DNA of 64,000 bases from an uncultured Acidobacteriota bacterium (GCA_963822445.1 CAWGHO010000003.1:256001-320000); one strand, 5' to 3'; positions 1-64,000 are shown, counted from the first letter of the stretch. Made by a program: numbers and translations. The notes: a model not told the origin generated them from the sequence alone.

Positions 1-1125
1 CGCGAAGTGGCGCGTCGTTCCGGGATTTGCCGCGACGGTTGACGACGCGGAGATGCAGCGCCTCCGCAACGATCCCGCCGTCACCTCCGTCGAACCCGAC
101 CTCGGCGGCAGCGTGACCGCCGTTTCGAGCGAAGGGTCGATCGGCCTCAACGGAGAGCTGATCGGCCTTCCCGCGGTGCATGCGCTCGGCTACGACGGCA
201 CCGGGAGCACGGTCGCGGTGCTCGGCACCGGCGTTTCGCCGCACCCGGATCTGAACGGCCGCATCGTCGAAGAGCGTTGTTACTGCGCGTATGCGAACGG
301 CCAGGGATGCTGCCCGAATGGCGCAACCCAGCAATTCGGCACTGGTTCCGCGCGCGACGACCTCGGTCACGAGACCAACGTCGCCGGGGTCATCGCCGGC
401 AGAGGCGGCATCGCGCCCATCGGGATCGCGCCGGGAGCGAAGATCGTGGCGATCCGCACGAACGACGCCACCGGCAACATCGCCTGGACTTCGCAGGTGA
501 TCTCGGCACTCGATTCGATCCTAGCCAGCCCGGTCCACGTCGACGCCGTCAACATGAGCTTCGCCATCGGCTTTCTGTCGAACAACGCGTGCGACGGGGA
601 TAACCCCGCACTGACCGATGCGATGGCACGCGTGCGCGCTCGCGGCATCGTCCTCGTCGCAGCGACGCGGCGACGAAGGGAATCCGTCCGCCCGCCTGCA
701 TCTCGGGGGTTCTTTCCGTCGGCGCGGTCTACCACACGAATCTCCCGTCGGCTTCGCTGCTGGGATGCACCGACACGCCCGCGGAGGTCGATCGTGTCAC
801 GTGCTTCTCGAACTCCGCTGCGCAGCTCGATCTCCTCGCGCCCGGTTACCGCGTTCAGTCGCCGGCGAAGAATGGTGGAGTCTCGAACGCCAGCGGAACG
901 TCGTTCTCAGCGCCGCATGTGGCCGGGGCCGTTGCCCTGCTGCGGCAGATCGATCCACAGTTGACGCCCGACGCCATCGAGGAGCTGCTCGAGTCGACGG
1001 GACGTCCGATCGTCGACAGCCGCAGCGGCATCACCACGCCGCGCCTCGACCTCTTCGCGGCAGTGATTAAGCTGCGTCTGAATGCGACGCCGGCGGGGCC
1101 GCGGCGCCGCTCTGTTCGGCACTGA
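1..1125 (+). pseudogene. S8 subtilisin-like serine protease, disrupted; 5' end lies outside the window
   Basis: Subtilase motifs are present: VAVL[G]TG (catalytic Asp codon reads GGC at 224-226), GHETNVAGVIAG, VNMSF, and SGTSFSAPHVAGAVALL in a second frame. A frameshift near 665 corresponds to about 10 nt missing relative to the copy at 5385-5969, which removes SGN of the AASGN motif. Confidence 0.85.
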
Positions 1126-1128
1126 CGG
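553..1128 (+). repeat. Direct repeat copy 1 (about 580 bp; 3' half of the subtilase)
   Basis: Aligns nearly base for base with 5385-5969, from catgagc...gccatcggctttctgtcgaac to ...gttcggcactgacgg. Confidence 0.92.
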
Positions 1129-1352
1129 ATATCGGCTCGGCGCTGAAACTCGGACGCTGCATCTGCGACAACGTCACCTACATCGGCCGGAGCGACAGCG
1201 TGCAGATTGCGCCGGTGCTGCTCTTCAATTGGATCGATATGTCTTGATCGCTCGCGTTACGCCGTCGACCGCGATCCAGGTGACGTGCCCTGTGATGCGG
1301 AAGTGGCCGTGGCCGATGGCCAGAACCCCGCGCGGGTTACAGTACAGCCTCC

Positions 1353-2159
1353 ATGAAGCCGTTTCTCTGCGCCGCGATTCAGCTCAACTCCACGGACGAT
1401 CGCGACAGGAATCTGGAAATGGCGCTGGCCCTGATCGATCGTGCTGCAGCACGCGGAGCGGAGCTCGTGGCGCTGCCGGAAAACGCCGACTACATCGGTC
1501 CGCAGGGGGTCAAAGTCAGTCTGGCCGAACCGATCGAAGGCCCGGCCTTCACGATGTTCGCGGCAAAAGCGAAGGCCCTGGGCATCTGGCTGCTGGCCGG
1601 ATCGATCGCCGAGTCCTCGCCGATCGAAGGCAAAGCGCGCAACACCTCGGTGCTGTTCGACCCTGAAGGAACGCAACGGGCGGTGTACAGGAAGATCCAC
1701 CTGTTCGACGTCGACCTCGCCGATGGCGCGCGATTCCGTGAGAGTGACGTGGTCGAGCCTGGCCGCGACGCTGTGGTCGTCGAGACTCCGCTGGCCGTCT
1801 TCGGCCTGACGATCTGCTACGACGTCCGTTTCCCGGAGCTCTATCGCGCACTTTCGGCGCGCGGCGCCGAGGTCCTGTTCGTGCCTTCGGCGTTCACGCT
1901 GCACACCGGGAAGGACCATTGGGAGGTCCTGCTGCGTGCACGAGCCATCGAAAACACGGCGTGGGTCGTCGCGCCGGCGCAGACTGGCGATCATGGTCGC
2001 GGCCGGCGAAGTTACGGGCACTCCATGATCGTGGACCCCTGGGGTGTCGTTGTGGCGCGATGTTCCGAGGGACCGGGCTTGTGCATCGCCGAGATCGATC
2101 CGGACCGGCTCACCAGCGTGCGCAGCGAGATTCCGTCTCTGCGACACCGGGTGATGTAG
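1353..2159 (+). CDS. Carbon-nitrogen hydrolase (nitrilase superfamily, Nit1/deaminated-glutathione amidase-like)
   Basis: The E-K-C triad is in context: LPEN, YRKIHLFDV, ICYDVRFPE. Also PSAFT...HWEVLLRARAIEN and YGHSMIVDPWG. Confidence 0.93.
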   Translation: MKPFLCAAIQLNSTDDRDRNLEMALALIDRAAARGAELVALPENADYIGPQGVKVSLAEPIEGPAFTMFAAKAKALGIWLLAGSIAESSPIEGKARNTSVLFDPEGTQRAVYRKIHLFDVDLADGARFRESDVVEPGRDAVVVETPLAVFGLTICYDVRFPELYRALSARGAEVLFVPSAFTLHTGKDHWEVLLRARAIENTAWVVAPAQTGDHGRGRRSYGHSMIVDPWGVVVARCSEGPGLCIAEIDPDRLTSVRSEIPSLRHRVM

Positions 2160-2295
2160 TGCAAGCAACAACCGATCTGCCGCGGGCGCCGATGTGGCTA
2201 CCACCGACGGGTTCGTACGGCTGACCGCGACGCCGCTGGACGCGCGAAACGATCACACCGCGCTAAGTACCTGGAATCAGAGAGATGCCTCACGC

Positions 2296-2332
2296 GGCGG
2301 TGACACGGGTTCGAATCCCGTATGCGCTACCA
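2296..2332 (+). tRNA. tRNA 3'-half remnant (tRNA-Glu-like), not a complete tRNA
   Basis: ggcggtgac-acggg-TTCGAAT-cccgt-atgcgct-A-CCA gives a perfect T-arm, a 3' acceptor strand and CCA. No matching 5' acceptor strand or D-arm lies upstream. Confidence 0.7.
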
Positions 2333-2467
2333 ACTCTCGCGCAACGACGGAGCTCATCTTGATGTCCTTCGTGGATAGCGCGAAGTGGCTACGGTGGTGG
2401 TTCAGGCTTGCGTCCCTCTCAAAGATCGATGGTTGGATCCCAGTCGTCGCTGACGACTGACTCCCGC

Positions 2468-2572
2468 TTTTCTCTGTGTACCTCTGTGGCTCTGTGCTGA
2501 AAGCCTTTGACTCTTTCAAGTCTTCTATGCAAAAAGCTTTCACGACAGGGCCGCCGAGATACACGGAGAAAA
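2468..2572. repeat. Imperfect 37-bp inverted repeat (REP/MITE-like) with an AT-rich spacer
   Basis: The left arm 2468-2504 (ttttctctgtgtacctctgtggctctgtgctgaaagc) matches the reverse complement of 2536-2572 (ttttctccgtgtatctcggcggccctgtcgtgaaagc). Confidence 0.75.
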
Positions 2573-2582
2573 TCTTCGAAAC

Positions 2583-5183
2583 ATGACTGTCGCCGCAGGC
2601 TCGAAGCTTGGCCCCTACGAGATGCTCGCCCCCCTCGGCGCAGGCGGAATGGGCGAGGTGTGGCGTGCGCGCGATACGCGCCTCGATCGCAGTGTGGCCA
2701 TCAAGATCCTGCCGCAGGCCTTCTCGTCCGACTCGAAGAGCAGGCTCCGGTTCGAGCGTGAGGCCAAGGCCATCTCGCAGCTCAATCACCCGAACATCTG
2801 CTCCCTTTTCGACGTCGGACACGACAGCGGCACCGACTATCTGGTCATGGAGCTGATGGAAGGCGAGTCGCTCGCCGACCGCATTGCTCGCGGTGGTGCT
2901 CTTCCTCTCGCGGAGGTAATCCGCTATGGCGCGCAGATCGCGGACGCGCTCCATGCCGCGCATCGCCAGGGCATCGTGCATCGCGATCTCAAGCCTGGGA
3001 ACATCATGCTCACGCGCACCGGCGCGAAGCTGCTCGACTTCGGGCTGGCTCGCACCGCGGAGACCGCCGCCAGCCACGATGGGCCGACGGCGGCGTTCAC
3101 AGCGCAGCGCCCGTTGACCGAGGAGGGGACGATTGTCGGGACGATCCAGTACATGTCGCCGGAGCAGCTCACCGGCAACCCAGCCGACCATCGCAGCGAC
3201 ATCTTCGCCCTCGGTGTCGTCCTCTACGAGATGGTCACCGGACGGCGCGCATTTCCCGGAAGCACGCGCACGAGCGTGGTCTCGGCGATCATCGCGGCGC
3301 AGCCGGCTCCGCTGTCCAGCGTGCAGCCACTTGCTCCGCACTCGCTGGAGCGCTTGATCGCCGCGTGCATCGCCAAGGATCCAGAACATCGATTGCAGTC
3401 TGCTCACGATGTCGGTGTGCAGTTGCGATGGCTCGAAGGCAGCGGCGAAGAAGACCGCGCATCGACGGCAGTCCGGCGGCCGTCGCTCGCGTGGAGAATC
3501 GCAGCGCTCTCTGCTCTGGCAGCGCTGGCGATTCTTGCGTATTTCCCGGTTCGCGATCGCGGGAAGGCGCCGGTTCAGCCCATCCGATTCACGATCTCGC
3601 CTCCGCCGCAGACGAATTTCAACGGTATGCCGGCTATTTCCGCCGATGGAACCAGGATCGTTCTGAATGCGCAGTCGGCTGACGGGAAGTCGATGTTCTG
3701 GCTGCGCACGATCGATCGTCTCGAGGTGCAGCCGATCAAGGGAAGCGAGAGCGCGAACTTTGCCTTCTGGTCGCCCGACGGGCAGCAGATCGGATTCACG
3801 GCACGCGGCAAGCTGTGGCGATTCAATATGGCCGACAACACGGTCAACGCGATCTGCGACGTGCCGGATGAGCTGCCGGGCGGCGCGACGTGGAATCGCA
3901 ACGGGGTAATCGTCTTCTCCTCCGCCGGTGCGCTGCATCGGATCTCCGCTTCCGGAGGTGCAGCCGTGCGGCTGGGAGTCACCCGGCCGGGTGAATCGAC
4001 GAGCTGGCCGTGGTTCCTGCCGGACGACGATCACTTCCTTTTCGACGCGTCATTGACGAAAGATCAGGGGATCTACGCAGGCTCGCTTTCGTCGAATGTC
4101 CGGAAACTGATTCTCAAATCGGATGACATCGTTAACGCTCGCGTCGCGTACGCCGCCGGGTACATTTTCTACAACCGCGGACCGGAGCTGTACGCGCAGA
4201 AGTTCGACGCGGATAAGCTGGAATTGACCGGCGAGCCGCAGAAGATCGACGACAACGTCGAGTTTTATGCCCCGGGCCGCTCGGCGTTTTCCGTATCGCA
4301 GACCGGCACGCTCGTTTATCACCCCGCGTCTGATCCGGTCGTAGATCAGCTGGCCTTCGTTGATCGCACCGGCGTCGAGCTGGCCAGCGCCGGTCCGCTG
4401 GCAGCGTACGACAGTTTCGAGCTGTCACCCGATGACCGAAAACTGGCGTTCACGCGCTGGGGAGCGGTCAGCGCAGTCTGGATGCTCGACATAGCGCGGG
4501 GCAGCCTGACACGACTCTCCTTTGAACCATGGTCTGGGTTTCCCTACTGGACCGCCGATGGCCGGAGCATTGTCTACGCAGCCGCAGTCGATACACCGCC
4601 GAACCTGTTTCTCAGGACAGAGAACGGCTCCATTCAACGCCTGACCACGATGGCGGCCGATCACTACCCGACCGACGTGACGCCCGACGGTAAGTCCGTG
4701 ATCGCGGAGATCACCAGGCCGCCGAACGGCATGGACACCATTCTGGTCCCGTTAGCCGCGCCGAATCGCCACGTTCCCCTGATCGCCACGAAATTCGACG
4801 ATCGTGAGGCCGTGGTCTCGCCCGATGGCGCCTGGCTCGCGTACGAGTCGAACGAGAGCGGCCAGTGGCAGGTGTACGCAACCCGTCTGACACCGGGGGG
4901 CAGCCGTGTGCAGATCTCGACCACCACCGGCATCCGCGCGCGCTGGAGCCGCGACGGACGCCGCCTCTACTACGTCGACATGAGCCAGAAAAAGCTCATG
5001 GAAGTGACGATCTCCATCGTCGAGGGCGAGCTCCAACCGTCACTTCCCACGCCGCTGTTCAGCTATGACAGCACCAACTACGACGTAACCCGCGACGGCC
5101 GCTTCCTCATCGCCAGACGGCAACTGAACCCCGACGCCGCACCGATGCACGTGTTCATGAACTGGCCCTCGACTGTGCGCTGA
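2583..5183 (+). CDS. Hanks-type Ser/Thr kinase with TM segment and TolB/PD40 beta-propeller
   Basis: Kinase motifs LGAGGMGEV, VAIK, HRDLKPGN, DFGLA, GTIQYMSPE, then a hydrophobic helix and WSPDG/SPDG repeats. Confidence 0.95.
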   Translation: MTVAAGSKLGPYEMLAPLGAGGMGEVWRARDTRLDRSVAIKILPQAFSSDSKSRLRFEREAKAISQLNHPNICSLFDVGHDSGTDYLVMELMEGESLADRIARGGALPLAEVIRYGAQIADALHAAHRQGIVHRDLKPGNIMLTRTGAKLLDFGLARTAETAASHDGPTAAFTAQRPLTEEGTIVGTIQYMSPEQLTGNPADHRSDIFALGVVLYEMVTGRRAFPGSTRTSVVSAIIAAQPAPLSSVQPLAPHSLERLIAACIAKDPEHRLQSAHDVGVQLRWLEGSGEEDRASTAVRRPSLAWRIAALSALAALAILAYFPVRDRGKAPVQPIRFTISPPPQTNFNGMPAISADGTRIVLNAQSADGKSMFWLRTIDRLEVQPIKGSESANFAFWSPDGQQIGFTARGKLWRFNMADNTVNAICDVPDELPGGATWNRNGVIVFSSAGALHRISASGGAAVRLGVTRPGESTSWPWFLPDDDHFLFDASLTKDQGIYAGSLSSNVRKLILKSDDIVNARVAYAAGYIFYNRGPELYAQKFDADKLELTGEPQKIDDNVEFYAPGRSAFSVSQTGTLVYHPASDPVVDQLAFVDRTGVELASAGPLAAYDSFELSPDDRKLAFTRWGAVSAVWMLDIARGSLTRLSFEPWSGFPYWTADGRSIVYAAAVDTPPNLFLRTENGSIQRLTTMAADHYPTDVTPDGKSVIAEITRPPNGMDTILVPLAAPNRHVPLIATKFDDREAVVSPDGAWLAYESNESGQWQVYATRLTPGGSRVQISTTTGIRARWSRDGRRLYYVDMSQKKLMEVTISIVEGELQPSLPTPLFSYDSTNYDVTRDGRFLIARRQLNPDAAPMHVFMNWPSTVR

Positions 5184-5384
5184 TTCGAAGTGCGATCCCT
5201 ACGCAATCACTCGCAGCCCAGGGCCGGGCCGTACATCCGCATGGAGCGCCCGGGCCGAAGCGACCGCCGATCTTTCCGTTCAGCGCGACCATGGCAGGTG
5301 ATTGCGCTACGTCGGGAAATGCGGAAGCTTCTCCCACTTGTAAGAACGCGAGGCACCTGCTTTTCGTTGGCAGTCCTCGCTTCT

Positions 5385-5969
5385 CATGAGCATCGCCATC
5401 GGCTTTCTGTCGAACAGCGCGTGCGACGGAGATAACCCGGCGCTCACCGATGCGATGGCACGCGTGCGCGCTCGCGGCATCGTCCTCGTCGCCGCGAGCG
5501 GCAACGACGCGGCGACGAAGGGAACCGTCCGCCCGCCTGCATCTCGGGGGTACTTTCCGTCGGCGCGGTCTACCCCACGAATCTCCCGTCGGGTTCGCTG
5601 CTGGGATGCACCGACACGCCCGCGGAAGTCGATCGTGTCACGTGCTTCTCGAACTCCGCGGCGCAGCTCGATCTTCTCGCGCCCGGTTATCGCGTTCAGT
5701 CGCCGGCGAAGAATGGTGGAGTCTCGAACGCCAGCGGAACGTCGTTCTCAGCGCCGCATGTGGCCGGAGCCGTGGCGGTGCTACGGCAGATCGATCCACA
5801 GTTGACGCCCGACGCCATCGAGGAGCTGCTCGAGTCGACCGGACGTCCGATCGTCGACAGCCGCAACGGCATCACCACGCCGCGCCTCGACCTCTTCGCG
5901 GCGGTGATGAAGCTGCGTCTGAATGCGACGCCGGCGGGGCTGCGGCGCCGCCCTGTTCGGCACTGACGG
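5385..5969 (+). pseudogene. Direct repeat copy 2: 5'-truncated, frameshifted subtilase fragment
   Basis: Starts mid-gene (MSIAIGFLS). AASGND is intact, but there is a 1-nt deletion near 5525 (ggaaccgtcc versus ggaatccgtcc). SGTSFSAPHVAG follows in the shifted frame. Confidence 0.87.
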
Positions 5970-5981
5970 CCGTCCTGACGA

Positions 5982-6722
5982 TCATCGGACGAGTGATCGC
6001 CTGCGAGGCGGCGGAGTGATGGCTGGCGCGCCGATGAACCAGAGTGCGACGAGGCGGCGCTGCAGCGGTGAGGGATTCGGTCCCGACCCATGCGCGAGGT
6101 GCGGATGGAAGACGACCGCGTCGCCTGGATCGAGCGGTATCAGCGTTCGACCGCTCTCGTCGAAGACGCCTGCATTGGTGTCGGACGTGTCGTAATCGAA
6201 TTTCACGGCGCCGCCGGCATGCGAGCCGGAGAGAACCTCGAACCCGCCGTTCCCCTCGTCCGCGCGATCGAGGGCGATCACCAGATTCGCCCCGCCGTAC
6301 TTCGCGATCGCGTCGCGCTGCTGCCATGCGACGAACGCCGCGTCCTGGTGCCAGGGAAAGCCAGTGCCGACCCTGGGCGCCTTCAGGTTGATCTGATCGA
6401 CGATCCAGCGCGGCGAGGTCACGCCGACCGACTCCATGAGCTTCAGCACCCGCCTGTCGTTGCGAAGGAGGGCCACCTCCCCGTTGGCGGACGACGCAAA
6501 CGTGATCTTTCGCAGCGCGCCGGGAGCGATCGCGGTCTCACCTCGGCGCCCGCTGGCAGTCTGCACCTCGTAACGCGCGCCATCGATCTCAGCGTCGGCC
6601 AGCAGGTGCGCCCCCTTCGACGCCAGCTCATCGCTTGCCGAGCGAAGAACTTCGACCTCTCGCGGTGTGAGGAAGAGCTGAACCAGCGCCCACCCATCGC
6701 GGTCGAACCGCTCGCGGATCAT
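5982..6722 (-). CDS. Phytanoyl-CoA dioxygenase (PhyH) family Fe(II)/2-oxoglutarate oxygenase
   Basis: Motifs FDRDGW, NLKAP, PWHQD (HxD), ALD.A...NGG, PGDAVVFH...HGSGPN...RR. Start placed at ATG 6722 rather than at the longest-ORF start. Confidence 0.88.
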   Translation of the reverse strand: MIRERFDRDGWALVQLFLTPREVEVLRSASDELASKGAHLLADAEIDGARYEVQTASGRRGETAIAPGALRKITFASSANGEVALLRNDRRVLKLMESVGVTSPRWIVDQINLKAPRVGTGFPWHQDAAFVAWQQRDAIAKYGGANLVIALDRADEGNGGFEVLSGSHAGGAVKFDYDTSDTNAGVFDESGRTLIPLDPGDAVVFHPHLAHGSGPNPSPLQRRLVALWFIGAPAITPPPRRRSLVR

Positions 6723-6883
6723 CGGTGCACCGAGCGCGTGCGATGACTGCTCCATCACGCGCGATTGTGCCATCACGCTCGATGGTGAGGGACGAACTGA
6801 GGGCGGAAGGTCGCACCTTGATGCGGCAGCGTGACTCCGGCAAGCCAAGCGGAGGTGTGACCCGTAACTTCCGGCGCTCTCGC

Positions 6884-6932
6884 GGAATCTCGAACGCCAG
6901 CGGAACGTCATTCGCGGCGCCGCTTGTGGCCG
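6884..6932 (+). repeat. Third, short subtilase remnant covering the catalytic-Ser motif
   Basis: ggaatctcgaacgccagcggaacgtcattcgcggcgccgcttgtggccg (GISNASGTSFAAPLVA) resembles 877-925 and 5718-5766. Confidence 0.7.
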
Positions 6933-7053
6933 ACGGTCAGCCTGCCGAGCTTGACGAAGCCGGGACCTCACGCGGCGGCAGATCCTCAACCACACCTCGG
7001 GTGTTAGTCGCGAATCGTTCCCACCCGGCCCGCCGTGGCAAAGCCTTACTAAT

Positions 7054-8124
7054 TCAATGGACACGGACTTCAGCTGCGGACAGCCACGACTGCAGGGCGG
7101 CAACTGTTACATACCGCGCGCCGGTGCCGTGGTACTGCGCGACCAGCTCTGACCACAGCACGTTTCGCAGCGCGCGTTCCCACAACAGGGCAATCGCGCG
7201 AGACCGAAACGATAGAGCGATAACGCAATCCGACAGTTGGACTTCGCGCGTAAGAATGATGGCGCGAACGTTCTCTCTTAAAGGAAGACCAACCCGCGGA
7301 AGGAAGATCACGTCGCCCGATACACGGCCGCGCTCAATTCCATGTACTCGGCCGAGTGTCGCTGGGTTTACGTCACGCGCCAGAGACGAAAGATCTGTGG
7401 AGTGCACGTACGACACTCCCTGCTTGGCGCGTTGTGCCTCGTAAACGGGAAGGCCTCCACGGATGAGCGCCACGGATGAGCTACTCATCATGCCGCGCTT
7501 GCTACCATCTGCAACGGTAACGTGACTTTTGCGCGTAAAGCGCGCGACCAAAGCGTTCGCGCGCGTGCCACGGAAGGTGCTGTTCCTTAGTTGTGCCACA
7601 AAGGTAGTGTCATAGCCGCGACTCACTATAGATCTGGCTTGCGCATCAAGCTCCGAGTACATGAGCGATTCTGGTAGCACCGCGCAACAGACGGTTGGCA
7701 ACGCACGCGTAAGCACAGTCAAGACATGAGCCATCGCCACGGAGCAGCGGCCATTGAAATCCTCTAGGCGTACTATTACGCCTTTTGTTGCCGCCATGCT
7801 GAAGGGTGGGTTCAGGAGCGCCAAGTCCGCGCCTATTCCGACGCGTCCGGCGTGAAGCCGCGCCCACGACTTCTCGTCAAGTGCGTCCCCGCGGGAAAGA
7901 GTCCAGTCGGGATACCTTCGCCTCAGCCGCGAAATCGCAGCGTGATCGACATCGATGCCGACGCAGCGGACGTTCGGCAATATGTCTTTCGCGGCGGCTA
8001 GAAGACTTCCATCTCCGCAAGTGCTGTCGAGGCACCGCTCGCTTGCTGACTCACCTGCGGCCTCGACGACGGAACGAGCGACAGCAGGCGGCGTGTAGTA
8101 TCGATCAAGTTCAGTTGGCCACAT
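7054..8124 (-). CDS. N6-adenine-type DNA methyltransferase with a short C-terminal domain
   Basis: Motif X YYTP, motif I LDSTCGDGSLL, GIDVD, motif IV LNPPF and later VLPES, in gamma-group order. Confidence 0.82.
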   Translation of the reverse strand: MWPTELDRYYTPPAVARSVVEAAGESASERCLDSTCGDGSLLAAAKDILPNVRCVGIDVDHAAISRLRRRYPDWTLSRGDALDEKSWARLHAGRVGIGADLALLNPPFSMAATKGVIVRLEDFNGRCSVAMAHVLTVLTRALPTVCCAVLPESLMYSELDAQARSIVSRGYDTTFVAQLRNSTFRGTRANALVARFTRKSHVTVADGSKRGMMSSSSVALIRGGLPVYEAQRAKQGVSYVHSTDLSSLARDVNPATLGRVHGIERGRVSGDVIFLPRVGLPLRENVRAIILTREVQLSDCVIALSFRSRAIALLWERALRNVLWSELVAQYHGTGARYVTVAALQSWLSAAEVRVH

Positions 8125-9058
8125 GGGATGGTTTTAACGTGTAGAAATGAACGAGACCGATACCCTGTGTTCGGCCCGCCTTCCGAACCGGGTGGTCGTA
8201 CATCAATTCAGTCGAGTCCGGAAATCTCAGCGCATAGCAGACCGCGCCGACAGCATGTGGTTTGGTGCCAATAGGAGCGATGTACATGTACTTGCCACCG
8301 CTGTCGCGCTGTATGTCGGCGAGTGTTTCGAACGTCTCGAACGGACAGCTCGCGGCAGCAATTCGGATATTGCCGTGGGCTCGTGTTTCTTTCAAAAACT
8401 CAGAGTTGCTCGCATACGTTACCTGCGGATACTCGACTCTAAATCCTGGTATTCCGATGATCGCGTACACCGGCGGGAGGGGATCTAGCGTGAGCGCAAC
8501 ATGAGTCGCTCGTTTGCCCTCGAACCCGAGTAGTGCGACAAAAATAGCGTCCTGTTCCTCCTCGGGTCCGACTAGCTTAGCGAACCCGGGTAGCGGCTCG
8601 ATGCCGCGAAAGCTTTCACTCAAATCGTACTCCGTGCGCGAGGTTGGATTTGGGTGGGGGCGGTAAAAGTCTGGCTCTGCGTAGACGATGCGCAGCGTCT
8701 GGAGTGCGGCGAAGCTTGCTCGGAGCAGCGGCGCCCAAACATGATGAGCTAAGCCAGACACGTCCACATACGCGCCGGTGAAACCGTCGAAGAGCGCCGT
8801 GAGCCGATCCGAGTCGTGAAGCCCTATCTCGAAGGGCGCACCGGAACTACGCCGTGCGACCACACTGTTAGGCGTCGCACTAACAACCTCGACGCACTGC
8901 TCGGGTCGCTCGTGAAGGCACTCATCCCAGAGCGGTGCTCGGCTGCGCACTTCTGTACCGCCCGAGCTAAATATGTACCCCGCGTCAGGATCGAGATCTG
9001 ACCAACGCGGTTGCCAAACGCGCAGCGTCTTGCCAGCAGCCGCTCGCGTGCGCGTCAT
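8111..9058 (-). CDS. Uncharacterised protein, possibly CARF-like Rossmann fold
   Basis: Motifs VYAEP.Y, LLGFEG.R, GIPGFR, IAPIGTKP, LMYDHP. The gene overlaps both neighbours. The fold call is inference. Confidence 0.55.
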   Translation of the reverse strand: MTRTRAAAGKTLRVWQPRWSDLDPDAGYIFSSGGTEVRSRAPLWDECLHERPEQCVEVVSATPNSVVARRSSGAPFEIGLHDSDRLTALFDGFTGAYVDVSGLAHHVWAPLLRASFAALQTLRIVYAEPDFYRPHPNPTSRTEYDLSESFRGIEPLPGFAKLVGPEEEQDAIFVALLGFEGKRATHVALTLDPLPPVYAIIGIPGFRVEYPQVTYASNSEFLKETRAHGNIRIAAASCPFETFETLADIQRDSGGKYMYIAPIGTKPHAVGAVCYALRFPDSTELMYDHPVRKAGRTQGIGLVHFYTLKPSHVAN

Positions 9059-10935
9059 GTGGATGTTGGGCCCGCGTGCACTGATTCATAGAACGAAGAG
9101 AACATCGCGAGCTGCGTTGGCAAATCGTCTGTGGAAGTGGGCTGACCTCCCATTAGTGTCGCTAAAGCCCGCCGTGGGTTTTCGAAGATGTCTAGGAGGG
9201 CCTCCGCGGGGAATGTGCAGCGGCGCTTGCGGCGATGTGAGTACTCGAAGAACGGTGCAAAAATCGGGTGAATACGAAACTCATCATCGCGCATCTCACG
9301 TTGGGTCGTCGCCTTCGTCCTCGGCGTCGCTTCGAACGCGAGGTTAGACACACCCTCATGCAATAAGGCCAGCACGCGCATGCGCGCGTCTTCCGCGCCG
9401 GACACGACAAACGAGTTCCGCTCCGGCGACTTGCCGACGGGATCCCTTGCGAACTCAAAAAACACCTTACCAAGCGCGAGAACTAAACGTTTGATCTCGG
9501 AGCCGTGTTCGCTGAGACCTTCGAGTTGGTCTAACCGGCGCTTCCCGACTGCTCGAGCGGCTAAGGTTTGATGCTCCGGAGGCAATTGGCCCGCGTAAGC
9601 GGCCGATGCGTCGGGATCACTCGCGAGTTGCGCGATCGCTTCATCAATAAGTTCGATGAAATATCGTATATTGCCGGAGGCCAGTCCAGTAAATGTCCGC
9701 GCACCACTGAAGTACTTGCGAATCCGTGCGCCCTTGCGTCCTTTCGACAACCAGAAGAGGCTCGCGTAACCGTAGTTCCCGAGCCGAGTAGCCCACTGAT
9801 CGGGATTGTTCTTCCAGTCTCTCGCCAGATCCGTCGCCGTCCCCTTACCGCCTTCGGACCAATACTTGACGAAGTAAAGTTCGTTCTTAGGAACGTCCTT
9901 AGCCCACCGGATGAGGCCGGTGTCATTAGTTGCGATGATCTCATCAAGAACGTCCTCCGCGACCCGAGAGCATCCGAGCTTCTCAGCTTCAATCGAAAAA
10001 GACATTTCAGGTAGAAAGTCGTCCAGACTATCGGCGACTTGCAGGCCACGGTCTTGGGCGCGCTCTAGCCGGTGCTCAACGACCTGTTTCGCAAAAACTT
10101 CGAAGCTCTCCTCGCCGATATCGATCTCCGAATAATCGTCGGGCGTAGCGAGTACGTCGTTCGTGCCGCTCGTTGCACGCGAGCGCAACCCGCCACGCTT
10201 GACGCCTACTTTGTACGAAAGCGGGGGCTCTGAGTGCTTTATATAGGTGTTAAGGATCGCTTGCTGGTAGTCGAGAAGATTTTCATACTCGTCGATGCAG
10301 CAAAATACCGTTTTCCCAGTCGCGAGTGGTGACGATATGAGCGTTTCAACGAAGTGCCGCAACGGCGCCTCCTGCACGGAGAATACCGGCCGTTTCGCCT
10401 GCGTCGGATTGTTAACGTAGAGTTCCAGCGCCACGAGACTGGCATTCAGACACTTCAGGAACCCCCCGCAGTCGGTTATATCGTGCACATCGAAACTGGC
10501 TGCAACCGAAGCAATGTTGAGCGGCGTGGAACCATCGCGCTGCTCCAACCATTGTGCAAGGCGACAAAGTTCGGTTACGCAAAGAATATTAAAATAGTGC
10601 GCGAAAGCCTTCTCCCAATCACTCGTCGGAAGCTCAGTGCCTTGAAACGCGCGAACTCGATTCTTATTGATCCGGATGTAGATCCCGAGGTAGGGGAGTG
10701 TGCCAGCGGGCAGGCCTTCGGATGACAGACGGGCCGCCGACGCGTCGAACCTCAGAGAACGCAGCGACGTGGTCTTGCCAGTACCGCGCCCACCGATCAG
10801 AAAGCAAGGCCGTGCGACTTCTAGTTTCGGAAAATAGGGCGGGGCGATGAATAGGTCGCCGAAAAGCGCCGCGGACCACTCGGCCCGATAGTCGGAAAAA
10901 AAATCGCCTAACCTACGTAGCTCGCTAATACTCAT
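9055..10935 (-). CDS. P-loop ATPase (ORC/CDC6-like or STAND-related)
   Basis: Walker A GGRGTGKT, Walker B FCCIDEYENL, and ASGNIRYFIEL. The start at 10935 overlaps the upstream stop codon (ATGA). Confidence 0.85.
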   Translation of the reverse strand: MSISELRRLGDFFSDYRAEWSAALFGDLFIAPPYFPKLEVARPCFLIGGRGTGKTTSLRSLRFDASAARLSSEGLPAGTLPYLGIYIRINKNRVRAFQGTELPTSDWEKAFAHYFNILCVTELCRLAQWLEQRDGSTPLNIASVAASFDVHDITDCGGFLKCLNASLVALELYVNNPTQAKRPVFSVQEAPLRHFVETLISSPLATGKTVFCCIDEYENLLDYQQAILNTYIKHSEPPLSYKVGVKRGGLRSRATSGTNDVLATPDDYSEIDIGEESFEVFAKQVVEHRLERAQDRGLQVADSLDDFLPEMSFSIEAEKLGCSRVAEDVLDEIIATNDTGLIRWAKDVPKNELYFVKYWSEGGKGTATDLARDWKNNPDQWATRLGNYGYASLFWLSKGRKGARIRKYFSGARTFTGLASGNIRYFIELIDEAIAQLASDPDASAAYAGQLPPEHQTLAARAVGKRRLDQLEGLSEHGSEIKRLVLALGKVFFEFARDPVGKSPERNSFVVSGAEDARMRVLALLHEGVSNLAFEATPRTKATTQREMRDDEFRIHPIFAPFFEYSHRRKRRCTFPAEALLDIFENPRRALATLMGGQPTSTDDLPTQLAMFSSFYESVHAGPTST

Positions 10936-11846
10936 TGATATTTCACTAGTCGAATCCAAGAACCAGGTCCTTTCGCCCAAAGGAGCGGAATAGTGCTGTC
11001 CGGAACACCATGTTCAAACGCGAACAATAAACCGAGCTCGTGAAACCCAAACAGCGGACCGTCGCCGCTTTGGAGGAAAGGCTTCAAGTCCAGTGATCCT
11101 GCGTGGCGCTGCAAGAACGCTCGTAAAGCGGTCTGAATATCGTCCATGGGCGGGTCGAGTTGGGGCGCCTGGAGTGTTTGTACTGAGTACGTGGCGTCGA
11201 GCACGTGCGTCGATACGATCGTGATTCCCGGCGCGGCGGTTTGAGCATTGCGGATCGCCGTGTCCGTGGCTATTAGCGCGAGGCAGAACGCGTCAAACGG
11301 CCGCGCAGCATGGGCTTCTTTAAAAGACTGGGGCCCGTTGCCGGGATGTGGTCGGTTCCAAGTCTTGATGAGTTGCTGCCCACTCCCGAGGAAATCGTCG
11401 ACAAACACCACCGGGCGACCTGTTGCTTTGACCTCCGCGAGCGCTTTACCGGGTTCGAAAAAGCGATCATCGTCGAGTTCAATGAGGTCCCGGAGCTTCC
11501 GGCACATTGTTTTGCCTGAATCGGTCGGACGCGGATTCTCGCCTTCGACCGGTGCGAATACAAGACTCTGGAGAAAGGTAACGGGATCGCCGGGCTGCGT
11601 GATCCTTCCTAGAAGGACATCATCCTCGAACCGGTTATACGCCGCCACGAGTAGACGGTCTGATGCCCGGTCGGCGTAGAAGATGAAGTTATCTAGAATT
11701 ATCGCGGCGAGTAGGCGCTCATGGTCGTCAGTGAAGTTGGTCAGCCACGCTGCCGGCCGAAGTCTAGGCTCGGGAGCCCACAACCCATTGTTCTTGAGCG
11801 CTTCGCATTTCGCGAGGACGCTCTCAACGTACAGATCGGCTCGCAT
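10932..11846 (-). CDS. Phosphoribosyltransferase-like protein of the conflict-system type
   Basis: PRPP-binding loop VVFVDDFLGSGQQ, N-terminal WLTNF, and C-terminal FEHGVPDSTIPLLW. Confidence 0.78.
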   Translation of the reverse strand: MRADLYVESVLAKCEALKNNGLWAPEPRLRPAAWLTNFTDDHERLLAAIILDNFIFYADRASDRLLVAAYNRFEDDVLLGRITQPGDPVTFLQSLVFAPVEGENPRPTDSGKTMCRKLRDLIELDDDRFFEPGKALAEVKATGRPVVFVDDFLGSGQQLIKTWNRPHPGNGPQSFKEAHAARPFDAFCLALIATDTAIRNAQTAAPGITIVSTHVLDATYSVQTLQAPQLDPPMDDIQTALRAFLQRHAGSLDLKPFLQSGDGPLFGFHELGLLFAFEHGVPDSTIPLLWAKGPGSWIRLVKYQ

Positions 11847-12080
11847 GCGACAGCATTCTCCTCTGCGCCGCTAGTAACGGCAAGAGTTGCTTTCTACCAT
11901 TCTTCTGATGAGATCTCGGAAGGCTCGTCTCGCGTGGTGCCGGGTGTGTAGATCCTGTTGCGACCCGGCTCGGCACGCATCAATGAGTGGCTCGGCGGCA
12001 CGCCAGCCGATCTGCGGGCACGGATCTTCGGACCAGGCCTGAAGAGATTGACGTCGCTAGCCGAACAAGCTACGACGATC

Positions 12081-12477
12081 ATGGCTGGAAACGCAGATGG
12101 AGGCGGTAGTGGACCCGGGGGGCGCGGGCGTGGCTTCCAGCCAGGGTTCGGCCCCGAGTTCACCGTGAAACAAGACGCGACGACGCGTGACGATCACGCG
12201 CGGCGGTCAGGCCGGTGAGTCAACTCCGCTCACATACAAACTCGACGACTCGGAGAGCAAGAACACCATAACCCGCGACGGTCAGCAGATCGAACAGATC
12301 TCGACGGCGAAGTGGGAGGGGAACACGTTGGTGATCGTTACGCAGCTGAACTTCCAGGGCAACACGCGGGAAATGCGCCGCGTACTGTCGCTGGACGGCG
12401 GCAACCTCCTGATCGATCAGACCACCCCCGGGCGCAACGGCGACACGACGGTCAAGGTCGGCTTCAAGAAGGGTTAA
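12081..12477 (+). pseudogene. 5'-truncated, frameshifted small beta-barrel (lipocalin/FABP-like) protein
   Basis: A Gly-rich stretch ...FTVKQDATT continues as TITRGG...YKLDDSESKN...AKWEGNTLVI...VGFKKG only after a frameshift near 12186. No N-terminal signal region is present. Confidence 0.55.
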
Positions 12478-12531
12478 CGTGCTCTACGTCGGAGCCGACG
12501 CCGCGCTGCGGGCGTCGGCTTTGGCCCGCCT

Positions 12532-15186
12532 CTACAGGAAGTTCTCGACCAGCATCAGATCGTCGGTAGAGCTGTCGACCTTCGAGTAAAAGAGCACGAG
12601 CCCGTCGCGCGTGGCCGTCGGCACCCATTGGACGTGGCCGAGGTTTTCGGCGACGGTGTGCGTTTCCTCGGTGGCGAAGTCGAGAAAGCGCAGGCGGGCC
12701 TGACCGCCCGCGCGATCGAAATAATAGATTCCGGCATCAACCGGAACGAAGCCCCACCCCAGAAGACCGTCGACGACCCGTTTCGGCGAGCCGGAAGCAA
12801 ACGGAAGCTGCCAGAGCACGCCGTTCACGTCGTCGACGTGCGTGTAGTACAGCGAACGGCCGTCGGCTGCTTCGAGGCCGTACCAGGCGCCGCGGGTCGT
12901 GATCTGCGCCGCGGGTCCGCCGCCGAAGGGCATCTTCCAGATCTGATATTCGCCCGTGCGTGTCGAGCAGAAATACATCCAGCGTCCATCGTGCGAGAAC
13001 GTCGCGCCCTGATCGAACGCCGGATGGTCTGTCAGGCGGCGCGGTTGCCCACCCGTGGACGGCATCATGAAGAGATCGAAGTTGCCCGGTTGATTCGAGC
13101 CGAAAGCGATCCAGCGGCCGTCGTTGGACCAGCGCGGGCCGCCGGTGGCGTGGGCCTTCATGGACGTGAGTTTCACGGCGTTCGCGCCGTCGGTGTCGGA
13201 CGTCCAGATCTCCCAGTCCCCCGAACGGGTCGACGTGAAGGCCATGCGCTTTCCGTCCGGGGAGAGTTGCGCGTGAATGTCCATCCTGGTCGACGCGATG
13301 GCAACGCGCGGAGGCGCCCCGGTGGTGACACCGGGCCTGCTCATGTCGATGCGCCAGATGTTCAGGTCCGTGTAGCTCCACGCGTACACGAGCCGACTTC
13401 CACGATTCGTTGTCGCGGGCGCGATGGCCGCGAGATACCCGTCTTCACCGGCGAAGGGAAGCTTCACCGGGGGATCGTCTTCGAACGCGCTCACACGCCA
13501 GAGTCCACTCTTCGCCGAAACCAGGATCTCTTTTCCTTCGGGCAGCCACACGGGGTGCTCGCCGTTGAGGTCTCTAGAGACGACCAGACGCGATGCTCCA
13601 GCGGGCGTCACGCCGTTTCCGAGCGGCAGCGCGTGGATCTCGCCGATGCCCCAGTCCAGAGCGCGCCGGAAGATGAGAGTCCGTCCGTCAGGCGAGATCG
13701 CCGGGCTGGTGTGCGAAAGCGCTGTTGCCGGCGGTGCGGTCAACGGCCGTTTCGCCCCGGTCTCGATCGAGACGACGTAGAGCGCGTCGCGTTTTCCATC
13801 GCTCGCTGCATCGGTGATGACCAGACAGGTGCTGTCGGGACACCAGCTGATGTAGGCGGCTGGAACGTCCGACGTATTGTGCACGCGGACTTCCGTGACT
13901 TTTCGCTCCGGACCGCCGAGGGGCGCGACGAGTCTCAGCTCGTGCACGTTCTCCTTGATCATCCCGTTGACACCTCGCAGGAAGGCGATCCAGCGTCCGT
14001 CCGGCGACCAGGCAGGATTGAAGTCGCTGAGCGGATCGGTCGTCAGGCGGAGGGGCGTGCCCGAGCCGATCATTTGAACGTAGAGATCCTCGTTGTCAGC
14101 CGCCGGACCGTTCCAGGTGAATACGACCTGATTGCCATCGGGTGAAAAGGCGGGATAACGCTCCGCGCCGGCGAAGGTCGTAAGGGCCGCGGCATTGGCT
14201 CGGCTCGATTCTTCGGGGCGCGTGGTGCGGCCTGCAAACGCGATCCACAAGACTGCCGTCAACAGCGCGGCAGCGAGGATCGCCGCGGGCCACCATCGCT
14301 TCCCGTCGACGCGGCGCGCCGGACGGCTCGACGCCGTCTCCGATTCGGCGCGGAGATCTTCGAGCGCCGCTTTCAGATCCAGCATCGTCTGGAAACGGCG
14401 GGAGGGATCCTTCCGAAGACAGCGAAGGATCACCTTTTCGAGATCGACAGGGATGCTGGCGTTGACCTGCCGCGGGGGCGGAGGTTCGTCGTGGAGGAGG
14501 TTGTGGAGAATCGCGACGCGACTGTTTCCGACGAACGGTCTCCGTCCCGTGGTCATCTCGTAGAGGACGATGCCGAGGCTGAAAATGTCCGATCGCGCGT
14601 CCACCTTCAGCCCCTCGGTCTGCTCCGGCGACATGTAGGCGACGGTCCCGACGATCACTCCCTCTTCGGTGAGCGGAGCGGCCAGCGTGGGTGCATCGGG
14701 CGACAGGTCGGACGGCTCGGTCAGTTTGGCCAGACCGAAGTCCAGGACCTTGCAATGACCGTCGCTCGCGACCATCACGTTCGACGGCTTCAGATCGCGA
14801 TGAAGAATGCCCGCGCCGTGTGCGGCCGCAAGTCCGTCGGCGATCTGCATGCCGTACTGCAAGGCGAGCCGAATGGGCAGACCCTCGGCGGGAATGACCG
14901 CACTGAGCGGCCGGCCCTCGACGTGTTCCAGGACGAGGAAGTCCACTCCATCATCGGAGCGCACGTCGTGGACCGTGACGATGTTGGGATGGTTCAACGC
15001 GCTGGCGGCACGGGCCTCGCGGATGAAGCGCTCCTTCCGATTCGATTCCGCGACTTTCTCCGGAGGAATGATCTTCAGGGCCACCACGCGGTTGAGGTAC
15101 GTGTCACGGGCCCTGTACACGACGCCCATGCCGCCTTCACCGAGCTTCGCTTCGATGAGGTAGCGATCGAGTGTGCGGCCAATCAT
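12532..15186 (-). CDS. Ser/Thr kinase with TM segment and TolB/PD40 beta-propellers
   Basis: LGEGGMGVV, HRDLKPSN, DFGLA, YMSPE, and many FSPDG/WSPDG repeats. Start at MIGRTLDRY. Confidence 0.95.
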   Translation of the reverse strand: MIGRTLDRYLIEAKLGEGGMGVVYRARDTYLNRVVALKIIPPEKVAESNRKERFIREARAASALNHPNIVTVHDVRSDDGVDFLVLEHVEGRPLSAVIPAEGLPIRLALQYGMQIADGLAAAHGAGILHRDLKPSNVMVASDGHCKVLDFGLAKLTEPSDLSPDAPTLAAPLTEEGVIVGTVAYMSPEQTEGLKVDARSDIFSLGIVLYEMTTGRRPFVGNSRVAILHNLLHDEPPPPRQVNASIPVDLEKVILRCLRKDPSRRFQTMLDLKAALEDLRAESETASSRPARRVDGKRWWPAAILAAALLTAVLWIAFAGRTTRPEESSRANAAALTTFAGAERYPAFSPDGNQVVFTWNGPAADNEDLYVQMIGSGTPLRLTTDPLSDFNPAWSPDGRWIAFLRGVNGMIKENVHELRLVAPLGGPERKVTEVRVHNTSDVPAAYISWCPDSTCLVITDAASDGKRDALYVVSIETGAKRPLTAPPATALSHTSPAISPDGRTLIFRRALDWGIGEIHALPLGNGVTPAGASRLVVSRDLNGEHPVWLPEGKEILVSAKSGLWRVSAFEDDPPVKLPFAGEDGYLAAIAPATTNRGSRLVYAWSYTDLNIWRIDMSRPGVTTGAPPRVAIASTRMDIHAQLSPDGKRMAFTSTRSGDWEIWTSDTDGANAVKLTSMKAHATGGPRWSNDGRWIAFGSNQPGNFDLFMMPSTGGQPRRLTDHPAFDQGATFSHDGRWMYFCSTRTGEYQIWKMPFGGGPAAQITTRGAWYGLEAADGRSLYYTHVDDVNGVLWQLPFASGSPKRVVDGLLGWGFVPVDAGIYYFDRAGGQARLRFLDFATEETHTVAENLGHVQWVPTATRDGLVLFYSKVDSSTDDLMLVENFL

Positions 15187-15298
15187 CGGAAGACGACGAT
15201 TGTATGCTCTCGTTATACTGCTCGCCGGTCGCAATCCAATTCGAGCCAATCAAAACGAGTAAATCCGACGGGTGTTGAAGCCCGCCGGCGGTAAGACC

Positions 15299-17896
15299 AT
15301 GAGCCCGACGATCACTTCCGGACAACGCCTCGGGCCCTACGAGATCGCCTCGCGCCTCGGCGCCGGCGGCATGGGCGAAGTGTGGAAGGCGCGCGACACG
15401 CGCCTCGACCGCAGCGTGGCCATCAAGATCCTTCCCGCCGCGCTCGCGCAGGACGCGCAGTTCAAACAGCGGTTCGAGCGCGAGGCGAAAACCATCTCCC
15501 AGCTGAATCATCCGCACATCTGCACGCTCTACGACGTCGGCGACGACTACCTGGTGATGGAGCTGATCGAAGGGGAGTCGCTCGCCGAGCGGCTCGAGCG
15601 CGGTGCGATGCCGTTGGCGGAAGTTCTCAAATACGGCGCGCAGATCGCCGAGGCCCTCGATCGCGCACATCGCGCAGGAGTGGTCCATCGCGATCTGAAG
15701 CCGGGCAACGTGATGATCACGCGCACCGGCGCGAAGCTGCTCGACTTCGGACTCGCCAAAGCGGCCTTCGATGATGCCGACAACGGCATGACCGTGCAGA
15801 AGCCGCTGACGCAGGAAGGCACGATCCTCGGCACCTTTCAATACATGTCCCCGGAGCAGCTCGAGGCCGCCGAGGCCGACGCGCGATCGGACATCTTCGC
15901 CCTCGGCGCACTGCTCTACGAGATGGCCACCGGCCGCCGCGCGTTCGAAGGGAAGTCGAAAGCTTCACTGATCGCGGCCATCGTCAAAGAACAGCCGCCT
16001 CCAATGTCGGAAGTGCAGCCGCTCACGCCACCTGCGTTCGAGCGTCTCGTTTCCGGGTGTCTGGCGAAGGACCCTGAGGATCGCTGGCAGAGCGCGCACG
16101 ACGTCGCGCAGCAGCTTCGCTGGATCGGCGAATCGGGGTCGCAGGTGAACGTCGCGGCGCCGCTTGTTGCGCAACGGAAGAGGCTTAACCGGTTGGCGTG
16201 GACCGTCGCCGCGATCGCCGGGATCGCGGCACTCGCGGCGGGCGCGCTTGCGTGGCGGGCGATGACGCGCGTCGAATCTCCGCAGGTCATGCGCTTCTCC
16301 GCGCCCAACACGATCGCCGCGCGGCCCGCCGACAACTACGGAATCATCGCCGTCTCTCCCGACGGCCGGGAGATCGTCTACGCCGCGTCCCTCAACGCGA
16401 CGAAGATGCTCTTCCGCAGAGCGATCGATCAGTTCGAGGCGAAGCCGATTCCCGGCACCGAAGGCGCCGTGCAACCGTTTTTCTCGCCGGACGGTAAGTG
16501 GGTCGGTTTCGTCGCGCGGCACAAGTTGATGAAGGTCGCGCTCTCGGGCGGACAGCCGATCGAGCTCGCGCATGCTGCGCTTCCCCGAGGTGCCGAGTGG
16601 CTCGAGGATGACACGATCGTTTTCTGCCCCTACTTCTACGGCGGAATCGACCGCGTCCCGGCGTCCGGCGGCACAGCCACTCCGGTCTCCAAAGTCGATC
16701 GTGCGGCGGGAGAGCGAAGCCATCGCTGGCCGCATGCGCTCCCGGGCGGGAAAGTGGTGCTGTACTCGGTGGGCCTCGGGTCGTCCTGGGACAACGCAAA
16801 AGTGGTTGCACAACGGCTCGATACCGGCGAACGGAAGGTCGTCCTCAACGGAGGATGCGACGCGCGCTACGTTCCGACGGGTCACCTCGTGTACGTGCGC
16901 GGGAACTCGTTGTATGCGGTTCCCTTCGACGCCGAGGCGCTCGAAGTGCGCGGCCAGCCGGTGGAAGTGCTGAGCGGCGTCGCCAATCACAGCGCCGGCG
17001 GTGCGGAGTTCGCGTTTTCGCGCAACGGCATGCTCGTCTACTTCTCGCCGGGCGTCGGCGGTGACGAAGGAGGGCAACTCATCGTCGTGAACCGTCGCGG
17101 CGAGCAGCAACCTGCCCGGTTGCCGGCCGGCGCGTTCTCGAGTCCCGGCTTTTCGCCGGACGGCTCCGCAATCGCTGCCGTGCGCGACTACAACATCTGG
17201 GCGATCGACACGATCCGCGGCACGAGCACCCGCGTGGCGTCGGGCGCACGTGTGGCGTGGCCGGTATGGTCGAGCGATGGCTCCCACATCTATTACTCAT
17301 CGGAGCGCTTTGGATGGTGGCAGGTCTTTGCGCGAGCCGCCGACGGCAGCGACGAGGAGCGGCAGATCTCGAAGTCAGACGCCGCCGTCGTTCCGTTGGC
17401 GATGTCTCCTGACGGCCGCGAGATGCTCGTCCGCATCGATCGCAAAGAAACGGCCGGCGATGTCGACCTCATGGATCTCGAAGGACGAATCCGCCCCTTC
17501 GCGCGGTCCGAAGCGGACGAGCTTCCCGGAGCGTTCTCGCCGGACGGCCGGTGGATCGTGTATTCGTCGGACGAGTCGGGACGCGCGGAAATCTATGTCC
17601 GTCCGGCGAGCGGCGCGGCCGGCCGCTGGCAGATCTCGATCGAGGGAGGCATCGACCCGCGCTGGGCACTGCCGGACGAGATCGCCTACCTGCAGGGCAG
17701 CAGGATCATGGCCGTCACCGTGAAGACGGCGCCGTCGTTTTCGGTCGGGACGCCGAGGCTTCTCGTCGATCGCAATGCATCGGATTTCGATCTCACCCGC
17801 GACGGACGCATCCTCATCGCCGAGGCACCAGACGCGGCATCACCCGGGCGGCTGAATGTCGTGGTGAATTGGTTTGAAGAGTTGCGGCGAAGGTAG
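15299..17896 (+). CDS. Ser/Thr kinase with TM segment and TolB/PD40 beta-propeller (paralog of 2583-5183)
   Basis: LGAGGMGEV, HRDLKPGN, DFGLA, YMSPE, FFSPDG, and a C-terminal VVVNWFEEL. Confidence 0.95.
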   Translation: MSPTITSGQRLGPYEIASRLGAGGMGEVWKARDTRLDRSVAIKILPAALAQDAQFKQRFEREAKTISQLNHPHICTLYDVGDDYLVMELIEGESLAERLERGAMPLAEVLKYGAQIAEALDRAHRAGVVHRDLKPGNVMITRTGAKLLDFGLAKAAFDDADNGMTVQKPLTQEGTILGTFQYMSPEQLEAAEADARSDIFALGALLYEMATGRRAFEGKSKASLIAAIVKEQPPPMSEVQPLTPPAFERLVSGCLAKDPEDRWQSAHDVAQQLRWIGESGSQVNVAAPLVAQRKRLNRLAWTVAAIAGIAALAAGALAWRAMTRVESPQVMRFSAPNTIAARPADNYGIIAVSPDGREIVYAASLNATKMLFRRAIDQFEAKPIPGTEGAVQPFFSPDGKWVGFVARHKLMKVALSGGQPIELAHAALPRGAEWLEDDTIVFCPYFYGGIDRVPASGGTATPVSKVDRAAGERSHRWPHALPGGKVVLYSVGLGSSWDNAKVVAQRLDTGERKVVLNGGCDARYVPTGHLVYVRGNSLYAVPFDAEALEVRGQPVEVLSGVANHSAGGAEFAFSRNGMLVYFSPGVGGDEGGQLIVVNRRGEQQPARLPAGAFSSPGFSPDGSAIAAVRDYNIWAIDTIRGTSTRVASGARVAWPVWSSDGSHIYYSSERFGWWQVFARAADGSDEERQISKSDAAVVPLAMSPDGREMLVRIDRKETAGDVDLMDLEGRIRPFARSEADELPGAFSPDGRWIVYSSDESGRAEIYVRPASGAAGRWQISIEGGIDPRWALPDEIAYLQGSRIMAVTVKTAPSFSVGTPRLLVDRNASDFDLTRDGRILIAEAPDAASPGRLNVVVNWFEELRRR

Positions 17897-17975
17897 CCGG
17901 CCTGCGCGAGGGTAGGGAAACCCGCGAGCCCATCACTCCTTAGACGACAACGGATCCGAGAGGAGCTTCCCCTTC

Positions 17976-19163
17976 ATGAGTAATCCAATGCCGCGCACAG
18001 CGGAACACGTGTCCCAGGGCCACCCCGACAAGTTCTGCGACCAGGTCGCCGATCGCATCCTCGACGCGGCGCTGCAGGGCGCCGCAGCGATCGACACGCC
18101 GACACTCGACTCCATCCGCACCGCGATCGAGTGCCTGGTCAAAGACAATCTCCTCATCGTCTCCGGCGAAGTGAAATTGCCGCCGGCTCTCCGTGGAGAG
18201 CTCGATTTCATCGCGCTCGCGCGCGAGGTCTGGAAGGACGTCGGCTACGGCTCGATCTGGTCGGGCGGCTATGGCGACGAGGACGCGGGGCAGGCATTCG
18301 GCGAGCTGACCGTCGTCAACCACATCCGCGCGCAGTCGCCGAACATCGCCAAGGGCGATGACCGCACCGCGCCGACTGCCGACAGCGGCACGGGTTCCGA
18401 CTCCGGCGGTGCGGGCGATCAGGGAATCATGGTCGGCTACGCGACGGCGGAGACGCCGGAGATGATGCCGCGCGAGTGGGTCTACGCGCGCAACCTCTGC
18501 CGTCGTTTGAACGAGGTGCGCGTCGACGGCACGTTTCCGTGGCTGCGCTCGGACTGCAAGACGCAGGTCTCGCTCGATGCCGACGGCAACGTGACCAGTG
18601 TGATCATCGCCGCGCAGCACAATTCAGAAGTCGATCCGCGCGACCGCAAGCAGGAGCTCATCGATGGCGTCGTTCGTCCGGTCCTGCAGCAGGACGTCGA
18701 CGCGAAGAACATCCGCATCAACGGCACGGGGCGATTCGTCATCGGCGGACCGACCGGCGATGCCGGCGTCGTCGGACGCAAGATCGTCATCGACGCCTAC
18801 GGCCCGCGCATCCCCGTCGGCGGCGGCGCGTACTCCGGAAAAGATCCGACGAAGGTCGACCGCAGCGCGGCGTACATGTGCCGTCACATCGCGAAAGCGG
18901 TCATCGCGCACAAGGGCGCGCAGGAGTGCACCGTCACCATCGCCTACGGCATCGGGCAGCATCAGCCGGAGATGATCACCGCCGTCACCGAGACCGGCGC
19001 CGACGTCTCCGACTGGGTCCGCAGCAAGTTCGATCTCTCCCCGAAAGGAATCATCGAGCGCCTCGGCCTGCGCCGCCGCGACGGCTGGACCTACTACCAG
19101 ACCGCGTCGTACGGCCACTACGGGCGCGACATCTTTCCGTGGGAGAAGCCGGCGGACATCTAA
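17976..19163 (+). CDS. metK: S-adenosylmethionine synthetase (divergent)
   Basis: GHPDKFCDQ, GAGDQG, GRFVIGGP.GDAG, GGGAYSGKDPTKVDRS, YGHYGR..FPWE. Confidence 0.93.
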   Translation: MSNPMPRTAEHVSQGHPDKFCDQVADRILDAALQGAAAIDTPTLDSIRTAIECLVKDNLLIVSGEVKLPPALRGELDFIALAREVWKDVGYGSIWSGGYGDEDAGQAFGELTVVNHIRAQSPNIAKGDDRTAPTADSGTGSDSGGAGDQGIMVGYATAETPEMMPREWVYARNLCRRLNEVRVDGTFPWLRSDCKTQVSLDADGNVTSVIIAAQHNSEVDPRDRKQELIDGVVRPVLQQDVDAKNIRINGTGRFVIGGPTGDAGVVGRKIVIDAYGPRIPVGGGAYSGKDPTKVDRSAAYMCRHIAKAVIAHKGAQECTVTIAYGIGQHQPEMITAVTETGADVSDWVRSKFDLSPKGIIERLGLRRRDGWTYYQTASYGHYGRDIFPWEKPADI

Positions 19164-19171
19164 TTGCATTC

Positions 19172-20794
19172 ATGAAGAAGCTTCTCGTCACATCGGCCCT
19201 GCCGTATGCGAACGGCCCGATTCACATCGGGCACATGGTCGAGTACATCATGGCGGACATCTGGGTGCGCTACTGGCGGCTGCGCGGCCGCGATGTCGTG
19301 CACTTCTGCGCCGATGATGCGCACGGCACGCCGATCATGATGCGCGCGCGCAGCGAGGGGCTGTCGCCGGAGGAGCTGATTCAGCGCATCTGGCACGAGC
19401 ACCGCCGCGACTTCGCCGCGTTCGGGATCGACTTCGACTACTACCACAGCACGCATTCGCCGGAGAACCGCCAGCTCTCGGAGACGATCTATCGCGCGCT
19501 CGTGGCGAACGGCTACATCGAATCGCGCGACGTCGAGCAGGCGTACTGCGTCAACGACCGGATGTTCCTCCCCGACCGGTACATCCGCGGCGAGTGCTCG
19601 CGCTGCGGGGCCGCGGCGCAGTACGGGGACGCGTGCGAGGTGTGCTCGACGACGTACACGACGCGCGACCTGCGCAATCCGTACTGCGCGAATTGCAACG
19701 CCACTCCGGAGTGGCGGAAGTCGCGCCATCTCTTCTTCCGCCTGAGCCTCTTCGCGGACCGCCTCGACTCTTGGCTGCGCGCCGGTCATGTGCAGGAGGA
19801 GATTGCGAACAAAGTGAGTGAGTGGTTCGCGGACGGTCTGCAGGACTGGGACATTTCCCGTGACGAGCCGTACTTCGGATTCGAGATCCCGGACGAGCCG
19901 GGGAAGTTTTTCTACGTCTGGCTCGACGCGCCGGTGGGCTACATGGCCACGACCCTGGCCTGGTGCCGCGAGCACGGCGCCGATTTCGACTCCTACTGGC
20001 GCGTCGAGGATGAGGCCGAGGTGGTGCACATCATCGGCAAGGACATCATCTACTTTCACGCGCTCTTCTGGCCGGCGACGCTGATGGGCTCCGGATTTCG
20101 CACGCCGTCGAGCCTCGCCGTGCACGGGTTTCTCACCGTCAACGGCGAGAAGATGTCGAAGACGCGCGGAACGTTCATCAACGCGTCGAGTTACCTCGAG
20201 CATCTCGACCCGCAATACCTGCGCTACTACTACGCGGCGAAGCTCAGCTCACGCGTGGAGGATCTCGACCTCAACTTCGACGACTTCACGCATCGCGTGA
20301 ATGCGGACCTCGTCGGCAAGCTGGCGAACGTCCCCAGCCGTACCGTTCCGTTGCTCCACAAATACGCGCAGGGCCGGCTGGGCACGCTCGATGACGCGGG
20401 CCGCGAATTGCTGTCGCACGTACGCGAGCGGCGCGACGAGATCGCCTCGCTGTACGAACGCCGCGAATTCGGACGCGTCGTCCGCGCGCTCACGGAGCTC
20501 GCGCACGTGATCAACGTCTATCTCGACAAGGCCGAGCCCTGGAAGCGATCGGCGGAGGAAGCAGACGCGATCTCAACTGCATGCACCGGCGCGCTGAATG
20601 CGTTTCGCCTGCTCGCGATCTATTTCCAGCCGATCCTTCCTGAGTGGACCGTGCGGCTTGCGAAAATGTTCGACGTCCCGGCTCTCGGCTGGAGCGATCT
20701 CGACACCGACTTGGAGAACCACGCCATCCAGCCGTACGAGCGACTCGTCGATCGAGTCGACCCGAAACGGGTTCAGGCACTCCTCGGCGAGTAG
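19172..20794 (+). CDS. metG: Methionyl-tRNA synthetase, short form lacking the C-terminal tRNA-binding/dimerisation domain
   Basis: TSALPYANG.IHIGH, Zn-knuckle CxxC motifs, WDISRD.PYFG, YVWLDAP, IGKDI.YFH, KMSKT, and anticodon-binding N.Y....PW. The start is ATG 19172. Confidence 0.94.
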   Translation: MKKLLVTSALPYANGPIHIGHMVEYIMADIWVRYWRLRGRDVVHFCADDAHGTPIMMRARSEGLSPEELIQRIWHEHRRDFAAFGIDFDYYHSTHSPENRQLSETIYRALVANGYIESRDVEQAYCVNDRMFLPDRYIRGECSRCGAAAQYGDACEVCSTTYTTRDLRNPYCANCNATPEWRKSRHLFFRLSLFADRLDSWLRAGHVQEEIANKVSEWFADGLQDWDISRDEPYFGFEIPDEPGKFFYVWLDAPVGYMATTLAWCREHGADFDSYWRVEDEAEVVHIIGKDIIYFHALFWPATLMGSGFRTPSSLAVHGFLTVNGEKMSKTRGTFINASSYLEHLDPQYLRYYYAAKLSSRVEDLDLNFDDFTHRVNADLVGKLANVPSRTVPLLHKYAQGRLGTLDDAGRELLSHVRERRDEIASLYERREFGRVVRALTELAHVINVYLDKAEPWKRSAEEADAISTACTGALNAFRLLAIYFQPILPEWTVRLAKMFDVPALGWSDLDTDLENHAIQPYERLVDRVDPKRVQALLGE

Positions 20795-20801
20795 CCGCGC
20801 G

Positions 20802-21488
20802 TCAGCTCCACTCGTACAACATCCGCACGTTGCCGCCGACGTGCCGGGTCAGCAGCGTGATGAGGTCGTCCTTCGCGCGCTGCAGGTGATCGCGGTCCGT
20901 GGCCTTGTTCCCCTGCACGATGAAGAAGCAGTGTTTCGTATCGACGCCGACCTTCGTTTTCTCGACCTGGCGCACCTCGAGGCGGCAGATCACTTCGTTC
21001 GCGTCGTCGACGTAACCGTACTCGCCGGTGCGGATGGCTTTCGGAGCGTCGGCGCCGAGCGGAACGAACCGCTCGTCGCCGCGGGTGAGACGGAGGTGGA
21101 CGTTGCCGTCTATGTGGTCGACGTCGTGCGCGCCGAGGGCAAGGTGAGTTCGCAGCGAAACGATGTTGTAGAGATCAACGAGAACGTTCACGTGCGGCAG
21201 GCGGCTCGTCGACTGCACCATCGACACGAGGTTCTCCGGCGACGCGACGAACTTGCGGTTCGAGCAGCCGACCGCTTCGTGCAGATCGCGAAATCCTTTC
21301 AGCACCGGGTCGGCTTTCGGATCGATCTGCGCGCGGAGGACCTCCTGAATCGTCGCGACGCGCGCTTCTTCGACGGCGTCGTTCATCTCTTCGTTGCGAA
21401 TGTCCTCGATCACGAAGTACACACCTCGCACGCCGAGCGAGAGGACTTCGTCGGAGATATCGAAGGACAGGTCACGCGCAGGCATCAC
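20802..21488 (-). CDS. Stand-alone B3/B4 (PheT editing-like) domain protein
   Basis: SPENL, LP.VN.LVDLYNIVSL, GAHD.D.I.G...LR...G.E.F.PLG, GEY.Y.D...VIC, RQ..KT. Confidence 0.88.
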   Translation of the reverse strand: MMPARDLSFDISDEVLSLGVRGVYFVIEDIRNEEMNDAVEEARVATIQEVLRAQIDPKADPVLKGFRDLHEAVGCSNRKFVASPENLVSMVQSTSRLPHVNVLVDLYNIVSLRTHLALGAHDVDHIDGNVHLRLTRGDERFVPLGADAPKAIRTGEYGYVDDANEVICRLEVRQVEKTKVGVDTKHCFFIVQGNKATDRDHLQRAKDDLITLLTRHVGGNVRMLYEWS

Positions 21489-22189
21489 TCACCTCGTTTG
21501 CGAACTACGAATACCCAGCTCTGATGTTCGTGAGGATATTCGCGAAACCCTTCGTGCGGCGGCTCGCTCCACGTCGCGAGGTCGATAGAGACGAGATCGA
21601 ATCCGGCGCCGGCGACCAGCGCCTCGACGTCTTCCCGGGCATAGAAGCGATAGTAGAAGCGGTCGCGATAGATCCACTCCTCCCCGGAGACGTTCTTCAT
21701 GTCGATGCCGCGCGTCGAATCGCCGAGCGCGAACACGCTGCCGAGGAGCAGCCCGCCCGGAGCGGTGATGCGCAGCAATTCGGCGATCGCCGCGCCGACG
21801 TCGCGCAGATGGCCGAGCAGGTCCCAGCAGAAGACGAAGTCGAACTGATCGTCGGTGAACGACGTGGAAAAGACGTCGGTCTGCAACGTGACGCAGTTGC
21901 GGATCCCGTTGCGGCGGCAGAGCTTGGCCGCGATGCCGAGGGCGTTGGCAGAGGAGTCGGCTGCGACGACGATCGGCACCGCCGCCGCGAGTGTGGGGAT
22001 GTTCCTGCCATCGCCGCACGGCAGATCGAGCGCGATCCGCGCGCCTGCTTCCGCGGCCATCGAGGCCGCCCGCTGCACGTGCGGGACGGCAGCTTCGCTC
22101 CAGAGCACGGCTGACATTTCGAGAATGTACGAGTCATCCCACGCGGACTTCGAGCGCTCGTCGATGCCTTCGAGTTTCGTGCTCATCAT
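21485..22189 (-). CDS. Class I SAM-dependent methyltransferase
   Basis: LDLPCGDGRN, AADSS, FDFVFC.D.L.HL, LRITAPGG. ATGA overlaps with both neighbouring genes. Confidence 0.88.
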   Translation of the reverse strand: MMSTKLEGIDERSKSAWDDSYILEMSAVLWSEAAVPHVQRAASMAAEAGARIALDLPCGDGRNIPTLAAAVPIVVAADSSANALGIAAKLCRRNGIRNCVTLQTDVFSTSFTDDQFDFVFCWDLLGHLRDVGAAIAELLRITAPGGLLLGSVFALGDSTRGIDMKNVSGEEWIYRDRFYYRFYAREDVEALVAGAGFDLVSIDLATWSEPPHEGFREYPHEHQSWVFVVRKRGE

Positions 22190-25100
22190 GCCGATGCCTC
22201 CGGCTCGAGTGGTTTGGAAGAACCGAGATCGTCGAGCGGGAAGGCCAGCCGGAACCCGATGTTGTCGCTCGACTCGCCGGGATGCGCCGGATAACGCCAG
22301 TAGCAGCGCATCGTCCGGGGAAGATCGTCCCACCCGCCGCCGCGGACGATCTGGAATTCGCCCTCTTCGAGCTTCGGATCGTCCTCCGGGCTGTTCTCGT
22401 AGAAATCGACCGCGTACCAGTCGGCTGTCCATTCCCAGACGTTGCCGGCCAGGTCGTAGAGGCCGAGGGCATTGGGCTCGAACGATCCGACTTCAGTCGT
22501 CGGAGGAGTCGCCTTCTCCTCGGCCCACCACGTTTTCAACGCCTCGTCAGTCGGCGACGCGACGTGCAGCGCCGCGCAATTTGCGAGCGAGTTGTTCCAC
22601 GGCAGGTTGCCCCAGGGATAAAGGCGTGCGAGCGATCCGCGCGCCGCCAGTTCCCACTGCGCTTCCGTCGGCAACTCGACCCCGTAGCCGAGCCGCCGAG
22701 CTAGCCAGTTGCAGTACGCCATCGCATCCTCGCGTGCAATCTGCACGACCGGGTGATCGAGGCGCTCGTTCGCCGTATTGCGGCCGCTGGCGCGCGGGTC
22801 GCGCCATGAGGCCTTCGGCGCCGGCTCGAAGCGATCGTTCGGGCCGATGATCTTCGTCGCCCGGCCCCACTCCGCCGCGGTGACGTGGCCGGTTGCGTCG
22901 ACGAACGCCTGGAACTCGCGATTGGTCACCAGGCGCGTCGCAAGGATGAAGGGCGAAACGCGGATGATGCGCGGCGGGCGTACGAGCTGCGGACGGATGT
23001 GCTTCGGTGCGATCTCCCATCCACCGCGAATGAAGCGCGCGCCGGGAATGATCACCGCTTCGATCCCTTCGGCTGCGATCCGCTTCAGTGCGCCGCCGTG
23101 ATTTTCGGTCAGCTTCTTCTGCCCTTCGACGCGCCGCGCATCTTCTTCTTCGAATTCGCCCTGCAGCGTTTCGGGCTGCATCAGTTCGCGCCAGAACAAC
23201 CACTTGTCGACGTCGCGTCCGCCCTGGCGGGGAATCAGCGGCGCGATCCGGCTCTGAAGGGACGGCCGGTGCGTGATCAACGACCGCGTGAACTCCGCTA
23301 CTTCCGACAGGTTCATCGGCGGCTTTGGCAGGTCTTCGAACTTCGCCGCGCGTCCGGTGAGCTCGACGAGATATTCGGCGTGGAAGTAATCGACCCAGTA
23401 GCGCTCCAGCCATTCCAGCTCGCCGTGAACCGTTTTGGCGATGTAGATGTTGTCCGGAAGCGCCGTGAGGAGCGCCTGCCGCTTCGCGTCATCGGCGGTC
23501 TCCAGCCCCGGCAGCAGCGCGAGCTCCGAGTCGGCATCGGCGAGACTCAGAGCCAGCGGTCGCGCGCCCGGCTTCGTGCTGACCCGATGCGCGAGGCGGC
23601 GGAGGAACGCGCGCTTGAGCTCCGGCTGCCATCCTCCCTGCGTGGTGGCGGCGAGCGCCGACTTTTCGAGCGCCTGGGCGATCGGCTGGATCGTTCGCTC
23701 TCCGCGCTTCCAACCCTGCAACTGCTGCTCGAGGTTGCCGGGCCAGATGACGTCTTTCGGATCCGGATGTGCGAGCACCGCGCTCATGAAATCGTCCTTG
23801 CCCTCGGGAATCGTCTTGGCGGCAACCTCCTCGACCTCTTCCATGCGGTACGGGCGCAACTCGAGAATGCGCGCGATGCGTGGCTTTCCCGGTTTGTCAT
23901 ACGATCCGAACGACGGGATCGACGCGTTGTGCGCCTCGGCGAACGCGCCGCGCGCGGTGGAGAGAATGATCTTGCATCGCCGAAAGCCGGTGGCGGGCAT
24001 GATCTGTTCGTAATTCTCCCCGAGATTCGGCTCGGCTTCGTCGAATCCGTCGAGCAGGAGCAGCAGGCGGCCTTCCTCGTGAAGATGGCGCAGCCACTTG
24101 GGCTCGTATTCGACGTCGTATGTGCTCAGCGTGTCGGTCATGAACGCGAAGAGGTTCTTGCCGGCGAGATTGCGGATGTGGAAGTACAGCGGAAGCCGGT
24201 CAGCGTATGGGTCGCCGAATACGCCGTGCAGGTAACGCTGCGCGAGCTGGTACCAGAGATTCACGAGCAGGGATGTCTTCCCGTGGCGGGAATCGCCGAC
24301 GAGCACCATGAGCCGGCAGGTGTCGTCCGCGAGTTGCTCGTCGACCCACTGGCCGGTGGTCGGGTAGTCGGTGATCCCCGGCATCGAGTTCGGAGCCGGC
24401 TGATGCGGAACCGATCCGGGGATGCTGATGACGTCGTAGCCGTTCTCGATGCGCGTGAATCCGCGGCGCAGCCTGAACTGCTGCTTGAGTGGCGCGCCGT
24501 GCGGAATGAGCAACGTGGGCGTGCCATCGACCGACTCGTATTCCGTCAACAACCGATGGAGGATCGGCCGCAGTTTCATCGTGACATCGATGTTCTCCGG
24601 CGTCAGGAGATGCAGGCTGTCGCCCAGGTGGAGGTCATTCGTCTCTGAAGCGAACCCCTGCAGCGACGCGAATGCCAGCACGTCGGCCTCGGCCCTGTTT
24701 GCTGACCACCACGTGCTCACGTCGTTGGCGCTCGGGATGATCCCGGTCTCGATCTTCAGCCGCATGCGCAGGTTGCGATCGAAACGGTCGCGCGCCGGGC
24801 GTGACAGATCGACCGTCATCTGGTGGGTTCCCGGCCAGCCCGGTGGCAGTTGGAATTCCAGCATCTCCAACCACGCGCCGACAAGCTCGATGAACGCTTC
24901 CTGCTCCTGTTTTGGCACGATCTCGCCGGCGTCCGTGCCCGACAGGGTCTGGGACGGACGAATGCCGGCTTCGCGGGCGAGCGCGAGATCGAGCGCGAAG
25001 CTGAACGTGCGGCTGCTCTGCAGTTGCTCGTGCCCTGCCTGAACGGCGCGCTCGAATGTCATCCGGCCGTCTTCACCGCGGCCGCGCCACTCGCTTCGTC

Positions 25101-25632
25101 CCTTTTCGTCGCGTTTTGCGCTGGAGAAACCCGTGCATTCGATCGGCAGAAACGCTTCGCGTCTGATGAATTCCTTCAAGTCGCTGAGCGGCGATGTGAG
25201 AAGCCCGGCATTGCTGAACAATTGCTGTTGATCGGGCCGGGCTGCTTTGGGTTGACCGTTGGACATCGCCGTACGATCGACCAGCACCATGGCGTGATCG
25301 GCAAACACGACCAGGCCGCAAAACAGCCCGTGATGCAACGCCAGAGCGGCGAACATCGCGGACAGGTCGAGACAGTTCCCCTTTTTTCCCGCCAGGATCT
25401 CGTCAGGCGTCAGGATTTTCTGTGACTGACTGAATTCGCCGGAATGAGACACATACGTGATGCCCTGCGCGGCCAGCGCTTCATAGATGTGCTTTGCGAC
25501 CGCGTCCGGCGCCGCGATTTCGTCCAGACGAGGCGCCTGAATGGGAAACCGGCTGATCACGGACGCGTGTTCGTCGACCTGTTGCGCCAGATCTTTCTCG
25601 ATGTTTCTCTGCCAGTAAACCGCCATCGTCAC
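22186..25632 (-). CDS. Multidomain protein: transglutaminase-like, NACHT/STAND NTPase and C-terminal FGE-sulfatase (SUMF1-like) domain
   Basis: N-terminal GNCLDLS...DHA...IECT. Walker A GDSRHGKT and Walker B LLLLLDGFDE. C-terminal VTNREF, HPVVQI..EDA.AYC.WL, LPTEAQWE.AARG, GLYDLAGNVWEW, RGGGW, IGFR. Confidence 0.87.
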   Translation of the reverse strand: MTMAVYWQRNIEKDLAQQVDEHASVISRFPIQAPRLDEIAAPDAVAKHIYEALAAQGITYVSHSGEFSQSQKILTPDEILAGKKGNCLDLSAMFAALALHHGLFCGLVVFADHAMVLVDRTAMSNGQPKAARPDQQQLFSNAGLLTSPLSDLKEFIRREAFLPIECTGFSSAKRDEKGRSEWRGRGEDGRMTFERAVQAGHEQLQSSRTFSFALDLALAREAGIRPSQTLSGTDAGEIVPKQEQEAFIELVGAWLEMLEFQLPPGWPGTHQMTVDLSRPARDRFDRNLRMRLKIETGIIPSANDVSTWWSANRAEADVLAFASLQGFASETNDLHLGDSLHLLTPENIDVTMKLRPILHRLLTEYESVDGTPTLLIPHGAPLKQQFRLRRGFTRIENGYDVISIPGSVPHQPAPNSMPGITDYPTTGQWVDEQLADDTCRLMVLVGDSRHGKTSLLVNLWYQLAQRYLHGVFGDPYADRLPLYFHIRNLAGKNLFAFMTDTLSTYDVEYEPKWLRHLHEEGRLLLLLDGFDEAEPNLGENYEQIMPATGFRRCKIILSTARGAFAEAHNASIPSFGSYDKPGKPRIARILELRPYRMEEVEEVAAKTIPEGKDDFMSAVLAHPDPKDVIWPGNLEQQLQGWKRGERTIQPIAQALEKSALAATTQGGWQPELKRAFLRRLAHRVSTKPGARPLALSLADADSELALLPGLETADDAKRQALLTALPDNIYIAKTVHGELEWLERYWVDYFHAEYLVELTGRAAKFEDLPKPPMNLSEVAEFTRSLITHRPSLQSRIAPLIPRQGGRDVDKWLFWRELMQPETLQGEFEEEDARRVEGQKKLTENHGGALKRIAAEGIEAVIIPGARFIRGGWEIAPKHIRPQLVRPPRIIRVSPFILATRLVTNREFQAFVDATGHVTAAEWGRATKIIGPNDRFEPAPKASWRDPRASGRNTANERLDHPVVQIAREDAMAYCNWLARRLGYGVELPTEAQWELAARGSLARLYPWGNLPWNNSLANCAALHVASPTDEALKTWWAEEKATPPTTEVGSFEPNALGLYDLAGNVWEWTADWYAVDFYENSPEDDPKLEEGEFQIVRGGGWDDLPRTMRCYWRYPAHPGESSDNIGFRLAFPLDDLGSSKPLEPEASA

Positions 25633-27008
25633 CCCTCTTCAATGACGTCGAACATTTCGAACACTGGTGGTGGCGCGTACGCGCCGAAGAACTCGCTCTC
25701 TACCGTCACGCCGTACCGCCCGGGTTGCAGGTGGCCGAGGCTCACCGTCGTCGGCTGGCCTTTCGTTTCCACCGTCTGCACGATCGGCGTATCGCGCAAC
25801 TTCACGATATAGCGCGAGAACTCCGGTGCGTTCGGCGTGATCGTCACGAGCGACTCCTCCGCCGTCGTGTAGACGTCGCTGACGCCGACGTCGATCGATG
25901 CATCGCTCCGGATGGCGCGGGGTTCCCCGAGGACTGCAGTCGCGCCGGTCCATTGCATCTGCAACACGTGCTGCATCATGTTCTGCAGCAGAAACGCATT
26001 GCGCTGCACGCCGGCGTGCGAGTCGGGGACGTACACCTCGCGGCCTTTTCTCGCGAGCTCCCCGGGCACCGCGGAAAGTCGCGGCACGCGGCCGTCGCCG
26101 TCGGAGAGGGCGGCCAGCACGCCCGGACGCGGATCGAAGCGGACCTTGATCTTTCCTCCGCTCGCCTCCAGCCATTGCGGCGTCTTCTGTCCCCATCCGA
26201 CGCACGGGTGAAGATAATCGCCGGCCTTGCCGGCGAGCTCGTCGTGAAACGCCCAGCCGTTCTCGACCTGGCCCGGATCGAACGGAACCTGTTTTGCGTC
26301 GCGAATCGTCGTCCACTTCGAGCCGTCATGGACGATCGGATCGATCGGCAACAGCTCGTGCGCGGAGGCGAGCGTCTTCACGAGGTCGCTGAGATCGAGC
26401 CCCTTCTCGTGAAATCCGTTGGCGATGTAGTCGGCGATGCTGTTCGATCCGCGGTGCGGTGTTCCGAACGTGAAGATCGCGCGGCAGTCTTCAGCGCCGC
26501 CGAGGCATTCCGCCCAATAGCGGCTGACCAGACCGCCCATGCTGTGGGCGATGACGACCACCTTCGCATCGGGAAACAACTGGCGCCGCCATTGCGCCAG
26601 CAGCGGGTCGATGAATTCCTTCAGCTTCTTCGCGGAATGGCGATTCGAGCGCCGCCAGTCGTACGCGAAGAGATGAAAGTTGCCTGCGCGCGTGAGCGAC
26701 GGTTCCTCGAAGTCGAGCATGTCGTAGAGCGCGTCCCGGATCGTGCGCGGGCCGACGCTCTTGACCAGGCCATAGAAATTGAACGGCAGTTCGATGACCC
26801 GCTCGGCCGTCACTCCGTCGCCGAGATCGTCGACCGAACCGTCGTCGATCCCGGTGACCTCCAGGCTTTTTCGCGCCTCGGCGTTTCGCAGCAGCCTGAA
26901 ATACGCCGCCGGCGACGCATCCCAGAGGACCTTGCCGTCTTTGACGAGGACCGAGCCGATGATCCCCGGCACATAGACAAAGATGTCTCGCGCACGCACA
27001 CGTTCCAT
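25629..27008 (-). CDS. Alpha/beta-hydrolase (lipase/LCAT/PGAP1-like)
   Basis: VPGIIGS.L, FAYDWR, nucleophile elbow AHSMGG, GTPHRGS, GDGRVP, and H. Confidence 0.88.
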   Translation of the reverse strand: MERVRARDIFVYVPGIIGSVLVKDGKVLWDASPAAYFRLLRNAEARKSLEVTGIDDGSVDDLGDGVTAERVIELPFNFYGLVKSVGPRTIRDALYDMLDFEEPSLTRAGNFHLFAYDWRRSNRHSAKKLKEFIDPLLAQWRRQLFPDAKVVVIAHSMGGLVSRYWAECLGGAEDCRAIFTFGTPHRGSNSIADYIANGFHEKGLDLSDLVKTLASAHELLPIDPIVHDGSKWTTIRDAKQVPFDPGQVENGWAFHDELAGKAGDYLHPCVGWGQKTPQWLEASGGKIKVRFDPRPGVLAALSDGDGRVPRLSAVPGELARKGREVYVPDSHAGVQRNAFLLQNMMQHVLQMQWTGATAVLGEPRAIRSDASIDVGVSDVYTTAEESLVTITPNAPEFSRYIVKLRDTPIVQTVETKGQPTTVSLGHLQPGRYGVTVESEFFGAYAPPPVFEMFDVIEEG

Positions 27009-27099
27009 CGAATTTTTCGCTGCTACCTAGCTGGGAGTGTCGCAAGCGCGGTTTTCCCTACCTCGACGCGGCGGAAACGGAGGAAAAGGGTCGGCGCGA

Positions 27100-28587
27100 T
27101 CAGCGGCCGACGGTCACTTCCTTCTCCAGCTGATCCAGGATGCGCGCGGCCACTCCGCGGTCGCTGTGAGGGATCCGCCGGCCGTCGATGAGCTGAAATT
27201 GCTCCGAGCCTTTTCCCAGCAGGACCACGACGCCGCCGGGAAGGGCGAGCTCGATGGCTTTGGCGATTGCCGTCGGGCGGTCGACGATGGTCCGTACCTC
27301 ACCACGCTGGTCGCCCGGGCCGAGCCCCGCGATCATGTCGCGGATGATCGCGGCCGGATGCTCGTGGTTCGGATTATCGCTGGTGAGGATGCACATGTCG
27401 GAGCCGGCCGCCGCCGCGCGGGCCATCAACGGCCGTTTGCGGCGGTCGCTGTTGCCGCTGCATCCCACCACGGCGACCAAACGCCGGTCGCCCGCGATCG
27501 CCGAGATCGTCTGCAGAACCGCTTCCACGCTCTCCGGCGTGTGCGCGTAATCGACGTAGACGCTGACTCCGAGCGCGGTCGGCACCCGTTCGAGACGGCC
27601 GGGGATCGGCTTCGCGGCTGCCATTGCATCGATCGCCGCGGGCAGGGAACCGAGAACGTCGGCGGTGACAGTGAGCGCCGCCAGCACATTGCGAACGTTG
27701 TATTCACCGAGGAGAGGCAGGCGCAGGTCGCGACCGCCAATTCGCATCGTAAGGCCCGACTCATCGCACGAATATTGTTGCGGTGTCAGATCGGCGTCGC
27801 GAAGGCCGAACGTCTGAACGCGCCCCGGCGCGCACGATTCGAAGCGGCGTCCAACCGGATCGTCGCCATTGATCGCGCACAGGGTCGACGGAGACGCATG
27901 AAAGACCGGGTCGCAGATCAGCCGTTGCTTCATCGCGATGTAATTGTCGCGACCGCGGTGATATTCGAGATGATCGGAGCCGAGGTTCGTGAAGGCCACG
28001 GCCGCGAATCGAAGACCGTGGATGCGCTCCTCTGCGATTCCGATCGAGCTCACTTCCATGATCGCGTGAGTTACGGCCTGATGACGTGCTTCCGCCAGGA
28101 ACGAATGAAGCAGCAGCGGCTCGGGAGTGGTGTTGACCGCCGGCTGGAATCCGTCCGGAAGCTTCATCACGAGCGAGTTGCTCAGCGCGGTTCGTAATCC
28201 GGCCGCGCGCAATGCCGCCTCGATGAGGTGGCACGTCGTGGTCTTTCCCTTCGTTCCGGTCACGCCGATCAAGGTCAGGTTGCGGTGCGCGTTTCCTGTG
28301 AAATTCGCGCACGCAGCGGCATAGGCGCGGTTCGCATTCCGGACGACAATGCGAGCGACGTCCTGCGGCAGCGTTTCCTCTTCGTGATCTTCCTCTTCCA
28401 GCACCACAAGACGCGCGCCGTTCTTTACCGCCGCGGCAGCGGTCGTACGCAGGGTGGGGGAGCTGCATTTCACGAAGATGCTTCCGGGCCGCACGCGCTC
28501 CGGCAGGATCGCAATCGAGCTCACGTCGATCGACAGATCGGATTCGCGAACGACGTCGACGCCGGCGAGGACATCCTCGAGCTTCAC
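27100..28587 (-). CDS. MurE-like Mur ligase (accessory paralog)
   Basis: GVTGTKGKTT, TTPE, MEVSS, FTNLGSDHLEYH, PGRLE, VDYAHTP, TSDNPN, LLGKG.E. The GTG start at 28587 overlaps the upstream stop codon. Confidence 0.88.
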   Translation of the reverse strand: MKLEDVLAGVDVVRESDLSIDVSSIAILPERVRPGSIFVKCSSPTLRTTAAAAVKNGARLVVLEEEDHEEETLPQDVARIVVRNANRAYAAACANFTGNAHRNLTLIGVTGTKGKTTTCHLIEAALRAAGLRTALSNSLVMKLPDGFQPAVNTTPEPLLLHSFLAEARHQAVTHAIMEVSSIGIAEERIHGLRFAAVAFTNLGSDHLEYHRGRDNYIAMKQRLICDPVFHASPSTLCAINGDDPVGRRFESCAPGRVQTFGLRDADLTPQQYSCDESGLTMRIGGRDLRLPLLGEYNVRNVLAALTVTADVLGSLPAAIDAMAAAKPIPGRLERVPTALGVSVYVDYAHTPESVEAVLQTISAIAGDRRLVAVVGCSGNSDRRKRPLMARAAAAGSDMCILTSDNPNHEHPAAIIRDMIAGLGPGDQRGEVRTIVDRPTAIAKAIELALPGGVVVLLGKGSEQFQLIDGRRIPHSDRGVAARILDQLEKEVTVGR

Positions 28588-29495
28588 GATCGCTCCGTCA
28601 GCGTTGCATACGATTCGAAAGGATCCTCGACGACCATCGACCGAGTGGATGATGCGTGGACGACCGACCATCCGTAATGCCGACTACGGATCACGACACC
28701 GACGTGAAGCAGGCCGCCCGGTCTTTCGATGAAAGCGAGGCGGCCGTCCCGAGGCGGGTGTGCATGGCCGAGCCCGGACGCGAACTGGTCGCTCGAATGC
28801 CGCGGAATCGTCAGGCCGAGGACTTCGCGGTAGATCCGCTGCGTCAGGCCGGAACAATCGAAGCCATCGGGTGTGGCGCCGCCGGGCTTGTAGGAGACGC
28901 CGAGGAATGAACGCGCAACGCTGCCCCAGTCATTACGCCGGACGGGAAGCCGCGGCCCTGTCGTGCAGGCACGATCGTCGATCGAATCGGTGACCCATCC
29001 CACCGTTCCATCGGCCGCCCGCACGAGCGTGCCGCTTCGCGTTTCCGCCAGAGCCATGACCGGACCATCGGAGAGAACGAGCTCGGTGGACAACGATGGA
29101 CTGGAGACCGCACCGGGCCATTCACGCCAGACGGGTGTAACACGCTCGGTCAGCGACCACCATCGCGCGATGTGGCCGGGCGTGATCATGGTCAGCACGA
29201 CGTTCCATCGCGGATTGAGCAGCGAGCGAAGGCCGCGCGCGAAACGGGTCGCGGTGTTCTCGAGGAGAGCACGAATGATGACATGCACCCGGTACCGCGA
29301 AGCGTCCACACGCACGTTTGCCGAGAAGTCCGTCCAGCGATACGCGCCGAGGAGCTCCGCGCGAAAGGACTCGACGTATGCCTCGGCAACCGACCGCACC
29401 CACTCTCCCTCGGCCGCGGACGCATTGCGGTCACCCGCGGGCAACGCGCGTACAGATCCCGGCGCGTGATAGCGCGAATGCAGCGACCCGTTCAT
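28584..29495 (-). CDS. NlpC/P60 (C40) cell-wall peptidase
   Basis: FLGVSY..GG....GFDCSGL, IPRHS..Q, HVGV, VHAS give a complete Cys-His-His triad. Confidence 0.87.
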   Translation of the reverse strand: MNGSLHSRYHAPGSVRALPAGDRNASAAEGEWVRSVAEAYVESFRAELLGAYRWTDFSANVRVDASRYRVHVIIRALLENTATRFARGLRSLLNPRWNVVLTMITPGHIARWWSLTERVTPVWREWPGAVSSPSLSTELVLSDGPVMALAETRSGTLVRAADGTVGWVTDSIDDRACTTGPRLPVRRNDWGSVARSFLGVSYKPGGATPDGFDCSGLTQRIYREVLGLTIPRHSSDQFASGLGHAHPPRDGRLAFIERPGGLLHVGVVIRSRHYGWSVVHASSTRSMVVEDPFESYATLTERS

Positions 29496-30661
29496 CGCTG
29501 GATATCGATCCTGGACGACGGCCCGTGATAGACGGGCGCCGTACCGAATTGGCGGCTGACCGCCGTGATGTAGCGGTGAAAGCTCATGGCCACGTCGCCG
29601 TTCACCACGGCCGGCTGATAACGGCCGCGAATCGGAACGAGCTCGACGCGTTCAACTGCTCCCTCGTGCACGTCGATGTTCACGAGCATGTCCGTCCCCC
29701 ACCTGTGGTGATCGTGACCGAACGAGAAATTGCCGAGCGAGTAGAAGATCGGCTTGCCGCGATAGATCTCGACGCTGCCGGGGACATGGGCGTGATGGCC
29801 GAGAATCACATCGGCGCCACAGTCGATGAAATCGTGGGCCACCTCGACCAGGCGCGGCCACGGCACGGGACGGTCTTCCACGCCCCAGTGCAGCGACAGC
29901 ACCACGACGTCAGCTTCCGCGCGCGTCCGGCGAATGTCCTCGCCGACGATCATGGGATTGAGCGGGACCACTCCGCTTTCGTGATCGGTCGCAAAAATCC
30001 AGTCCGGACCGATCATCGAGTACGCGAGAAACGCGACGGCGAGACCATTGACCCGGAACACGGCTGGCGATCGTGCTGCATCGAGCGACACTCCGGCACC
30101 GACGACGGCGATTCCATTCGCGCGCAGCGATTCCAGCGTTGCCAGAAATCCCTCCTGCCCATAATCGAAACAATGGTTGTTGGCGAAGGACACGACGTCG
30201 ATTCCCGCTTCGGCCATGGCTCGCGCGAATGCGGGATCGGCGGCATAACAGGTGTCGTTGTTCATGCGGCGCCCGGTTCGAGCCAGCGGGCATTCGAGAT
30301 TGCCGAAGACCAGATCGGACGACTGAAACACCGCGGTGATCTCGCGGAACGGATAATCCGGCTCGTCAGCCTCAGGAGGCAGATCGAGTGGGAGACTGTC
30401 GGTGAGATGCGACGTGGCGTGTACGCCATGCACATGACGGTCGAGAGCGGCAAGCCATTGCAGGCTCTCGCGCGAATTCGCGAAGGGGAACCGTACGTGG
30501 CCCTCGAAAGGAGGGCCGATGCTCGACACGTCGGGATAGTGATAGAAGATCCGCGGCGGCTGTAAACGCCGGTCGAACATCATGTCGCCGACGGCGGTAA
30601 TGGTGAGACGCCGCGGCGGCTGCGATTCGACGATCGTCACCTCTGAGCTCCCCAAAGGCAC
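29492..30661 (-). CDS. CapA/PgsA family metallophosphoesterase-fold protein
   Basis: AVGDMM, GNLECP, ANNH.FDYG, SLHWG.E, GAD.ILGHHAH, YSLGNF. The exact start is uncertain. Confidence 0.9.
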   Translation of the reverse strand: MPLGSSEVTIVESQPPRRLTITAVGDMMFDRRLQPPRIFYHYPDVSSIGPPFEGHVRFPFANSRESLQWLAALDRHVHGVHATSHLTDSLPLDLPPEADEPDYPFREITAVFQSSDLVFGNLECPLARTGRRMNNDTCYAADPAFARAMAEAGIDVVSFANNHCFDYGQEGFLATLESLRANGIAVVGAGVSLDAARSPAVFRVNGLAVAFLAYSMIGPDWIFATDHESGVVPLNPMIVGEDIRRTRAEADVVVLSLHWGVEDRPVPWPRLVEVAHDFIDCGADVILGHHAHVPGSVEIYRGKPIFYSLGNFSFGHDHHRWGTDMLVNIDVHEGAVERVELVPIRGRYQPAVVNGDVAMSFHRYITAVSRQFGTAPVYHGPSSRIDIQR

Positions 30662-30758
30662 CTGTTCATGCTGGGCGCGAGATCATAGTTCAGTAGGGCC
30701 GGAGATCGGATCGAGTCCCCGTTGACATAACGGCGGAAGCGATTTTAGCATTCGCGCC

Positions 30759-33700
30759 ATGACCACGAGACGGGTTGTGCGCAGCGTGCGCGCTGTGCGT
30801 CTGACGTCGCTTCTGGCCTTCCTTTCCGCTGCAATTCTCGCCGTCGCTTCACCGCCCGCCGACCCGTCGATCCGGATCTCCGTGCGCGCGGCCGCGGGCG
30901 GAGCTCCCATAGGGGATGCGTACATCGGTCTCGTTCCGATGGACCATTCTTTGGCCCGGCCGGCCCGCGAGATCGTTGCTCGCACCGGGCAGGCGGTGTT
31001 CACGATTCCGCCCGGCACATACGGCCTGACCACCGCCGCGAACGGATTCCACGCCGATCTCCGCGAAGCGCGTGTCGTCGCCGGCGTGGACAACGAGATC
31101 ACCGTGGAGCTCAACCGGGCGGTGATGATCAGCGGCACGGTGAGCGATCCGGAAGGCAATCCTATTGCGGGCGCGCACGTGACCCAGGCACCGGCCGCGA
31201 CCGCGCCTCTCGCGGACATGAGCGAGCTAGCGCTCCAGCAGGTCGGCCGGTCGATGCGCGCGATCACCGATGCGAACGGCGCCTGGCAGCTTACGGCGTC
31301 GCGATCCCCGCTTCTCATCGAAGCGAATGGATGGGCGCCGGCCTGGTTGGCTCCGAGACCGGCCGAAGCGCCGCCCGTCGACGTGGTGCTGAAAAAAGGC
31401 TCTTCGCTGAGCGTTACGCTCGACAGAACCGATCCTGCCATCTCGATCACCGCGGTTCCGACCGGTGAGAACAAACTGGGACTCCCGAGTCGGTTCCAGC
31501 AAATCATCTGGAGCCGTGAAGCGAACTATCTCTCGCTCGACTGGAGATCGCTCCCCGCCGGCGATTACAAACTGGTGGCGACCTGGCCAGATCCGCTGCG
31601 CTTCACCGCACCGGTCGAGGTAGGCCGGGTCAGTCTCGTCGAAGGAGGCGCCGGCAGTGCGCGCGTTGCTCTTCCGCCCTCGCGTCCTGCGGCTACCTCG
31701 CATCTCACCTTCCTGGTACCGCCTCGAACCGATCTGTCAGGCCTGCGCGCATTCGTCCGTGCGTCCGACGGCGTGAAGGTCGCGAGACATTCGACGACCG
31801 ATGCGCTTGGGGGGAAGGTGGTCTACGTCGACACCGCCGCTTCGCAGTCGGAGATCCATCTGACCACCAAAACGGTACTGATGACCGTTCGAGCGGATGC
31901 GCCGAAACGGGGGCTCGCGGCGCTCGAGCTCACGCACGTGCCAAGGGGTGAGGGGAAGCTGCGCATCGTGCCTGACGAGGGAATCACTCTTCCTTCGACG
32001 GCGACGGTGGCATTCAGTTCCTGCCTCCACAACGAAAAGGTCACCCTGCCGGTGAACGTCGGCAACGACGGCATCCTGAGCTTTCCGCTGGTTGTCCCCT
32101 GCCGGTCGCTGACGGTGAATTTCGGCAGCGCCGGGGCCCTCGGTCTGACAGCAGCCGTACGCGCGGGCGAAGAGAAGTGGTTCGGCGATCACAAGCTCTC
32201 CGCGTCCGCGTCCGCTGAAGTCCACGCGGTGTACGCCGGGGCGAACGCGCCGGACGTCGTGATCAAAGCGACGGTCATGCGCGAGCGGCAGACCGTGCCG
32301 GTCGGGGAAGCGATCGCGGACGCGCAGGGACGGGCCGTGCTCGAAGGATTGCCTGCCGGTGAAGTCACGTTCGAGGCCCGCTTCCCGGAAACGCAGCATG
32401 CCGGCACGACCACCGTGACCATGGAGCCGGGCAAGCGGATCGTGGTCGATCCGCTGGAGATTCCCGAGCCGGCGTCGCTCACGATCGCGGCGGCCTTCGA
32501 CCCGGCCTTCAAGAGCGAGAACCCGGACGCGAAGCTGTTCGGCCTCCTGCTCGAGCGCGAGGACACCGGACGGACGAGGGACAATCGCGAGGCGGACTTC
32601 CGCGAAGGAATCAAGGACGTGACCTTCGGCGATCTGACACCCGGCTGGTGGCGGATCGTGGCCATGGTTGCCGTCGAAGAGTCGGCGCAGCCGATCGAAG
32701 TGGAACGCGTGGAGCTACAGGCCGGCGATGACCGGAAGGTGAGCGCGCGCATCAAGCCGCTCGTCTTCACGGGGCAGGTGGTGTCGCAGAACGCGGGTGT
32801 CGCCGCTTCGGTCGGCATCGGCGATCCGCCCGGACCGAGCTCGATACGACGCGACATCCGCACGACCGCCGACGGGAAGTTCAAGGTCGCGTTGCCGAAG
32901 AGCGGCGCGTACACCGTCACCGTCCGGCGCGCTTCGAATGACCCGATCGACATCGGACCGGTAGCGTTCGATTCCGCGTCGCCGTTCGTTCGCATCGAGC
33001 TTCCCGAGGGAGCGCTTGCGATCCAGGTGCGCAAGGACGACCAGCCGCTCGGTGATGCCGTCGTCAAGGCGACGATGCGCGTCGACGGCGCCGATGGACG
33101 CGGGCCGGCACGCCTGACCCGAACAGTGAAGACAAACGCCGCGGGAACGGTGACTCTGGAGAATCTGCAGGCCGGCGCGTGGACGATCGAAGCACGCGAG
33201 CCACGCACCGGGCGGATGGCGGAAAAAGTGGCGATGGTTCCCAAGTCGAGCCGTGCCGAGACCACGATCGAGATCGCTGACGGCGAGCTCCTCAAAGGCG
33301 TGATCATCGACGAGAACGGCGGCCTCGCGGCGGGTGCGAGCATCTCCTGCGTGTTTCCCGCGGCCGGCGGCACGCTGCGCACGATTCAGGCTGACGCGAA
33401 CGACCACGGCGCGTTCTCGATCGCTCTGCCCGATCCGCCTCCGGCGCGGCTCGATTGCGGTGTGGCCACGGCGAGCGGCGCCATCGGCGCGTTCGTCACG
33501 GCGCCTGGCGAGAATCCCGAGCTCGTGCTGCCGCAGGCGGCCGGACGCATGACCATCGTCGACTGGGGAGAGCGGGTGATTCCGGATCGTTTCTGGCTCG
33601 CCGCGCCGGATGGACGCCTGTTCAATCTGTCGTGGGCGGCCAAGAAGTTCGGACGGGCCTGGTCACCCTTGACCATCGCCCGCATGCCTGCCGGTCCGTG

Positions 33701-33848
33701 GAAGATCGTTCGGGCCGACTCCGCAGCGGCACTGAGCGCGATCGCGGCAGGTCATGCCCGCTCGTTGCCCGCCGCGGCCGAGGTGCGGCTCGAGGAAGGA
33801 AAGAGCACCGATATTCGCATCCAGGATGGTCCCGTGGCTCGACGGTGA
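30759..33848 (+). CDS. Large secreted protein with carboxypeptidase-regulatory-like (transthyretin/Ig-like) repeats
   Basis: Signal peptide followed by repeated G.V.D..G.PI.GA.V, TDANG and L..G.Y/W elements. Confidence 0.72.
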   Translation: MTTRRVVRSVRAVRLTSLLAFLSAAILAVASPPADPSIRISVRAAAGGAPIGDAYIGLVPMDHSLARPAREIVARTGQAVFTIPPGTYGLTTAANGFHADLREARVVAGVDNEITVELNRAVMISGTVSDPEGNPIAGAHVTQAPAATAPLADMSELALQQVGRSMRAITDANGAWQLTASRSPLLIEANGWAPAWLAPRPAEAPPVDVVLKKGSSLSVTLDRTDPAISITAVPTGENKLGLPSRFQQIIWSREANYLSLDWRSLPAGDYKLVATWPDPLRFTAPVEVGRVSLVEGGAGSARVALPPSRPAATSHLTFLVPPRTDLSGLRAFVRASDGVKVARHSTTDALGGKVVYVDTAASQSEIHLTTKTVLMTVRADAPKRGLAALELTHVPRGEGKLRIVPDEGITLPSTATVAFSSCLHNEKVTLPVNVGNDGILSFPLVVPCRSLTVNFGSAGALGLTAAVRAGEEKWFGDHKLSASASAEVHAVYAGANAPDVVIKATVMRERQTVPVGEAIADAQGRAVLEGLPAGEVTFEARFPETQHAGTTTVTMEPGKRIVVDPLEIPEPASLTIAAAFDPAFKSENPDAKLFGLLLEREDTGRTRDNREADFREGIKDVTFGDLTPGWWRIVAMVAVEESAQPIEVERVELQAGDDRKVSARIKPLVFTGQVVSQNAGVAASVGIGDPPGPSSIRRDIRTTADGKFKVALPKSGAYTVTVRRASNDPIDIGPVAFDSASPFVRIELPEGALAIQVRKDDQPLGDAVVKATMRVDGADGRGPARLTRTVKTNAAGTVTLENLQAGAWTIEAREPRTGRMAEKVAMVPKSSRAETTIEIADGELLKGVIIDENGGLAAGASISCVFPAAGGTLRTIQADANDHGAFSIALPDPPPARLDCGVATASGAIGAFVTAPGENPELVLPQAAGRMTIVDWGERVIPDRFWLAAPDGRLFNLSWAAKKFGRAWSPLTIARMPAGPWKIVRADSAAALSAIAAGHARSLPAAAEVRLEEGKSTDIRIQDGPVARR

Positions 33849-33876
33849 CCGAGATCAGAGAGAAAGGAAGAGTGAC

Positions 33877-34203
33877 ATGAAGAGAGTGTCGTTTCTCAGT
33901 GCGGCCGCTGTTGCGGCGGGCGCGGCCCTCATCGCTCCCGACGCCCAGGCCTGCGAAGACTGCATGGGCGGCGGAACGGATGTGCAGTGCGATTCGATGG
34001 CTTCGAGTGGATTCGGCTCCTGTCAGATCAAAGAGGAGTACGACGAGTGCGGCGAAGTGATCTACACGGATTGCTACGTTTCCTACGACGCCTGGTGCGA
34101 TCAGGGATCGGGCAGTGACTGGGGCGGTTTCATGTATTGGCAGGATTGGGTTTGCTTCGCGTATACGTACGACGATTGCGGTCGCAGCTGGGCCGCGGAG
34201 TAA
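33877..34203 (+). CDS. Small secreted Cys-rich acidic protein (108 aa)
   Basis: Purine-rich RBS (agaaaggaag), signal peptide MKRVSFLSAAAVAAGAALIAPDAQA, then 9 Cys in an Asp/Glu/Trp/Tyr-rich mature region. Confidence 0.72.
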   Translation: MKRVSFLSAAAVAAGAALIAPDAQACEDCMGGGTDVQCDSMASSGFGSCQIKEEYDECGEVIYTDCYVSYDAWCDQGSGSDWGGFMYWQDWVCFAYTYDDCGRSWAAE

Positions 34204-34272
34204 CGTTCATCACCGGCCCGGGTCGTGCTGACGAGCCGCTGCACGCGCCCGGGCCTCGATTAGTCTCCCTTC

Positions 34273-35403
34273 ATGTTCGAGATCCTCTGGGCTTTGCTGC
34301 TGTCCACGATCCGCCTTCTGGCGCTCGAGGCGATGTGGTGCGAGGCCGCCGCCGCGGTCATGGAGCGGTATCCGGAATCGCGAGTGCCGTTCGTCGTCAC
34401 CGAGCCGGTTCTGCAGGTGGCGATGGCCGGCGAAGACGTCATCGTCGTCTCCGGAGTGAGCTCGGACCGGCGTCTGGTGCGATCGACGCCGCACCACGAG
34501 ATCGAGGAGCTGATGCCGCGGACGCAGCGGCTCCCCATGGGCGGGGAATACCTTTTCGCCCGCGGATCGCGCTGGTGGTACGGGCTGGCTGGTTCGCGCC
34601 ACGGCGTGAGGGGCACGTACTTCGTCTCGGATGACGGGAGCTCGAGCGTGGTTCCGACAGCGGGTCGCGGTCCGCTGTTCTGGCTTCCGCTGAATGGGGA
34701 TGTTCCACGCGCCCTGGAAGTCTCCGACGGCGACGAAGGCTTGCTGGCGACCGAGATCGCGGCAGGCGGTCCGTTGCGCACCTGGCACCTGCCGTTTCCT
34801 CTCGGACGCCTGACCTCCGCGGAGTACCTCCCCGACGGCCGCATCGCCGTCGTCACGCAACACAGAGAGTCGGGCCGCGTGACCATCCTGCTGCTCGCCG
34901 ATGACGATCACATCGACATCCGCGCCCTGGGATACAAGATGGCCATTCAGCTTGCGACGGCGATCGATTCATCAGGGCGCCTCGCGATCGCGACCGCGAC
35001 GATGGATCGCCGCGTTGACGGAGCGGTGGTCGACCCGACGCGCGCCGCCGACCCGAAGTGGCGGGAGCTCAGACGCGGCATCCGGCTCCAGGGTGGTACC
35101 GGCGAGCTGCAGGTGACGCCGGTCTCCGATGGATTCGTCGTGGCCTGGATCAACCGCTCGGAGTCGCCTCCTCGCCTCGAATCGGGAAATCTGCGCGCCG
35201 GCTCTGCCGGAGGATTCTTCACGATCGGCGACCTGCTCGAACGAAAAGGCGGCGAAACGTTCTTCTCGCTGCGAAGCGAGGACGGCGAGCCGGTCTTCAT
35301 CCGGGACGACGGCGTTCACATCCTGACGCGCCGCCTGCCGGCGTCGGTCATCGGCTTCGACCTGATCCGGCGGCTCTCGGCGAGATGGTGCGGCCGCGCA
35401 TAG
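34273..35403 (+). CDS. Hypothetical protein (beta-rich, hydrophobic N-terminus)
   Basis: 376-aa ORF with coding-like composition, co-oriented with its neighbours. No motif recognised. Confidence 0.55.
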   Translation: MFEILWALLLSTIRLLALEAMWCEAAAAVMERYPESRVPFVVTEPVLQVAMAGEDVIVVSGVSSDRRLVRSTPHHEIEELMPRTQRLPMGGEYLFARGSRWWYGLAGSRHGVRGTYFVSDDGSSSVVPTAGRGPLFWLPLNGDVPRALEVSDGDEGLLATEIAAGGPLRTWHLPFPLGRLTSAEYLPDGRIAVVTQHRESGRVTILLLADDDHIDIRALGYKMAIQLATAIDSSGRLAIATATMDRRVDGAVVDPTRAADPKWRELRRGIRLQGGTGELQVTPVSDGFVVAWINRSESPPRLESGNLRAGSAGGFFTIGDLLERKGGETFFSLRSEDGEPVFIRDDGVHILTRRLPASVIGFDLIRRLSARWCGRA

Positions 35404-35721
35404 CTGGCTGGAACTTGGTAGCGCATACCGATGATGTTGGGACTTGCCGGCGCGGCGTCAGCGGCATGCTGAGCACGACCTAGTCGCTCGCCGTACGACT
35501 GCGCGATCGCGTCGTCGACGGCTCGGCGAACTCCAGGCGGCATCGGCGTCCGTCCCGATCGACAACGCGACGTCTGGCGCCTCGCGGCGCCGGAGCTCGA
35601 GCGGAACTCGGGGGGATGACGACGAGGCGCAGCGAGCGAGGAAGAATCACGCCCCGCTCCCGGTGCAGCGCGTGCATGCTGGCGAAATTGCGCTCGCCGC
35701 CGGCATATACGAGATGAGGCC

Positions 35722-36315
35722 ATGCGCGACAACGAACAACCGCCCGCCGATCCGCGCCTGCTCGCCGCGCTGGCGAAGGCGGACCTGGACGAGCTCGCGA
35801 GCAGGCTGCTCGGGCTCGCACGCAAGAAGATGTGCCGCCGATGGAAGGGCTTACCGCCGTCCGGCGAGACGCCGGAAGACGTCGTCCAGAAGGCTTTCCA
35901 TCAGGCGCTGAGCGGCGTCCGCAAGTTTCCGGAGGGGAACGTCGATCTCTACGTCTTCCTCGTGATGGTGGTGAGGAGCCTCATCAGCCATCTCGCCGAA
36001 AAAGAGGAGAACCGCTGCGTCCACACGCCGATCGAAGAAAGCGCGGACGTATTGATGGATTGGAAGTACACGCCGCGAGAGACGGAGCTCGCGGCAGAAG
36101 CGGATGTCGCATCCGTGCTCCGGGACTTCGCGGCGGACAAACTGATGACGGATTACATCCGCTTGCGGAGCGAAGAGCAGTGCCGGAACGCCGCCGAATA
36201 TGCCGGCGCTCTCGGCGTCACCGTCGATGCGATTCACAACATGAACCGTCGCCTCGCGCGCTACCGCGACCGGCAGAGACGCGAAACGAGACCGACCGAT
36301 GAACGACCGAACTGA
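35722..36315 (+). CDS. ECF-sigma-like protein
   Basis: Region-2-like ETPEDVVQKAF..ALSG.R...L...VRSLISH and an HTH-like AGALGVTVDAIHNM.RRL. Confidence 0.65.
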   Translation: MRDNEQPPADPRLLAALAKADLDELASRLLGLARKKMCRRWKGLPPSGETPEDVVQKAFHQALSGVRKFPEGNVDLYVFLVMVVRSLISHLAEKEENRCVHTPIEESADVLMDWKYTPRETELAAEADVASVLRDFAADKLMTDYIRLRSEEQCRNAAEYAGALGVTVDAIHNMNRRLARYRDRQRRETRPTDERPN

Positions 36316-37357
36316 ACATCGCCCATACCGCGAGCTCGATGACGACGAGCGTTACTACGCGACGGCTCCGATCGACGAGATCCGTCGCGAGCTGAAGCAC
36401 TACGGCGTGCGCGTGGAGCCGGCCATCGTCGCGGTACGGGCACTGATCGACGAGCAGACTCCGCGCGTGCCGGCGGCGTCCGCGCGCCGCGTTTCCGCGC
36501 TCGGTCCCGAGACGACGTATCTCCAGCACCTGACATTGTTCGAGCGAATCGCTGCGTTCACCGCGCACCGAGGCCATTTGACCGCTGACGAGACCGTGGA
36601 GTTCGTCCAGATCGTGCTCGTGAAACTGTTAGAGAACGACTACGAGATCATCCGCAAATTCGAGGGCCGCAGCAGTTTCTCCACCTATCTCACTACCGTG
36701 ATCATGCGTCTGCTCCACCAGTGGCGCGTCGAGCAGTGGGGGAAATGGCGGCCCTCCGCCGAGGCAAGAGCGCTGGGGGATAAGGCCATCGCGCTCGAAC
36801 GCATGGTGAGTCGCGACGGCTTGTCGTTCTCGGAGGCCGTGACGGTGCTCACGCAGCACCGTCCGCAGTACTCCTCCATCAAAGAGCTCGAAGCCATCTA
36901 CCTCCGACTCCCACTCCGCAAACCCCGGCCGGTGCTCCTCTCGGACGACAGCGTGCTGGCGGAGCTTCCCAGCGAGGACTCGGCGGAGGAACGCGTCCGC
37001 GCCGGCGAGCGCGAGATCGCAGCGCGCTCCGCTGCCGCCGCTGTCGATCGCGCGATGGGCGGCTTCAGCCCGGAAGACCGGCTCATTCTGCAGTTGCGGT
37101 TCTGGGATGCGAAGACGGCGCCGGAGATCGCGCGGGTCATGCACCTCGAGCCGAGGAAGGTCTACACGCGCCTCGAACGCTTATTCAAGGGGCTGCGGCG
37201 GGCTCTCGAAGACGCAGGGATCGACCATGCGGCCGTCGGCGAGTTGATAGACCGGCCGGCGTTGGATCTTTCGTTGGAGCCGCGGCCGGAGCGGACCTCT
37301 ACTCCACAATCCGCAAGCGGTCGAAAAGCCCCAGAATCAAACGGCACTCGGCGCTGA
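36299..37357 (+). CDS. Sigma-70 family (ECF-like) factor with an N-terminal extension
   Basis: EFVQ.V.VKL.E..Y..IRKFEGRSSFSTYL..V (region 2) and DRLILQLRFWD....EIAR..H.....VY.RL (region 4). Confidence 0.78.
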   Translation: MNDRTEHRPYRELDDDERYYATAPIDEIRRELKHYGVRVEPAIVAVRALIDEQTPRVPAASARRVSALGPETTYLQHLTLFERIAAFTAHRGHLTADETVEFVQIVLVKLLENDYEIIRKFEGRSSFSTYLTTVIMRLLHQWRVEQWGKWRPSAEARALGDKAIALERMVSRDGLSFSEAVTVLTQHRPQYSSIKELEAIYLRLPLRKPRPVLLSDDSVLAELPSEDSAEERVRAGEREIAARSAAAAVDRAMGGFSPEDRLILQLRFWDAKTAPEIARVMHLEPRKVYTRLERLFKGLRRALEDAGIDHAAVGELIDRPALDLSLEPRPERTSTPQSASGRKAPESNGTRR

Positions 37358-37431
37358 CGATGTCCGCGTCGCCGCGCAGCTTCTGTGGAAGGCGAGGCGG
37401 CACTCCTCCCGACGAGGGCGGCGAACCGCGC

Positions 37432-37510
37432 GAAGAAGATCTTTCTCTCGTCAACAGCGCAGGACTTGGTGGCTACCGCAAAGTGGCCGAGGATGTTGTG
37501 CACGAACCGG
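37432..37510 (+). pseudogene. Possible DUF4062 (TIR/nucleotidase-like fold) remnant
   Basis: KKIFLSSTAQDL(V) joins YRKVAEDVVHE across a 1-nt frameshift, resembling the DUF4062 N-terminal motif. Confidence 0.35.
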
Positions 37511-37802
37511 AGAGCTACGTGTACGGGAACGCGCCAACAATGTCCGCGCTCCACTTATCGGCATACAGCGACATGAGCGCATCGCTGGCCACCGTCGAAC
37601 CGAATCCGTTCAACTACGGGCAGGTCCAGCCTTGCGATGCGCCATTGTTAGTGCGTCCTGGCAAGTCCGCAGACATGCGTCGCAGAAAGGGGGATGGACA
37701 GGCGCTGGGCAAGAGTGCAGAAGCTCCCTTTCCGCCGCTGACAGGGACCGATTTTCAATGCTCGAATGTGCAGTGGCTACCCTGATCGTTGGGAGGAGGT
37801 TC

Positions 37803-37847
37803 GGTAGCCCATACGGGATTCGAACCGCTGTTACTGCCGTAAGAGGG
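37803..37847 (-). tRNA. Degenerate tRNA-Glu 3'-half remnant
   Basis: The minus strand reads ccctcttacggcagtaacagcggTTCGAATcccgtatgggctacc, similar to 2296-2332. The T-stem is mismatched and there is no 5' half. Confidence 0.65.
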
Positions 37848-38187
37848 ACAGAAGAAATACGCTGAGTTTCTGCATCTACGCCCGGGCACGTCGGACGAGC
37901 TGCTCGACATCTTCGACCGCGAGATCTCGCTCTAGTCGATGGGTCAGCATCGGGTCGCCCTGCCATCGCGCGTCCGAAAAACGTGCGGTGGCCGATTCAG
38001 AATGGCCGTCGGCTTCGATTGCCGGTACGCGCAAATCGCGCGCTCGGTCCATTGCACGGGCCGGAAACTCATGAAAAACGTCTTCGCCACCATCCGCATT
38101 ACCTGAAGTGTGGAAGGGTAGGGATCAGGCGTCGTTCGGGCTCTCCTCTGTTGATACGGTCTCCAGGTTTGCCGAGAGAGAGGTCCG

Positions 38188-39516
38188 ATGGCTCATCGGG
38201 TGCTGGCCGTTGGTGCCGGCTCTGCCGCGCCGCGGATGGTTTCTTCATTTGCAAAGGACGACGTGCGGTTCGTCTTCGTCGACGCCGACCGGGAGAACTT
38301 CGCCTTCGCCGTGTCGCAGCACCGCCCGCAACTCGTCGTGCTCGACATGACTGTCGCTCCGCCGGGCGGCGTGATGGAGTGGCTTGCGGCGCGGAAGCGA
38401 CTGCACGCCGCCATCGCCATCGTCCCCGCGTGCGATTCCGCGCCCGAGTTGCTCGAGCTCGTGGACGATTTCGTGATCGCCGGCGACGGTTTCGAGGACG
38501 AGCTGCGGCATCGCGCGTTGCGGCTCCTCGGACTCTCGAATGATCTCGACGCGGTTGCGTCGCGGCTCAGCGAGGAGCTCGCCCTGCGGCAGCTCGTCGG
38601 CGACGATCCGGTCTTCGTCGACGTGCTGCGGCAGATCGCCCGTTACGGCCGCAGCGAGACGCCGGTGCTGATCATCGGCGAGACGGGCACCGGGAAGGAG
38701 CTCTGTGCGCGTGCATTGCACCACATCGGTCCGCGGCGCAACTTCCCGTTTTTTCCTGTCGATTGCAGCGCGCTGCCCGATCACCTCTTCGAGAACGAAA
38801 TGTTCGGGCACGCGCGCGGCGCGTTCACCGACGCCGCGTCGGATCAGAAAGGGCTGGTCGCCCTCGCGGAGCATGGAACGCTGTTCCTCGACGAGATCGA
38901 CTCGCTCTCGCTCAGCGCGCAGGGGAAGCTGCTGCGATTTCTCCAGGAGCGGATGTACAAGCCGCTGGGTGGAGAGAAGCTCGTGCGGGCGGATGTCAAC
39001 GTGCTCGCGGCGTCGAATCGCGACCTGCACGCCGCGATGCGCACGAAGAATTTCCGCGCCGACCTTTTCTACCGGCTCGACGTCCTCGAGATTCGCATGC
39101 CGCCGCTCCGCGAGCGCCGTGGCGACATCCCGCTGCTCGCGCGGCACTTCCTCGCCGCGGCGGCCGGCCGCGCGGGATGCAGGCGCGGATTCGCCGCCGC
39201 ATCGCTGCGAAAACTGTCGGCGTACGACTGGCCGGGCAACGTGCGCGAGCTCGCGAACGTCGTGCAACGCGCCGCCGTCGAGAGCGATGGCGAGGTCGTT
39301 CTGCCGTGCCACATCATCCTTCCGGGCGCGCCCAGGGACGACGAGATGAGGACGACGTTCCGCGCGGCTCGCTCGCTCACGCTCGAGACCTTCGAGCGAA
39401 TGTACGTGCAGTCGATGCTCGAAAAGCACGCCGGCAACGTCACGCGCGCGGCGCGCGAGGCAGGCCAGGAGCGCCGCGCGTTCGGACGGCTGGCGAAGAA
39501 GTACGGGCTGTCGTGA
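38188..39516 (+). CDS. Sigma54-dependent enhancer-binding activator (degenerate receiver-like N-terminus, AAA+, Fis-type HTH)
   Basis: GETGTGKE, E.FGH.RGAFTDA, LFLDEI, FRADLFYRL, WPGNVREL, GNVTRAAR. Confidence 0.93.
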   Translation: MAHRVLAVGAGSAAPRMVSSFAKDDVRFVFVDADRENFAFAVSQHRPQLVVLDMTVAPPGGVMEWLAARKRLHAAIAIVPACDSAPELLELVDDFVIAGDGFEDELRHRALRLLGLSNDLDAVASRLSEELALRQLVGDDPVFVDVLRQIARYGRSETPVLIIGETGTGKELCARALHHIGPRRNFPFFPVDCSALPDHLFENEMFGHARGAFTDAASDQKGLVALAEHGTLFLDEIDSLSLSAQGKLLRFLQERMYKPLGGEKLVRADVNVLAASNRDLHAAMRTKNFRADLFYRLDVLEIRMPPLRERRGDIPLLARHFLAAAAGRAGCRRGFAAASLRKLSAYDWPGNVRELANVVQRAAVESDGEVVLPCHIILPGAPRDDEMRTTFRAARSLTLETFERMYVQSMLEKHAGNVTRAAREAGQERRAFGRLAKKYGLS

Positions 39517-41039
39517 CGAGGCGCACCTCCCTCCCGCCCGAGCAGCAGTCGCAGGTGCCCCTGCGGCCGAGCGGCAGTGCTCCCGATTCGAGCGCGCGGC
39601 ACGAGCCGCTCCTGCAGCTCCAGCAAACCGCGGGCAATCGCGCGGTCACGGAGCTCGTCGAAGCTCAGGAGCCGGCGCAGGAAGTGCCCGCGCGCGACCC
39701 GCTCGATCTCGACGGCGCAGTCGGCGAACGTGGAGAGAACTGCGCCGCGGATCTCGCCAAAGTGCAGCGCCGTCTCGTCGAAGTCGGAGCCCTGCAGGAA
39801 TCCGACGTCATCGCTGCTGCGCCGGATTCCTGCGTCGATGCATCAGCGCTCGCGGCCACCATCAAGGCGATCCGCTCCGTGCAGCGCACGCTCTTCGACC
39901 GCGACAACGTGGACGGAACCATCGACCCGCTCGGCCGGACATGGAGCCGCCTGCGAACGCTCGATGCCGCCACCCTCGCCTCGATCGCCGCGGAGCGCGT
40001 CGCGAGAAAACAGAAGAAAAAGGAGAACGCTCTCGCCCTCGAGGCGGAAAAGAAGCAAGTCGCCGCCGCCAGGCTTGAGCAATGGAACACATCCTTCGCT
40101 GAGAGGTTGCTCGCGAAGTACGCGGTGTATCTGCCGTTCGCGACGGATTACGTGAGCCTCGACGAGAGCGGCCTCGCGGCGGCCCTCGCTCCGTTCGTGA
40201 AGAGCAATCCCGGTCTGCTCGCAAAAGTCTTCGAGCGTCTGGACGACAGCGACACCGACGACGTTGCGTACGAGCTCGCGGCGGGTGCGTCGGATGCGGA
40301 GCTCGCAGGATTCGACCGCGGCGTTCTCGAGACGATGCAACGCGCGATGAGCGGCGGAGTGAGGACGAGCGGCGAGGCCGGGCAGATCGCGCGTCTGGCT
40401 CGTGCGCTGAATCCGGAGATGTCCGCGAAGAGCACGGGCGTCGAGAAATCGAAATCCGCTGCCGGGGGCGAGGTCGTCGCACCGCCGGTGATCGAAGGGG
40501 AGACTCTCGCGGACCGGATCCGGTTCATTCACGAGCAATACGACCGCTATTTCGTCACCAGGGCGACGACGAACAACTGTCACGCGGCGACGAAAGCGGC
40601 ACTCAACAAGATGGGATGGGATATCGGCGGCGCGGGGTCGGCCTTTCTTCAAAAAGATCTCGCCGATGAAGGTCTGTCAAAGGAGCAGTCGGCCGCGCTT
40701 CTCGCGGGTCTGCTCGCGGAAGTTCAGGCAGGGCGGCCGGTCGCAATCGGCATCGATTACCAGGCCGGCTCATCGAGCCCTCGTACGCTGGCGATTGTCG
40801 ATCACTGGCTCTACATCGTTGCCGTCACCGTGGATGACGGCGGGGCGATGGTCCTGGTCGCATACGAGAACGTCGACGTCACGTCGACGATCACGGACGG
40901 GAACATCATCGTCTTCCGCATCGACGAGGTCGGGCGCATCCATCACGGTGCGTTTCGCGAGGAATCGAAGAACAAGTTCTCGAACACTCCTCACGTCGTC
41001 GTGAACTTCAAGCCCGTTCACCGCATCGCCAAGCCATGA
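39513..41039 (+). CDS. Candidate eCIS effector: LQQTAGNRAV leader, PG-binding-like domain, papain-fold-like C-terminus
   Basis: The GTG start overlaps the activator stop codon. VG..GEN...D...VQ.RL and DG.IDP.G.TW are present, followed by C-terminal NNC...VAIGIDY...DHWLYIV. Confidence 0.65.
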   Translation: MTRRTSLPPEQQSQVPLRPSGSAPDSSARHEPLLQLQQTAGNRAVTELVEAQEPAQEVPARDPLDLDGAVGERGENCAADLAKVQRRLVEVGALQESDVIAAAPDSCVDASALAATIKAIRSVQRTLFDRDNVDGTIDPLGRTWSRLRTLDAATLASIAAERVARKQKKKENALALEAEKKQVAAARLEQWNTSFAERLLAKYAVYLPFATDYVSLDESGLAAALAPFVKSNPGLLAKVFERLDDSDTDDVAYELAAGASDAELAGFDRGVLETMQRAMSGGVRTSGEAGQIARLARALNPEMSAKSTGVEKSKSAAGGEVVAPPVIEGETLADRIRFIHEQYDRYFVTRATTNNCHAATKAALNKMGWDIGGAGSAFLQKDLADEGLSKEQSAALLAGLLAEVQAGRPVAIGIDYQAGSSSPRTLAIVDHWLYIVAVTVDDGGAMVLVAYENVDVTSTITDGNIIVFRIDEVGRIHHGAFREESKNKFSNTPHVVVNFKPVHRIAKP

Positions 41040-41044
41040 GCCAT

Positions 41045-41875
41045 CTAACGGGCATCGCCGATGATCTCGACGCGAGGATTGGCGGCACGGAATGCAGCCA
41101 CCGCCGCCGCATCCACCGGCGTGTTTTCGATCCGCACCACGCGGAGGGTCGCAAGACGGGCGAGCGGGCCGAGATCGCGCACGCCGGTGTTGTAGAGAAA
41201 CAGCTCCTCGACTTCGCGCGCGTTCTCGATTCCCGCGAGATCGGTGATGCGCGTGCCGCTCAGGTCGAGCCGGCGGACAGTGCGGAACCAGCGCAGATCG
41301 CGTAACACGTCGAGTGAGTCGATGCGGGTCTCGTGGATGGCCAGCACTTCGAGCCGATCGAGGCCGCGAAGCGGAGCGAGATCCGCGACCGCGGTTCCCT
41401 CGATGTACAACTCGGTCAATGCGGGCAGTTCCTCGACCGGCGCAAGATCCGCGACCGGCGTATGGGCCACGTCGAGGTGAACGAGCTCGCTCAATCCGCG
41501 CAGAGGCTCGAGGCTCCGTACTTTCGTCGCTCGTGCGCGAAGTACGCGGAGATGTTCTTTCCCCTGAACCGGCGAGAGATCGTCGATGGGTGTGCTGCTC
41601 ACGTCGATCTCGCGAAGCAGCGACAGCGCGCGGAGCGGTGCGAGATCGCGGACGGCGAGCCCGGGCAACACGAGGACTTCCAGCCGGTCGAGCTTCGCCA
41701 GCGGCTCGAGGCTCAACGGGAGTTGCACCGGGCTGCGATGGGGATTCGTCTGAATCACGCGCAGCTCCCGAAGCCGCGTCAGCTTCGCGAGTGGCGCGAG
41801 ATCCGGCGGGGACACGTTGACCACATCGACGACCTCGGAATCGAGTGGGAAGTTGCTGCCGCCAAAGAGAGCCAT
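41045..41875 (-). CDS. Leucine-rich-repeat protein (internalin-like repeats)
   Basis: About 22-aa repeats of L..L..L.L..T.V.DL.PL. The start overlaps the upstream stop codon (TGATG). Confidence 0.88.
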   Translation of the reverse strand: MALFGGSNFPLDSEVVDVVNVSPPDLAPLAKLTRLRELRVIQTNPHRSPVQLPLSLEPLAKLDRLEVLVLPGLAVRDLAPLRALSLLREIDVSSTPIDDLSPVQGKEHLRVLRARATKVRSLEPLRGLSELVHLDVAHTPVADLAPVEELPALTELYIEGTAVADLAPLRGLDRLEVLAIHETRIDSLDVLRDLRWFRTVRRLDLSGTRITDLAGIENAREVEELFLYNTGVRDLGPLARLATLRVVRIENTPVDAAAVAAFRAANPRVEIIGDAR

Positions 41876-43323
41876 CAATACATGCTCGGCAGCGCCCGGT
41901 AGTGCGCGTTCAACCAGTCGATTAGTGCCTTGTCCCTGGCCGCATTCTTGAGGAGCGCACCGTACTTCACGACTGCGTCTGCAATGATCGCGTCCCTCAA
42001 CTGATCGTCCGTCATCCAAAACGCGGCAAAGGAGAACGGGAAAGGCACGCTGTCGACGAAGCTATCGACGGCGCTGACACCATGGGCAATGCTTTCGGCC
42101 AGCGTGACGTCGAGGGTCGTGATCAGCGCCTTCCCGGCCGCCTGCTCATGCACCGTTAGATCCATGAGCTTCGACATCTCCATGATGAGAGGCTCATTGT
42201 CCGTGAACGGCTTGTTGTTGCCGGCCAGGTACGCCTTCCGCACTCCGCGGATGAGAACATGCGCGTCGACCGATGCGTCCCATGCCTCGCGCGTGTAGTT
42301 CTTGGCAGCGGCCCGGATCTGCTGGTCGCGAGTCTGTGGGGTGCCCGCCGCGGTCACGCCTGGCGTGAATTTTCCGGGGAACTTGCTCGTGCCCATGTCG
42401 CGGCGCGGCAGTTCCTCGTAGTGTGCGGCATTGTCGATCTTCGTCGCCTCCTCGGCCTCGAAGAACCCGGATGTGCCGTAATAGACATGATCGTCGACCG
42501 CGGCCGAGCTGAGGTGAGCCCCTTCGTGGATGATCGTCGCCTTCGTCTCGTTCGGGTCGATCACCTTCGCGACGTCCAACAAGAGGTGCATCTTCTTCTT
42601 TCCGTGGAGGGCGTAACCGCCAAGACCGATCTCGGGGTCGTCGAGGTTGTAATCGGTGGTGACGTGCGGGTCCATATCCTTGGCGATGTCTTGGAGCGCC
42701 TTCTTCGTCGCTCCGTATCTCGTCTTCGCCAGACTGGCCTGTGCGCCGAAGACCTCGGTCATTCCTGTAGCGTCGGACTCGACCTTCGCGACCACCTTGG
42801 CGGCATCTTCGAACGCAGTCTTGAGCTTCGGTTTGTCCGCCGTCTTCACTTTGGTGTCGGCTTCGAGGATCGATTTGTACATGTTCTCGCGATCGGTTAC
42901 GTCGATGGCCTTGTTGAACTCCTTCTCGTCGATCACGCCTTTGCCGGGAAAGATTTTCGCGATGATCGTCGCCACCGGGTCCTTGCTCTTCAGCTTTCCT
43001 TCGTACTCCATCCGCCCGAGCAACTGCGCAACGCGATCCTTGATCACGGCCTCGGGGATTTTCAGGTCCTTGTCCGTGTAAGCAGCCTTCAAACGCTCGA
43101 ACGACGGCACCCGGAAGTGCACGCCGGGGTCTGCCATTGCAGCGGCAACGGGATGCACGATGCCTTGCAACGGGAGCTTGATCATCGCGTTCGAGACGGC
43201 CTGGTTGCCCGCGGCGCGCTGAAGGTCGTGCAGCGGGTGCGCGGGCGTCACCGGCGTCGAGCTCGCGGTGGTCGCCGAGGTTGTCTTCTCAGGCGGATTT
43301 TTCTTTTGAAGTGACTCGCGCAT
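41875..43323 (-). CDS. Candidate eCIS effector, M35/aspzincin-like metallopeptidase (paralog B)
   Basis: Leader HPLHDLQRAAGNQAV and the motif series HEGAH...VDDHVYYG...NAAHY. Confidence 0.72.
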   Translation of the reverse strand: MRESLQKKNPPEKTTSATTASSTPVTPAHPLHDLQRAAGNQAVSNAMIKLPLQGIVHPVAAAMADPGVHFRVPSFERLKAAYTDKDLKIPEAVIKDRVAQLLGRMEYEGKLKSKDPVATIIAKIFPGKGVIDEKEFNKAIDVTDRENMYKSILEADTKVKTADKPKLKTAFEDAAKVVAKVESDATGMTEVFGAQASLAKTRYGATKKALQDIAKDMDPHVTTDYNLDDPEIGLGGYALHGKKKMHLLLDVAKVIDPNETKATIIHEGAHLSSAAVDDHVYYGTSGFFEAEEATKIDNAAHYEELPRRDMGTSKFPGKFTPGVTAAGTPQTRDQQIRAAAKNYTREAWDASVDAHVLIRGVRKAYLAGNNKPFTDNEPLIMEMSKLMDLTVHEQAAGKALITTLDVTLAESIAHGVSAVDSFVDSVPFPFSFAAFWMTDDQLRDAIIADAVVKYGALLKNAARDKALIDWLNAHYRALPSMY

Positions 43324-43329
43324 CAGCGG

Positions 43330-44778
43330 CTAATCCAGGTCCGGAAGACTTCTGTAGTGCGCCGCGCACCAGTCCACGAGCGCCTTGTCCCTTGCCGCAT
43401 CCTTGAGGAGCTGTCCGTACTGTGCGACGGCATCCGCAACGACCTTGTCCTGGATTTCGGTGTCCGTCATCGCAAGCATGTCGGCCGCGGACGGAAAGGC
43501 CACGGTCGTGACCTTGGGTCTCGTGAGGTTGATGCCGCGGGCGATGCTTTCCGCGAGGGTGACGTCGAGCGTGGTGACGAGCGCCTTCCCGGCCGCCTGC
43601 TCGTGCACCGTCAGGTCCATGAGCTTCGAGATCTCGAGGATGAGAGCTTCGTTGTCCTTGAATGGCTTCGCGTCGCCCTTCAGGTACTCGCGCCGCACGG
43701 CGCGGATCAGCATGTGGACGTCGCCCGCCGCATCCCATGCCTTCCGCAAGTGGTCCTCGGCCGCGGCCCTGATCTTCTCCTCGCGCGTCTGTGGTTTGCC
43801 CGTCGGCATCTGGCCGGGAGTAAACGTCATCCCGTCGAAGCTGCTCGTTTTCATTTCGCGGCGCGGCAGCTCCTCGTAGTGCGCGGCGTTCAGGACCTTC
43901 GTCGCTTCGTCGCGCTCGAAGAACCCGGGTCTGCCGTAATACACGTGGTCGTCGACCGAGGCGTTGGCGAAGTGAGACGCCTCGTGGATGAGCATCGCTT
44001 TCGTCTTGTTGACATCGATGACCTGCACCACCCCCAGCAGCAGGTGCATTTTCTTCTTCGCATGGCTGGCAAAGCCTCCGAGACCGATCTGGGGATCGTC
44101 GAGGTTGTAGTCGGTGAAGACCGGGTCCATGTTCTGGGCGAGGTCTTCGAGCACCTTCTTCGTGGTCGCGTAGTTCGCCTTCGCCGCGGCAGCCTCCCCG
44201 CCGAAGACCTCTTTCAAGCCCTTGTCGTCGGCTTCGACCGTCGCGACCAGCTTCGCGGCGTCTTCGAACGCAGTACTGAGCTTCGGTTTGTCAGCCGGCT
44301 TGATCTTCGTATCGGCTTCGAGCACTGATTTGTAGATCTTCGATCGATCGTTTACGTCGACGACCTTGTTGAACTGGACCTCGTCGAGCAAGCCGGGACC
44401 GGGAAAGATTTTCGCGATGATCGCCGCCACCGGCTCGGTGCTCTTCAGCCTTCCTTCGAGCTGCATGCGTCCGAGCAGCTGCGCGACGCGATCCTTGATC
44501 ACGGCCTCGGGAATCTTCAGCGTCTTGCCCTGATACACCTTCCACAACTCCTGGAACGAGGGCAGCCGGAACCGCACGCCGGGATCCGCCATCGCGGCCG
44601 CAACGGGATGCACCATGCCTCGCAACGGCAGCTCGACCATCGCGCCCGCTACCGCGCGGTTTCCCGCAACGCGCTGCAAATCGATGAGCGGATGCGCGGG
44701 CGTTACCGGCGTCGAGCTCGCGGTGGTCGCCGAGGAGTTTCTCTCAGGCTGACTCTGTTTCTGAACCGACTCGCGCAT
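43330..44778 (-). CDS. Candidate eCIS effector, M35/aspzincin-like metallopeptidase (paralog A)
   Basis: Leader HPLIDLQRVAGNRAV and HEASH...VDDHVYYG...NAAHY. Colinear with 41875-43323; both are 482 aa. Confidence 0.72.
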   Translation of the reverse strand: MRESVQKQSQPERNSSATTASSTPVTPAHPLIDLQRVAGNRAVAGAMVELPLRGMVHPVAAAMADPGVRFRLPSFQELWKVYQGKTLKIPEAVIKDRVAQLLGRMQLEGRLKSTEPVAAIIAKIFPGPGLLDEVQFNKVVDVNDRSKIYKSVLEADTKIKPADKPKLSTAFEDAAKLVATVEADDKGLKEVFGGEAAAAKANYATTKKVLEDLAQNMDPVFTDYNLDDPQIGLGGFASHAKKKMHLLLGVVQVIDVNKTKAMLIHEASHFANASVDDHVYYGRPGFFERDEATKVLNAAHYEELPRREMKTSSFDGMTFTPGQMPTGKPQTREEKIRAAAEDHLRKAWDAAGDVHMLIRAVRREYLKGDAKPFKDNEALILEISKLMDLTVHEQAAGKALVTTLDVTLAESIARGINLTRPKVTTVAFPSAADMLAMTDTEIQDKVVADAVAQYGQLLKDAARDKALVDWCAAHYRSLPDLD

Positions 44779-44884
44779 GACTGACGACGTGACGCAATGT
44801 CGGTTCGCAGTACGTCTTTGTCGAGTGAGCGAAATCCCCCCACCGCCGGGTCGGAAATGCGCTCTCGCGGACGCGCTGCGCGGC

Positions 44885-44900
44885 GGGTCGATTCCGACCC
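44885..44900. promoter_or_regulatory. Palindrome GGGTCG-N4-CGACCC, candidate upstream activator sequence
   Basis: Perfect dyad, with a related half-site gggtcggaa at 44848-44856. It lies just upstream of a -24/-12 promoter. Confidence 0.55.
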
Positions 44901-44924
44901 ACCCGTGAAGTACCTTTCCTGCAT

Positions 44925-44957
44925 TTTCAGTAACTTACGGTTGGCTGCGCGCTTGCG
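44925..44957 (+). promoter_or_regulatory. Sigma54 (-24/-12) promoter with an adjacent IHF-like site
   Basis: TTGGCTGCGCGCTTGCG at 44941-44957 has exact GG-N10-GC spacing with TGGC...TTGC. TTTCAG-TAAC-TTA at 44925-44937 resembles WATCAR-N4-TTR. Confidence 0.65.
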
Positions 44958-44975
44958 AAGACCTCCCCCCGATCC

Positions 44976-45248
44976 ATGGTCTTTTCCGAGGTTTCTGGAG
45001 TCGTTCGCGACGTCATGCGCTACTTCGTGGAGCACCCCACTGCAATCGATTCCCTCGAGGGAATCGCACGCTGGCGCCTCCTCGAACAACGCGTGCGCAA
45101 TGTGGTCGCGGAGACCGACGCCGCCCTCTCGCTCCTCGTCGAGCACGAGATTCTCGACGAGATCCGGGTGGCCGGCGCGCCGACGCTCTTCCGCCTGAAT
45201 CCGGAACGATCCGACGCCGCCCAGCGGCTGCTCGAGGGACGCGAATGA
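44976..45248 (+). CDS. Small hypothetical (winged-helix-like) protein, first gene of the eCIS operon
   Basis: YF.EHP.A.DSLEGIARW.L, with an ATGA overlap to the next gene. The start could be 45015. Confidence 0.65.
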   Translation: MVFSEVSGVVRDVMRYFVEHPTAIDSLEGIARWRLLEQRVRNVVAETDAALSLLVEHEILDEIRVAGAPTLFRLNPERSDAAQRLLEGRE

Positions 45249-45838
45249 GCGACTACACCTCCGTGCGTGCCGCCAGCCTCGCCCTCCAGTCGCTGCTGAA
45301 AGCGGAGATCACGAACAGTACGGATCCGCAGCTCAAGACGAACGACGTCTTTCTCTACTCGCCGAAGCTGATGAAAGAGAAAAACAAGAGCGGCATCTCG
45401 CTCTGGCTCTATCGCATCACGCGCGAGAGCGACACCCTGAATCGCGAGCCGGAGCGCGTCGGGCCCACGCATCTGCGGCGGGTGCCGTTTCCGCTCACGC
45501 TGTTCTATCTCGTCACGCCGATGCGCACCGAGCCCGAGGACGAGCAGATGCTCCTCGGCAAGATCGTGCAGGTCATGCACGACCACGGCGTCTTACGCGG
45601 CGCGCAGGTCGGGCCTGTGCTCGCCGCCGACGACACCGAGCTGCGCATCGTGTTTGACGCTCTCGGGCTCGAAGAGCTCGCGCGGGTGTGGGACGTTCTC
45701 AAGGAGCCGTATCAACTCTCGATCTGCTACGCGGTGCAGTGCGTCGCGATCGATTCCGATCTCGACGTCGCCGTGCGGCCGCCGGTGCTCACCAGCGACG
45801 AGCGCATGCACCAGATCGTCGGAGTGGGGGCGATATGA
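45245..45838 (+). CDS. eCIS DUF4255 / Pvc16-Afp16-like cap protein
   Basis: ISLWLYRI, P.PL.L.YLVTP, EQ.LLG...Q..HD, L..VW......YQLSI.Y.V. Confidence 0.85.
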   Translation: MSDYTSVRAASLALQSLLKAEITNSTDPQLKTNDVFLYSPKLMKEKNKSGISLWLYRITRESDTLNREPERVGPTHLRRVPFPLTLFYLVTPMRTEPEDEQMLLGKIVQVMHDHGVLRGAQVGPVLAADDTELRIVFDALGLEELARVWDVLKEPYQLSICYAVQCVAIDSDLDVAVRPPVLTSDERMHQIVGVGAI

Positions 45839-46875
45839 CGGCGGTGATCAAAATCGCAACCGACACCGTCATTTACAGCGTCGTCCCCGACACGTCGATC
45901 GAGCGCGTGGCGTTCGTGACAGGCTCGGTCGTCGACGAAGTCACGGGCAAGCCGGTCGAGCGCGCGAGCGTTCGGGTGGACCGCCGGTCGGTGCTCGCGA
46001 GCGTTGTCACCGGCGGCTACTTCGCCGCGTCGGGATCGCTCGGACGCGTCGCACCGGATCACGCGACCGTCGCGTGGTCGATCGCGTTCACCTTCACCGC
46101 GCCACGTTACCGGCCGCGGACAGTGACCGTGCCGATCGCCGCGGCTGCGCTGTTTCCCGTGAACGGCGGAATCGTGAGACTGCGTCCGCTTCCCGTGCGT
46201 CTCGAAGGGCGCGTGTCGAAGGAAGCAGACCGCACCGCCATCGCCGGGGCGACGGTCGCGGTGAAGAGCGCGCAGAAGGCGTTGCTCCTGCGCACGACCG
46301 CGCATGCCGATCACGCATCCGGCATCAGCATCACCCCGGTTACGCTCGCGAATGCGGGACTGCTGCGCCATGTCGCTGCCGCGGTGAAGGGTGGCGCGAC
46401 GCTCATCCAGCTCGACGACGTCGGCGTTCTCGGCGCCGGCAGCGTCCTTCGCTTCGGCACCGCGCAGTTCGAATACGCGGTCGTCGATTTCGTCGACACG
46501 ACGGCGAAGACGGTCGCGCTGCGCGATCCGCTCACGCGCTCGTACGCGAGCGGCGCCGAAGTGCAGGGTGTGACGGCGACCGCCGATCCGGGCGCGGTTG
46601 CGACGACGCGCAGCATCGACGCCGGCGACGGCCTGCTCGTGCTCGCGGCGCCGCTCGCGGCGACCGTCATCGAGATCAGCGATCCGCCGCATCTCGAATA
46701 TCACGAGGTCAACGCCGTCTCCGACGGCGGCGGCTTCTTCGCGGCGGACGGCATCGCCGGCATTCACACACTCACGCTCACGGCATCGGCGGCGGGATTC
46801 CAGCCGCTCGATCTCGAGTGGACGATCGATACCAGCCGGCCCGTGGCCGCGCTCGGTTTCAGGCTCGAGCCCTGA
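45835..46875 (+). CDS. eCIS-associated protein with carboxypeptidase-regulatory-like domains
   Basis: G.VVDEVTGKPV..A.V, GRV......IAGATV, SDGGGFF. Coupled to the preceding gene by an ATGA overlap. Confidence 0.65.
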   Translation: MTAVIKIATDTVIYSVVPDTSIERVAFVTGSVVDEVTGKPVERASVRVDRRSVLASVVTGGYFAASGSLGRVAPDHATVAWSIAFTFTAPRYRPRTVTVPIAAAALFPVNGGIVRLRPLPVRLEGRVSKEADRTAIAGATVAVKSAQKALLLRTTAHADHASGISITPVTLANAGLLRHVAAAVKGGATLIQLDDVGVLGAGSVLRFGTAQFEYAVVDFVDTTAKTVALRDPLTRSYASGAEVQGVTATADPGAVATTRSIDAGDGLLVLAAPLAATVIEISDPPHLEYHEVNAVSDGGGFFAADGIAGIHTLTLTASAAGFQPLDLEWTIDTSRPVAALGFRLEP

Positions 46876-46909
46876 CGGATAACGGAGTTCTGGAAAAAGG
46901 AGACCAGCA

Positions 46910-49012
46910 ATGCCTGAATACCTCGCACCGGGCGTTTACGTGGAGGAGGTCGACACCGGGATCAAGACGATCGAGGGGGTGAGCACGAGCGTGGCCGGGT
47001 TCGTCGGCATGACGCGCCGCGGCCCGCTGGCGGGACTGCCGCAGTTCGTGACGAGCTTCGCCGAGTTCCGGCGCCTCTTCGGCGGCTTCACCGACTTCGG
47101 CCTCGGCGCGCAATACAACTCGCTGCCATACGCGGTCGACGGATTCTTCGCCAACGGCGGGCGGCGGCTGTTCGTCAAGCGCGTCGCGAGCGGCGCCACG
47201 AAGGCGTCGAAGGCGACGACCGGCGGCATGGTCACGCGGCTCCAGCCAGGTGCCAACGCTCCGACCGGCGCGGGAAACAAAACCATCACGCCTCAGTCTC
47301 TGCGCGGCATCCAGGTCGCGCCCACGAAGACGAAGGTCAACCTGGTGATGGTCAAGAACGGCGTCACGTTCAAGTCGGCTGTGCTCGATGTGGACGCGAT
47401 CAATGAAGCGACGGGGGTGGTGACACTCAGCGCCGACCTCGACACGGTACCCGCGGGACAGCTCCCGGGCGGCTTCGAGGCGCAGTACACGACCGTCCTG
47501 ACCGACGTCGACGCGCTCGATGGCGCCGGTTTGGCCACTCCGCTGGCCAACATCAATGGCCCCCGCGATCCATCGTTCACCGTTCGCGCGAAGGAAGAGG
47601 GGAGCTGGGGAAAAGAGATCGTCGTCACCGTGGCGCCCGAGAACGGTGCACAAACGACGGTGGATGAGACGCGCAACGTCAGCGCAGCCAATACCGCTCT
47701 CGTCGTGCCCGTAGTTTCGACCGCCGGCTTTTACAAGGACGCATGGGTCGAGCTCAATCGCGGTGACGAGAAGCGTTACCATAAAGTCAAATCCGCGGAC
47801 GCGCTGCTGAAAACGCTGACCATCGATGCTCCGCCGCTCACCGACACGCAAGTCAGGCACGATGCAGGCGGAACGGTAACGGTCATTACTGTCTGCGAGT
47901 TTCGCCTCACGGCGAGCTTCGAAGGAGCCAGCGAATCGTTCGGCGGGCTGACGCTGGAAAACGTGAACGGCCGCTACGTCGTCGATCGCATCAACAACGA
48001 GTCGACGCTGATCGAAGTCGTGACGCCGCTGCCGGGACCGACGAATCCGTTCGTCTTTCCGTCGCCTGACGACGGCATCCAGATCGTTTTCGACACCGGC
48101 GGCATCGACGGCGCCGCGCCGAACGACAACGACTTCGTCGGCGGCGGCCTGCCCGGCGTGCGCACCGGGATCAAGGCCCTCGAGGACATCGACGAGATCA
48201 GCATCATCGCCGCGCCCGGACTGACGGGAGTGCTCGTGCAGAACGCACTGATCGAGCAATGCGAGCGGCTCAAGGACCGCTTCGCCATTCTCGATCCGCG
48301 GCGTAAGCCGGCCGGCACCGCGCCCGACATCAACGACATCCAGACGCAGCGCGGGCAGTACGACACGAAATACGCCGCGCTCTACTACCCGAGCCTGATC
48401 ATGAACGATCCGCTCACGAACACGGACGTCCCCGTGCCGCCGAGCGGACACATGGCCGGCATCTACGCTCGCGTCGACATCGAGCGCGGCGTGCACAAGG
48501 CCCCTGCGAACGAAGTCGTGCGCGACATCCTCGGCTTCGAGACGACGGTCAACAAGGAGACGCAGGAGATCCTCAATCCGAGCCCGAGGAACATCAACGT
48601 CTTCCGCGATTTCCGCGCGGACGGCCGCGGCCTGCGCATCTGGGGCGCGCGCGTGATCACCAGCGACACGTCATGGAAGTACATCAACGTCCGCCGGCTC
48701 TTCATCTTCCTCGAGGAGTCGCTCGACCAGGGGACGCAGTGGGTGGTCTTCGAGCCGAACGACGAGAAGCTGTGGGCGCGGGTGACGCAGTCGATCACCG
48801 CATTTCTCACGCGCGTGTGGCGCGACGGCGCGCTGATGGGAGCGAAGGTGGAGGAAGCGTTCTTCGTGAAGTGCGACCGCACCACGATGACGCAGGACGA
48901 CCTCGACAACGGACGCCTGATCGTCCTGGTCGGCGTCGCCCCGGTGAAGCCCGCCGAGTTCGTGATCATCCGCATCGGCCAGTGGACCGCCAGCGCGCAG
49001 CAGAACGAATAA
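46910..49012 (+). CDS. Contractile tail sheath protein 1
   Basis: MPEYLAPGVYVEE, FFANGG, YAALYYP, PPSGH.AG.YAR.D..RGVHKAPANE, WGAR, YINVRR, WVVFEPN, PAEFV. Confidence 0.95.
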   Translation: MPEYLAPGVYVEEVDTGIKTIEGVSTSVAGFVGMTRRGPLAGLPQFVTSFAEFRRLFGGFTDFGLGAQYNSLPYAVDGFFANGGRRLFVKRVASGATKASKATTGGMVTRLQPGANAPTGAGNKTITPQSLRGIQVAPTKTKVNLVMVKNGVTFKSAVLDVDAINEATGVVTLSADLDTVPAGQLPGGFEAQYTTVLTDVDALDGAGLATPLANINGPRDPSFTVRAKEEGSWGKEIVVTVAPENGAQTTVDETRNVSAANTALVVPVVSTAGFYKDAWVELNRGDEKRYHKVKSADALLKTLTIDAPPLTDTQVRHDAGGTVTVITVCEFRLTASFEGASESFGGLTLENVNGRYVVDRINNESTLIEVVTPLPGPTNPFVFPSPDDGIQIVFDTGGIDGAAPNDNDFVGGGLPGVRTGIKALEDIDEISIIAAPGLTGVLVQNALIEQCERLKDRFAILDPRRKPAGTAPDINDIQTQRGQYDTKYAALYYPSLIMNDPLTNTDVPVPPSGHMAGIYARVDIERGVHKAPANEVVRDILGFETTVNKETQEILNPSPRNINVFRDFRADGRGLRIWGARVITSDTSWKYINVRRLFIFLEESLDQGTQWVVFEPNDEKLWARVTQSITAFLTRVWRDGALMGAKVEEAFFVKCDRTTMTQDDLDNGRLIVLVGVAPVKPAEFVIIRIGQWTASAQQNE

Positions 49013-49024
49013 CGGAGGCTCGAC

Positions 49025-49462
49025 ATGGCAACAGGACAACGCATCGATCCGGTCCGCGGCTTCAACTTCGAAGTGCAGATCGACTCCACGCCCGTCGCTT
49101 CGTTCCGCGAAGTGGGCGGGCTGAGCTTCACCACCGATCCGGTCGAATACCGCGAAGGAACCGACCAGCCGCTGCACGTGCGCAAGCTCACCGGCCTGCG
49201 CAAGTTCGCGAACCTCACGCTGAAGCGCGGTTACACCCAGAACCACGATCTGTGGAACTGGTACAAGAACGTGCTCAACGGAGTGGAGGACCGCCGCAAC
49301 GGCGCGATCATTCTGAAGGACGAGCTGCACGCGCCGGTGATGCGGTGGAACTTCGAGAACGCCTGGATCACGAAGTGGGAGGGGCCGGCGCTCAACGCCA
49401 CGAGCAACGACGTGGCCATCGAGTCGCTCGAGCTCGCGGTCGAGCGGGTGGAGCTGCAGTAA
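49025..49462 (+). CDS. Tail tube protein 1 (T4 gp19-like)
   Basis: DP...FNF.V.ID, F.EV.GL, EYREG, LTLKRG, W...A...KW.GP.LNA, AIE.LEL. Confidence 0.95.
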   Translation: MATGQRIDPVRGFNFEVQIDSTPVASFREVGGLSFTTDPVEYREGTDQPLHVRKLTGLRKFANLTLKRGYTQNHDLWNWYKNVLNGVEDRRNGAIILKDELHAPVMRWNFENAWITKWEGPALNATSNDVAIESLELAVERVELQ

Positions 49463-49474
49463 GCGGAGCGCTCG

Positions 49475-51835
49475 ATGCCGACCTACGTCACCCCCGGCGT
49501 CTGGTTCGAGACGCTCGACAGCGGCGCGCAGCGGATCGATCCGCTGCGCACCGACATCGCCGCGTTCATCGGCGTGGCCGAGCGCGGGCGCCTCGACGTC
49601 CCGGTGCGCGTCAATTCGATCGAGCAGTTCCGCAGCGAGTTCGGCGAGCTGATTCCGAACGCGCTGATGGCGTACGCGGTCAAGGCGTTCTTCGAGAACG
49701 GGGGACGGCTCTGTTCCGTCGTGCGCGTCGCGGCGCCGCTCGTGGCCGCCGATGCGATCGGCGTCCAGCCGCCGGATCGCGCGTCCTCGCTCGTGACGTC
49801 GACGAACGGATTCGCAAAAGGCGCGGCGGCGACGATCGCGCAGACCATCGTCGCGGCCACCGCCGGCGTGCAGCCCGCCGACCGGCTGTCGTCGATCGCC
49901 GCTTCCGTCGACGGATTCACGCAACGCTCGCTCGTTCGCTTCGAGCAGGCGGGCAAGCCGACCACGCACCGCCATGTCGCCGCGGTCGACGCCGGCGCGA
50001 AGACGATCTTCTGGGATTCGGCACTCGACGCCGCGTACGACCTTCTCCTTCCGATCACGCTGACGACCACGCGGCAGATCGATCGCCTCATCGACGACGT
50101 TTCGAGCGGCACGCTCACCTGGGCGCGCCCGCTCGACGAGGCGATCGTGCTCACCGCGCCGATCCACTTCGAATCGGGCGCGAGCGTCGCGTCGTTCGAT
50201 CTCATCGACGACGTCGCCCGACCGACGCTGCGCGTGACGGCATCGAGTCCCGGCGCGTGGGGCAATCAGCTCACCGTGCTCGTCGTCCGCACGAATCTCC
50301 ATTCGACGCGCAGCAGCGGCGATCAGCCGTCGCACGGCATGTGGACGGTGGTCGAGAGCGTGGTCGGCTTCGACACCGGCACCGTCGTGCGGCTCGATCA
50401 GCAAGGCCTGACGAAGGAAGTCCACGCGATCGTGAAGGGCGTCGATCCTTCGGAGCGGCAGATCTTCTGGACCGCCGCGCTCGATTCCGCGATCGACCTC
50501 GCTCCGGCGGCGCCGGCGATCGCGATCGAGTCCGCCGAATTTGCGCTTTCGGTCTACGAGAACGGCCGGGTGCGCGAGACGTTCGAGGCGCTCTCGCTCG
50601 TCGCCGAAAACAGGAATCACTACGCGCCGGATGTGATCGCGAAGGCGTCGGCGTTCATCCGCCTCGAGAATCGCAACTCGTCCACGCCGGCGCCGCACAA
50701 TTTTCCCGACGCGCAGTTCCCCGCGCTCGAGAACGGCCGCGCGACGCTGCGCGGAGGACGCGACGGGATCGCCGCGCTCTCGCCACGCGAGCTCACCGGC
50801 GATCGCTCGGCGGACGAGCGCCGCGGACTGCGCACGCTGGAAGTGATCGGCGACGTCTCCGCGATCGCCGTGCCCGACGTGCTCATCGAGCGCGTCGAGC
50901 CGGTCGACTTCGTTCCGCCTCCACCCCCGCCCGAGCCCGACCTCTGCGATCCGTGCGCGCTTCCTCCTCCGCCCATCGCCGATCCGCCGCCGCCGCAGAT
51001 CCAGGAGATGTCGGCAACGTTCACGCTCGATGAGGTTTTCCGCGTGCAGCAGGCGATAGTCGAGCACTGCGAGCTCCTCCGCGACCGCATCGCGCTCATC
51101 GATCCTCCGAATTTCAAGCCGACGCAGCTCGCCGAGATCCAGAGCTGGCGCCGCCGCTTCGACTCGAAGTACGCCGCGCTGTATTACCCGTGGGTCATCG
51201 CGCTCGACCCGGCGGCGCGCGGCACCACGCTGACCCGGGCAATCCCGCCGAGCGGCCACGTCCTCGGCATCTACGCCCGCACCGACCGCAGCGTGGGCGT
51301 GCACAAAGCACCCGCGAACGAGGAGCTGGAGTGGGCGCAGGACCTGACCATCGAGGTCTCACCCGCGTTGCAGGGACTGCTCAATCCGATGGGCATCAAC
51401 GCCATCCGTCCGTTCGCCGGCCGCGGGCTGCGCGTGTACGGCGCTCGCACCGTCAGCAGCGATCCCTCCTGGCGATACGTGAACGTGCGGCGGCTCTTCA
51501 TCATGATCGAGCGCGCGCTCGAGAAGTCGCTGCAGTGGGCGGTCTTCGAGCCGAACGATTTTCAACTTCGCGAAAAGATCACGCTCGCGATCTCCACGTT
51601 CCTCACCGGGCTGTGGCAACGCGGCGCGTTGGCGGGCGACGTCGTCGATGACGCGTTCTACGTCCGCTGCAACGACGCGAACAATCCGGCGGATGCACAA
51701 GCGGAAGGACGGCTGCTCGCCGAGGTCGGCGTTGCGCCGGTGATCCCGGCGGAGTTCGTCGTGCTGCGCATCGGGCGCGTCGAAGACGTCCTCGAAGTGA
51801 CCGAGGAAGTGGAAGGGGTGGCGGCATGGCGGTAG
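49475..51835 (+). CDS. Contractile tail sheath protein 2
   Basis: TPGVWFE, FFENGG, YAALYYPW, GVHKAPANE, YVNVRR, WAVFEPN, PAEFV. Confidence 0.94.
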   Translation: MPTYVTPGVWFETLDSGAQRIDPLRTDIAAFIGVAERGRLDVPVRVNSIEQFRSEFGELIPNALMAYAVKAFFENGGRLCSVVRVAAPLVAADAIGVQPPDRASSLVTSTNGFAKGAAATIAQTIVAATAGVQPADRLSSIAASVDGFTQRSLVRFEQAGKPTTHRHVAAVDAGAKTIFWDSALDAAYDLLLPITLTTTRQIDRLIDDVSSGTLTWARPLDEAIVLTAPIHFESGASVASFDLIDDVARPTLRVTASSPGAWGNQLTVLVVRTNLHSTRSSGDQPSHGMWTVVESVVGFDTGTVVRLDQQGLTKEVHAIVKGVDPSERQIFWTAALDSAIDLAPAAPAIAIESAEFALSVYENGRVRETFEALSLVAENRNHYAPDVIAKASAFIRLENRNSSTPAPHNFPDAQFPALENGRATLRGGRDGIAALSPRELTGDRSADERRGLRTLEVIGDVSAIAVPDVLIERVEPVDFVPPPPPPEPDLCDPCALPPPPIADPPPPQIQEMSATFTLDEVFRVQQAIVEHCELLRDRIALIDPPNFKPTQLAEIQSWRRRFDSKYAALYYPWVIALDPAARGTTLTRAIPPSGHVLGIYARTDRSVGVHKAPANEELEWAQDLTIEVSPALQGLLNPMGINAIRPFAGRGLRVYGARTVSSDPSWRYVNVRRLFIMIERALEKSLQWAVFEPNDFQLREKITLAISTFLTGLWQRGALAGDVVDDAFYVRCNDANNPADAQAEGRLLAEVGVAPVIPAEFVVLRIGRVEDVLEVTEEVEGVAAWR

Positions 51836-52293
51836 GCCGGCTCGATCCCGTTCGCGCCTACAACTTCGTGGTGTCGCTCGTCGACAGCTCGGGAGCTTCC
51901 TCGCTCGCGCAGAACGTCGTCGTGGGCGGCTTCTCCGAATGCTCGGGCCTGGAGATGTCGCTGAAAACCGAGGATTACGAGGAGGGTGGCAACAACGGCA
52001 CGGTGCTGCACTTTCCGAAGCGCATCAACTGGACGAATCTGCGCCTCAAGCGCGGCGCCGCGCTCAGCGACGAGCTGTGGAAGTGGCACTTCGGCTTCGT
52101 CGAGGGAAACGGAAAGCGGCGCGACGGCATGGTCGTGCTGCAGGACGACGAGCACGAGCCGGTCGCGGTCTGGCACTTCCGCCGTGGGTTGCCGGTGAAG
52201 TGGAGCGGCCCGTCGCTCAACGCCGCGCAGAGTCAGGTCGCCATCGAAGAGATCGAGATCGCACACGAAGGGCTGCGCATGCAGCTCGTGTGA
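51826..52293 (+). CDS. Tail tube protein 2
   Basis: GFSECSGL, YEEGG.N, L.LKRG, PVKWSGP.LNA, AIEEIEIAHEG. Confidence 0.94.
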   Translation: MAVGRLDPVRAYNFVVSLVDSSGASSLAQNVVVGGFSECSGLEMSLKTEDYEEGGNNGTVLHFPKRINWTNLRLKRGAALSDELWKWHFGFVEGNGKRRDGMVVLQDDEHEPVAVWHFRRGLPVKWSGPSLNAAQSQVAIEEIEIAHEGLRMQLV

Positions 52294-52304
52294 AGGAGTC
52301 AGGG

Positions 52305-52505
52305 ATGGAGCTCCACGTCGGAGAGATGAACAGCAACGTGCGGATGACCGACTCGCAGTCGGCGCTCAGCCCGGAAGTGTTCGAGCGCATCGTGCGCTCG
52401 GTGCTGGAGCGCCTGCGCGAGGACCAGGCCCACGAGCGGCGCGTCGAATCCGAACGGCGCGTGCGCCCGGGCGTCTCGATGAACGAAACCTCGAGGTGGG
52501 AGTGA
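52305..52505 (+). CDS. Small eCIS protein (Afp6-like position)
   Basis: RBS aaggag, sequence MELHVGEM...ERIVRSVLERL, located between tube 2 and the LysM gene. Confidence 0.65.
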   Translation: MELHVGEMNSNVRMTDSQSALSPEVFERIVRSVLERLREDQAHERRVESERRVRPGVSMNETSRWE

Positions 52506-52506
52506 G

Positions 52507-53217
52507 ATGAGCAAATCGAGCGCGCGGTTCCAGCGGCTCAAGCGCAATCTCGTCGATTTCGAAGATGAGATCGAGGTGCAGTTCAACCCCACCGAGCTCA
52601 CCCTCAACAAGAGCGCGCAGTTCGCGGAGGTGGCCATTCCCGGGCTCGACGCGCCGGTGCTGCAGTTCGTGCGCGGGCAGTCCGAGACGCTCAGCGTCGA
52701 TCTCTTTTTCGATTCGACGGAAGGCGGCACGCTCGGCAACGCCACTCCCGTCACGGAGAAAACCGACCGCTTCTATCAGCTGATCAAGATCGACCGCGAG
52801 ACGCACGCGCCGCCGGTGTGCCGCTTCGTGTGGGGCGACCGCGGCTTCGCCGGCTCGCAGATGAACGCGCAGTGGCAGAGCCAGAACGCCAGCCGCACGA
52901 ATGGATTTCAGTGCGTCGTCGAAAGCGTGCGGCAGCGCTTCACCATGTTCGCGACGAACGGGCGGCCGCTGCGCGCGACGCTCACGGTCTCGCTCAAGGA
53001 ATACAAGACGCTCGACGAGCAGATCGCCGAGATCTTTCTGCAGTCTCCCGATCACACGCACTCGCACATCGTGCAGCGCGGCGACACGCTCGCGCGCATC
53101 GCCGCCGCGCGCTACGACAACCCGCGGGAGTGGCGCGCGATCGCCGATCACAACCGGCTCGACGATCCGCTCGATCTCCAGCCAGGACAAATCCTGGAGG
53201 TGCCTCCGCTCCCGTGA
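52507..53217 (+). CDS. CIS tube-initiator protein with C-terminal LysM (Afp7/Pvc7-like)
   Basis: VQFNPTE, PP.C.F.WG, G.PLRA...V.L.EY, then HIVQRGDTL..IA...Y.....WR.IA..N. Confidence 0.92.
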   Translation: MSKSSARFQRLKRNLVDFEDEIEVQFNPTELTLNKSAQFAEVAIPGLDAPVLQFVRGQSETLSVDLFFDSTEGGTLGNATPVTEKTDRFYQLIKIDRETHAPPVCRFVWGDRGFAGSQMNAQWQSQNASRTNGFQCVVESVRQRFTMFATNGRPLRATLTVSLKEYKTLDEQIAEIFLQSPDHTHSHIVQRGDTLARIAAARYDNPREWRAIADHNRLDDPLDLQPGQILEVPPLP

Positions 53218-53229
53218 GGCGGAACCCGC

Positions 53230-54408
53230 ATGACCACGAAACCGATCTACCGCGAAGGGGAGAACTTCTTCGTCCCCAGCTTTCAGGTGACGCTCGACGG
53301 CACGCGTCTCAAGGCCGGGATTCTGCGCGACGTCCTTTCCGTGACGTACAAGGACAGCGTCTCCGACAGCGGCACCGGCGGGAGCGGCGACGCGCTCGAT
53401 TCGTTCGAGATGACGATCAACAACTGGGACGCCGAAGCGCGCCGGTTCAAGTACGAGCCGCATTCCAGCTCCGATTACCAGGGCCTCTTCGAGCCCGGCC
53501 GCGAGCTCGACCTGTCCATGGGCTACTTCGACAACATGCGCCTAATGCTCCGCGGGCTGATCACGTCGCTGGAGCCGAACTTCACCGAGTCGGGACCGGC
53601 CACCCTCTCCATTCGCGGCCTCAACGTCCTTCACAAGTTCAAGAAGCGCCAGCACACCTGGACGTGGCCGGACACGAAGAAGGACAGCGAGATCGCGTTC
53701 GAGCTCGGTGAGCAGCGCGAGACCTCCAGCCGCCCCGGCCTTGGCATTCCCGTGCGCATCGACGAGAACGCGAAGCAGCGCGAACCATCCGAATTCGTGT
53801 TCATGAACAACCAGTTCGACATCCTCTTCCTCATCGAACGCGCGCGCCGCCGCGGCTACGCCTTGCACCTGCGCAAGGACACCGGCGGCGGCGAGTACCT
53901 CTATTTCGGACCGAGCCAGGAGATCCGCCGCGTGGAGTACGAGCTCGAGTGGGGTCGCTCGCTCTGCTCGTTCCGTCCGACGTTCACGACCGCGAATCAG
54001 GCTTCGTCCGTCACGGTGCGCGGATGGGATCGCGCGACGCAGAAGACCATCGAGGGGAAGGCGCAGATCCCCGACGACTGCCGGCTCAACAGCGATCAGT
54101 CGCCGGTGGCGCTGAAGGCGAGCCAGAGCGAAGAGGTCGTGACGAACCGTCCCGTGCGCAACGAGCAGGAAGCGCGCGAGCTGGCGAAGAACATCCTCAA
54201 CGACGTTGCCCGCGACCTGGTGCGCGGCAGCGGCGCGACCGTCGGATTGCCCGATCTCCGCGCCGGCAGCCGCGTGGTCATAAAGGGTCTCGGCCCGCGC
54301 TTCAGCGGCAACTACTTCGTCACCTCGACGTCGCACACCATCGATTCGAATGGCTACCGGACGACGTTCGACTCGCGCCGCGAAGGTCCGGTCGAAGGAG
54401 GCGCGTGA
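53230..54408 (+). CDS. Phage late-control D / baseplate hub protein (VgrG N-terminal equivalent)
   Basis: L.MGY, G.I..LEP.F, L.WG.SL.SF.P, V.VRGWD, G.PDLRAG..V...GLG.RFSG.Y.V....H. Confidence 0.9.
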   Translation: MTTKPIYREGENFFVPSFQVTLDGTRLKAGILRDVLSVTYKDSVSDSGTGGSGDALDSFEMTINNWDAEARRFKYEPHSSSDYQGLFEPGRELDLSMGYFDNMRLMLRGLITSLEPNFTESGPATLSIRGLNVLHKFKKRQHTWTWPDTKKDSEIAFELGEQRETSSRPGLGIPVRIDENAKQREPSEFVFMNNQFDILFLIERARRRGYALHLRKDTGGGEYLYFGPSQEIRRVEYELEWGRSLCSFRPTFTTANQASSVTVRGWDRATQKTIEGKAQIPDDCRLNSDQSPVALKASQSEEVVTNRPVRNEQEARELAKNILNDVARDLVRGSGATVGLPDLRAGSRVVIKGLGPRFSGNYFVTSTSHTIDSNGYRTTFDSRREGPVEGGA

Positions 54409-54650
54409 TGGCGGTGCTGAAACCGGGACGCATCGACTCCGACGGCAACTGGCTCGAATGGGACGCCATGGCGCGATACATCGAGGAGGCGCTTCCGCCT
54501 CCGAACGATCCCGAAGACTCGGGGAAAGCCGGCCGCCGCGAGTTCTTCATCGCCATCTCCACGGGAGTCATCGAGTACCTGAAGGTCCATCAGGGCGATG
54601 CATTCGTCGTCCACGTCAACAACGACGTTGGCACGCTGGAGATCCGATGA
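54408..54650 (+). CDS. Small hypothetical eCIS protein (80 aa)
   Basis: RBS ggagg, TGATG and ATGA overlaps on both sides, sequence AMA.YIE....FFIAISTGVIEYLK. Confidence 0.65.
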   Translation: MAVLKPGRIDSDGNWLEWDAMARYIEEALPPPNDPEDSGKAGRREFFIAISTGVIEYLKVHQGDAFVVHVNNDVGTLEIR

Positions 54651-55165
54651 GCACGCGATTCGAAGGTGTGATGGTGGGCAGAGTCGTGGAGGTCGAAGAC
54701 CCGGATGGCCAGGGCCGCATCCGCGTCGACTTCCCGTGGCTGGGTGGGCAGAGCAAGAGCTACTGGGCCGCGATCGCGGCGCCGATGGCGGGCGGCGGAC
54801 GCGGCGCCTTCTTCATGCCCGAGAAGGACGACGAAGTGCTCGTCGCCTTCGACCGCGGCGACGTCAATCACGCTTACGTCATCGGCTTTCTGTGGAACGG
54901 CCGCGACAAACCGCCGTCGACGTCGGTGCGCGAGCGGATGATCCGCAGCGTCAACGGCCACGCCATCCGCTTTCTCGACTCCACGCCGGAGAACGGAAAC
55001 AAGGGCGCAATCATCATCGAGGACGCCCACGGCAATCGCATCACGCTCTCCAACGCGAAGATCACCATCAAGAGCGTGGCCGTGCTGGAGCTCGACGCGC
55101 CGACGATCGTCATCAAAGGTCCCGGATATCAACGGGTCATTTCGCCGAACAACAACCCGATCTGA
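54647..55165 (+). CDS. Baseplate assembly protein V / gp5-like OB-fold spike (short)
   Basis: G.V..VEDPDGQGRIRV.FPW, WA..A.PMAG..RG.FF.PE.DDEVLVAF..GD....YV.G.LWNG. Confidence 0.92.
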   Translation: MSTRFEGVMVGRVVEVEDPDGQGRIRVDFPWLGGQSKSYWAAIAAPMAGGGRGAFFMPEKDDEVLVAFDRGDVNHAYVIGFLWNGRDKPPSTSVRERMIRSVNGHAIRFLDSTPENGNKGAIIIEDAHGNRITLSNAKITIKSVAVLELDAPTIVIKGPGYQRVISPNNNPI

Positions 55166-55182
55166 GCGAGGGAAACGCGCGC

Positions 55183-55950
55183 ATGGGCAATCTCGACATC
55201 GAAGTCAGCGCCGAAGTGCAGGCGATGTTCGACCTGCCGAAGTGCGCCGATGTGAAGCTGCCCATGCCGGCGCCGATGCAGATCACGCTGCCGACCGGCG
55301 CGGTGATCAAAGCGGTCGCGGATGTTTCGAAAGGCATCCCGACCGATTGCGCGGCAACGTTCAGCCTGATGGTGCAGCTCAATCCGCTGCTCGCGAGCAT
55401 GGAGTGCCTGCTCCGCATTCTCAAGCTCCTCGGCGCGCTCATCAAAGTCATCAAGGGGCTGCCGTTCCCGCCGGTGCAGGCGATCAAGGATTTCGTCGAC
55501 GCCGCAACGGAGCTCGCGCCGTGCATCGCCATCCCCTTCAACATCCCCGCGCTCAAGGCGATGATCCACGACATCCTCTGCCTGATCCTGAAGACCCTGA
55601 AGTGCGTCGTCGAGGGGCTCTCCAGCATCGTGAAGACGATGAAGGGGTTGTCGATTCAGCTGGAGATCGCCGAGGCCGACAACAACCAGGATCTGCTGCA
55701 GGCCATCCAGTGCGCGCAGGAAAACGCGCAGATCTCCTCGCAGCACCTGATGCAGTCGGTCGAGCCGATCACCGCGCTCCTCGGCCTCGTCTCTCCGATC
55801 ATGCAGCTGGCCGGGCTTCCGGCGATCGAAATGCCGGCGGTCGGCGGCAGCACCGACGTCTCCGGCCTCGAGAAAGTCGTGAAGACGCTCGAAGACCTGA
55901 TCAAGACGCTGTCGGACATCAACGAGGGATTGGGAGGGCCGTGCTCATGA
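55183..55950 (+). CDS. Hypothetical amphipathic helical Cys-containing protein located where PAAR usually lies
   Basis: 255-aa ORF between the spike and gp25 genes, with Leu/Ile/Lys amphipathic helices and several Cys. No PAAR motif. Confidence 0.7.
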   Translation: MGNLDIEVSAEVQAMFDLPKCADVKLPMPAPMQITLPTGAVIKAVADVSKGIPTDCAATFSLMVQLNPLLASMECLLRILKLLGALIKVIKGLPFPPVQAIKDFVDAATELAPCIAIPFNIPALKAMIHDILCLILKTLKCVVEGLSSIVKTMKGLSIQLEIAEADNNQDLLQAIQCAQENAQISSQHLMQSVEPITALLGLVSPIMQLAGLPAIEMPAVGGSTDVSGLEKVVKTLEDLIKTLSDINEGLGGPCS

Positions 55951-56351
55951 CCGGCCGCGAGTTCCTCGGGCGCGGCTGGCAGTTTCCGGTCCGCATCAAT
56001 CCGCACGGCGGTCTCTCGTACGTCAGCGCCGAGCAGGACATCGTCGAGGCGCTCTGGATCATCCTCTCCACCTCGCCCGGCGAGCGGCAGATGCTGCCGC
56101 GGTTCGGCTGCGGGATCCACGACTTCGTGTTCGCGCCGAACAGCGCGGCGACGCGGGGCACGATCGCGAACGCGGTGCGCAAGGCGCTCACGACGTGGGA
56201 GCCGCGCATCGATCTCGTCGACGTTCGCGTGGAGGCGGGAGCGGGCGAGGACAACAAGCTTCTCATCCGCATCGACTACCGCATCCGCTCGACGAACGCG
56301 TACCACAACCTCGTCTATCCCTTCTACCTGAAGGAAGGAAAAGGAAGCTGA
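55947..56351 (+). CDS. GPW/gp25-family baseplate protein
   Basis: FLGRGW.FP, IILST.PGER.M.P.FGC, WEPRI, NLVYPFYL. Confidence 0.94.
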   Translation: MTGREFLGRGWQFPVRINPHGGLSYVSAEQDIVEALWIILSTSPGERQMLPRFGCGIHDFVFAPNSAATRGTIANAVRKALTTWEPRIDLVDVRVEAGAGEDNKLLIRIDYRIRSTNAYHNLVYPFYLKEGKGS

Positions 56352-56353
56352 TC

Positions 56354-58336
56354 ATGCCCCTGGCCGCGCCGAATCTCGATGACCGCAACTTCGCGCAGAT
56401 CGTGGCCGAAGCGAAGACGCTCATCCCGCGGTACACGCCGGAGTGGACCGACTTCAACGAGAGCGATCCCGGCATCACGCTCGTGCAGCTCTTCGCGTGG
56501 ATGACGGAGATGCTGATCTACCGGCTCAACCGCGTGCCGGACCGCAACTACATCGAGTTCCTCCGCCTCCTCGGCATCGAGCTGGAACCGGCGCAGCCGG
56601 CCAGCGCCGAGCTCACGTTCACCCTCGCGCGCAACGACCTCGACGTCGTGATGGTGCCGAAGGGAACGCAGATCGCGGCCGCGTCGTCGGGCGGCGGCGC
56701 GCCGGCCATCTTCGAGACGAACGAAACACTCATCGCGCTCGGGGCGAAGCTCGTGGCGATCCAGAGCTTCGACGCCTACAGCTTCTCGAACGAGACCACG
56801 AAGAACGGCGCGGCCGGACAGACGTTCTACCCGTTCGGAACGCGCGCACGCGCGGAGTCGGCGCTGCTTCTCGGTTTCGCGTCGCCGCTGCCGTTTACCT
56901 CGCAGCAGGTAAATCTGCTCGTGTACGTCCACACCGGCGAAGACGAGCGCGAGACGCATTGCGAGCTCGATCTCGGCGTGGCGCCGCCGCCGGCGACGTT
57001 CATCTGGGAGTACTACGACGGCCGCGACTGGCAGCGCTTCGAGATCGACAAGGACGAGACACGAGCGTTCACGCGCAGCGGGCACATTTATTTCCCCGGG
57101 CCGGGCACGCGCGTCGCGAAAGCGATCATCGGCGACACCACCACCCCGCTCTACTGGATCCGCGCGCGGCTCGCCGCGGCGACGTACGAAAAAGCGCCGC
57201 AGCTCGAGTCGATCCTGACGAACACGGTCACCGCCACGCAGGCGCTCACGGTGCGCGGCGAGATTCTCGGCAGCACGGACAGCCGTCCCGGACAGATGTT
57301 CAAGCTCGCCAGCGCGCCGGTGGTCGTGCGCGAGCGGCCGGAGACGGTGAAGACCTCCGCGGGCATCGTGACGGTCACGAGCCTGCGTCTCGAGATCGAC
57401 GAAGGACGCGGCTTCGAGGTATGGCAGGAGGTCGACGACTTCCACGCGTCGACTCCCGACGACCAGCACTACAAGCTCAATCGCAACACCGGCGAGATCG
57501 CGTTCGGCGACGGCGAGCACGGGCGGATTCCGGTCGCGAACTTCACGCCCGATCCGAACGTGATCGCGCGCGAGTACCGCTTCGGCGGCGGCAAGGCGGG
57601 AAACGTCGCCGCCGGAACGGTGACGTCGATGCAGACGACCGTCGAGTCGGTGTCGGGCGTGGCGAATCTCCGCGCCGCGTATGGCGGCTCGGAAGAAGAG
57701 ACGCTCGCCAGCGCGAAGCTGCGCGCGCCGCTCGCGCTCAAGAGCAAGAACCGCGCGGTGACCGCGGAGGACTTCGAATACCTCGCGATGGCCACGCCCG
57801 GCGCAAGGCTCCATCGCGCGAAAGCGCTGCCGCTGATCCATCCGCGATTCGGAAACGTCGGCGTGCCGGGAGTGGTCAGCGTCGTCGTCGTTCCCGACGG
57901 CGATGCGCCGAACCCGATGCCGAACGAGACGACGCGCCTTCTCGTCTGCAAGCACCTGAATCAGCACCGCCTGCTGACGTCGGAGGTCTACGTGGTCGCC
58001 CCGACGTACCGGCTCGTGCGCATCGAAGCGGACGTGATCGTCGATCCCGCCGGCGATCTCGCCGAAGTGAAGCGCACGCTCGACGCCGCGATTTCCAGGT
58101 ACTTCCACCCCCTGACCGGCGGCAATGACGAGCAGGGATGGCCGTTCGGCGGAACGATTTTCTATTCGGACGTGTACCGCGTTCTGCTGCAGGTGCCCTA
58201 CGTCCTGCGCCTGCGCGACAACCAGCTCGTGATCTGGCTCGACGACGAGCGGCAGACGTTCTGCCGCGACGTCGAGATCAACCAGGGAGAGCTCGTCTAC
58301 AACGACGGCCACAACATCAGCGTGGCGTATCTGTGA
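56354..58336 (+). CDS. Baseplate J-like protein (Afp11-like)
   Basis: PNLDDR.F, IPRYTPEWTD.N.SDPG.TL..LFAW, FGDG..G..P, RAVT.EDFE, HPLTGG....GWPFG. Confidence 0.94.
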   Translation: MPLAAPNLDDRNFAQIVAEAKTLIPRYTPEWTDFNESDPGITLVQLFAWMTEMLIYRLNRVPDRNYIEFLRLLGIELEPAQPASAELTFTLARNDLDVVMVPKGTQIAAASSGGGAPAIFETNETLIALGAKLVAIQSFDAYSFSNETTKNGAAGQTFYPFGTRARAESALLLGFASPLPFTSQQVNLLVYVHTGEDERETHCELDLGVAPPPATFIWEYYDGRDWQRFEIDKDETRAFTRSGHIYFPGPGTRVAKAIIGDTTTPLYWIRARLAAATYEKAPQLESILTNTVTATQALTVRGEILGSTDSRPGQMFKLASAPVVVRERPETVKTSAGIVTVTSLRLEIDEGRGFEVWQEVDDFHASTPDDQHYKLNRNTGEIAFGDGEHGRIPVANFTPDPNVIAREYRFGGGKAGNVAAGTVTSMQTTVESVSGVANLRAAYGGSEEETLASAKLRAPLALKSKNRAVTAEDFEYLAMATPGARLHRAKALPLIHPRFGNVGVPGVVSVVVVPDGDAPNPMPNETTRLLVCKHLNQHRLLTSEVYVVAPTYRLVRIEADVIVDPAGDLAEVKRTLDAAISRYFHPLTGGNDEQGWPFGGTIFYSDVYRVLLQVPYVLRLRDNQLVIWLDDERQTFCRDVEINQGELVYNDGHNISVAYL

Positions 58337-58343
58337 GCCGGCG

Positions 58344-60452
58344 ATGACCACGATGCGCAACGACACGCTTCTGCTCGATGCCCGGGCCGGCTGGCGCAAG
58401 GGCTGGGCGGAAGCGGCGATCGAGACCAGCGGCGCGATCCGTCTGCGGCGCCAGCCCGCGTCGATCCGGCCGCTCGCCGACGCATCGGGATCGTTCGGCG
58501 GCCTAACGAATCCCGGCGGACTCGCCATCGATCGCGACGGGCGGATCTACGTCCTCACCGAGGATGGCACGCGCATCCGCCGCTTCGATCCGTGCGCCGG
58601 CGCGTTCGAGACGCTGAGGTGCATCGGCACGCGCGGCGGCGCGCCGCGGCAGCTCGATGGCGCGAAGGGCATCGACATCTCGTGTCACGGCGATCTTTTC
58701 GTCGCCGACACCGGCAACGCGCGCGTGCAGGTTTTCTCGCTCAAAGGACTCGCGTTGCGCGCGATCTGGACGCGTCCGGAATGGGAGCCGTGGGACGTCG
58801 CCGTCGCGCGCGACGGCTGCGTGTTCGTCACCGACCGCGCGAACGGGCTCGTGCACCGCTTCGACTGTCATGGCGTGTGGCGCGCGGCGTACGGTGGCTT
58901 CGAGCGGCCGACGCATCTCGCCATCGACCGCGAATGCCGGCTCTACGTGATCCAGGAGGGGAGCGATTCCGTCGTCGTCCTCGACGCGAACGGCAAGATC
59001 CTCGAGACGATCGCGCGAGCGAACGAAGCCGAAGAGCGTTTCTGTCCGACCGGGCTCTCGGTCGACGCGGACGGGAACGTGTGCATCGCCGATTCTTCGG
59101 GGCTGCTCTTCGTCGCCGACAAGGACGGCGAGACACACGGCGCCGCGCGTGCGTGTCGTCTTCCGGCGATGCAGGCCGGCGGCGTCGTGTTCGATCGCGA
59201 CGGCAATCCGGTCGTCGCCGACGCCGATCGGGAGCGCATCTGCTCGATCGACGCGAGCGCCGCGTACGAAACGAGCGGCGTGTTCATCTCCGACTCTCTC
59301 GACAGCCGCATCTACAACTGCCAGTGGCATCGCGTCGTGTTGCGCGGCTCGCTGGTCTCCGGCACGCGCGTGCGCGTCGACACGTTCACATCCGAGTCGC
59401 TGCGGGCGATCGACGAGATCCTCGCGCTTCCCGACTCGCGTTGGGCGACGCGCCAGCTCGATACGAGCGTCGGCGACGGCGAGTGGGACTGCCTCGTGAT
59501 CAGCCCGCCGGGGCGATACCTCTGGCTGCGCATCACGCTCGCCGGAAACGGCACTGCGACGCCTTCGCTGGCGAGCGTGCGCGCGTTCTTCCCCCGCGCG
59601 TCTTCGCTGCGGTTCCTCCCCGCCGTCTACACCGAAGAACCGGTCAGTCGCGAGTTTCTCGGCCGCTTCCTCTCGATTTTCGACAGCGTCCGCGCGACGG
59701 TCTCCGATCGCATCGCCGATCTCGAGTCGTACTTCGATCCCGCGTCGGCGCCTGCGGAATCGGGCTCGCCGCGCGCCGCCGATTTTCTGTCGTGGCTCGC
59801 GTCGTGGGTCGGACTGGCGCTGGAGCGCCACTGGCCGGAGTCGAAGCGCCGCGCTCTGCTGAAGAACGCGCACAAGCTCTACGAGCTGCGCGGCACACCC
59901 GAGGGATTGCGGCTGCACGTCGAGCTGTACACGGGACGCTCGCCGCGCATCCTCGAGCATTTCCGCCTGCGCCGCTGGACGTTCCTCGGCGAATCGCGCC
60001 TCGGCGATTGTTCCGCGCTCTTCGGCGCGGCGATCGTGCAGCGGCTGCAGCTCGGCGTGAACGATCGCATCGGCCAGTTCCGCCTCACCGACACGGGCGA
60101 CCCGCTCCGCGATCCGTTCTACGTCTACGCGCACAAGTTCACGGTGGTCGTGCCGGCGCTGCGCGGCGAAGACGCCGAGCTGCAGCGGCGCACGCTCGAA
60201 CGGATCATCGAGATGGCGAAGCCCGCACATGCGCAGGGCGATCTGCAGGTGACCGAGGGACGGCTGCGGATCGGAATTCAGTCGTTCGTCGGCGTCGACA
60301 CCATCATCAGCGACTACCCGCGCGACGTGGTCGAAGGAGAGCGGCGCCTGGGATTCGACGCCGTCCTCGGCCAATCAGAAGACGAAGCGAACCCGCCGGC
60401 GATGCGCGTCGGCGTGCGAACGAGGATCGGCGCCACGACTTTGCTGCGCTGA
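58344..60452 (+). CDS. Baseplate wedge / tail protein I (P2 gpI-like) fused to an NHL beta-propeller
   Basis: N-terminal NHL repeats (P.GLAID.DG.IYV, VADTGN.RVQ.F). C-terminal LPAVY, FL.RFL..F, FL.WLA.W, Y..RGT..GL, KPAH. Confidence 0.88.
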   Translation: MTTMRNDTLLLDARAGWRKGWAEAAIETSGAIRLRRQPASIRPLADASGSFGGLTNPGGLAIDRDGRIYVLTEDGTRIRRFDPCAGAFETLRCIGTRGGAPRQLDGAKGIDISCHGDLFVADTGNARVQVFSLKGLALRAIWTRPEWEPWDVAVARDGCVFVTDRANGLVHRFDCHGVWRAAYGGFERPTHLAIDRECRLYVIQEGSDSVVVLDANGKILETIARANEAEERFCPTGLSVDADGNVCIADSSGLLFVADKDGETHGAARACRLPAMQAGGVVFDRDGNPVVADADRERICSIDASAAYETSGVFISDSLDSRIYNCQWHRVVLRGSLVSGTRVRVDTFTSESLRAIDEILALPDSRWATRQLDTSVGDGEWDCLVISPPGRYLWLRITLAGNGTATPSLASVRAFFPRASSLRFLPAVYTEEPVSREFLGRFLSIFDSVRATVSDRIADLESYFDPASAPAESGSPRAADFLSWLASWVGLALERHWPESKRRALLKNAHKLYELRGTPEGLRLHVELYTGRSPRILEHFRLRRWTFLGESRLGDCSALFGAAIVQRLQLGVNDRIGQFRLTDTGDPLRDPFYVYAHKFTVVVPALRGEDAELQRRTLERIIEMAKPAHAQGDLQVTEGRLRIGIQSFVGVDTIISDYPRDVVEGERRLGFDAVLGQSEDEANPPAMRVGVRTRIGATTLLR

Positions 60453-60464
60453 TCGGAGGAGCCC

Positions 60465-63161
60465 ATGACCGAGACATTGCACCTGCGCCGCACCGAGCAC
60501 GAGCACGATCACGATCACGACCGCGCCTGCGTCGAGTGCGAGGTCCCTCAGCTCGCGCGCAATCACTACTTCACCGGGAAGCTTCTCGTCGAGCGCGACT
60601 TCACCGACGAGCAGCGCTACTTCATCGGGAAGGACCGCCGCCACAACCAGCGCCTGCACGGGTGGGGAACGGTGTGCGGTCTGAAGGTCGAGCCGCACGC
60701 GAATCCCGCGTGCCGCGCGAAGTACGTGGTGGTGCGTCCCGGCACTGCGATCGACTGCTGCGGACGGGAGATCCTCGTGCAGCGCGACGACACGTTCGAT
60801 TTTCGCGAGCGCGTCGAGGAGCTGCTGCGCGCGAAGCATCACACGCCCGACGACCAGGAGCTCGCCGATACCGACAGGCACCGGCTGCAGATCTGCCTGC
60901 GCTATCGCGAGTGCGCGGCCGAGGATGTGCCGGCGGTGTTCGACGAGTGCGGATGCGATGACAGCGGCTGCATGCCGAACCGCGTCCTCGAGTCGTACCA
61001 GCTCGACGTGCTGCTCGATCCGAAACCGAAGGCGCCGCCGCATGATCCGAAGCACGTCGAGCTCGCATGGGACTCGACGGTGAACGTGAACCTCGCCTCG
61101 ACGGTGGTGCTCGACCAGAGCCGCAAGCGGCTGTGGGTGGCGGGGCTGGCGTCGTTGAGCGAAGCGATCGCGTACTCCTACACGACCGAGAACTACAGCC
61201 TGCTCACCGTCGGATCGATCAAGGATCCGCGCGCGTTCCGCGTGTCGCGGGACGGCACGCTGCTCTACATCGGCCGTGCCGTCGCCGGCAAGATCGTCGT
61301 CGAGCTCTTCGACGCGCTGACGTACACACCGGCATCGGCGCCGATTCGCTCGATCACCATTCCGGACGCCGGCGCGAGCGGACTGGTGATGGCGCCGTCG
61401 ATCGACGGCCGCGTCTACATCTACGTTCATCTGCAGGAGACGAATCAGAAGACGCATGTCCTCGTGTACGACCGCGAGCTGAAGACGAAGCTCGGCGACG
61501 TCGCGGTCGGCGCGGGCGGCTTCGGCATCACCCTCACGGACGACGGCAGCTCGCTGTTCGTGACGAATTCGACCGACGGCACGATCACCGAGATCGACGC
61601 GGCGACGCTGACCGCGAAAACGATCGTCACAACGCCGGGCGTGCGCTACGCGAGGGTGGCGGCGATCGAGACCACGGCGGACACGCGGCTCGCCGTTGCG
61701 GATCCCACCGCGAAAAAGCTCTACCTCTTCAGCGTCAAAGCGGGCGTCGCGACGCAGCTCGGCGATCCGTTCGCGCTGGACGGCACGCCGCGCGACCTGA
61801 TCTTCTCGACGGGAGGCGTGTGGATTTACGCGCTCGTCGAGGACGCGGCGAAGAAAGGCACGCTGCAGGCGGTCAACGCGCACGCGATCGAGTTGAAGAA
61901 GCCCCAGACGCCGCCGACGGTGACGATCGGAGAGCAGCCGCGCGACATCGCCATCACCAACAATGGCCGGCGCATCTTCGCCGCGTACCTCGGTCCCCTC
62001 GATCCGCCGGCGTCGGGAACCACGCCGCCGGTCAGCGGCGGCGTCGCGGTCATCGACGTCATCGAGCACGACTGCTCGACGATTCTCGACGGCATCATCG
62101 GACCGTGTCCTTCGTGCGGCGATGAAGACGAGTGTCTCGTCCTCGCGACGATCGACGATTACGTGCTCGGCGATGCCGTCGAAGAAGACGACATCGACAA
62201 TCTCACCGACCGGCGGCTGCTTCCCAGCACGAGCGTGCTGACGGACATCGTCCGTTGCCTGCTCGAACAGCCGGGAGGAGGAGGCGCGCCGGGACCGCAA
62301 GGACCGCCGGGTCCGAGCGGCCCGACGGGACCTGCGGGTGTGACGGGCGCAACGGGACCCGCCGGCCCGACAGGTCCCGGCGGAGCGGGAAGCATCGGAC
62401 CAACCGGACCAACCGGGCCAAGCGGACCAACGGGACCAATCGGACCAACCGGGCCTGCCGGGATCGGAAGCATCGGTCCGACCGGACCAATCGGACCGAC
62501 GGGACCAATCGGACCGACGGGCCCGATCGGACTGACGGGCCCGATCGGCCCCACCGGTCCCGCGGCGCCGGAGCTCAAGCTACCGCGCATCGTGGCGACC
62601 AGCTGGGAGCACGGCCAGATCTTTCCGGGCGACGCGATCGGCGCGGGTCCCGACAGCCTTCTCGTCGCGTTCGACCAGAGCATTCCCGTGAAGGCGGAGA
62701 CGCTCCATGGGTTCACGTTCGAGGTTTACGTCCGAGGGCAGCCGACGCCGAACGTTCCGCTGTTCCAGGCGCCGTACAACAAACTCTACGGAGTCGTCGA
62801 AGCGCTGCAGCTGAAGGCGGATTGCAGCTCGGGCATCACCATCTCCAACCCGAAGGTCGTGACGACGGGTCCGGTCACCGGCATGCGCTTCCGTCCGATC
62901 CCGGCGAATGCCAACACGCCGGCGCGATTCTTCATCGGCGAATACGTGGTTCTCATCGACGGCAACTTCATCCTCGGCAACGACAAGATCGACATCGCAG
63001 GCAGGAAGGTCTTCCCCGCGCTCGACGGCGAACACTTCGCTCCGGGTCTCCGCGGGACGGACTCGCGCTGCCCGAGCGGCGACCGCATCGAGGGCGGTAC
63101 GTTCCGAAGCTGGTTCTGGGTGGGGCAGCCCTTCCGTCCCGACACGAACGCGATCAAATGA
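60465..63161 (+). CDS. Putative tail-fibre protein: eCIS attachment domain, YVTN-like propeller and collagen-like repeat
   Basis: R.HYF.GKLL...DF..EQ.Y and LHGWG.VCGL, beta-propeller repeats, and a (GXY)n tract. Confidence 0.78.
62285..62565 (+). repeat. Collagen-like 9-bp/18-bp coding repeat (GPT/GPI/GPA)
   Basis: ggaccaaccggaccaatc-type tandem units in frame within 60465-63161. Confidence 0.9.
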
Positions 63162-63183
63162 CATCCGCGGGCTCACGGAGGAA

Positions 63184-64000
63184 ATGATGGCCAGAATGAC
63201 ATACACGACGTCGACGTCGATCCGTAGCTACGCGAGGCTGTCGTCGAAGCGCAAGACGAGCGCGAAGTCCGATTGCGGATGCCCGGCGTGCCGCGGCCTC
63301 GAGTGCATGGAGCGCCCGCGCTACTTCGCCGGACAGCTGCTGACCGAGGCGGAGCTGAACAGCGAGCAGGCGTACGTGCTCGCGAAGAATCGCCTGCACA
63401 ATCGCTATCTCCATGGCTGGGGTGTCGTGTGCGGATTGGAAGTCGTCTGCTCGCAGTGCGACGGCTGGGTGACGGTCAAGGAAGGGTACGCGATCGATCC
63501 GTGCGGAAACGACATCGTCGTCTGCAAGCAGACCGACTTCAACCTGATCGAAGAGATTCGCAAGTGCATCGACGCGCGGCGCCGCGCAGCCGAGGTCTGC
63601 CCGCCCTGGCAGGACCCGAACGCCGATTGCGTGGACCAGGAAGATCACTGGTGCGTCACGATCCGGTACATCGAGACCGAGGCGCGCCCGACGATGCCGT
63701 TGCGGCAGGAAGGCACGTCGACCGGCTGCGACAACGGCTGCGGCTGCGGCGGGAATGGGAAGAAAACCGCGCGCGCCTCGGCGACGAAATCGGGCTGCTC
63801 GTGCGGCGGCGGATGCGGTGACGCGCCTTCCGCGCCGAAGGCGAAAGCACGCGGCGTCGCCTGCGAGCCCACGCGCATCCTCGAGCAGTTCCGCCTCGAG
63901 ATCGTGCCGCAGCCCGCGGAGTGCCGCGACGTCCATGCGAAAACGATCGGCGGCGTCGCGACGACGGCCGTGGAAATCGACCGGGCCAGCCAGACCCTGC
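63184..64000 (+). CDS. Cys-rich eCIS protein with an N-terminal domain paralogous to 60465; truncated by the window end
   Basis: RBS ggagg. The frame stays open to the window end: CGCPAC.GLEC.ERPRYFAGQLLTE.ELN.EQ.Y...HNRYLHGWGVVCGL. It is absent from the ORF track because it has no stop codon in the window. Confidence 0.85.
   Translation, partial: MMARMTYTTSTSIRSYARLSSKRKTSAKSDCGCPACRGLECMERPRYFAGQLLTEAELNSEQAYVLAKNRLHNRYLHGWGVVCGLEVVCSQCDGWVTVKEGYAIDPCGNDIVVCKQTDFNLIEEIRKCIDARRRAAEVCPPWQDPNADCVDQEDHWCVTIRYIETEARPTMPLRQEGTSTGCDNGCGCGGNGKKTARASATKSGCSCGGGCGDAPSAPKAKARGVACEPTRILEQFRLEIVPQPAECRDVHAKTIGGVATTAVEIDRASQTL

Follow-up and report, generated by a model that had tools for sequence, protein, structure and literature searches.

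A candidate defence cassette of PRTase-CE, ORC-CDC6-like ATPase, CARF6 and DNA methyltransferase genes in an uncultured Acidobacteriota bacterium

The closest described relatives of the locus examined here are systems known from computation. Predicted conflict effector systems (PRTase-CE, HD-CE, Calcineurin-CE) are said to have been set out by Nicastro, Burroughs, Iyer and Aravind in Nucleic Acids Res in 2023, and a census of CARF proteins by Makarova et al. in 2020 reportedly includes a CARF6 clade. The exact four-gene arrangement considered here, methylase included, is presumably described in these works, as neighbouring Pfam accession numbers suggest. The predicted systems share PRTase-CE, the ORC-CDC6-like ATPase and CARF6 with our cassette, and have relatives with HD-CE or a metallophosphatase. 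Judged by its domains, the cassette is a member of the computationally predicted class in which an ORC-CDC6-like ATPase and CARF6 are combined with a swappable 'conflict effector', as it encodes a PF24389 ATPase, an adjoining CARF6 protein, a CE-type effector directly upstream of the ATPase and a linked DNA methyltransferase. Three of its four proteins belong to families that exist only as computational predictions. Literature searches found no experimental characterisation of this class, and neither the literature nor the databases searched yielded a solved structure or an experiment for the PF24389 ATPase or the CARF6 clade. The claim of the original prediction that this four-gene make-up lacks a characterised precedent is thus sound with respect to experimental work, but the class had already been predicted computationally, as the CE Pfam families and CARF6 attest.

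The Pfam suffix 'CE' stands for 'conflict effector', and such effectors are predicted to target nucleotide pools (PMC12871103). One system with such an effector, PUA-Calcineurin-CE-HAD of E. coli ECOR28, is reported to be activated by m6-dAMP from degraded Dam-methylated host DNA, and its authors point to related pairs of sensor and effector that are linked to N6-adenine methylases with no restriction enzyme present (PMC12871103). It is further reported to need DNA adenine methylation, without a restriction enzyme, and to act by abortive infection (PMC12871103, bioRxiv 2026). Like the cassette, the system as described couples a nucleotide-binding sensor to a CE-class effector of nucleotide pools. 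It differs in having a PUA-like sensor fused to the effector, whereas the cassette encodes a separate CARF6 protein that is modelled to bind an AAA+ ATPase; in having effectors that are described as phosphatases acting on dNTPs, with no ATPase, whereas the predicted effector of the cassette is a PRTase; and in taking its methylation from host Dam, whereas the methylase of the cassette lies inside the operon.

Effectors of the same broad PRTase family are reported from type III-A retrons (Retron-Eco11) and from ShosTA/PsyrTA. In contrast to these systems, the cassette has no reverse transcriptase, msDNA or DprA-like antitoxin, and its control would lie with an ATPase-CARF6 pair and a methylase; no reverse transcriptase domain was detected in the cassette or its flanks, and there is no Rfam match in positions 5000-13500. 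BREX, DISARM and MADS, as described, resemble the cassette in that a DNA methylase shares an operon with a large ATPase of the ORC/Cdc6 clade, to which BrxC is assigned, and no nuclease can be recognised. No BREX model (PglZ, PglX, BrxC) occurs among the PADLOC matches of the four proteins. Membership of MADS was rejected, as the NCBIfam MADS2 model reaches 17 bits against a cut-off of 720. The PADLOC mad2 match of the methyltransferase (3.4e-13) involves the generic methyltransferase part only, an unrelated methyltransferase in the same stretch of DNA giving 1.4e-12, and the other MADS match in the cassette is a weak PADLOC match to the P-loop of mad8. The cassette is not a classical restriction-modification system of types I-III either, since searches of its four proteins against Pfam, PADLOC and NCBIfam at E<=0.1 detected neither nuclease nor helicase domains.

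CARF effectors of type III CRISPR-Cas systems, especially Can1 with its two CARF domains per chain, share the CARF fold with CARF6 (Z up to 13.1), and the conserved lysine of the G-T-K loop in CARF6 is a further likeness. Unlike these effectors, CARF6 has no effector fused to it, is encoded in an operon without Cas10 or another cyclase, and has an AAA+ ATPase as its partner. The cassette and its flanks contain neither Cas10 nor a CD-NTase cyclase, as type III CRISPR or CBASS would require; outside this locus, the genome has a single SMODS-like gene match and no Cas10 above cut-off. The question posed by the cassette is why a DNA methylase, whatever its family, should accompany a protein with a nucleotide-sensor fold and a metabolic effector while both nuclease and cyclase are lacking.

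Gene organisation and genomic setting

The cassette occupies positions 7054-11846 of the window, the 64,000-nucleotide stretch of DNA that we analysed, and consists of four co-directional minus-strand genes with overlapping stop and start codons. In the order of transcription, these encode a PRTase-CE phosphoribosyltransferase (10932-11846; 304 aa), the predicted effector; an ORC-CDC6-like AAA+ ATPase (9055-10935; 626 aa with the ATG at 10935 as start), a predicted switch or scaffold; a CARF6-family protein (8111-9058; 315 aa), the predicted ligand sensor; and an N6-adenine DNA methyltransferase-like protein (7054-8124; 356 aa), in which a class I SAM-dependent methyltransferase domain is followed by a C-terminal domain of the recognition type. 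The minus-strand ORFs as called are 10932-11846, 9055-10980, 8111-9058 and 7054-8124. The ATPase ORF thus opens with a TTG at 10980, but alignments with homologues begin only at about residue 16-24, which favours translation from the ATG at 10935. Direct reading of the sequence shows that the PRTase and ATPase genes have an ATGA at 10932-10935 in common. According to the ORF coordinates, the ATPase and CARF6 genes overlap by 4 nt (9055-9058) and the CARF6 and methyltransferase genes by 14 nt (8111-8124), so that the methyltransferase gene starts inside the end of the CARF6 gene. The PRTase ATG is preceded, at a distance of a few bases, by an AGGAG. The promoter scan returned 0 sites against 1.7 expected, and 7 terminator-like sites were found against 5.8 expected.

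Every 500-nt bin from 7001 to 12000 has a G+C fraction of 0.55-0.60, compared with 0.61-0.69 in the adjoining bins on both sides. The coordinates and composition therefore confirm two elements of the original prediction, namely four co-oriented genes with overlapping stop and start codons and a cassette more AT-rich than its surroundings. Its placement of the cassette between gene remnants is correct for one side only. To its right, a small gene seems to have been split by a frameshift into two overlapping ORFs on the plus strand (11958-12218 and 12187-12477), but the left neighbour is an apparently intact gene for a PhyH-family dioxygenase.

The genes flanking the cassette encode kinases and a dioxygenase, and no recognised defence genes lie beside it within the window; matches of three flanking kinases to PD-T4-6, mad6 and PglW were taken as generic protein-kinase similarity. 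We found no mobile-element gene at the cassette edges in the window, no tRNA in positions 1-30000 in a tRNA scan, and no flanking or target-site repeats that would mark an insertion around the cassette. In all four same-genus genomes fetched for comparison, likeness to the window stops at about 6730-6776, at the PhyH gene, and both the cassette and its right flank are absent from the matches. Since synteny with these genomes ends at the cassette edge, the region is variable among same-genus genomes, though a clean insertion site is not definable from four genomes. The cassette is intact and probably horizontally acquired.

The four proteins and a predicted ATPase-CARF6 complex

The PRTase matches Pfam PF24390 (PRTase-CE) far above cut-off (8.8e-39), as well as the retron-type PADLOC model PRTase_III-A (4.7e-15); there is no PDB sequence match at E<=1. 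An N-terminal helical region (about residues 1-100) precedes the PRTase core, which carries the motif VVFVDDFLGSG. In an alignment of 22 sequences D150 and D151 are invariant, and G154/S155/G156, S110/G111, R119, H279 and D283 are at least 90% conserved. PRTases are described as normally making nucleotides from PRPP. The PRTase of Retron-Eco11 is reported to deplete PRPP and ShosT to disturb purine metabolism, and PRTase-CE is named as the partner of the type III-A retron. By analogy, the predicted activity of the PRTase would probably starve the cell of nucleotide precursors.

The ATPase is matched by PF24389 (1.4e-115; 387.7 bits, with the cut-off at 27), the alignment running from position 2 to position 569 of the 571 in the profile. 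The Walker A motif of the protein reads GGRGTGKTT, and across 30 sequences G53 and K54 of Walker A and D215 of Walker B are invariant. The conservation profile of the ATPase has moderate dips only. We found no relative with a solved structure by sequence, as there is no PDB sequence match at E<=1 and the profile search gave only P-loop-level matches (E>=0.001); the ESM Atlas search gave no usable match for the C-terminal half. Against the AAA part of the PADLOC CARF6--CARF_STK_AAA fusion model, the ATPase of the window gives a weak match (0.061), and the fusion model is matched at 6.9e-15 by the ATPase of one divergent locus (L061).

CARF6 is assigned by the PADLOC model PDLC01913 (CARF6; 1.5e-87) and has no Pfam match. 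Its AF2 model (pLDDT 92.6) consists of two alpha/beta domains with no effector domain. In a VIA structure search, residues about 168-297 match CARF domains with Z 8.4-13.1, and each of the 17 best rows is either a CARF-type protein ancillary to CRISPR or VC1899. The alignment with Can1 spans residues 25-292 of the model and points to CARF domains in tandem. Among 15 divergent members, the sole invariant residue after the start Met is K266, in the G-T-K loop. KaiC headed the Foldseek list, but with TM 0.19-0.23 and an rmsd of about 20 A it was set aside as generic Rossmann-like similarity, and in the VIA search, which is independent of Foldseek, CARF proteins took its place.

A model of the ATPase-CARF6 complex scored 0.80 in each of three runs, compared with 0.00 for the best control; of 80 solved complexes 58 score as high as this, as do 2 of 110 mismatched pairs. 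Contact agreement between runs is at least 77%, and the pLDDT of the partners is at least 83. The modelled interface comprises the nearly invariant residues 153-164 of CARF6 and, on the ATPase, residues 50 and 55, beside Walker A, and 216 and 219, beside Walker B. The modelling supports the view that the two proteins bind each other.

Pfam matches of the methyltransferase are weak and all under cut-off, but its AF2 model (pLDDT 91.6) has M.TaqI (TMq 0.53-0.59), M.BseCI (0.61) and CamA (0.52-0.60) as best whole-length Foldseek matches. Across 56 sequences there is no variation at D33, G37, G39 or N105-P-P-F108. The C-terminal domain is as conserved as the catalytic domain, and the conservation profile contains no hypervariable specificity region, so the target-recognition domain is non-variable. 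With its SAM motif, NPPF and C-terminal recognition-type domain, the protein has the features of gamma-class N6-adenine methyltransferases, and we infer from the model an M.TaqI-like N6-adenine enzyme with DNA as its substrate. For the catalytic domain, matches to the rRNA adenine methyltransferases KsgA and METTL5 are about as good as those to DNA methyltransferases. Some sources call homologues of the protein 'predicted RNA methylase'.

Profile and structure matches thus bear out the four domain calls of the original prediction (PRTase, ATPase, CARF-like protein, DNA methyltransferase), and the lack of a nuclease domain agrees with it as well. The GKT, VDDF (within VFVDDF) and NPPF motifs that it named are all present, and invariant or nearly so in homologues.

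Conservation and exchange of parts among related loci

In order to judge whether the four genes belong together, we can consider their relatives at two distances. Of 23 related loci, found in Burkholderiales, Pseudomonadales, other Gammaproteobacteria, Myxococcota, Planctomycetota and Eisenbacteria, 21 carry all four genes in this order, a recurrence beyond chance; of the two exceptions, one ends at a contig edge and the other has a frameshifted ATPase. The four genes are one conserved unit, and the methylase, on whose conservation with the other three genes the original prediction had staked the operon, is retained. Nine of 22 loci have an integrase or transposase no more than 3.8 kb away, copies are also found on plasmids and beside a tRNA-Val, and one copy on a Burkholderia gladioli plasmid adjoins a DUF4433 and macro-domain gene pair. 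In the window's phylum, 21 of 401 genomes have the ATPase family above cut-off, and among Pseudomonadota it reaches E<=1e-8 in 11 of 401, a sporadic distribution of about 2-5% of sampled genomes, scattered over phyla. Close homologues occur in culturable Pseudomonas, Paraburkholderia and Kangiella.

Of 17 more divergent loci tested, 14 encode a CARF6 protein after the ATPase. The effectors in these loci are PRTase-CE, a metallophosphatase, HD-CE (PF24391), a TIR domain or a kinase with SIR2, the TIR and kinase domains being fused to the ATPase. A DNA methylase adjoins the ATPase and CARF6 genes in 10 of 14 divergent loci, and in the other four none was found among the ORFs scanned. These methylases fall into four unrelated Pfam groups (N6_Mtase-like, N6_N4, D12 and C5); the conserved element is therefore DNA methylation as a function and not one protein. 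ATPase and CARF6 form a constant core, with the effector slot and the methylase family interchangeable among relatives.

Mechanism and competing explanations

We consider it probable that the core of our interpretation is correct, namely that the cassette is a defence system of the predicted class in which the PRTase serves as effector and the methylase belongs to the system itself. The whole explanation that we favour, an anti-phage or anti-mobile-element system of this class with a methylome-derived trigger, is tentative. The methylase would place methyl marks on the host chromosome at a fixed motif, and the CARF6-ATPase complex would become active only once CARF6 has bound a small nucleotide as its cue, which may consist of methylated deoxynucleotides or short oligonucleotides freed when a phage degrades methylated host DNA. 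Binding of this ligand would alter the nucleotide state or assembly of the ATPase, and the activated PRTase-CE would then consume PRPP or attack nucleotides, so that the nucleotide supply collapses and infection aborts. The original prediction had cast the ATPase in the role of a switch and had let the PRTase take the place of a nuclease by depleting PRPP or nucleotides, and both roles fit the evidence of swapped effectors and related PRTases.

That the trigger is a methylome-derived nucleotide is, taken by itself, a call that falls a little short of even. It is consistent with the presence of a nucleotide-sensor fold in an operon in which Pfam and PADLOC find no cyclase, and with a methylase conserved as strongly in its C-terminal as in its catalytic domain. 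The reported activation of PUA-Calcineurin-CE-HAD by m6-dAMP is a precedent for such a trigger. Against it stand the four of 14 divergent loci without a methylase and the fact that CARF domains are known to bind cyclic oligoadenylates, not methylated mononucleotides; in addition, the SMODS-like gene of the same genome could supply a cyclic signal. If methylated nucleotides from degraded host DNA are read, the newly reported methylome-derived danger signal extends to CARF sensors, and the cassette would exemplify systems that bring their own methylase to create it. A bolder version, which we regard as rather doubtful, is that CARF6 would be the first CARF-family sensor to work without any cyclase, reading destruction of the marked host chromosome by a phage through methylated deoxynucleotides or short methylated oligonucleotides, with the ATPase converting the signal into PRPP depletion and each swapped methylase (N6-adenine, N4/N6 or C5) matched by a CARF6 pocket tuned to that enzyme's own modified base.

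The original prediction had instead held that methylation marks self DNA. This is one of two live readings, and sensing of methylated nucleotides fits at least as well, given that the cassette has a CARF sensor and that the target-recognition domain of its methyltransferase does not vary. In such a restriction-modification-like scheme, comparable to BREX and DISARM, the ATPase with CARF6 as regulatory subunit would see unmethylated incoming DNA and switch on the PRTase instead of a nuclease, giving a restriction-modification system whose 'restriction' is nucleotide starvation. If a lapse in methylation led to autoimmunity, tight linkage of the methylase would be expected, and the methylase is indeed strictly linked in 21 of 23 close loci, its start overlapping the end of the CARF6 gene. 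The exchange of methylases of unrelated families among relatives, and the description of ORC/Cdc6-clade ATPases as DNA binders that anchor BREX, also speak for it. It leaves the CARF sensor with nothing to sense, however, and one conserved ATPase-CARF6 core could hardly read unmethylated N6-adenine, N4/N6 and C5 sites alike. The absence of a hypervariable specificity region in the methylase, the merely moderate conservation dips in the ATPase and the four divergent loci without a methylase also weigh against this scheme, which we judge rather unlikely.

Copies on plasmids and near integrases or transposases, including the one beside the DUF4433 and macro-domain genes of the B. gladioli plasmid, would suit a post-segregational killing or addiction module, in which the methylase serves as 'antitoxin' and PRTase, ATPase and CARF6 act as 'toxin' when the element is lost, phage defence being secondary. 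The copy in the window is chromosomal, with no mobile-element genes adjoining, and this improbable explanation, while compatible with the defence readings, leaves the nucleotide-sensor fold unexplained. Still less probable is a self-contained signalling pair in which the PRTase would build a nucleotide-like messenger from PRPP for CARF6 to receive, with the effector located elsewhere or being the ATPase. It would draw on the usual chemistry of PRTases, as described, and on CARF as a messenger-receptor fold. The original prediction had also allowed for the PRTase making the signal; this is argued against because relatives fill the PRTase slot with HD-CE, a metallophosphatase, or ATPase-fused TIR or kinase/SIR2, a pattern typical of an effector slot, and the PRTase family is reported as the effector in retrons. 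Finally, the label given to methylase homologues and the lack of adjoining defence genes in the window might be read as signs of a housekeeping operon, for example nucleotide salvage with an RNA methyltransferase, and no role in conflict. We regard this as highly improbable in view of the scattered occurrence in so few sampled genomes, the low G+C, the mobile-element links, the swappable effectors and methylases, and synteny with the four same-genus genomes that stops at the cassette edge.

Composition and setting of the cassette

The cassette is a real, intact and conserved four-gene unit. It adds a member to a class of immune systems that computation has predicted but experiment has not touched, in which an ATPase and a CARF6 protein accompany a 'conflict effector' ('CE'); these names trace back to Nicastro et al. 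2023 (cited in PMC12871103). It shows all features tested for this class and differs from classical restriction-modification, BREX, MADS, retrons and cyclase-dependent CARF signalling, whose defining features (for the last, a cyclase at the locus) are absent from it. No experiments on the class were found in the literature searched, where coverage of subscription papers is incomplete.

All four genes lie on the minus strand, with the PRTase encoded at 10932-11846 (304 aa), the ATPase at 9055-10935 (626 aa), the CARF6 protein at 8111-9058 (315 aa) and the methylase at 7054-8124 (356 aa). The longest ATPase ORF spans 9055-10980; we placed the start at the ATG at 10935 because alignment to homologues begins at about residue 16-24 of that ORF and because this ATG and the stop codon of the PRTase gene overlap as ATGA. 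Together with the overlaps of 4 nt (ATPase/CARF6) and 14 nt (CARF6/methylase), this bears out the co-oriented arrangement with overlapping stops and starts described in the original prediction. The lower G+C content is equally evident, at 0.55-0.60 in every 500-nt bin of 7001-12000 and 0.61-0.69 on either side. The claim that the cassette sits between gene remnants holds on the right, where plus-strand ORFs at 11958-12218 and 12187-12477 overlap and are read as a single small frameshifted gene, but not on the left, where a PhyH-family gene appears intact. The frameshift, near 12187-12218 (+) between the cassette start and the next kinase gene, may mark a pseudogene or a sequencing error.

Farther out, the cassette is enclosed by three Ser/Thr kinase-PD40 (TolB-like repeat) genes that are paralogs of one another, at 2583-5183 (+), 12532-15249 (-) and 15272-17896 (+). 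Their strong matches to the PADLOC PD-T4-6 and mad6 models look like generic kinase similarity, and they were rejected as defence genes. No recognised defence system was found near the cassette in the window. An 1148-aa protein encoded at 22186-25632 (-), which has no PADLOC match, joins a NACHT NTPase domain to a C-terminal FGE-sulfatase domain and is possibly a STAND-type sensor; a kinase-PEGA-FGE-sulfatase protein likewise adjoins the related system in locus L072 from another genome.

The PRTase matches Pfam PRTase-CE (PF24390, 8.8e-39) and the PADLOC retron-type PRTase_III-A models (4.7e-15). Its PRPP-binding features are intact, since D150 and D151 are invariant and G154, S155, G156, S110, G111 and R119 at least 90% conserved among 22 aligned sequences. 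The ATPase covers essentially the whole ORC-CDC6-like profile (PF24389, 1.4e-115), and in 30 sequences G53/K54 of Walker A and D215 of Walker B are invariant. The third protein has no Pfam match and corresponds to PADLOC CARF6 (PDLC01913, 1.5e-87); its AlphaFold model (pLDDT 92.6) contains two alpha/beta domains. A Foldseek-independent structure search returned, as its top 17 matches, only CRISPR-ancillary CARF-type proteins or VC1899 (Z 8.4-13.1), including Csm6, Cam1, Can2, Card1, Can1, Csa3, Cami1, Cdn1, Cad1 and ring nucleases. These mostly aligned inside approximately residues 168-298, and Can1, which has two CARF domains, aligned to residues 25-292. Among 15 divergent CARF6 members, K266 in the G-T/S-K loop is the sole invariant residue past the start Met, and D99 and Y126 are nearly invariant. 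Pfam methyltransferase matches of the fourth protein are sub-threshold only; the best whole-length structural matches of its model (pLDDT 91.6) are two-domain N6-adenine DNA methyltransferases (TMq 0.53-0.59 for M.TaqI, 0.61 for M.BseCI and 0.52-0.60 for CamA), rRNA adenine methyltransferases match in the catalytic domain only, and 56 sequences show no variation at D33, G37, G39 or N105-P-P-F108. Profile and structure matches thus agree with the four identities originally proposed (PRTase, ATPase, CARF-like and DNA methyltransferase), and, as also anticipated, Pfam, PADLOC and NCBIfam profile searches found no nuclease domain in any of the four proteins.

Conservation and mobility

Scanning a single genome for each species yielded 23 loci whose ATPase relative is 47-64% identical, from Burkholderiales, Rhodocyclales, Pseudomonas, other Gammaproteobacteria, Myxococcota, Planctomycetota and one Eisenbacteria genome. 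In 21 of these the complete set of four genes lies side by side in an unchanged order, with a methylase of 32-49% full-length identity; its conservation with the other three genes, on which the original prediction depended, therefore stands. The contig of L001 stops within the CARF6 gene, and in L022 the ATPase is frameshifted and neither a CARF6 nor a methylase match was found in the final 1173 nt.

Of 22 close loci, 9 have an integrase or transposase no more than 3.8 kb away (122 flanking ORFs scanned). Plasmids of Burkholderia gladioli, Paraburkholderia and Moraxella osloensis carry relatives of the cassette, and one relative lies beside tRNA-Val on a contig deposited as Acinetobacter phage. 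The four same-genus genomes retrieved all lose similarity to the window at the PhyH gene (approximately 6730-6776), just short of the cassette. Statements on L025 and L054, and part of the tallies of the phylum-wide PF24389 search and of the same-genus comparison, rest on G049 and G805, two genomes not yet published; other than where this is indicated, the counts given here are independent of them. No tRNA, flanking repeat or Rfam match was found around the cassette in the window. On the B. gladioli plasmid (L080), a DUF4433 and macro-domain gene pair, which we take to be of DarT-DarG make-up, lies just upstream of the cassette at 2761-4478, and the gene table of this record has a 1.2-kb gap at the expected position of the methylase gene.

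A constant ATPase-CARF6 core with exchangeable partners

PF24389 is found above cut-off in 21 of 401 genomes of the window's phylum, about eight of them with matches along the full length (the window's genome and unpublished G049 contribute to both counts), and at E<=1e-8 in 11 of 401 Pseudomonadota genomes. We fetched 20 loci with PF24389 matches and scanned their ORFs, covering 90 of 150 called ORFs in the first ten, those closest to the ATPase, and 71 of 105 in the second ten, after removal of outlying ORFs and of L068, which duplicates L069. The ORF adjoining the ATPase encodes a CARF6 protein in 14 of the 17 divergent loci tested (not in L059, L062 and L063), while effectors and methylase families vary; ATPase and CARF6 therefore form the constant core, and the effector is exchangeable. 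The effector is PRTase-CE in L055, L064, L065, L071 and L072, a metallophosphatase in L056, L067, L069 and L070, HD-CE (PF24391) in L057 and L066, TIR fused to the ATPase in L058, and in L061 an ATPase-fused kinase accompanied by SIR2 and a ParA-like gene; in L060 an unassigned N-terminal extension occupies this slot. A DNA methylase adjoins in 10 of the 14 loci, belonging to N6_N4 (PF01555; L055, L058, L060, L061, L064), D12 (PF02086; L056, L067), C5 (PF00145; L057, L066) or the window's own type (L065), and none was seen among the scanned ORFs of L069, L070, L071 and L072. The retained trait is DNA methylation as a function, not one given methylase.

Modelling the ATPase (alignment A4) together with CARF6 (alignment A1) supports their binding: the complex scored 0.80 in all three runs, with 0.00 for the best control. 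Of 80 solved complexes 58 reached that mark, as did 2 of 110 mismatched pairs, counts that apply only approximately here because of the custom alignments. At least 77% of contacts agree between runs, with partner pLDDT of at least 83. The modelled interface joins CARF6 residues 153-164, nearly invariant in the clade, to ATPase residues 88-101 and 164-179 and, next to the Walker motifs, to positions 50 and 55 (A) and 216 and 219 (B). Since the ATPases match the AAA part of the PADLOC CARF6-kinase-AAA fusion model (6.9e-15 for L061), and the ATPase N-terminus carries fused TIR or kinase effectors in relatives, effector, ATPase and CARF6 probably act in a single complex.

A gene for ThyX (flavin-dependent thymidylate synthase, PF02511, ~5e-49) directly adjoins the CARF6 gene in three divergent systems with N6_N4 methylases (L055:6033-6950, L060:10948-11925, L061:8699-9625), and may hint at a link to the dUMP/dTMP pool or to base modification. 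A dUTPase/dCTP-deaminase-like gene lies directly beside the four-gene cassette in L065 (6743-7177), on Moraxella osloensis plasmid p4 (L078:4398-5063) and in unpublished G049 (L054:551-1225); on p4 it is co-directional, upstream of the cassette and preceded by a NACHT protein gene, and in L065 a dGTPase-like HD gene is also adjacent. A methylase-less branch (L071:6562-11996, L072:6167-13943) combines PRTase-CE with a divergent ATPase, a longer CARF6 (PDLC01910/01916) and a PfkB-family sugar kinase. L072 additionally has a HAD-like protein and a NADAR gene, and L071 is part of a conjugative element that has both a relaxase and a coupling protein. In L058 (7409-12427) the TIR-ATPase fusion gene is split by an ISL3 transposase, the CARF6 and N6_N4 methylase genes then follow, and a RAMP-family protein gene is nearby.

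Probable effector activity and candidate purposes of the methylase

By analogy, the PRTase would act like those of Retron-Eco11 and ShosT. Activation of the former is associated with PRPP depletion, and the latter couples PRTase and pyrophosphatase activities, with disruption of purine metabolism.

The clear testable question posed by the cassette is what purpose its methylase serves, and we infer two candidate answers. Methylation may be a self mark, as in the original prediction, with the ATPase complex responding to unmethylated DNA much as in restriction-modification; the strict linkage of the methylase fits this. The other candidate is a danger signal derived from the methylome, in which CARF6 would sense methylated nucleotides from degraded methylated host DNA. 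We modestly favor the danger signal, since it would supply a ligand to the CARF sensor of an operon that encodes no cyclase, and in view of the conserved C-terminal domain of the methylase and the association of one core with several methylase families. Mean column identity is 0.30-0.59 in the C-terminal domain vs 0.24-0.52 in the catalytic domain; the former is as conserved as the latter, which is not what one expects from an arms race over recognition sites. Moreover, a single conserved ATPase-CARF6 core co-occurs with N6-adenine, N4/N6 and C5 methylases. Against the danger signal, the CARF ligands so far known are cyclic oligoadenylates, and the strict methylase linkage suits the self-mark reading too. 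A precedent for it is PUA-Calcineurin-CE-HAD, which is reported to be switched on by m6-dAMP from degraded Dam-methylated host DNA, and the same study notes N6-adenine methylase-linked sensor-effector pairs without restriction enzymes (PMC12871103).

No Cas10 was found above cut-off in the window's genome, and one SMODS-like (CD-NTase family) match, of 42.2 bits including its neighbors in frame, lies on another contig of that genome (G000:C1:501712-501951).
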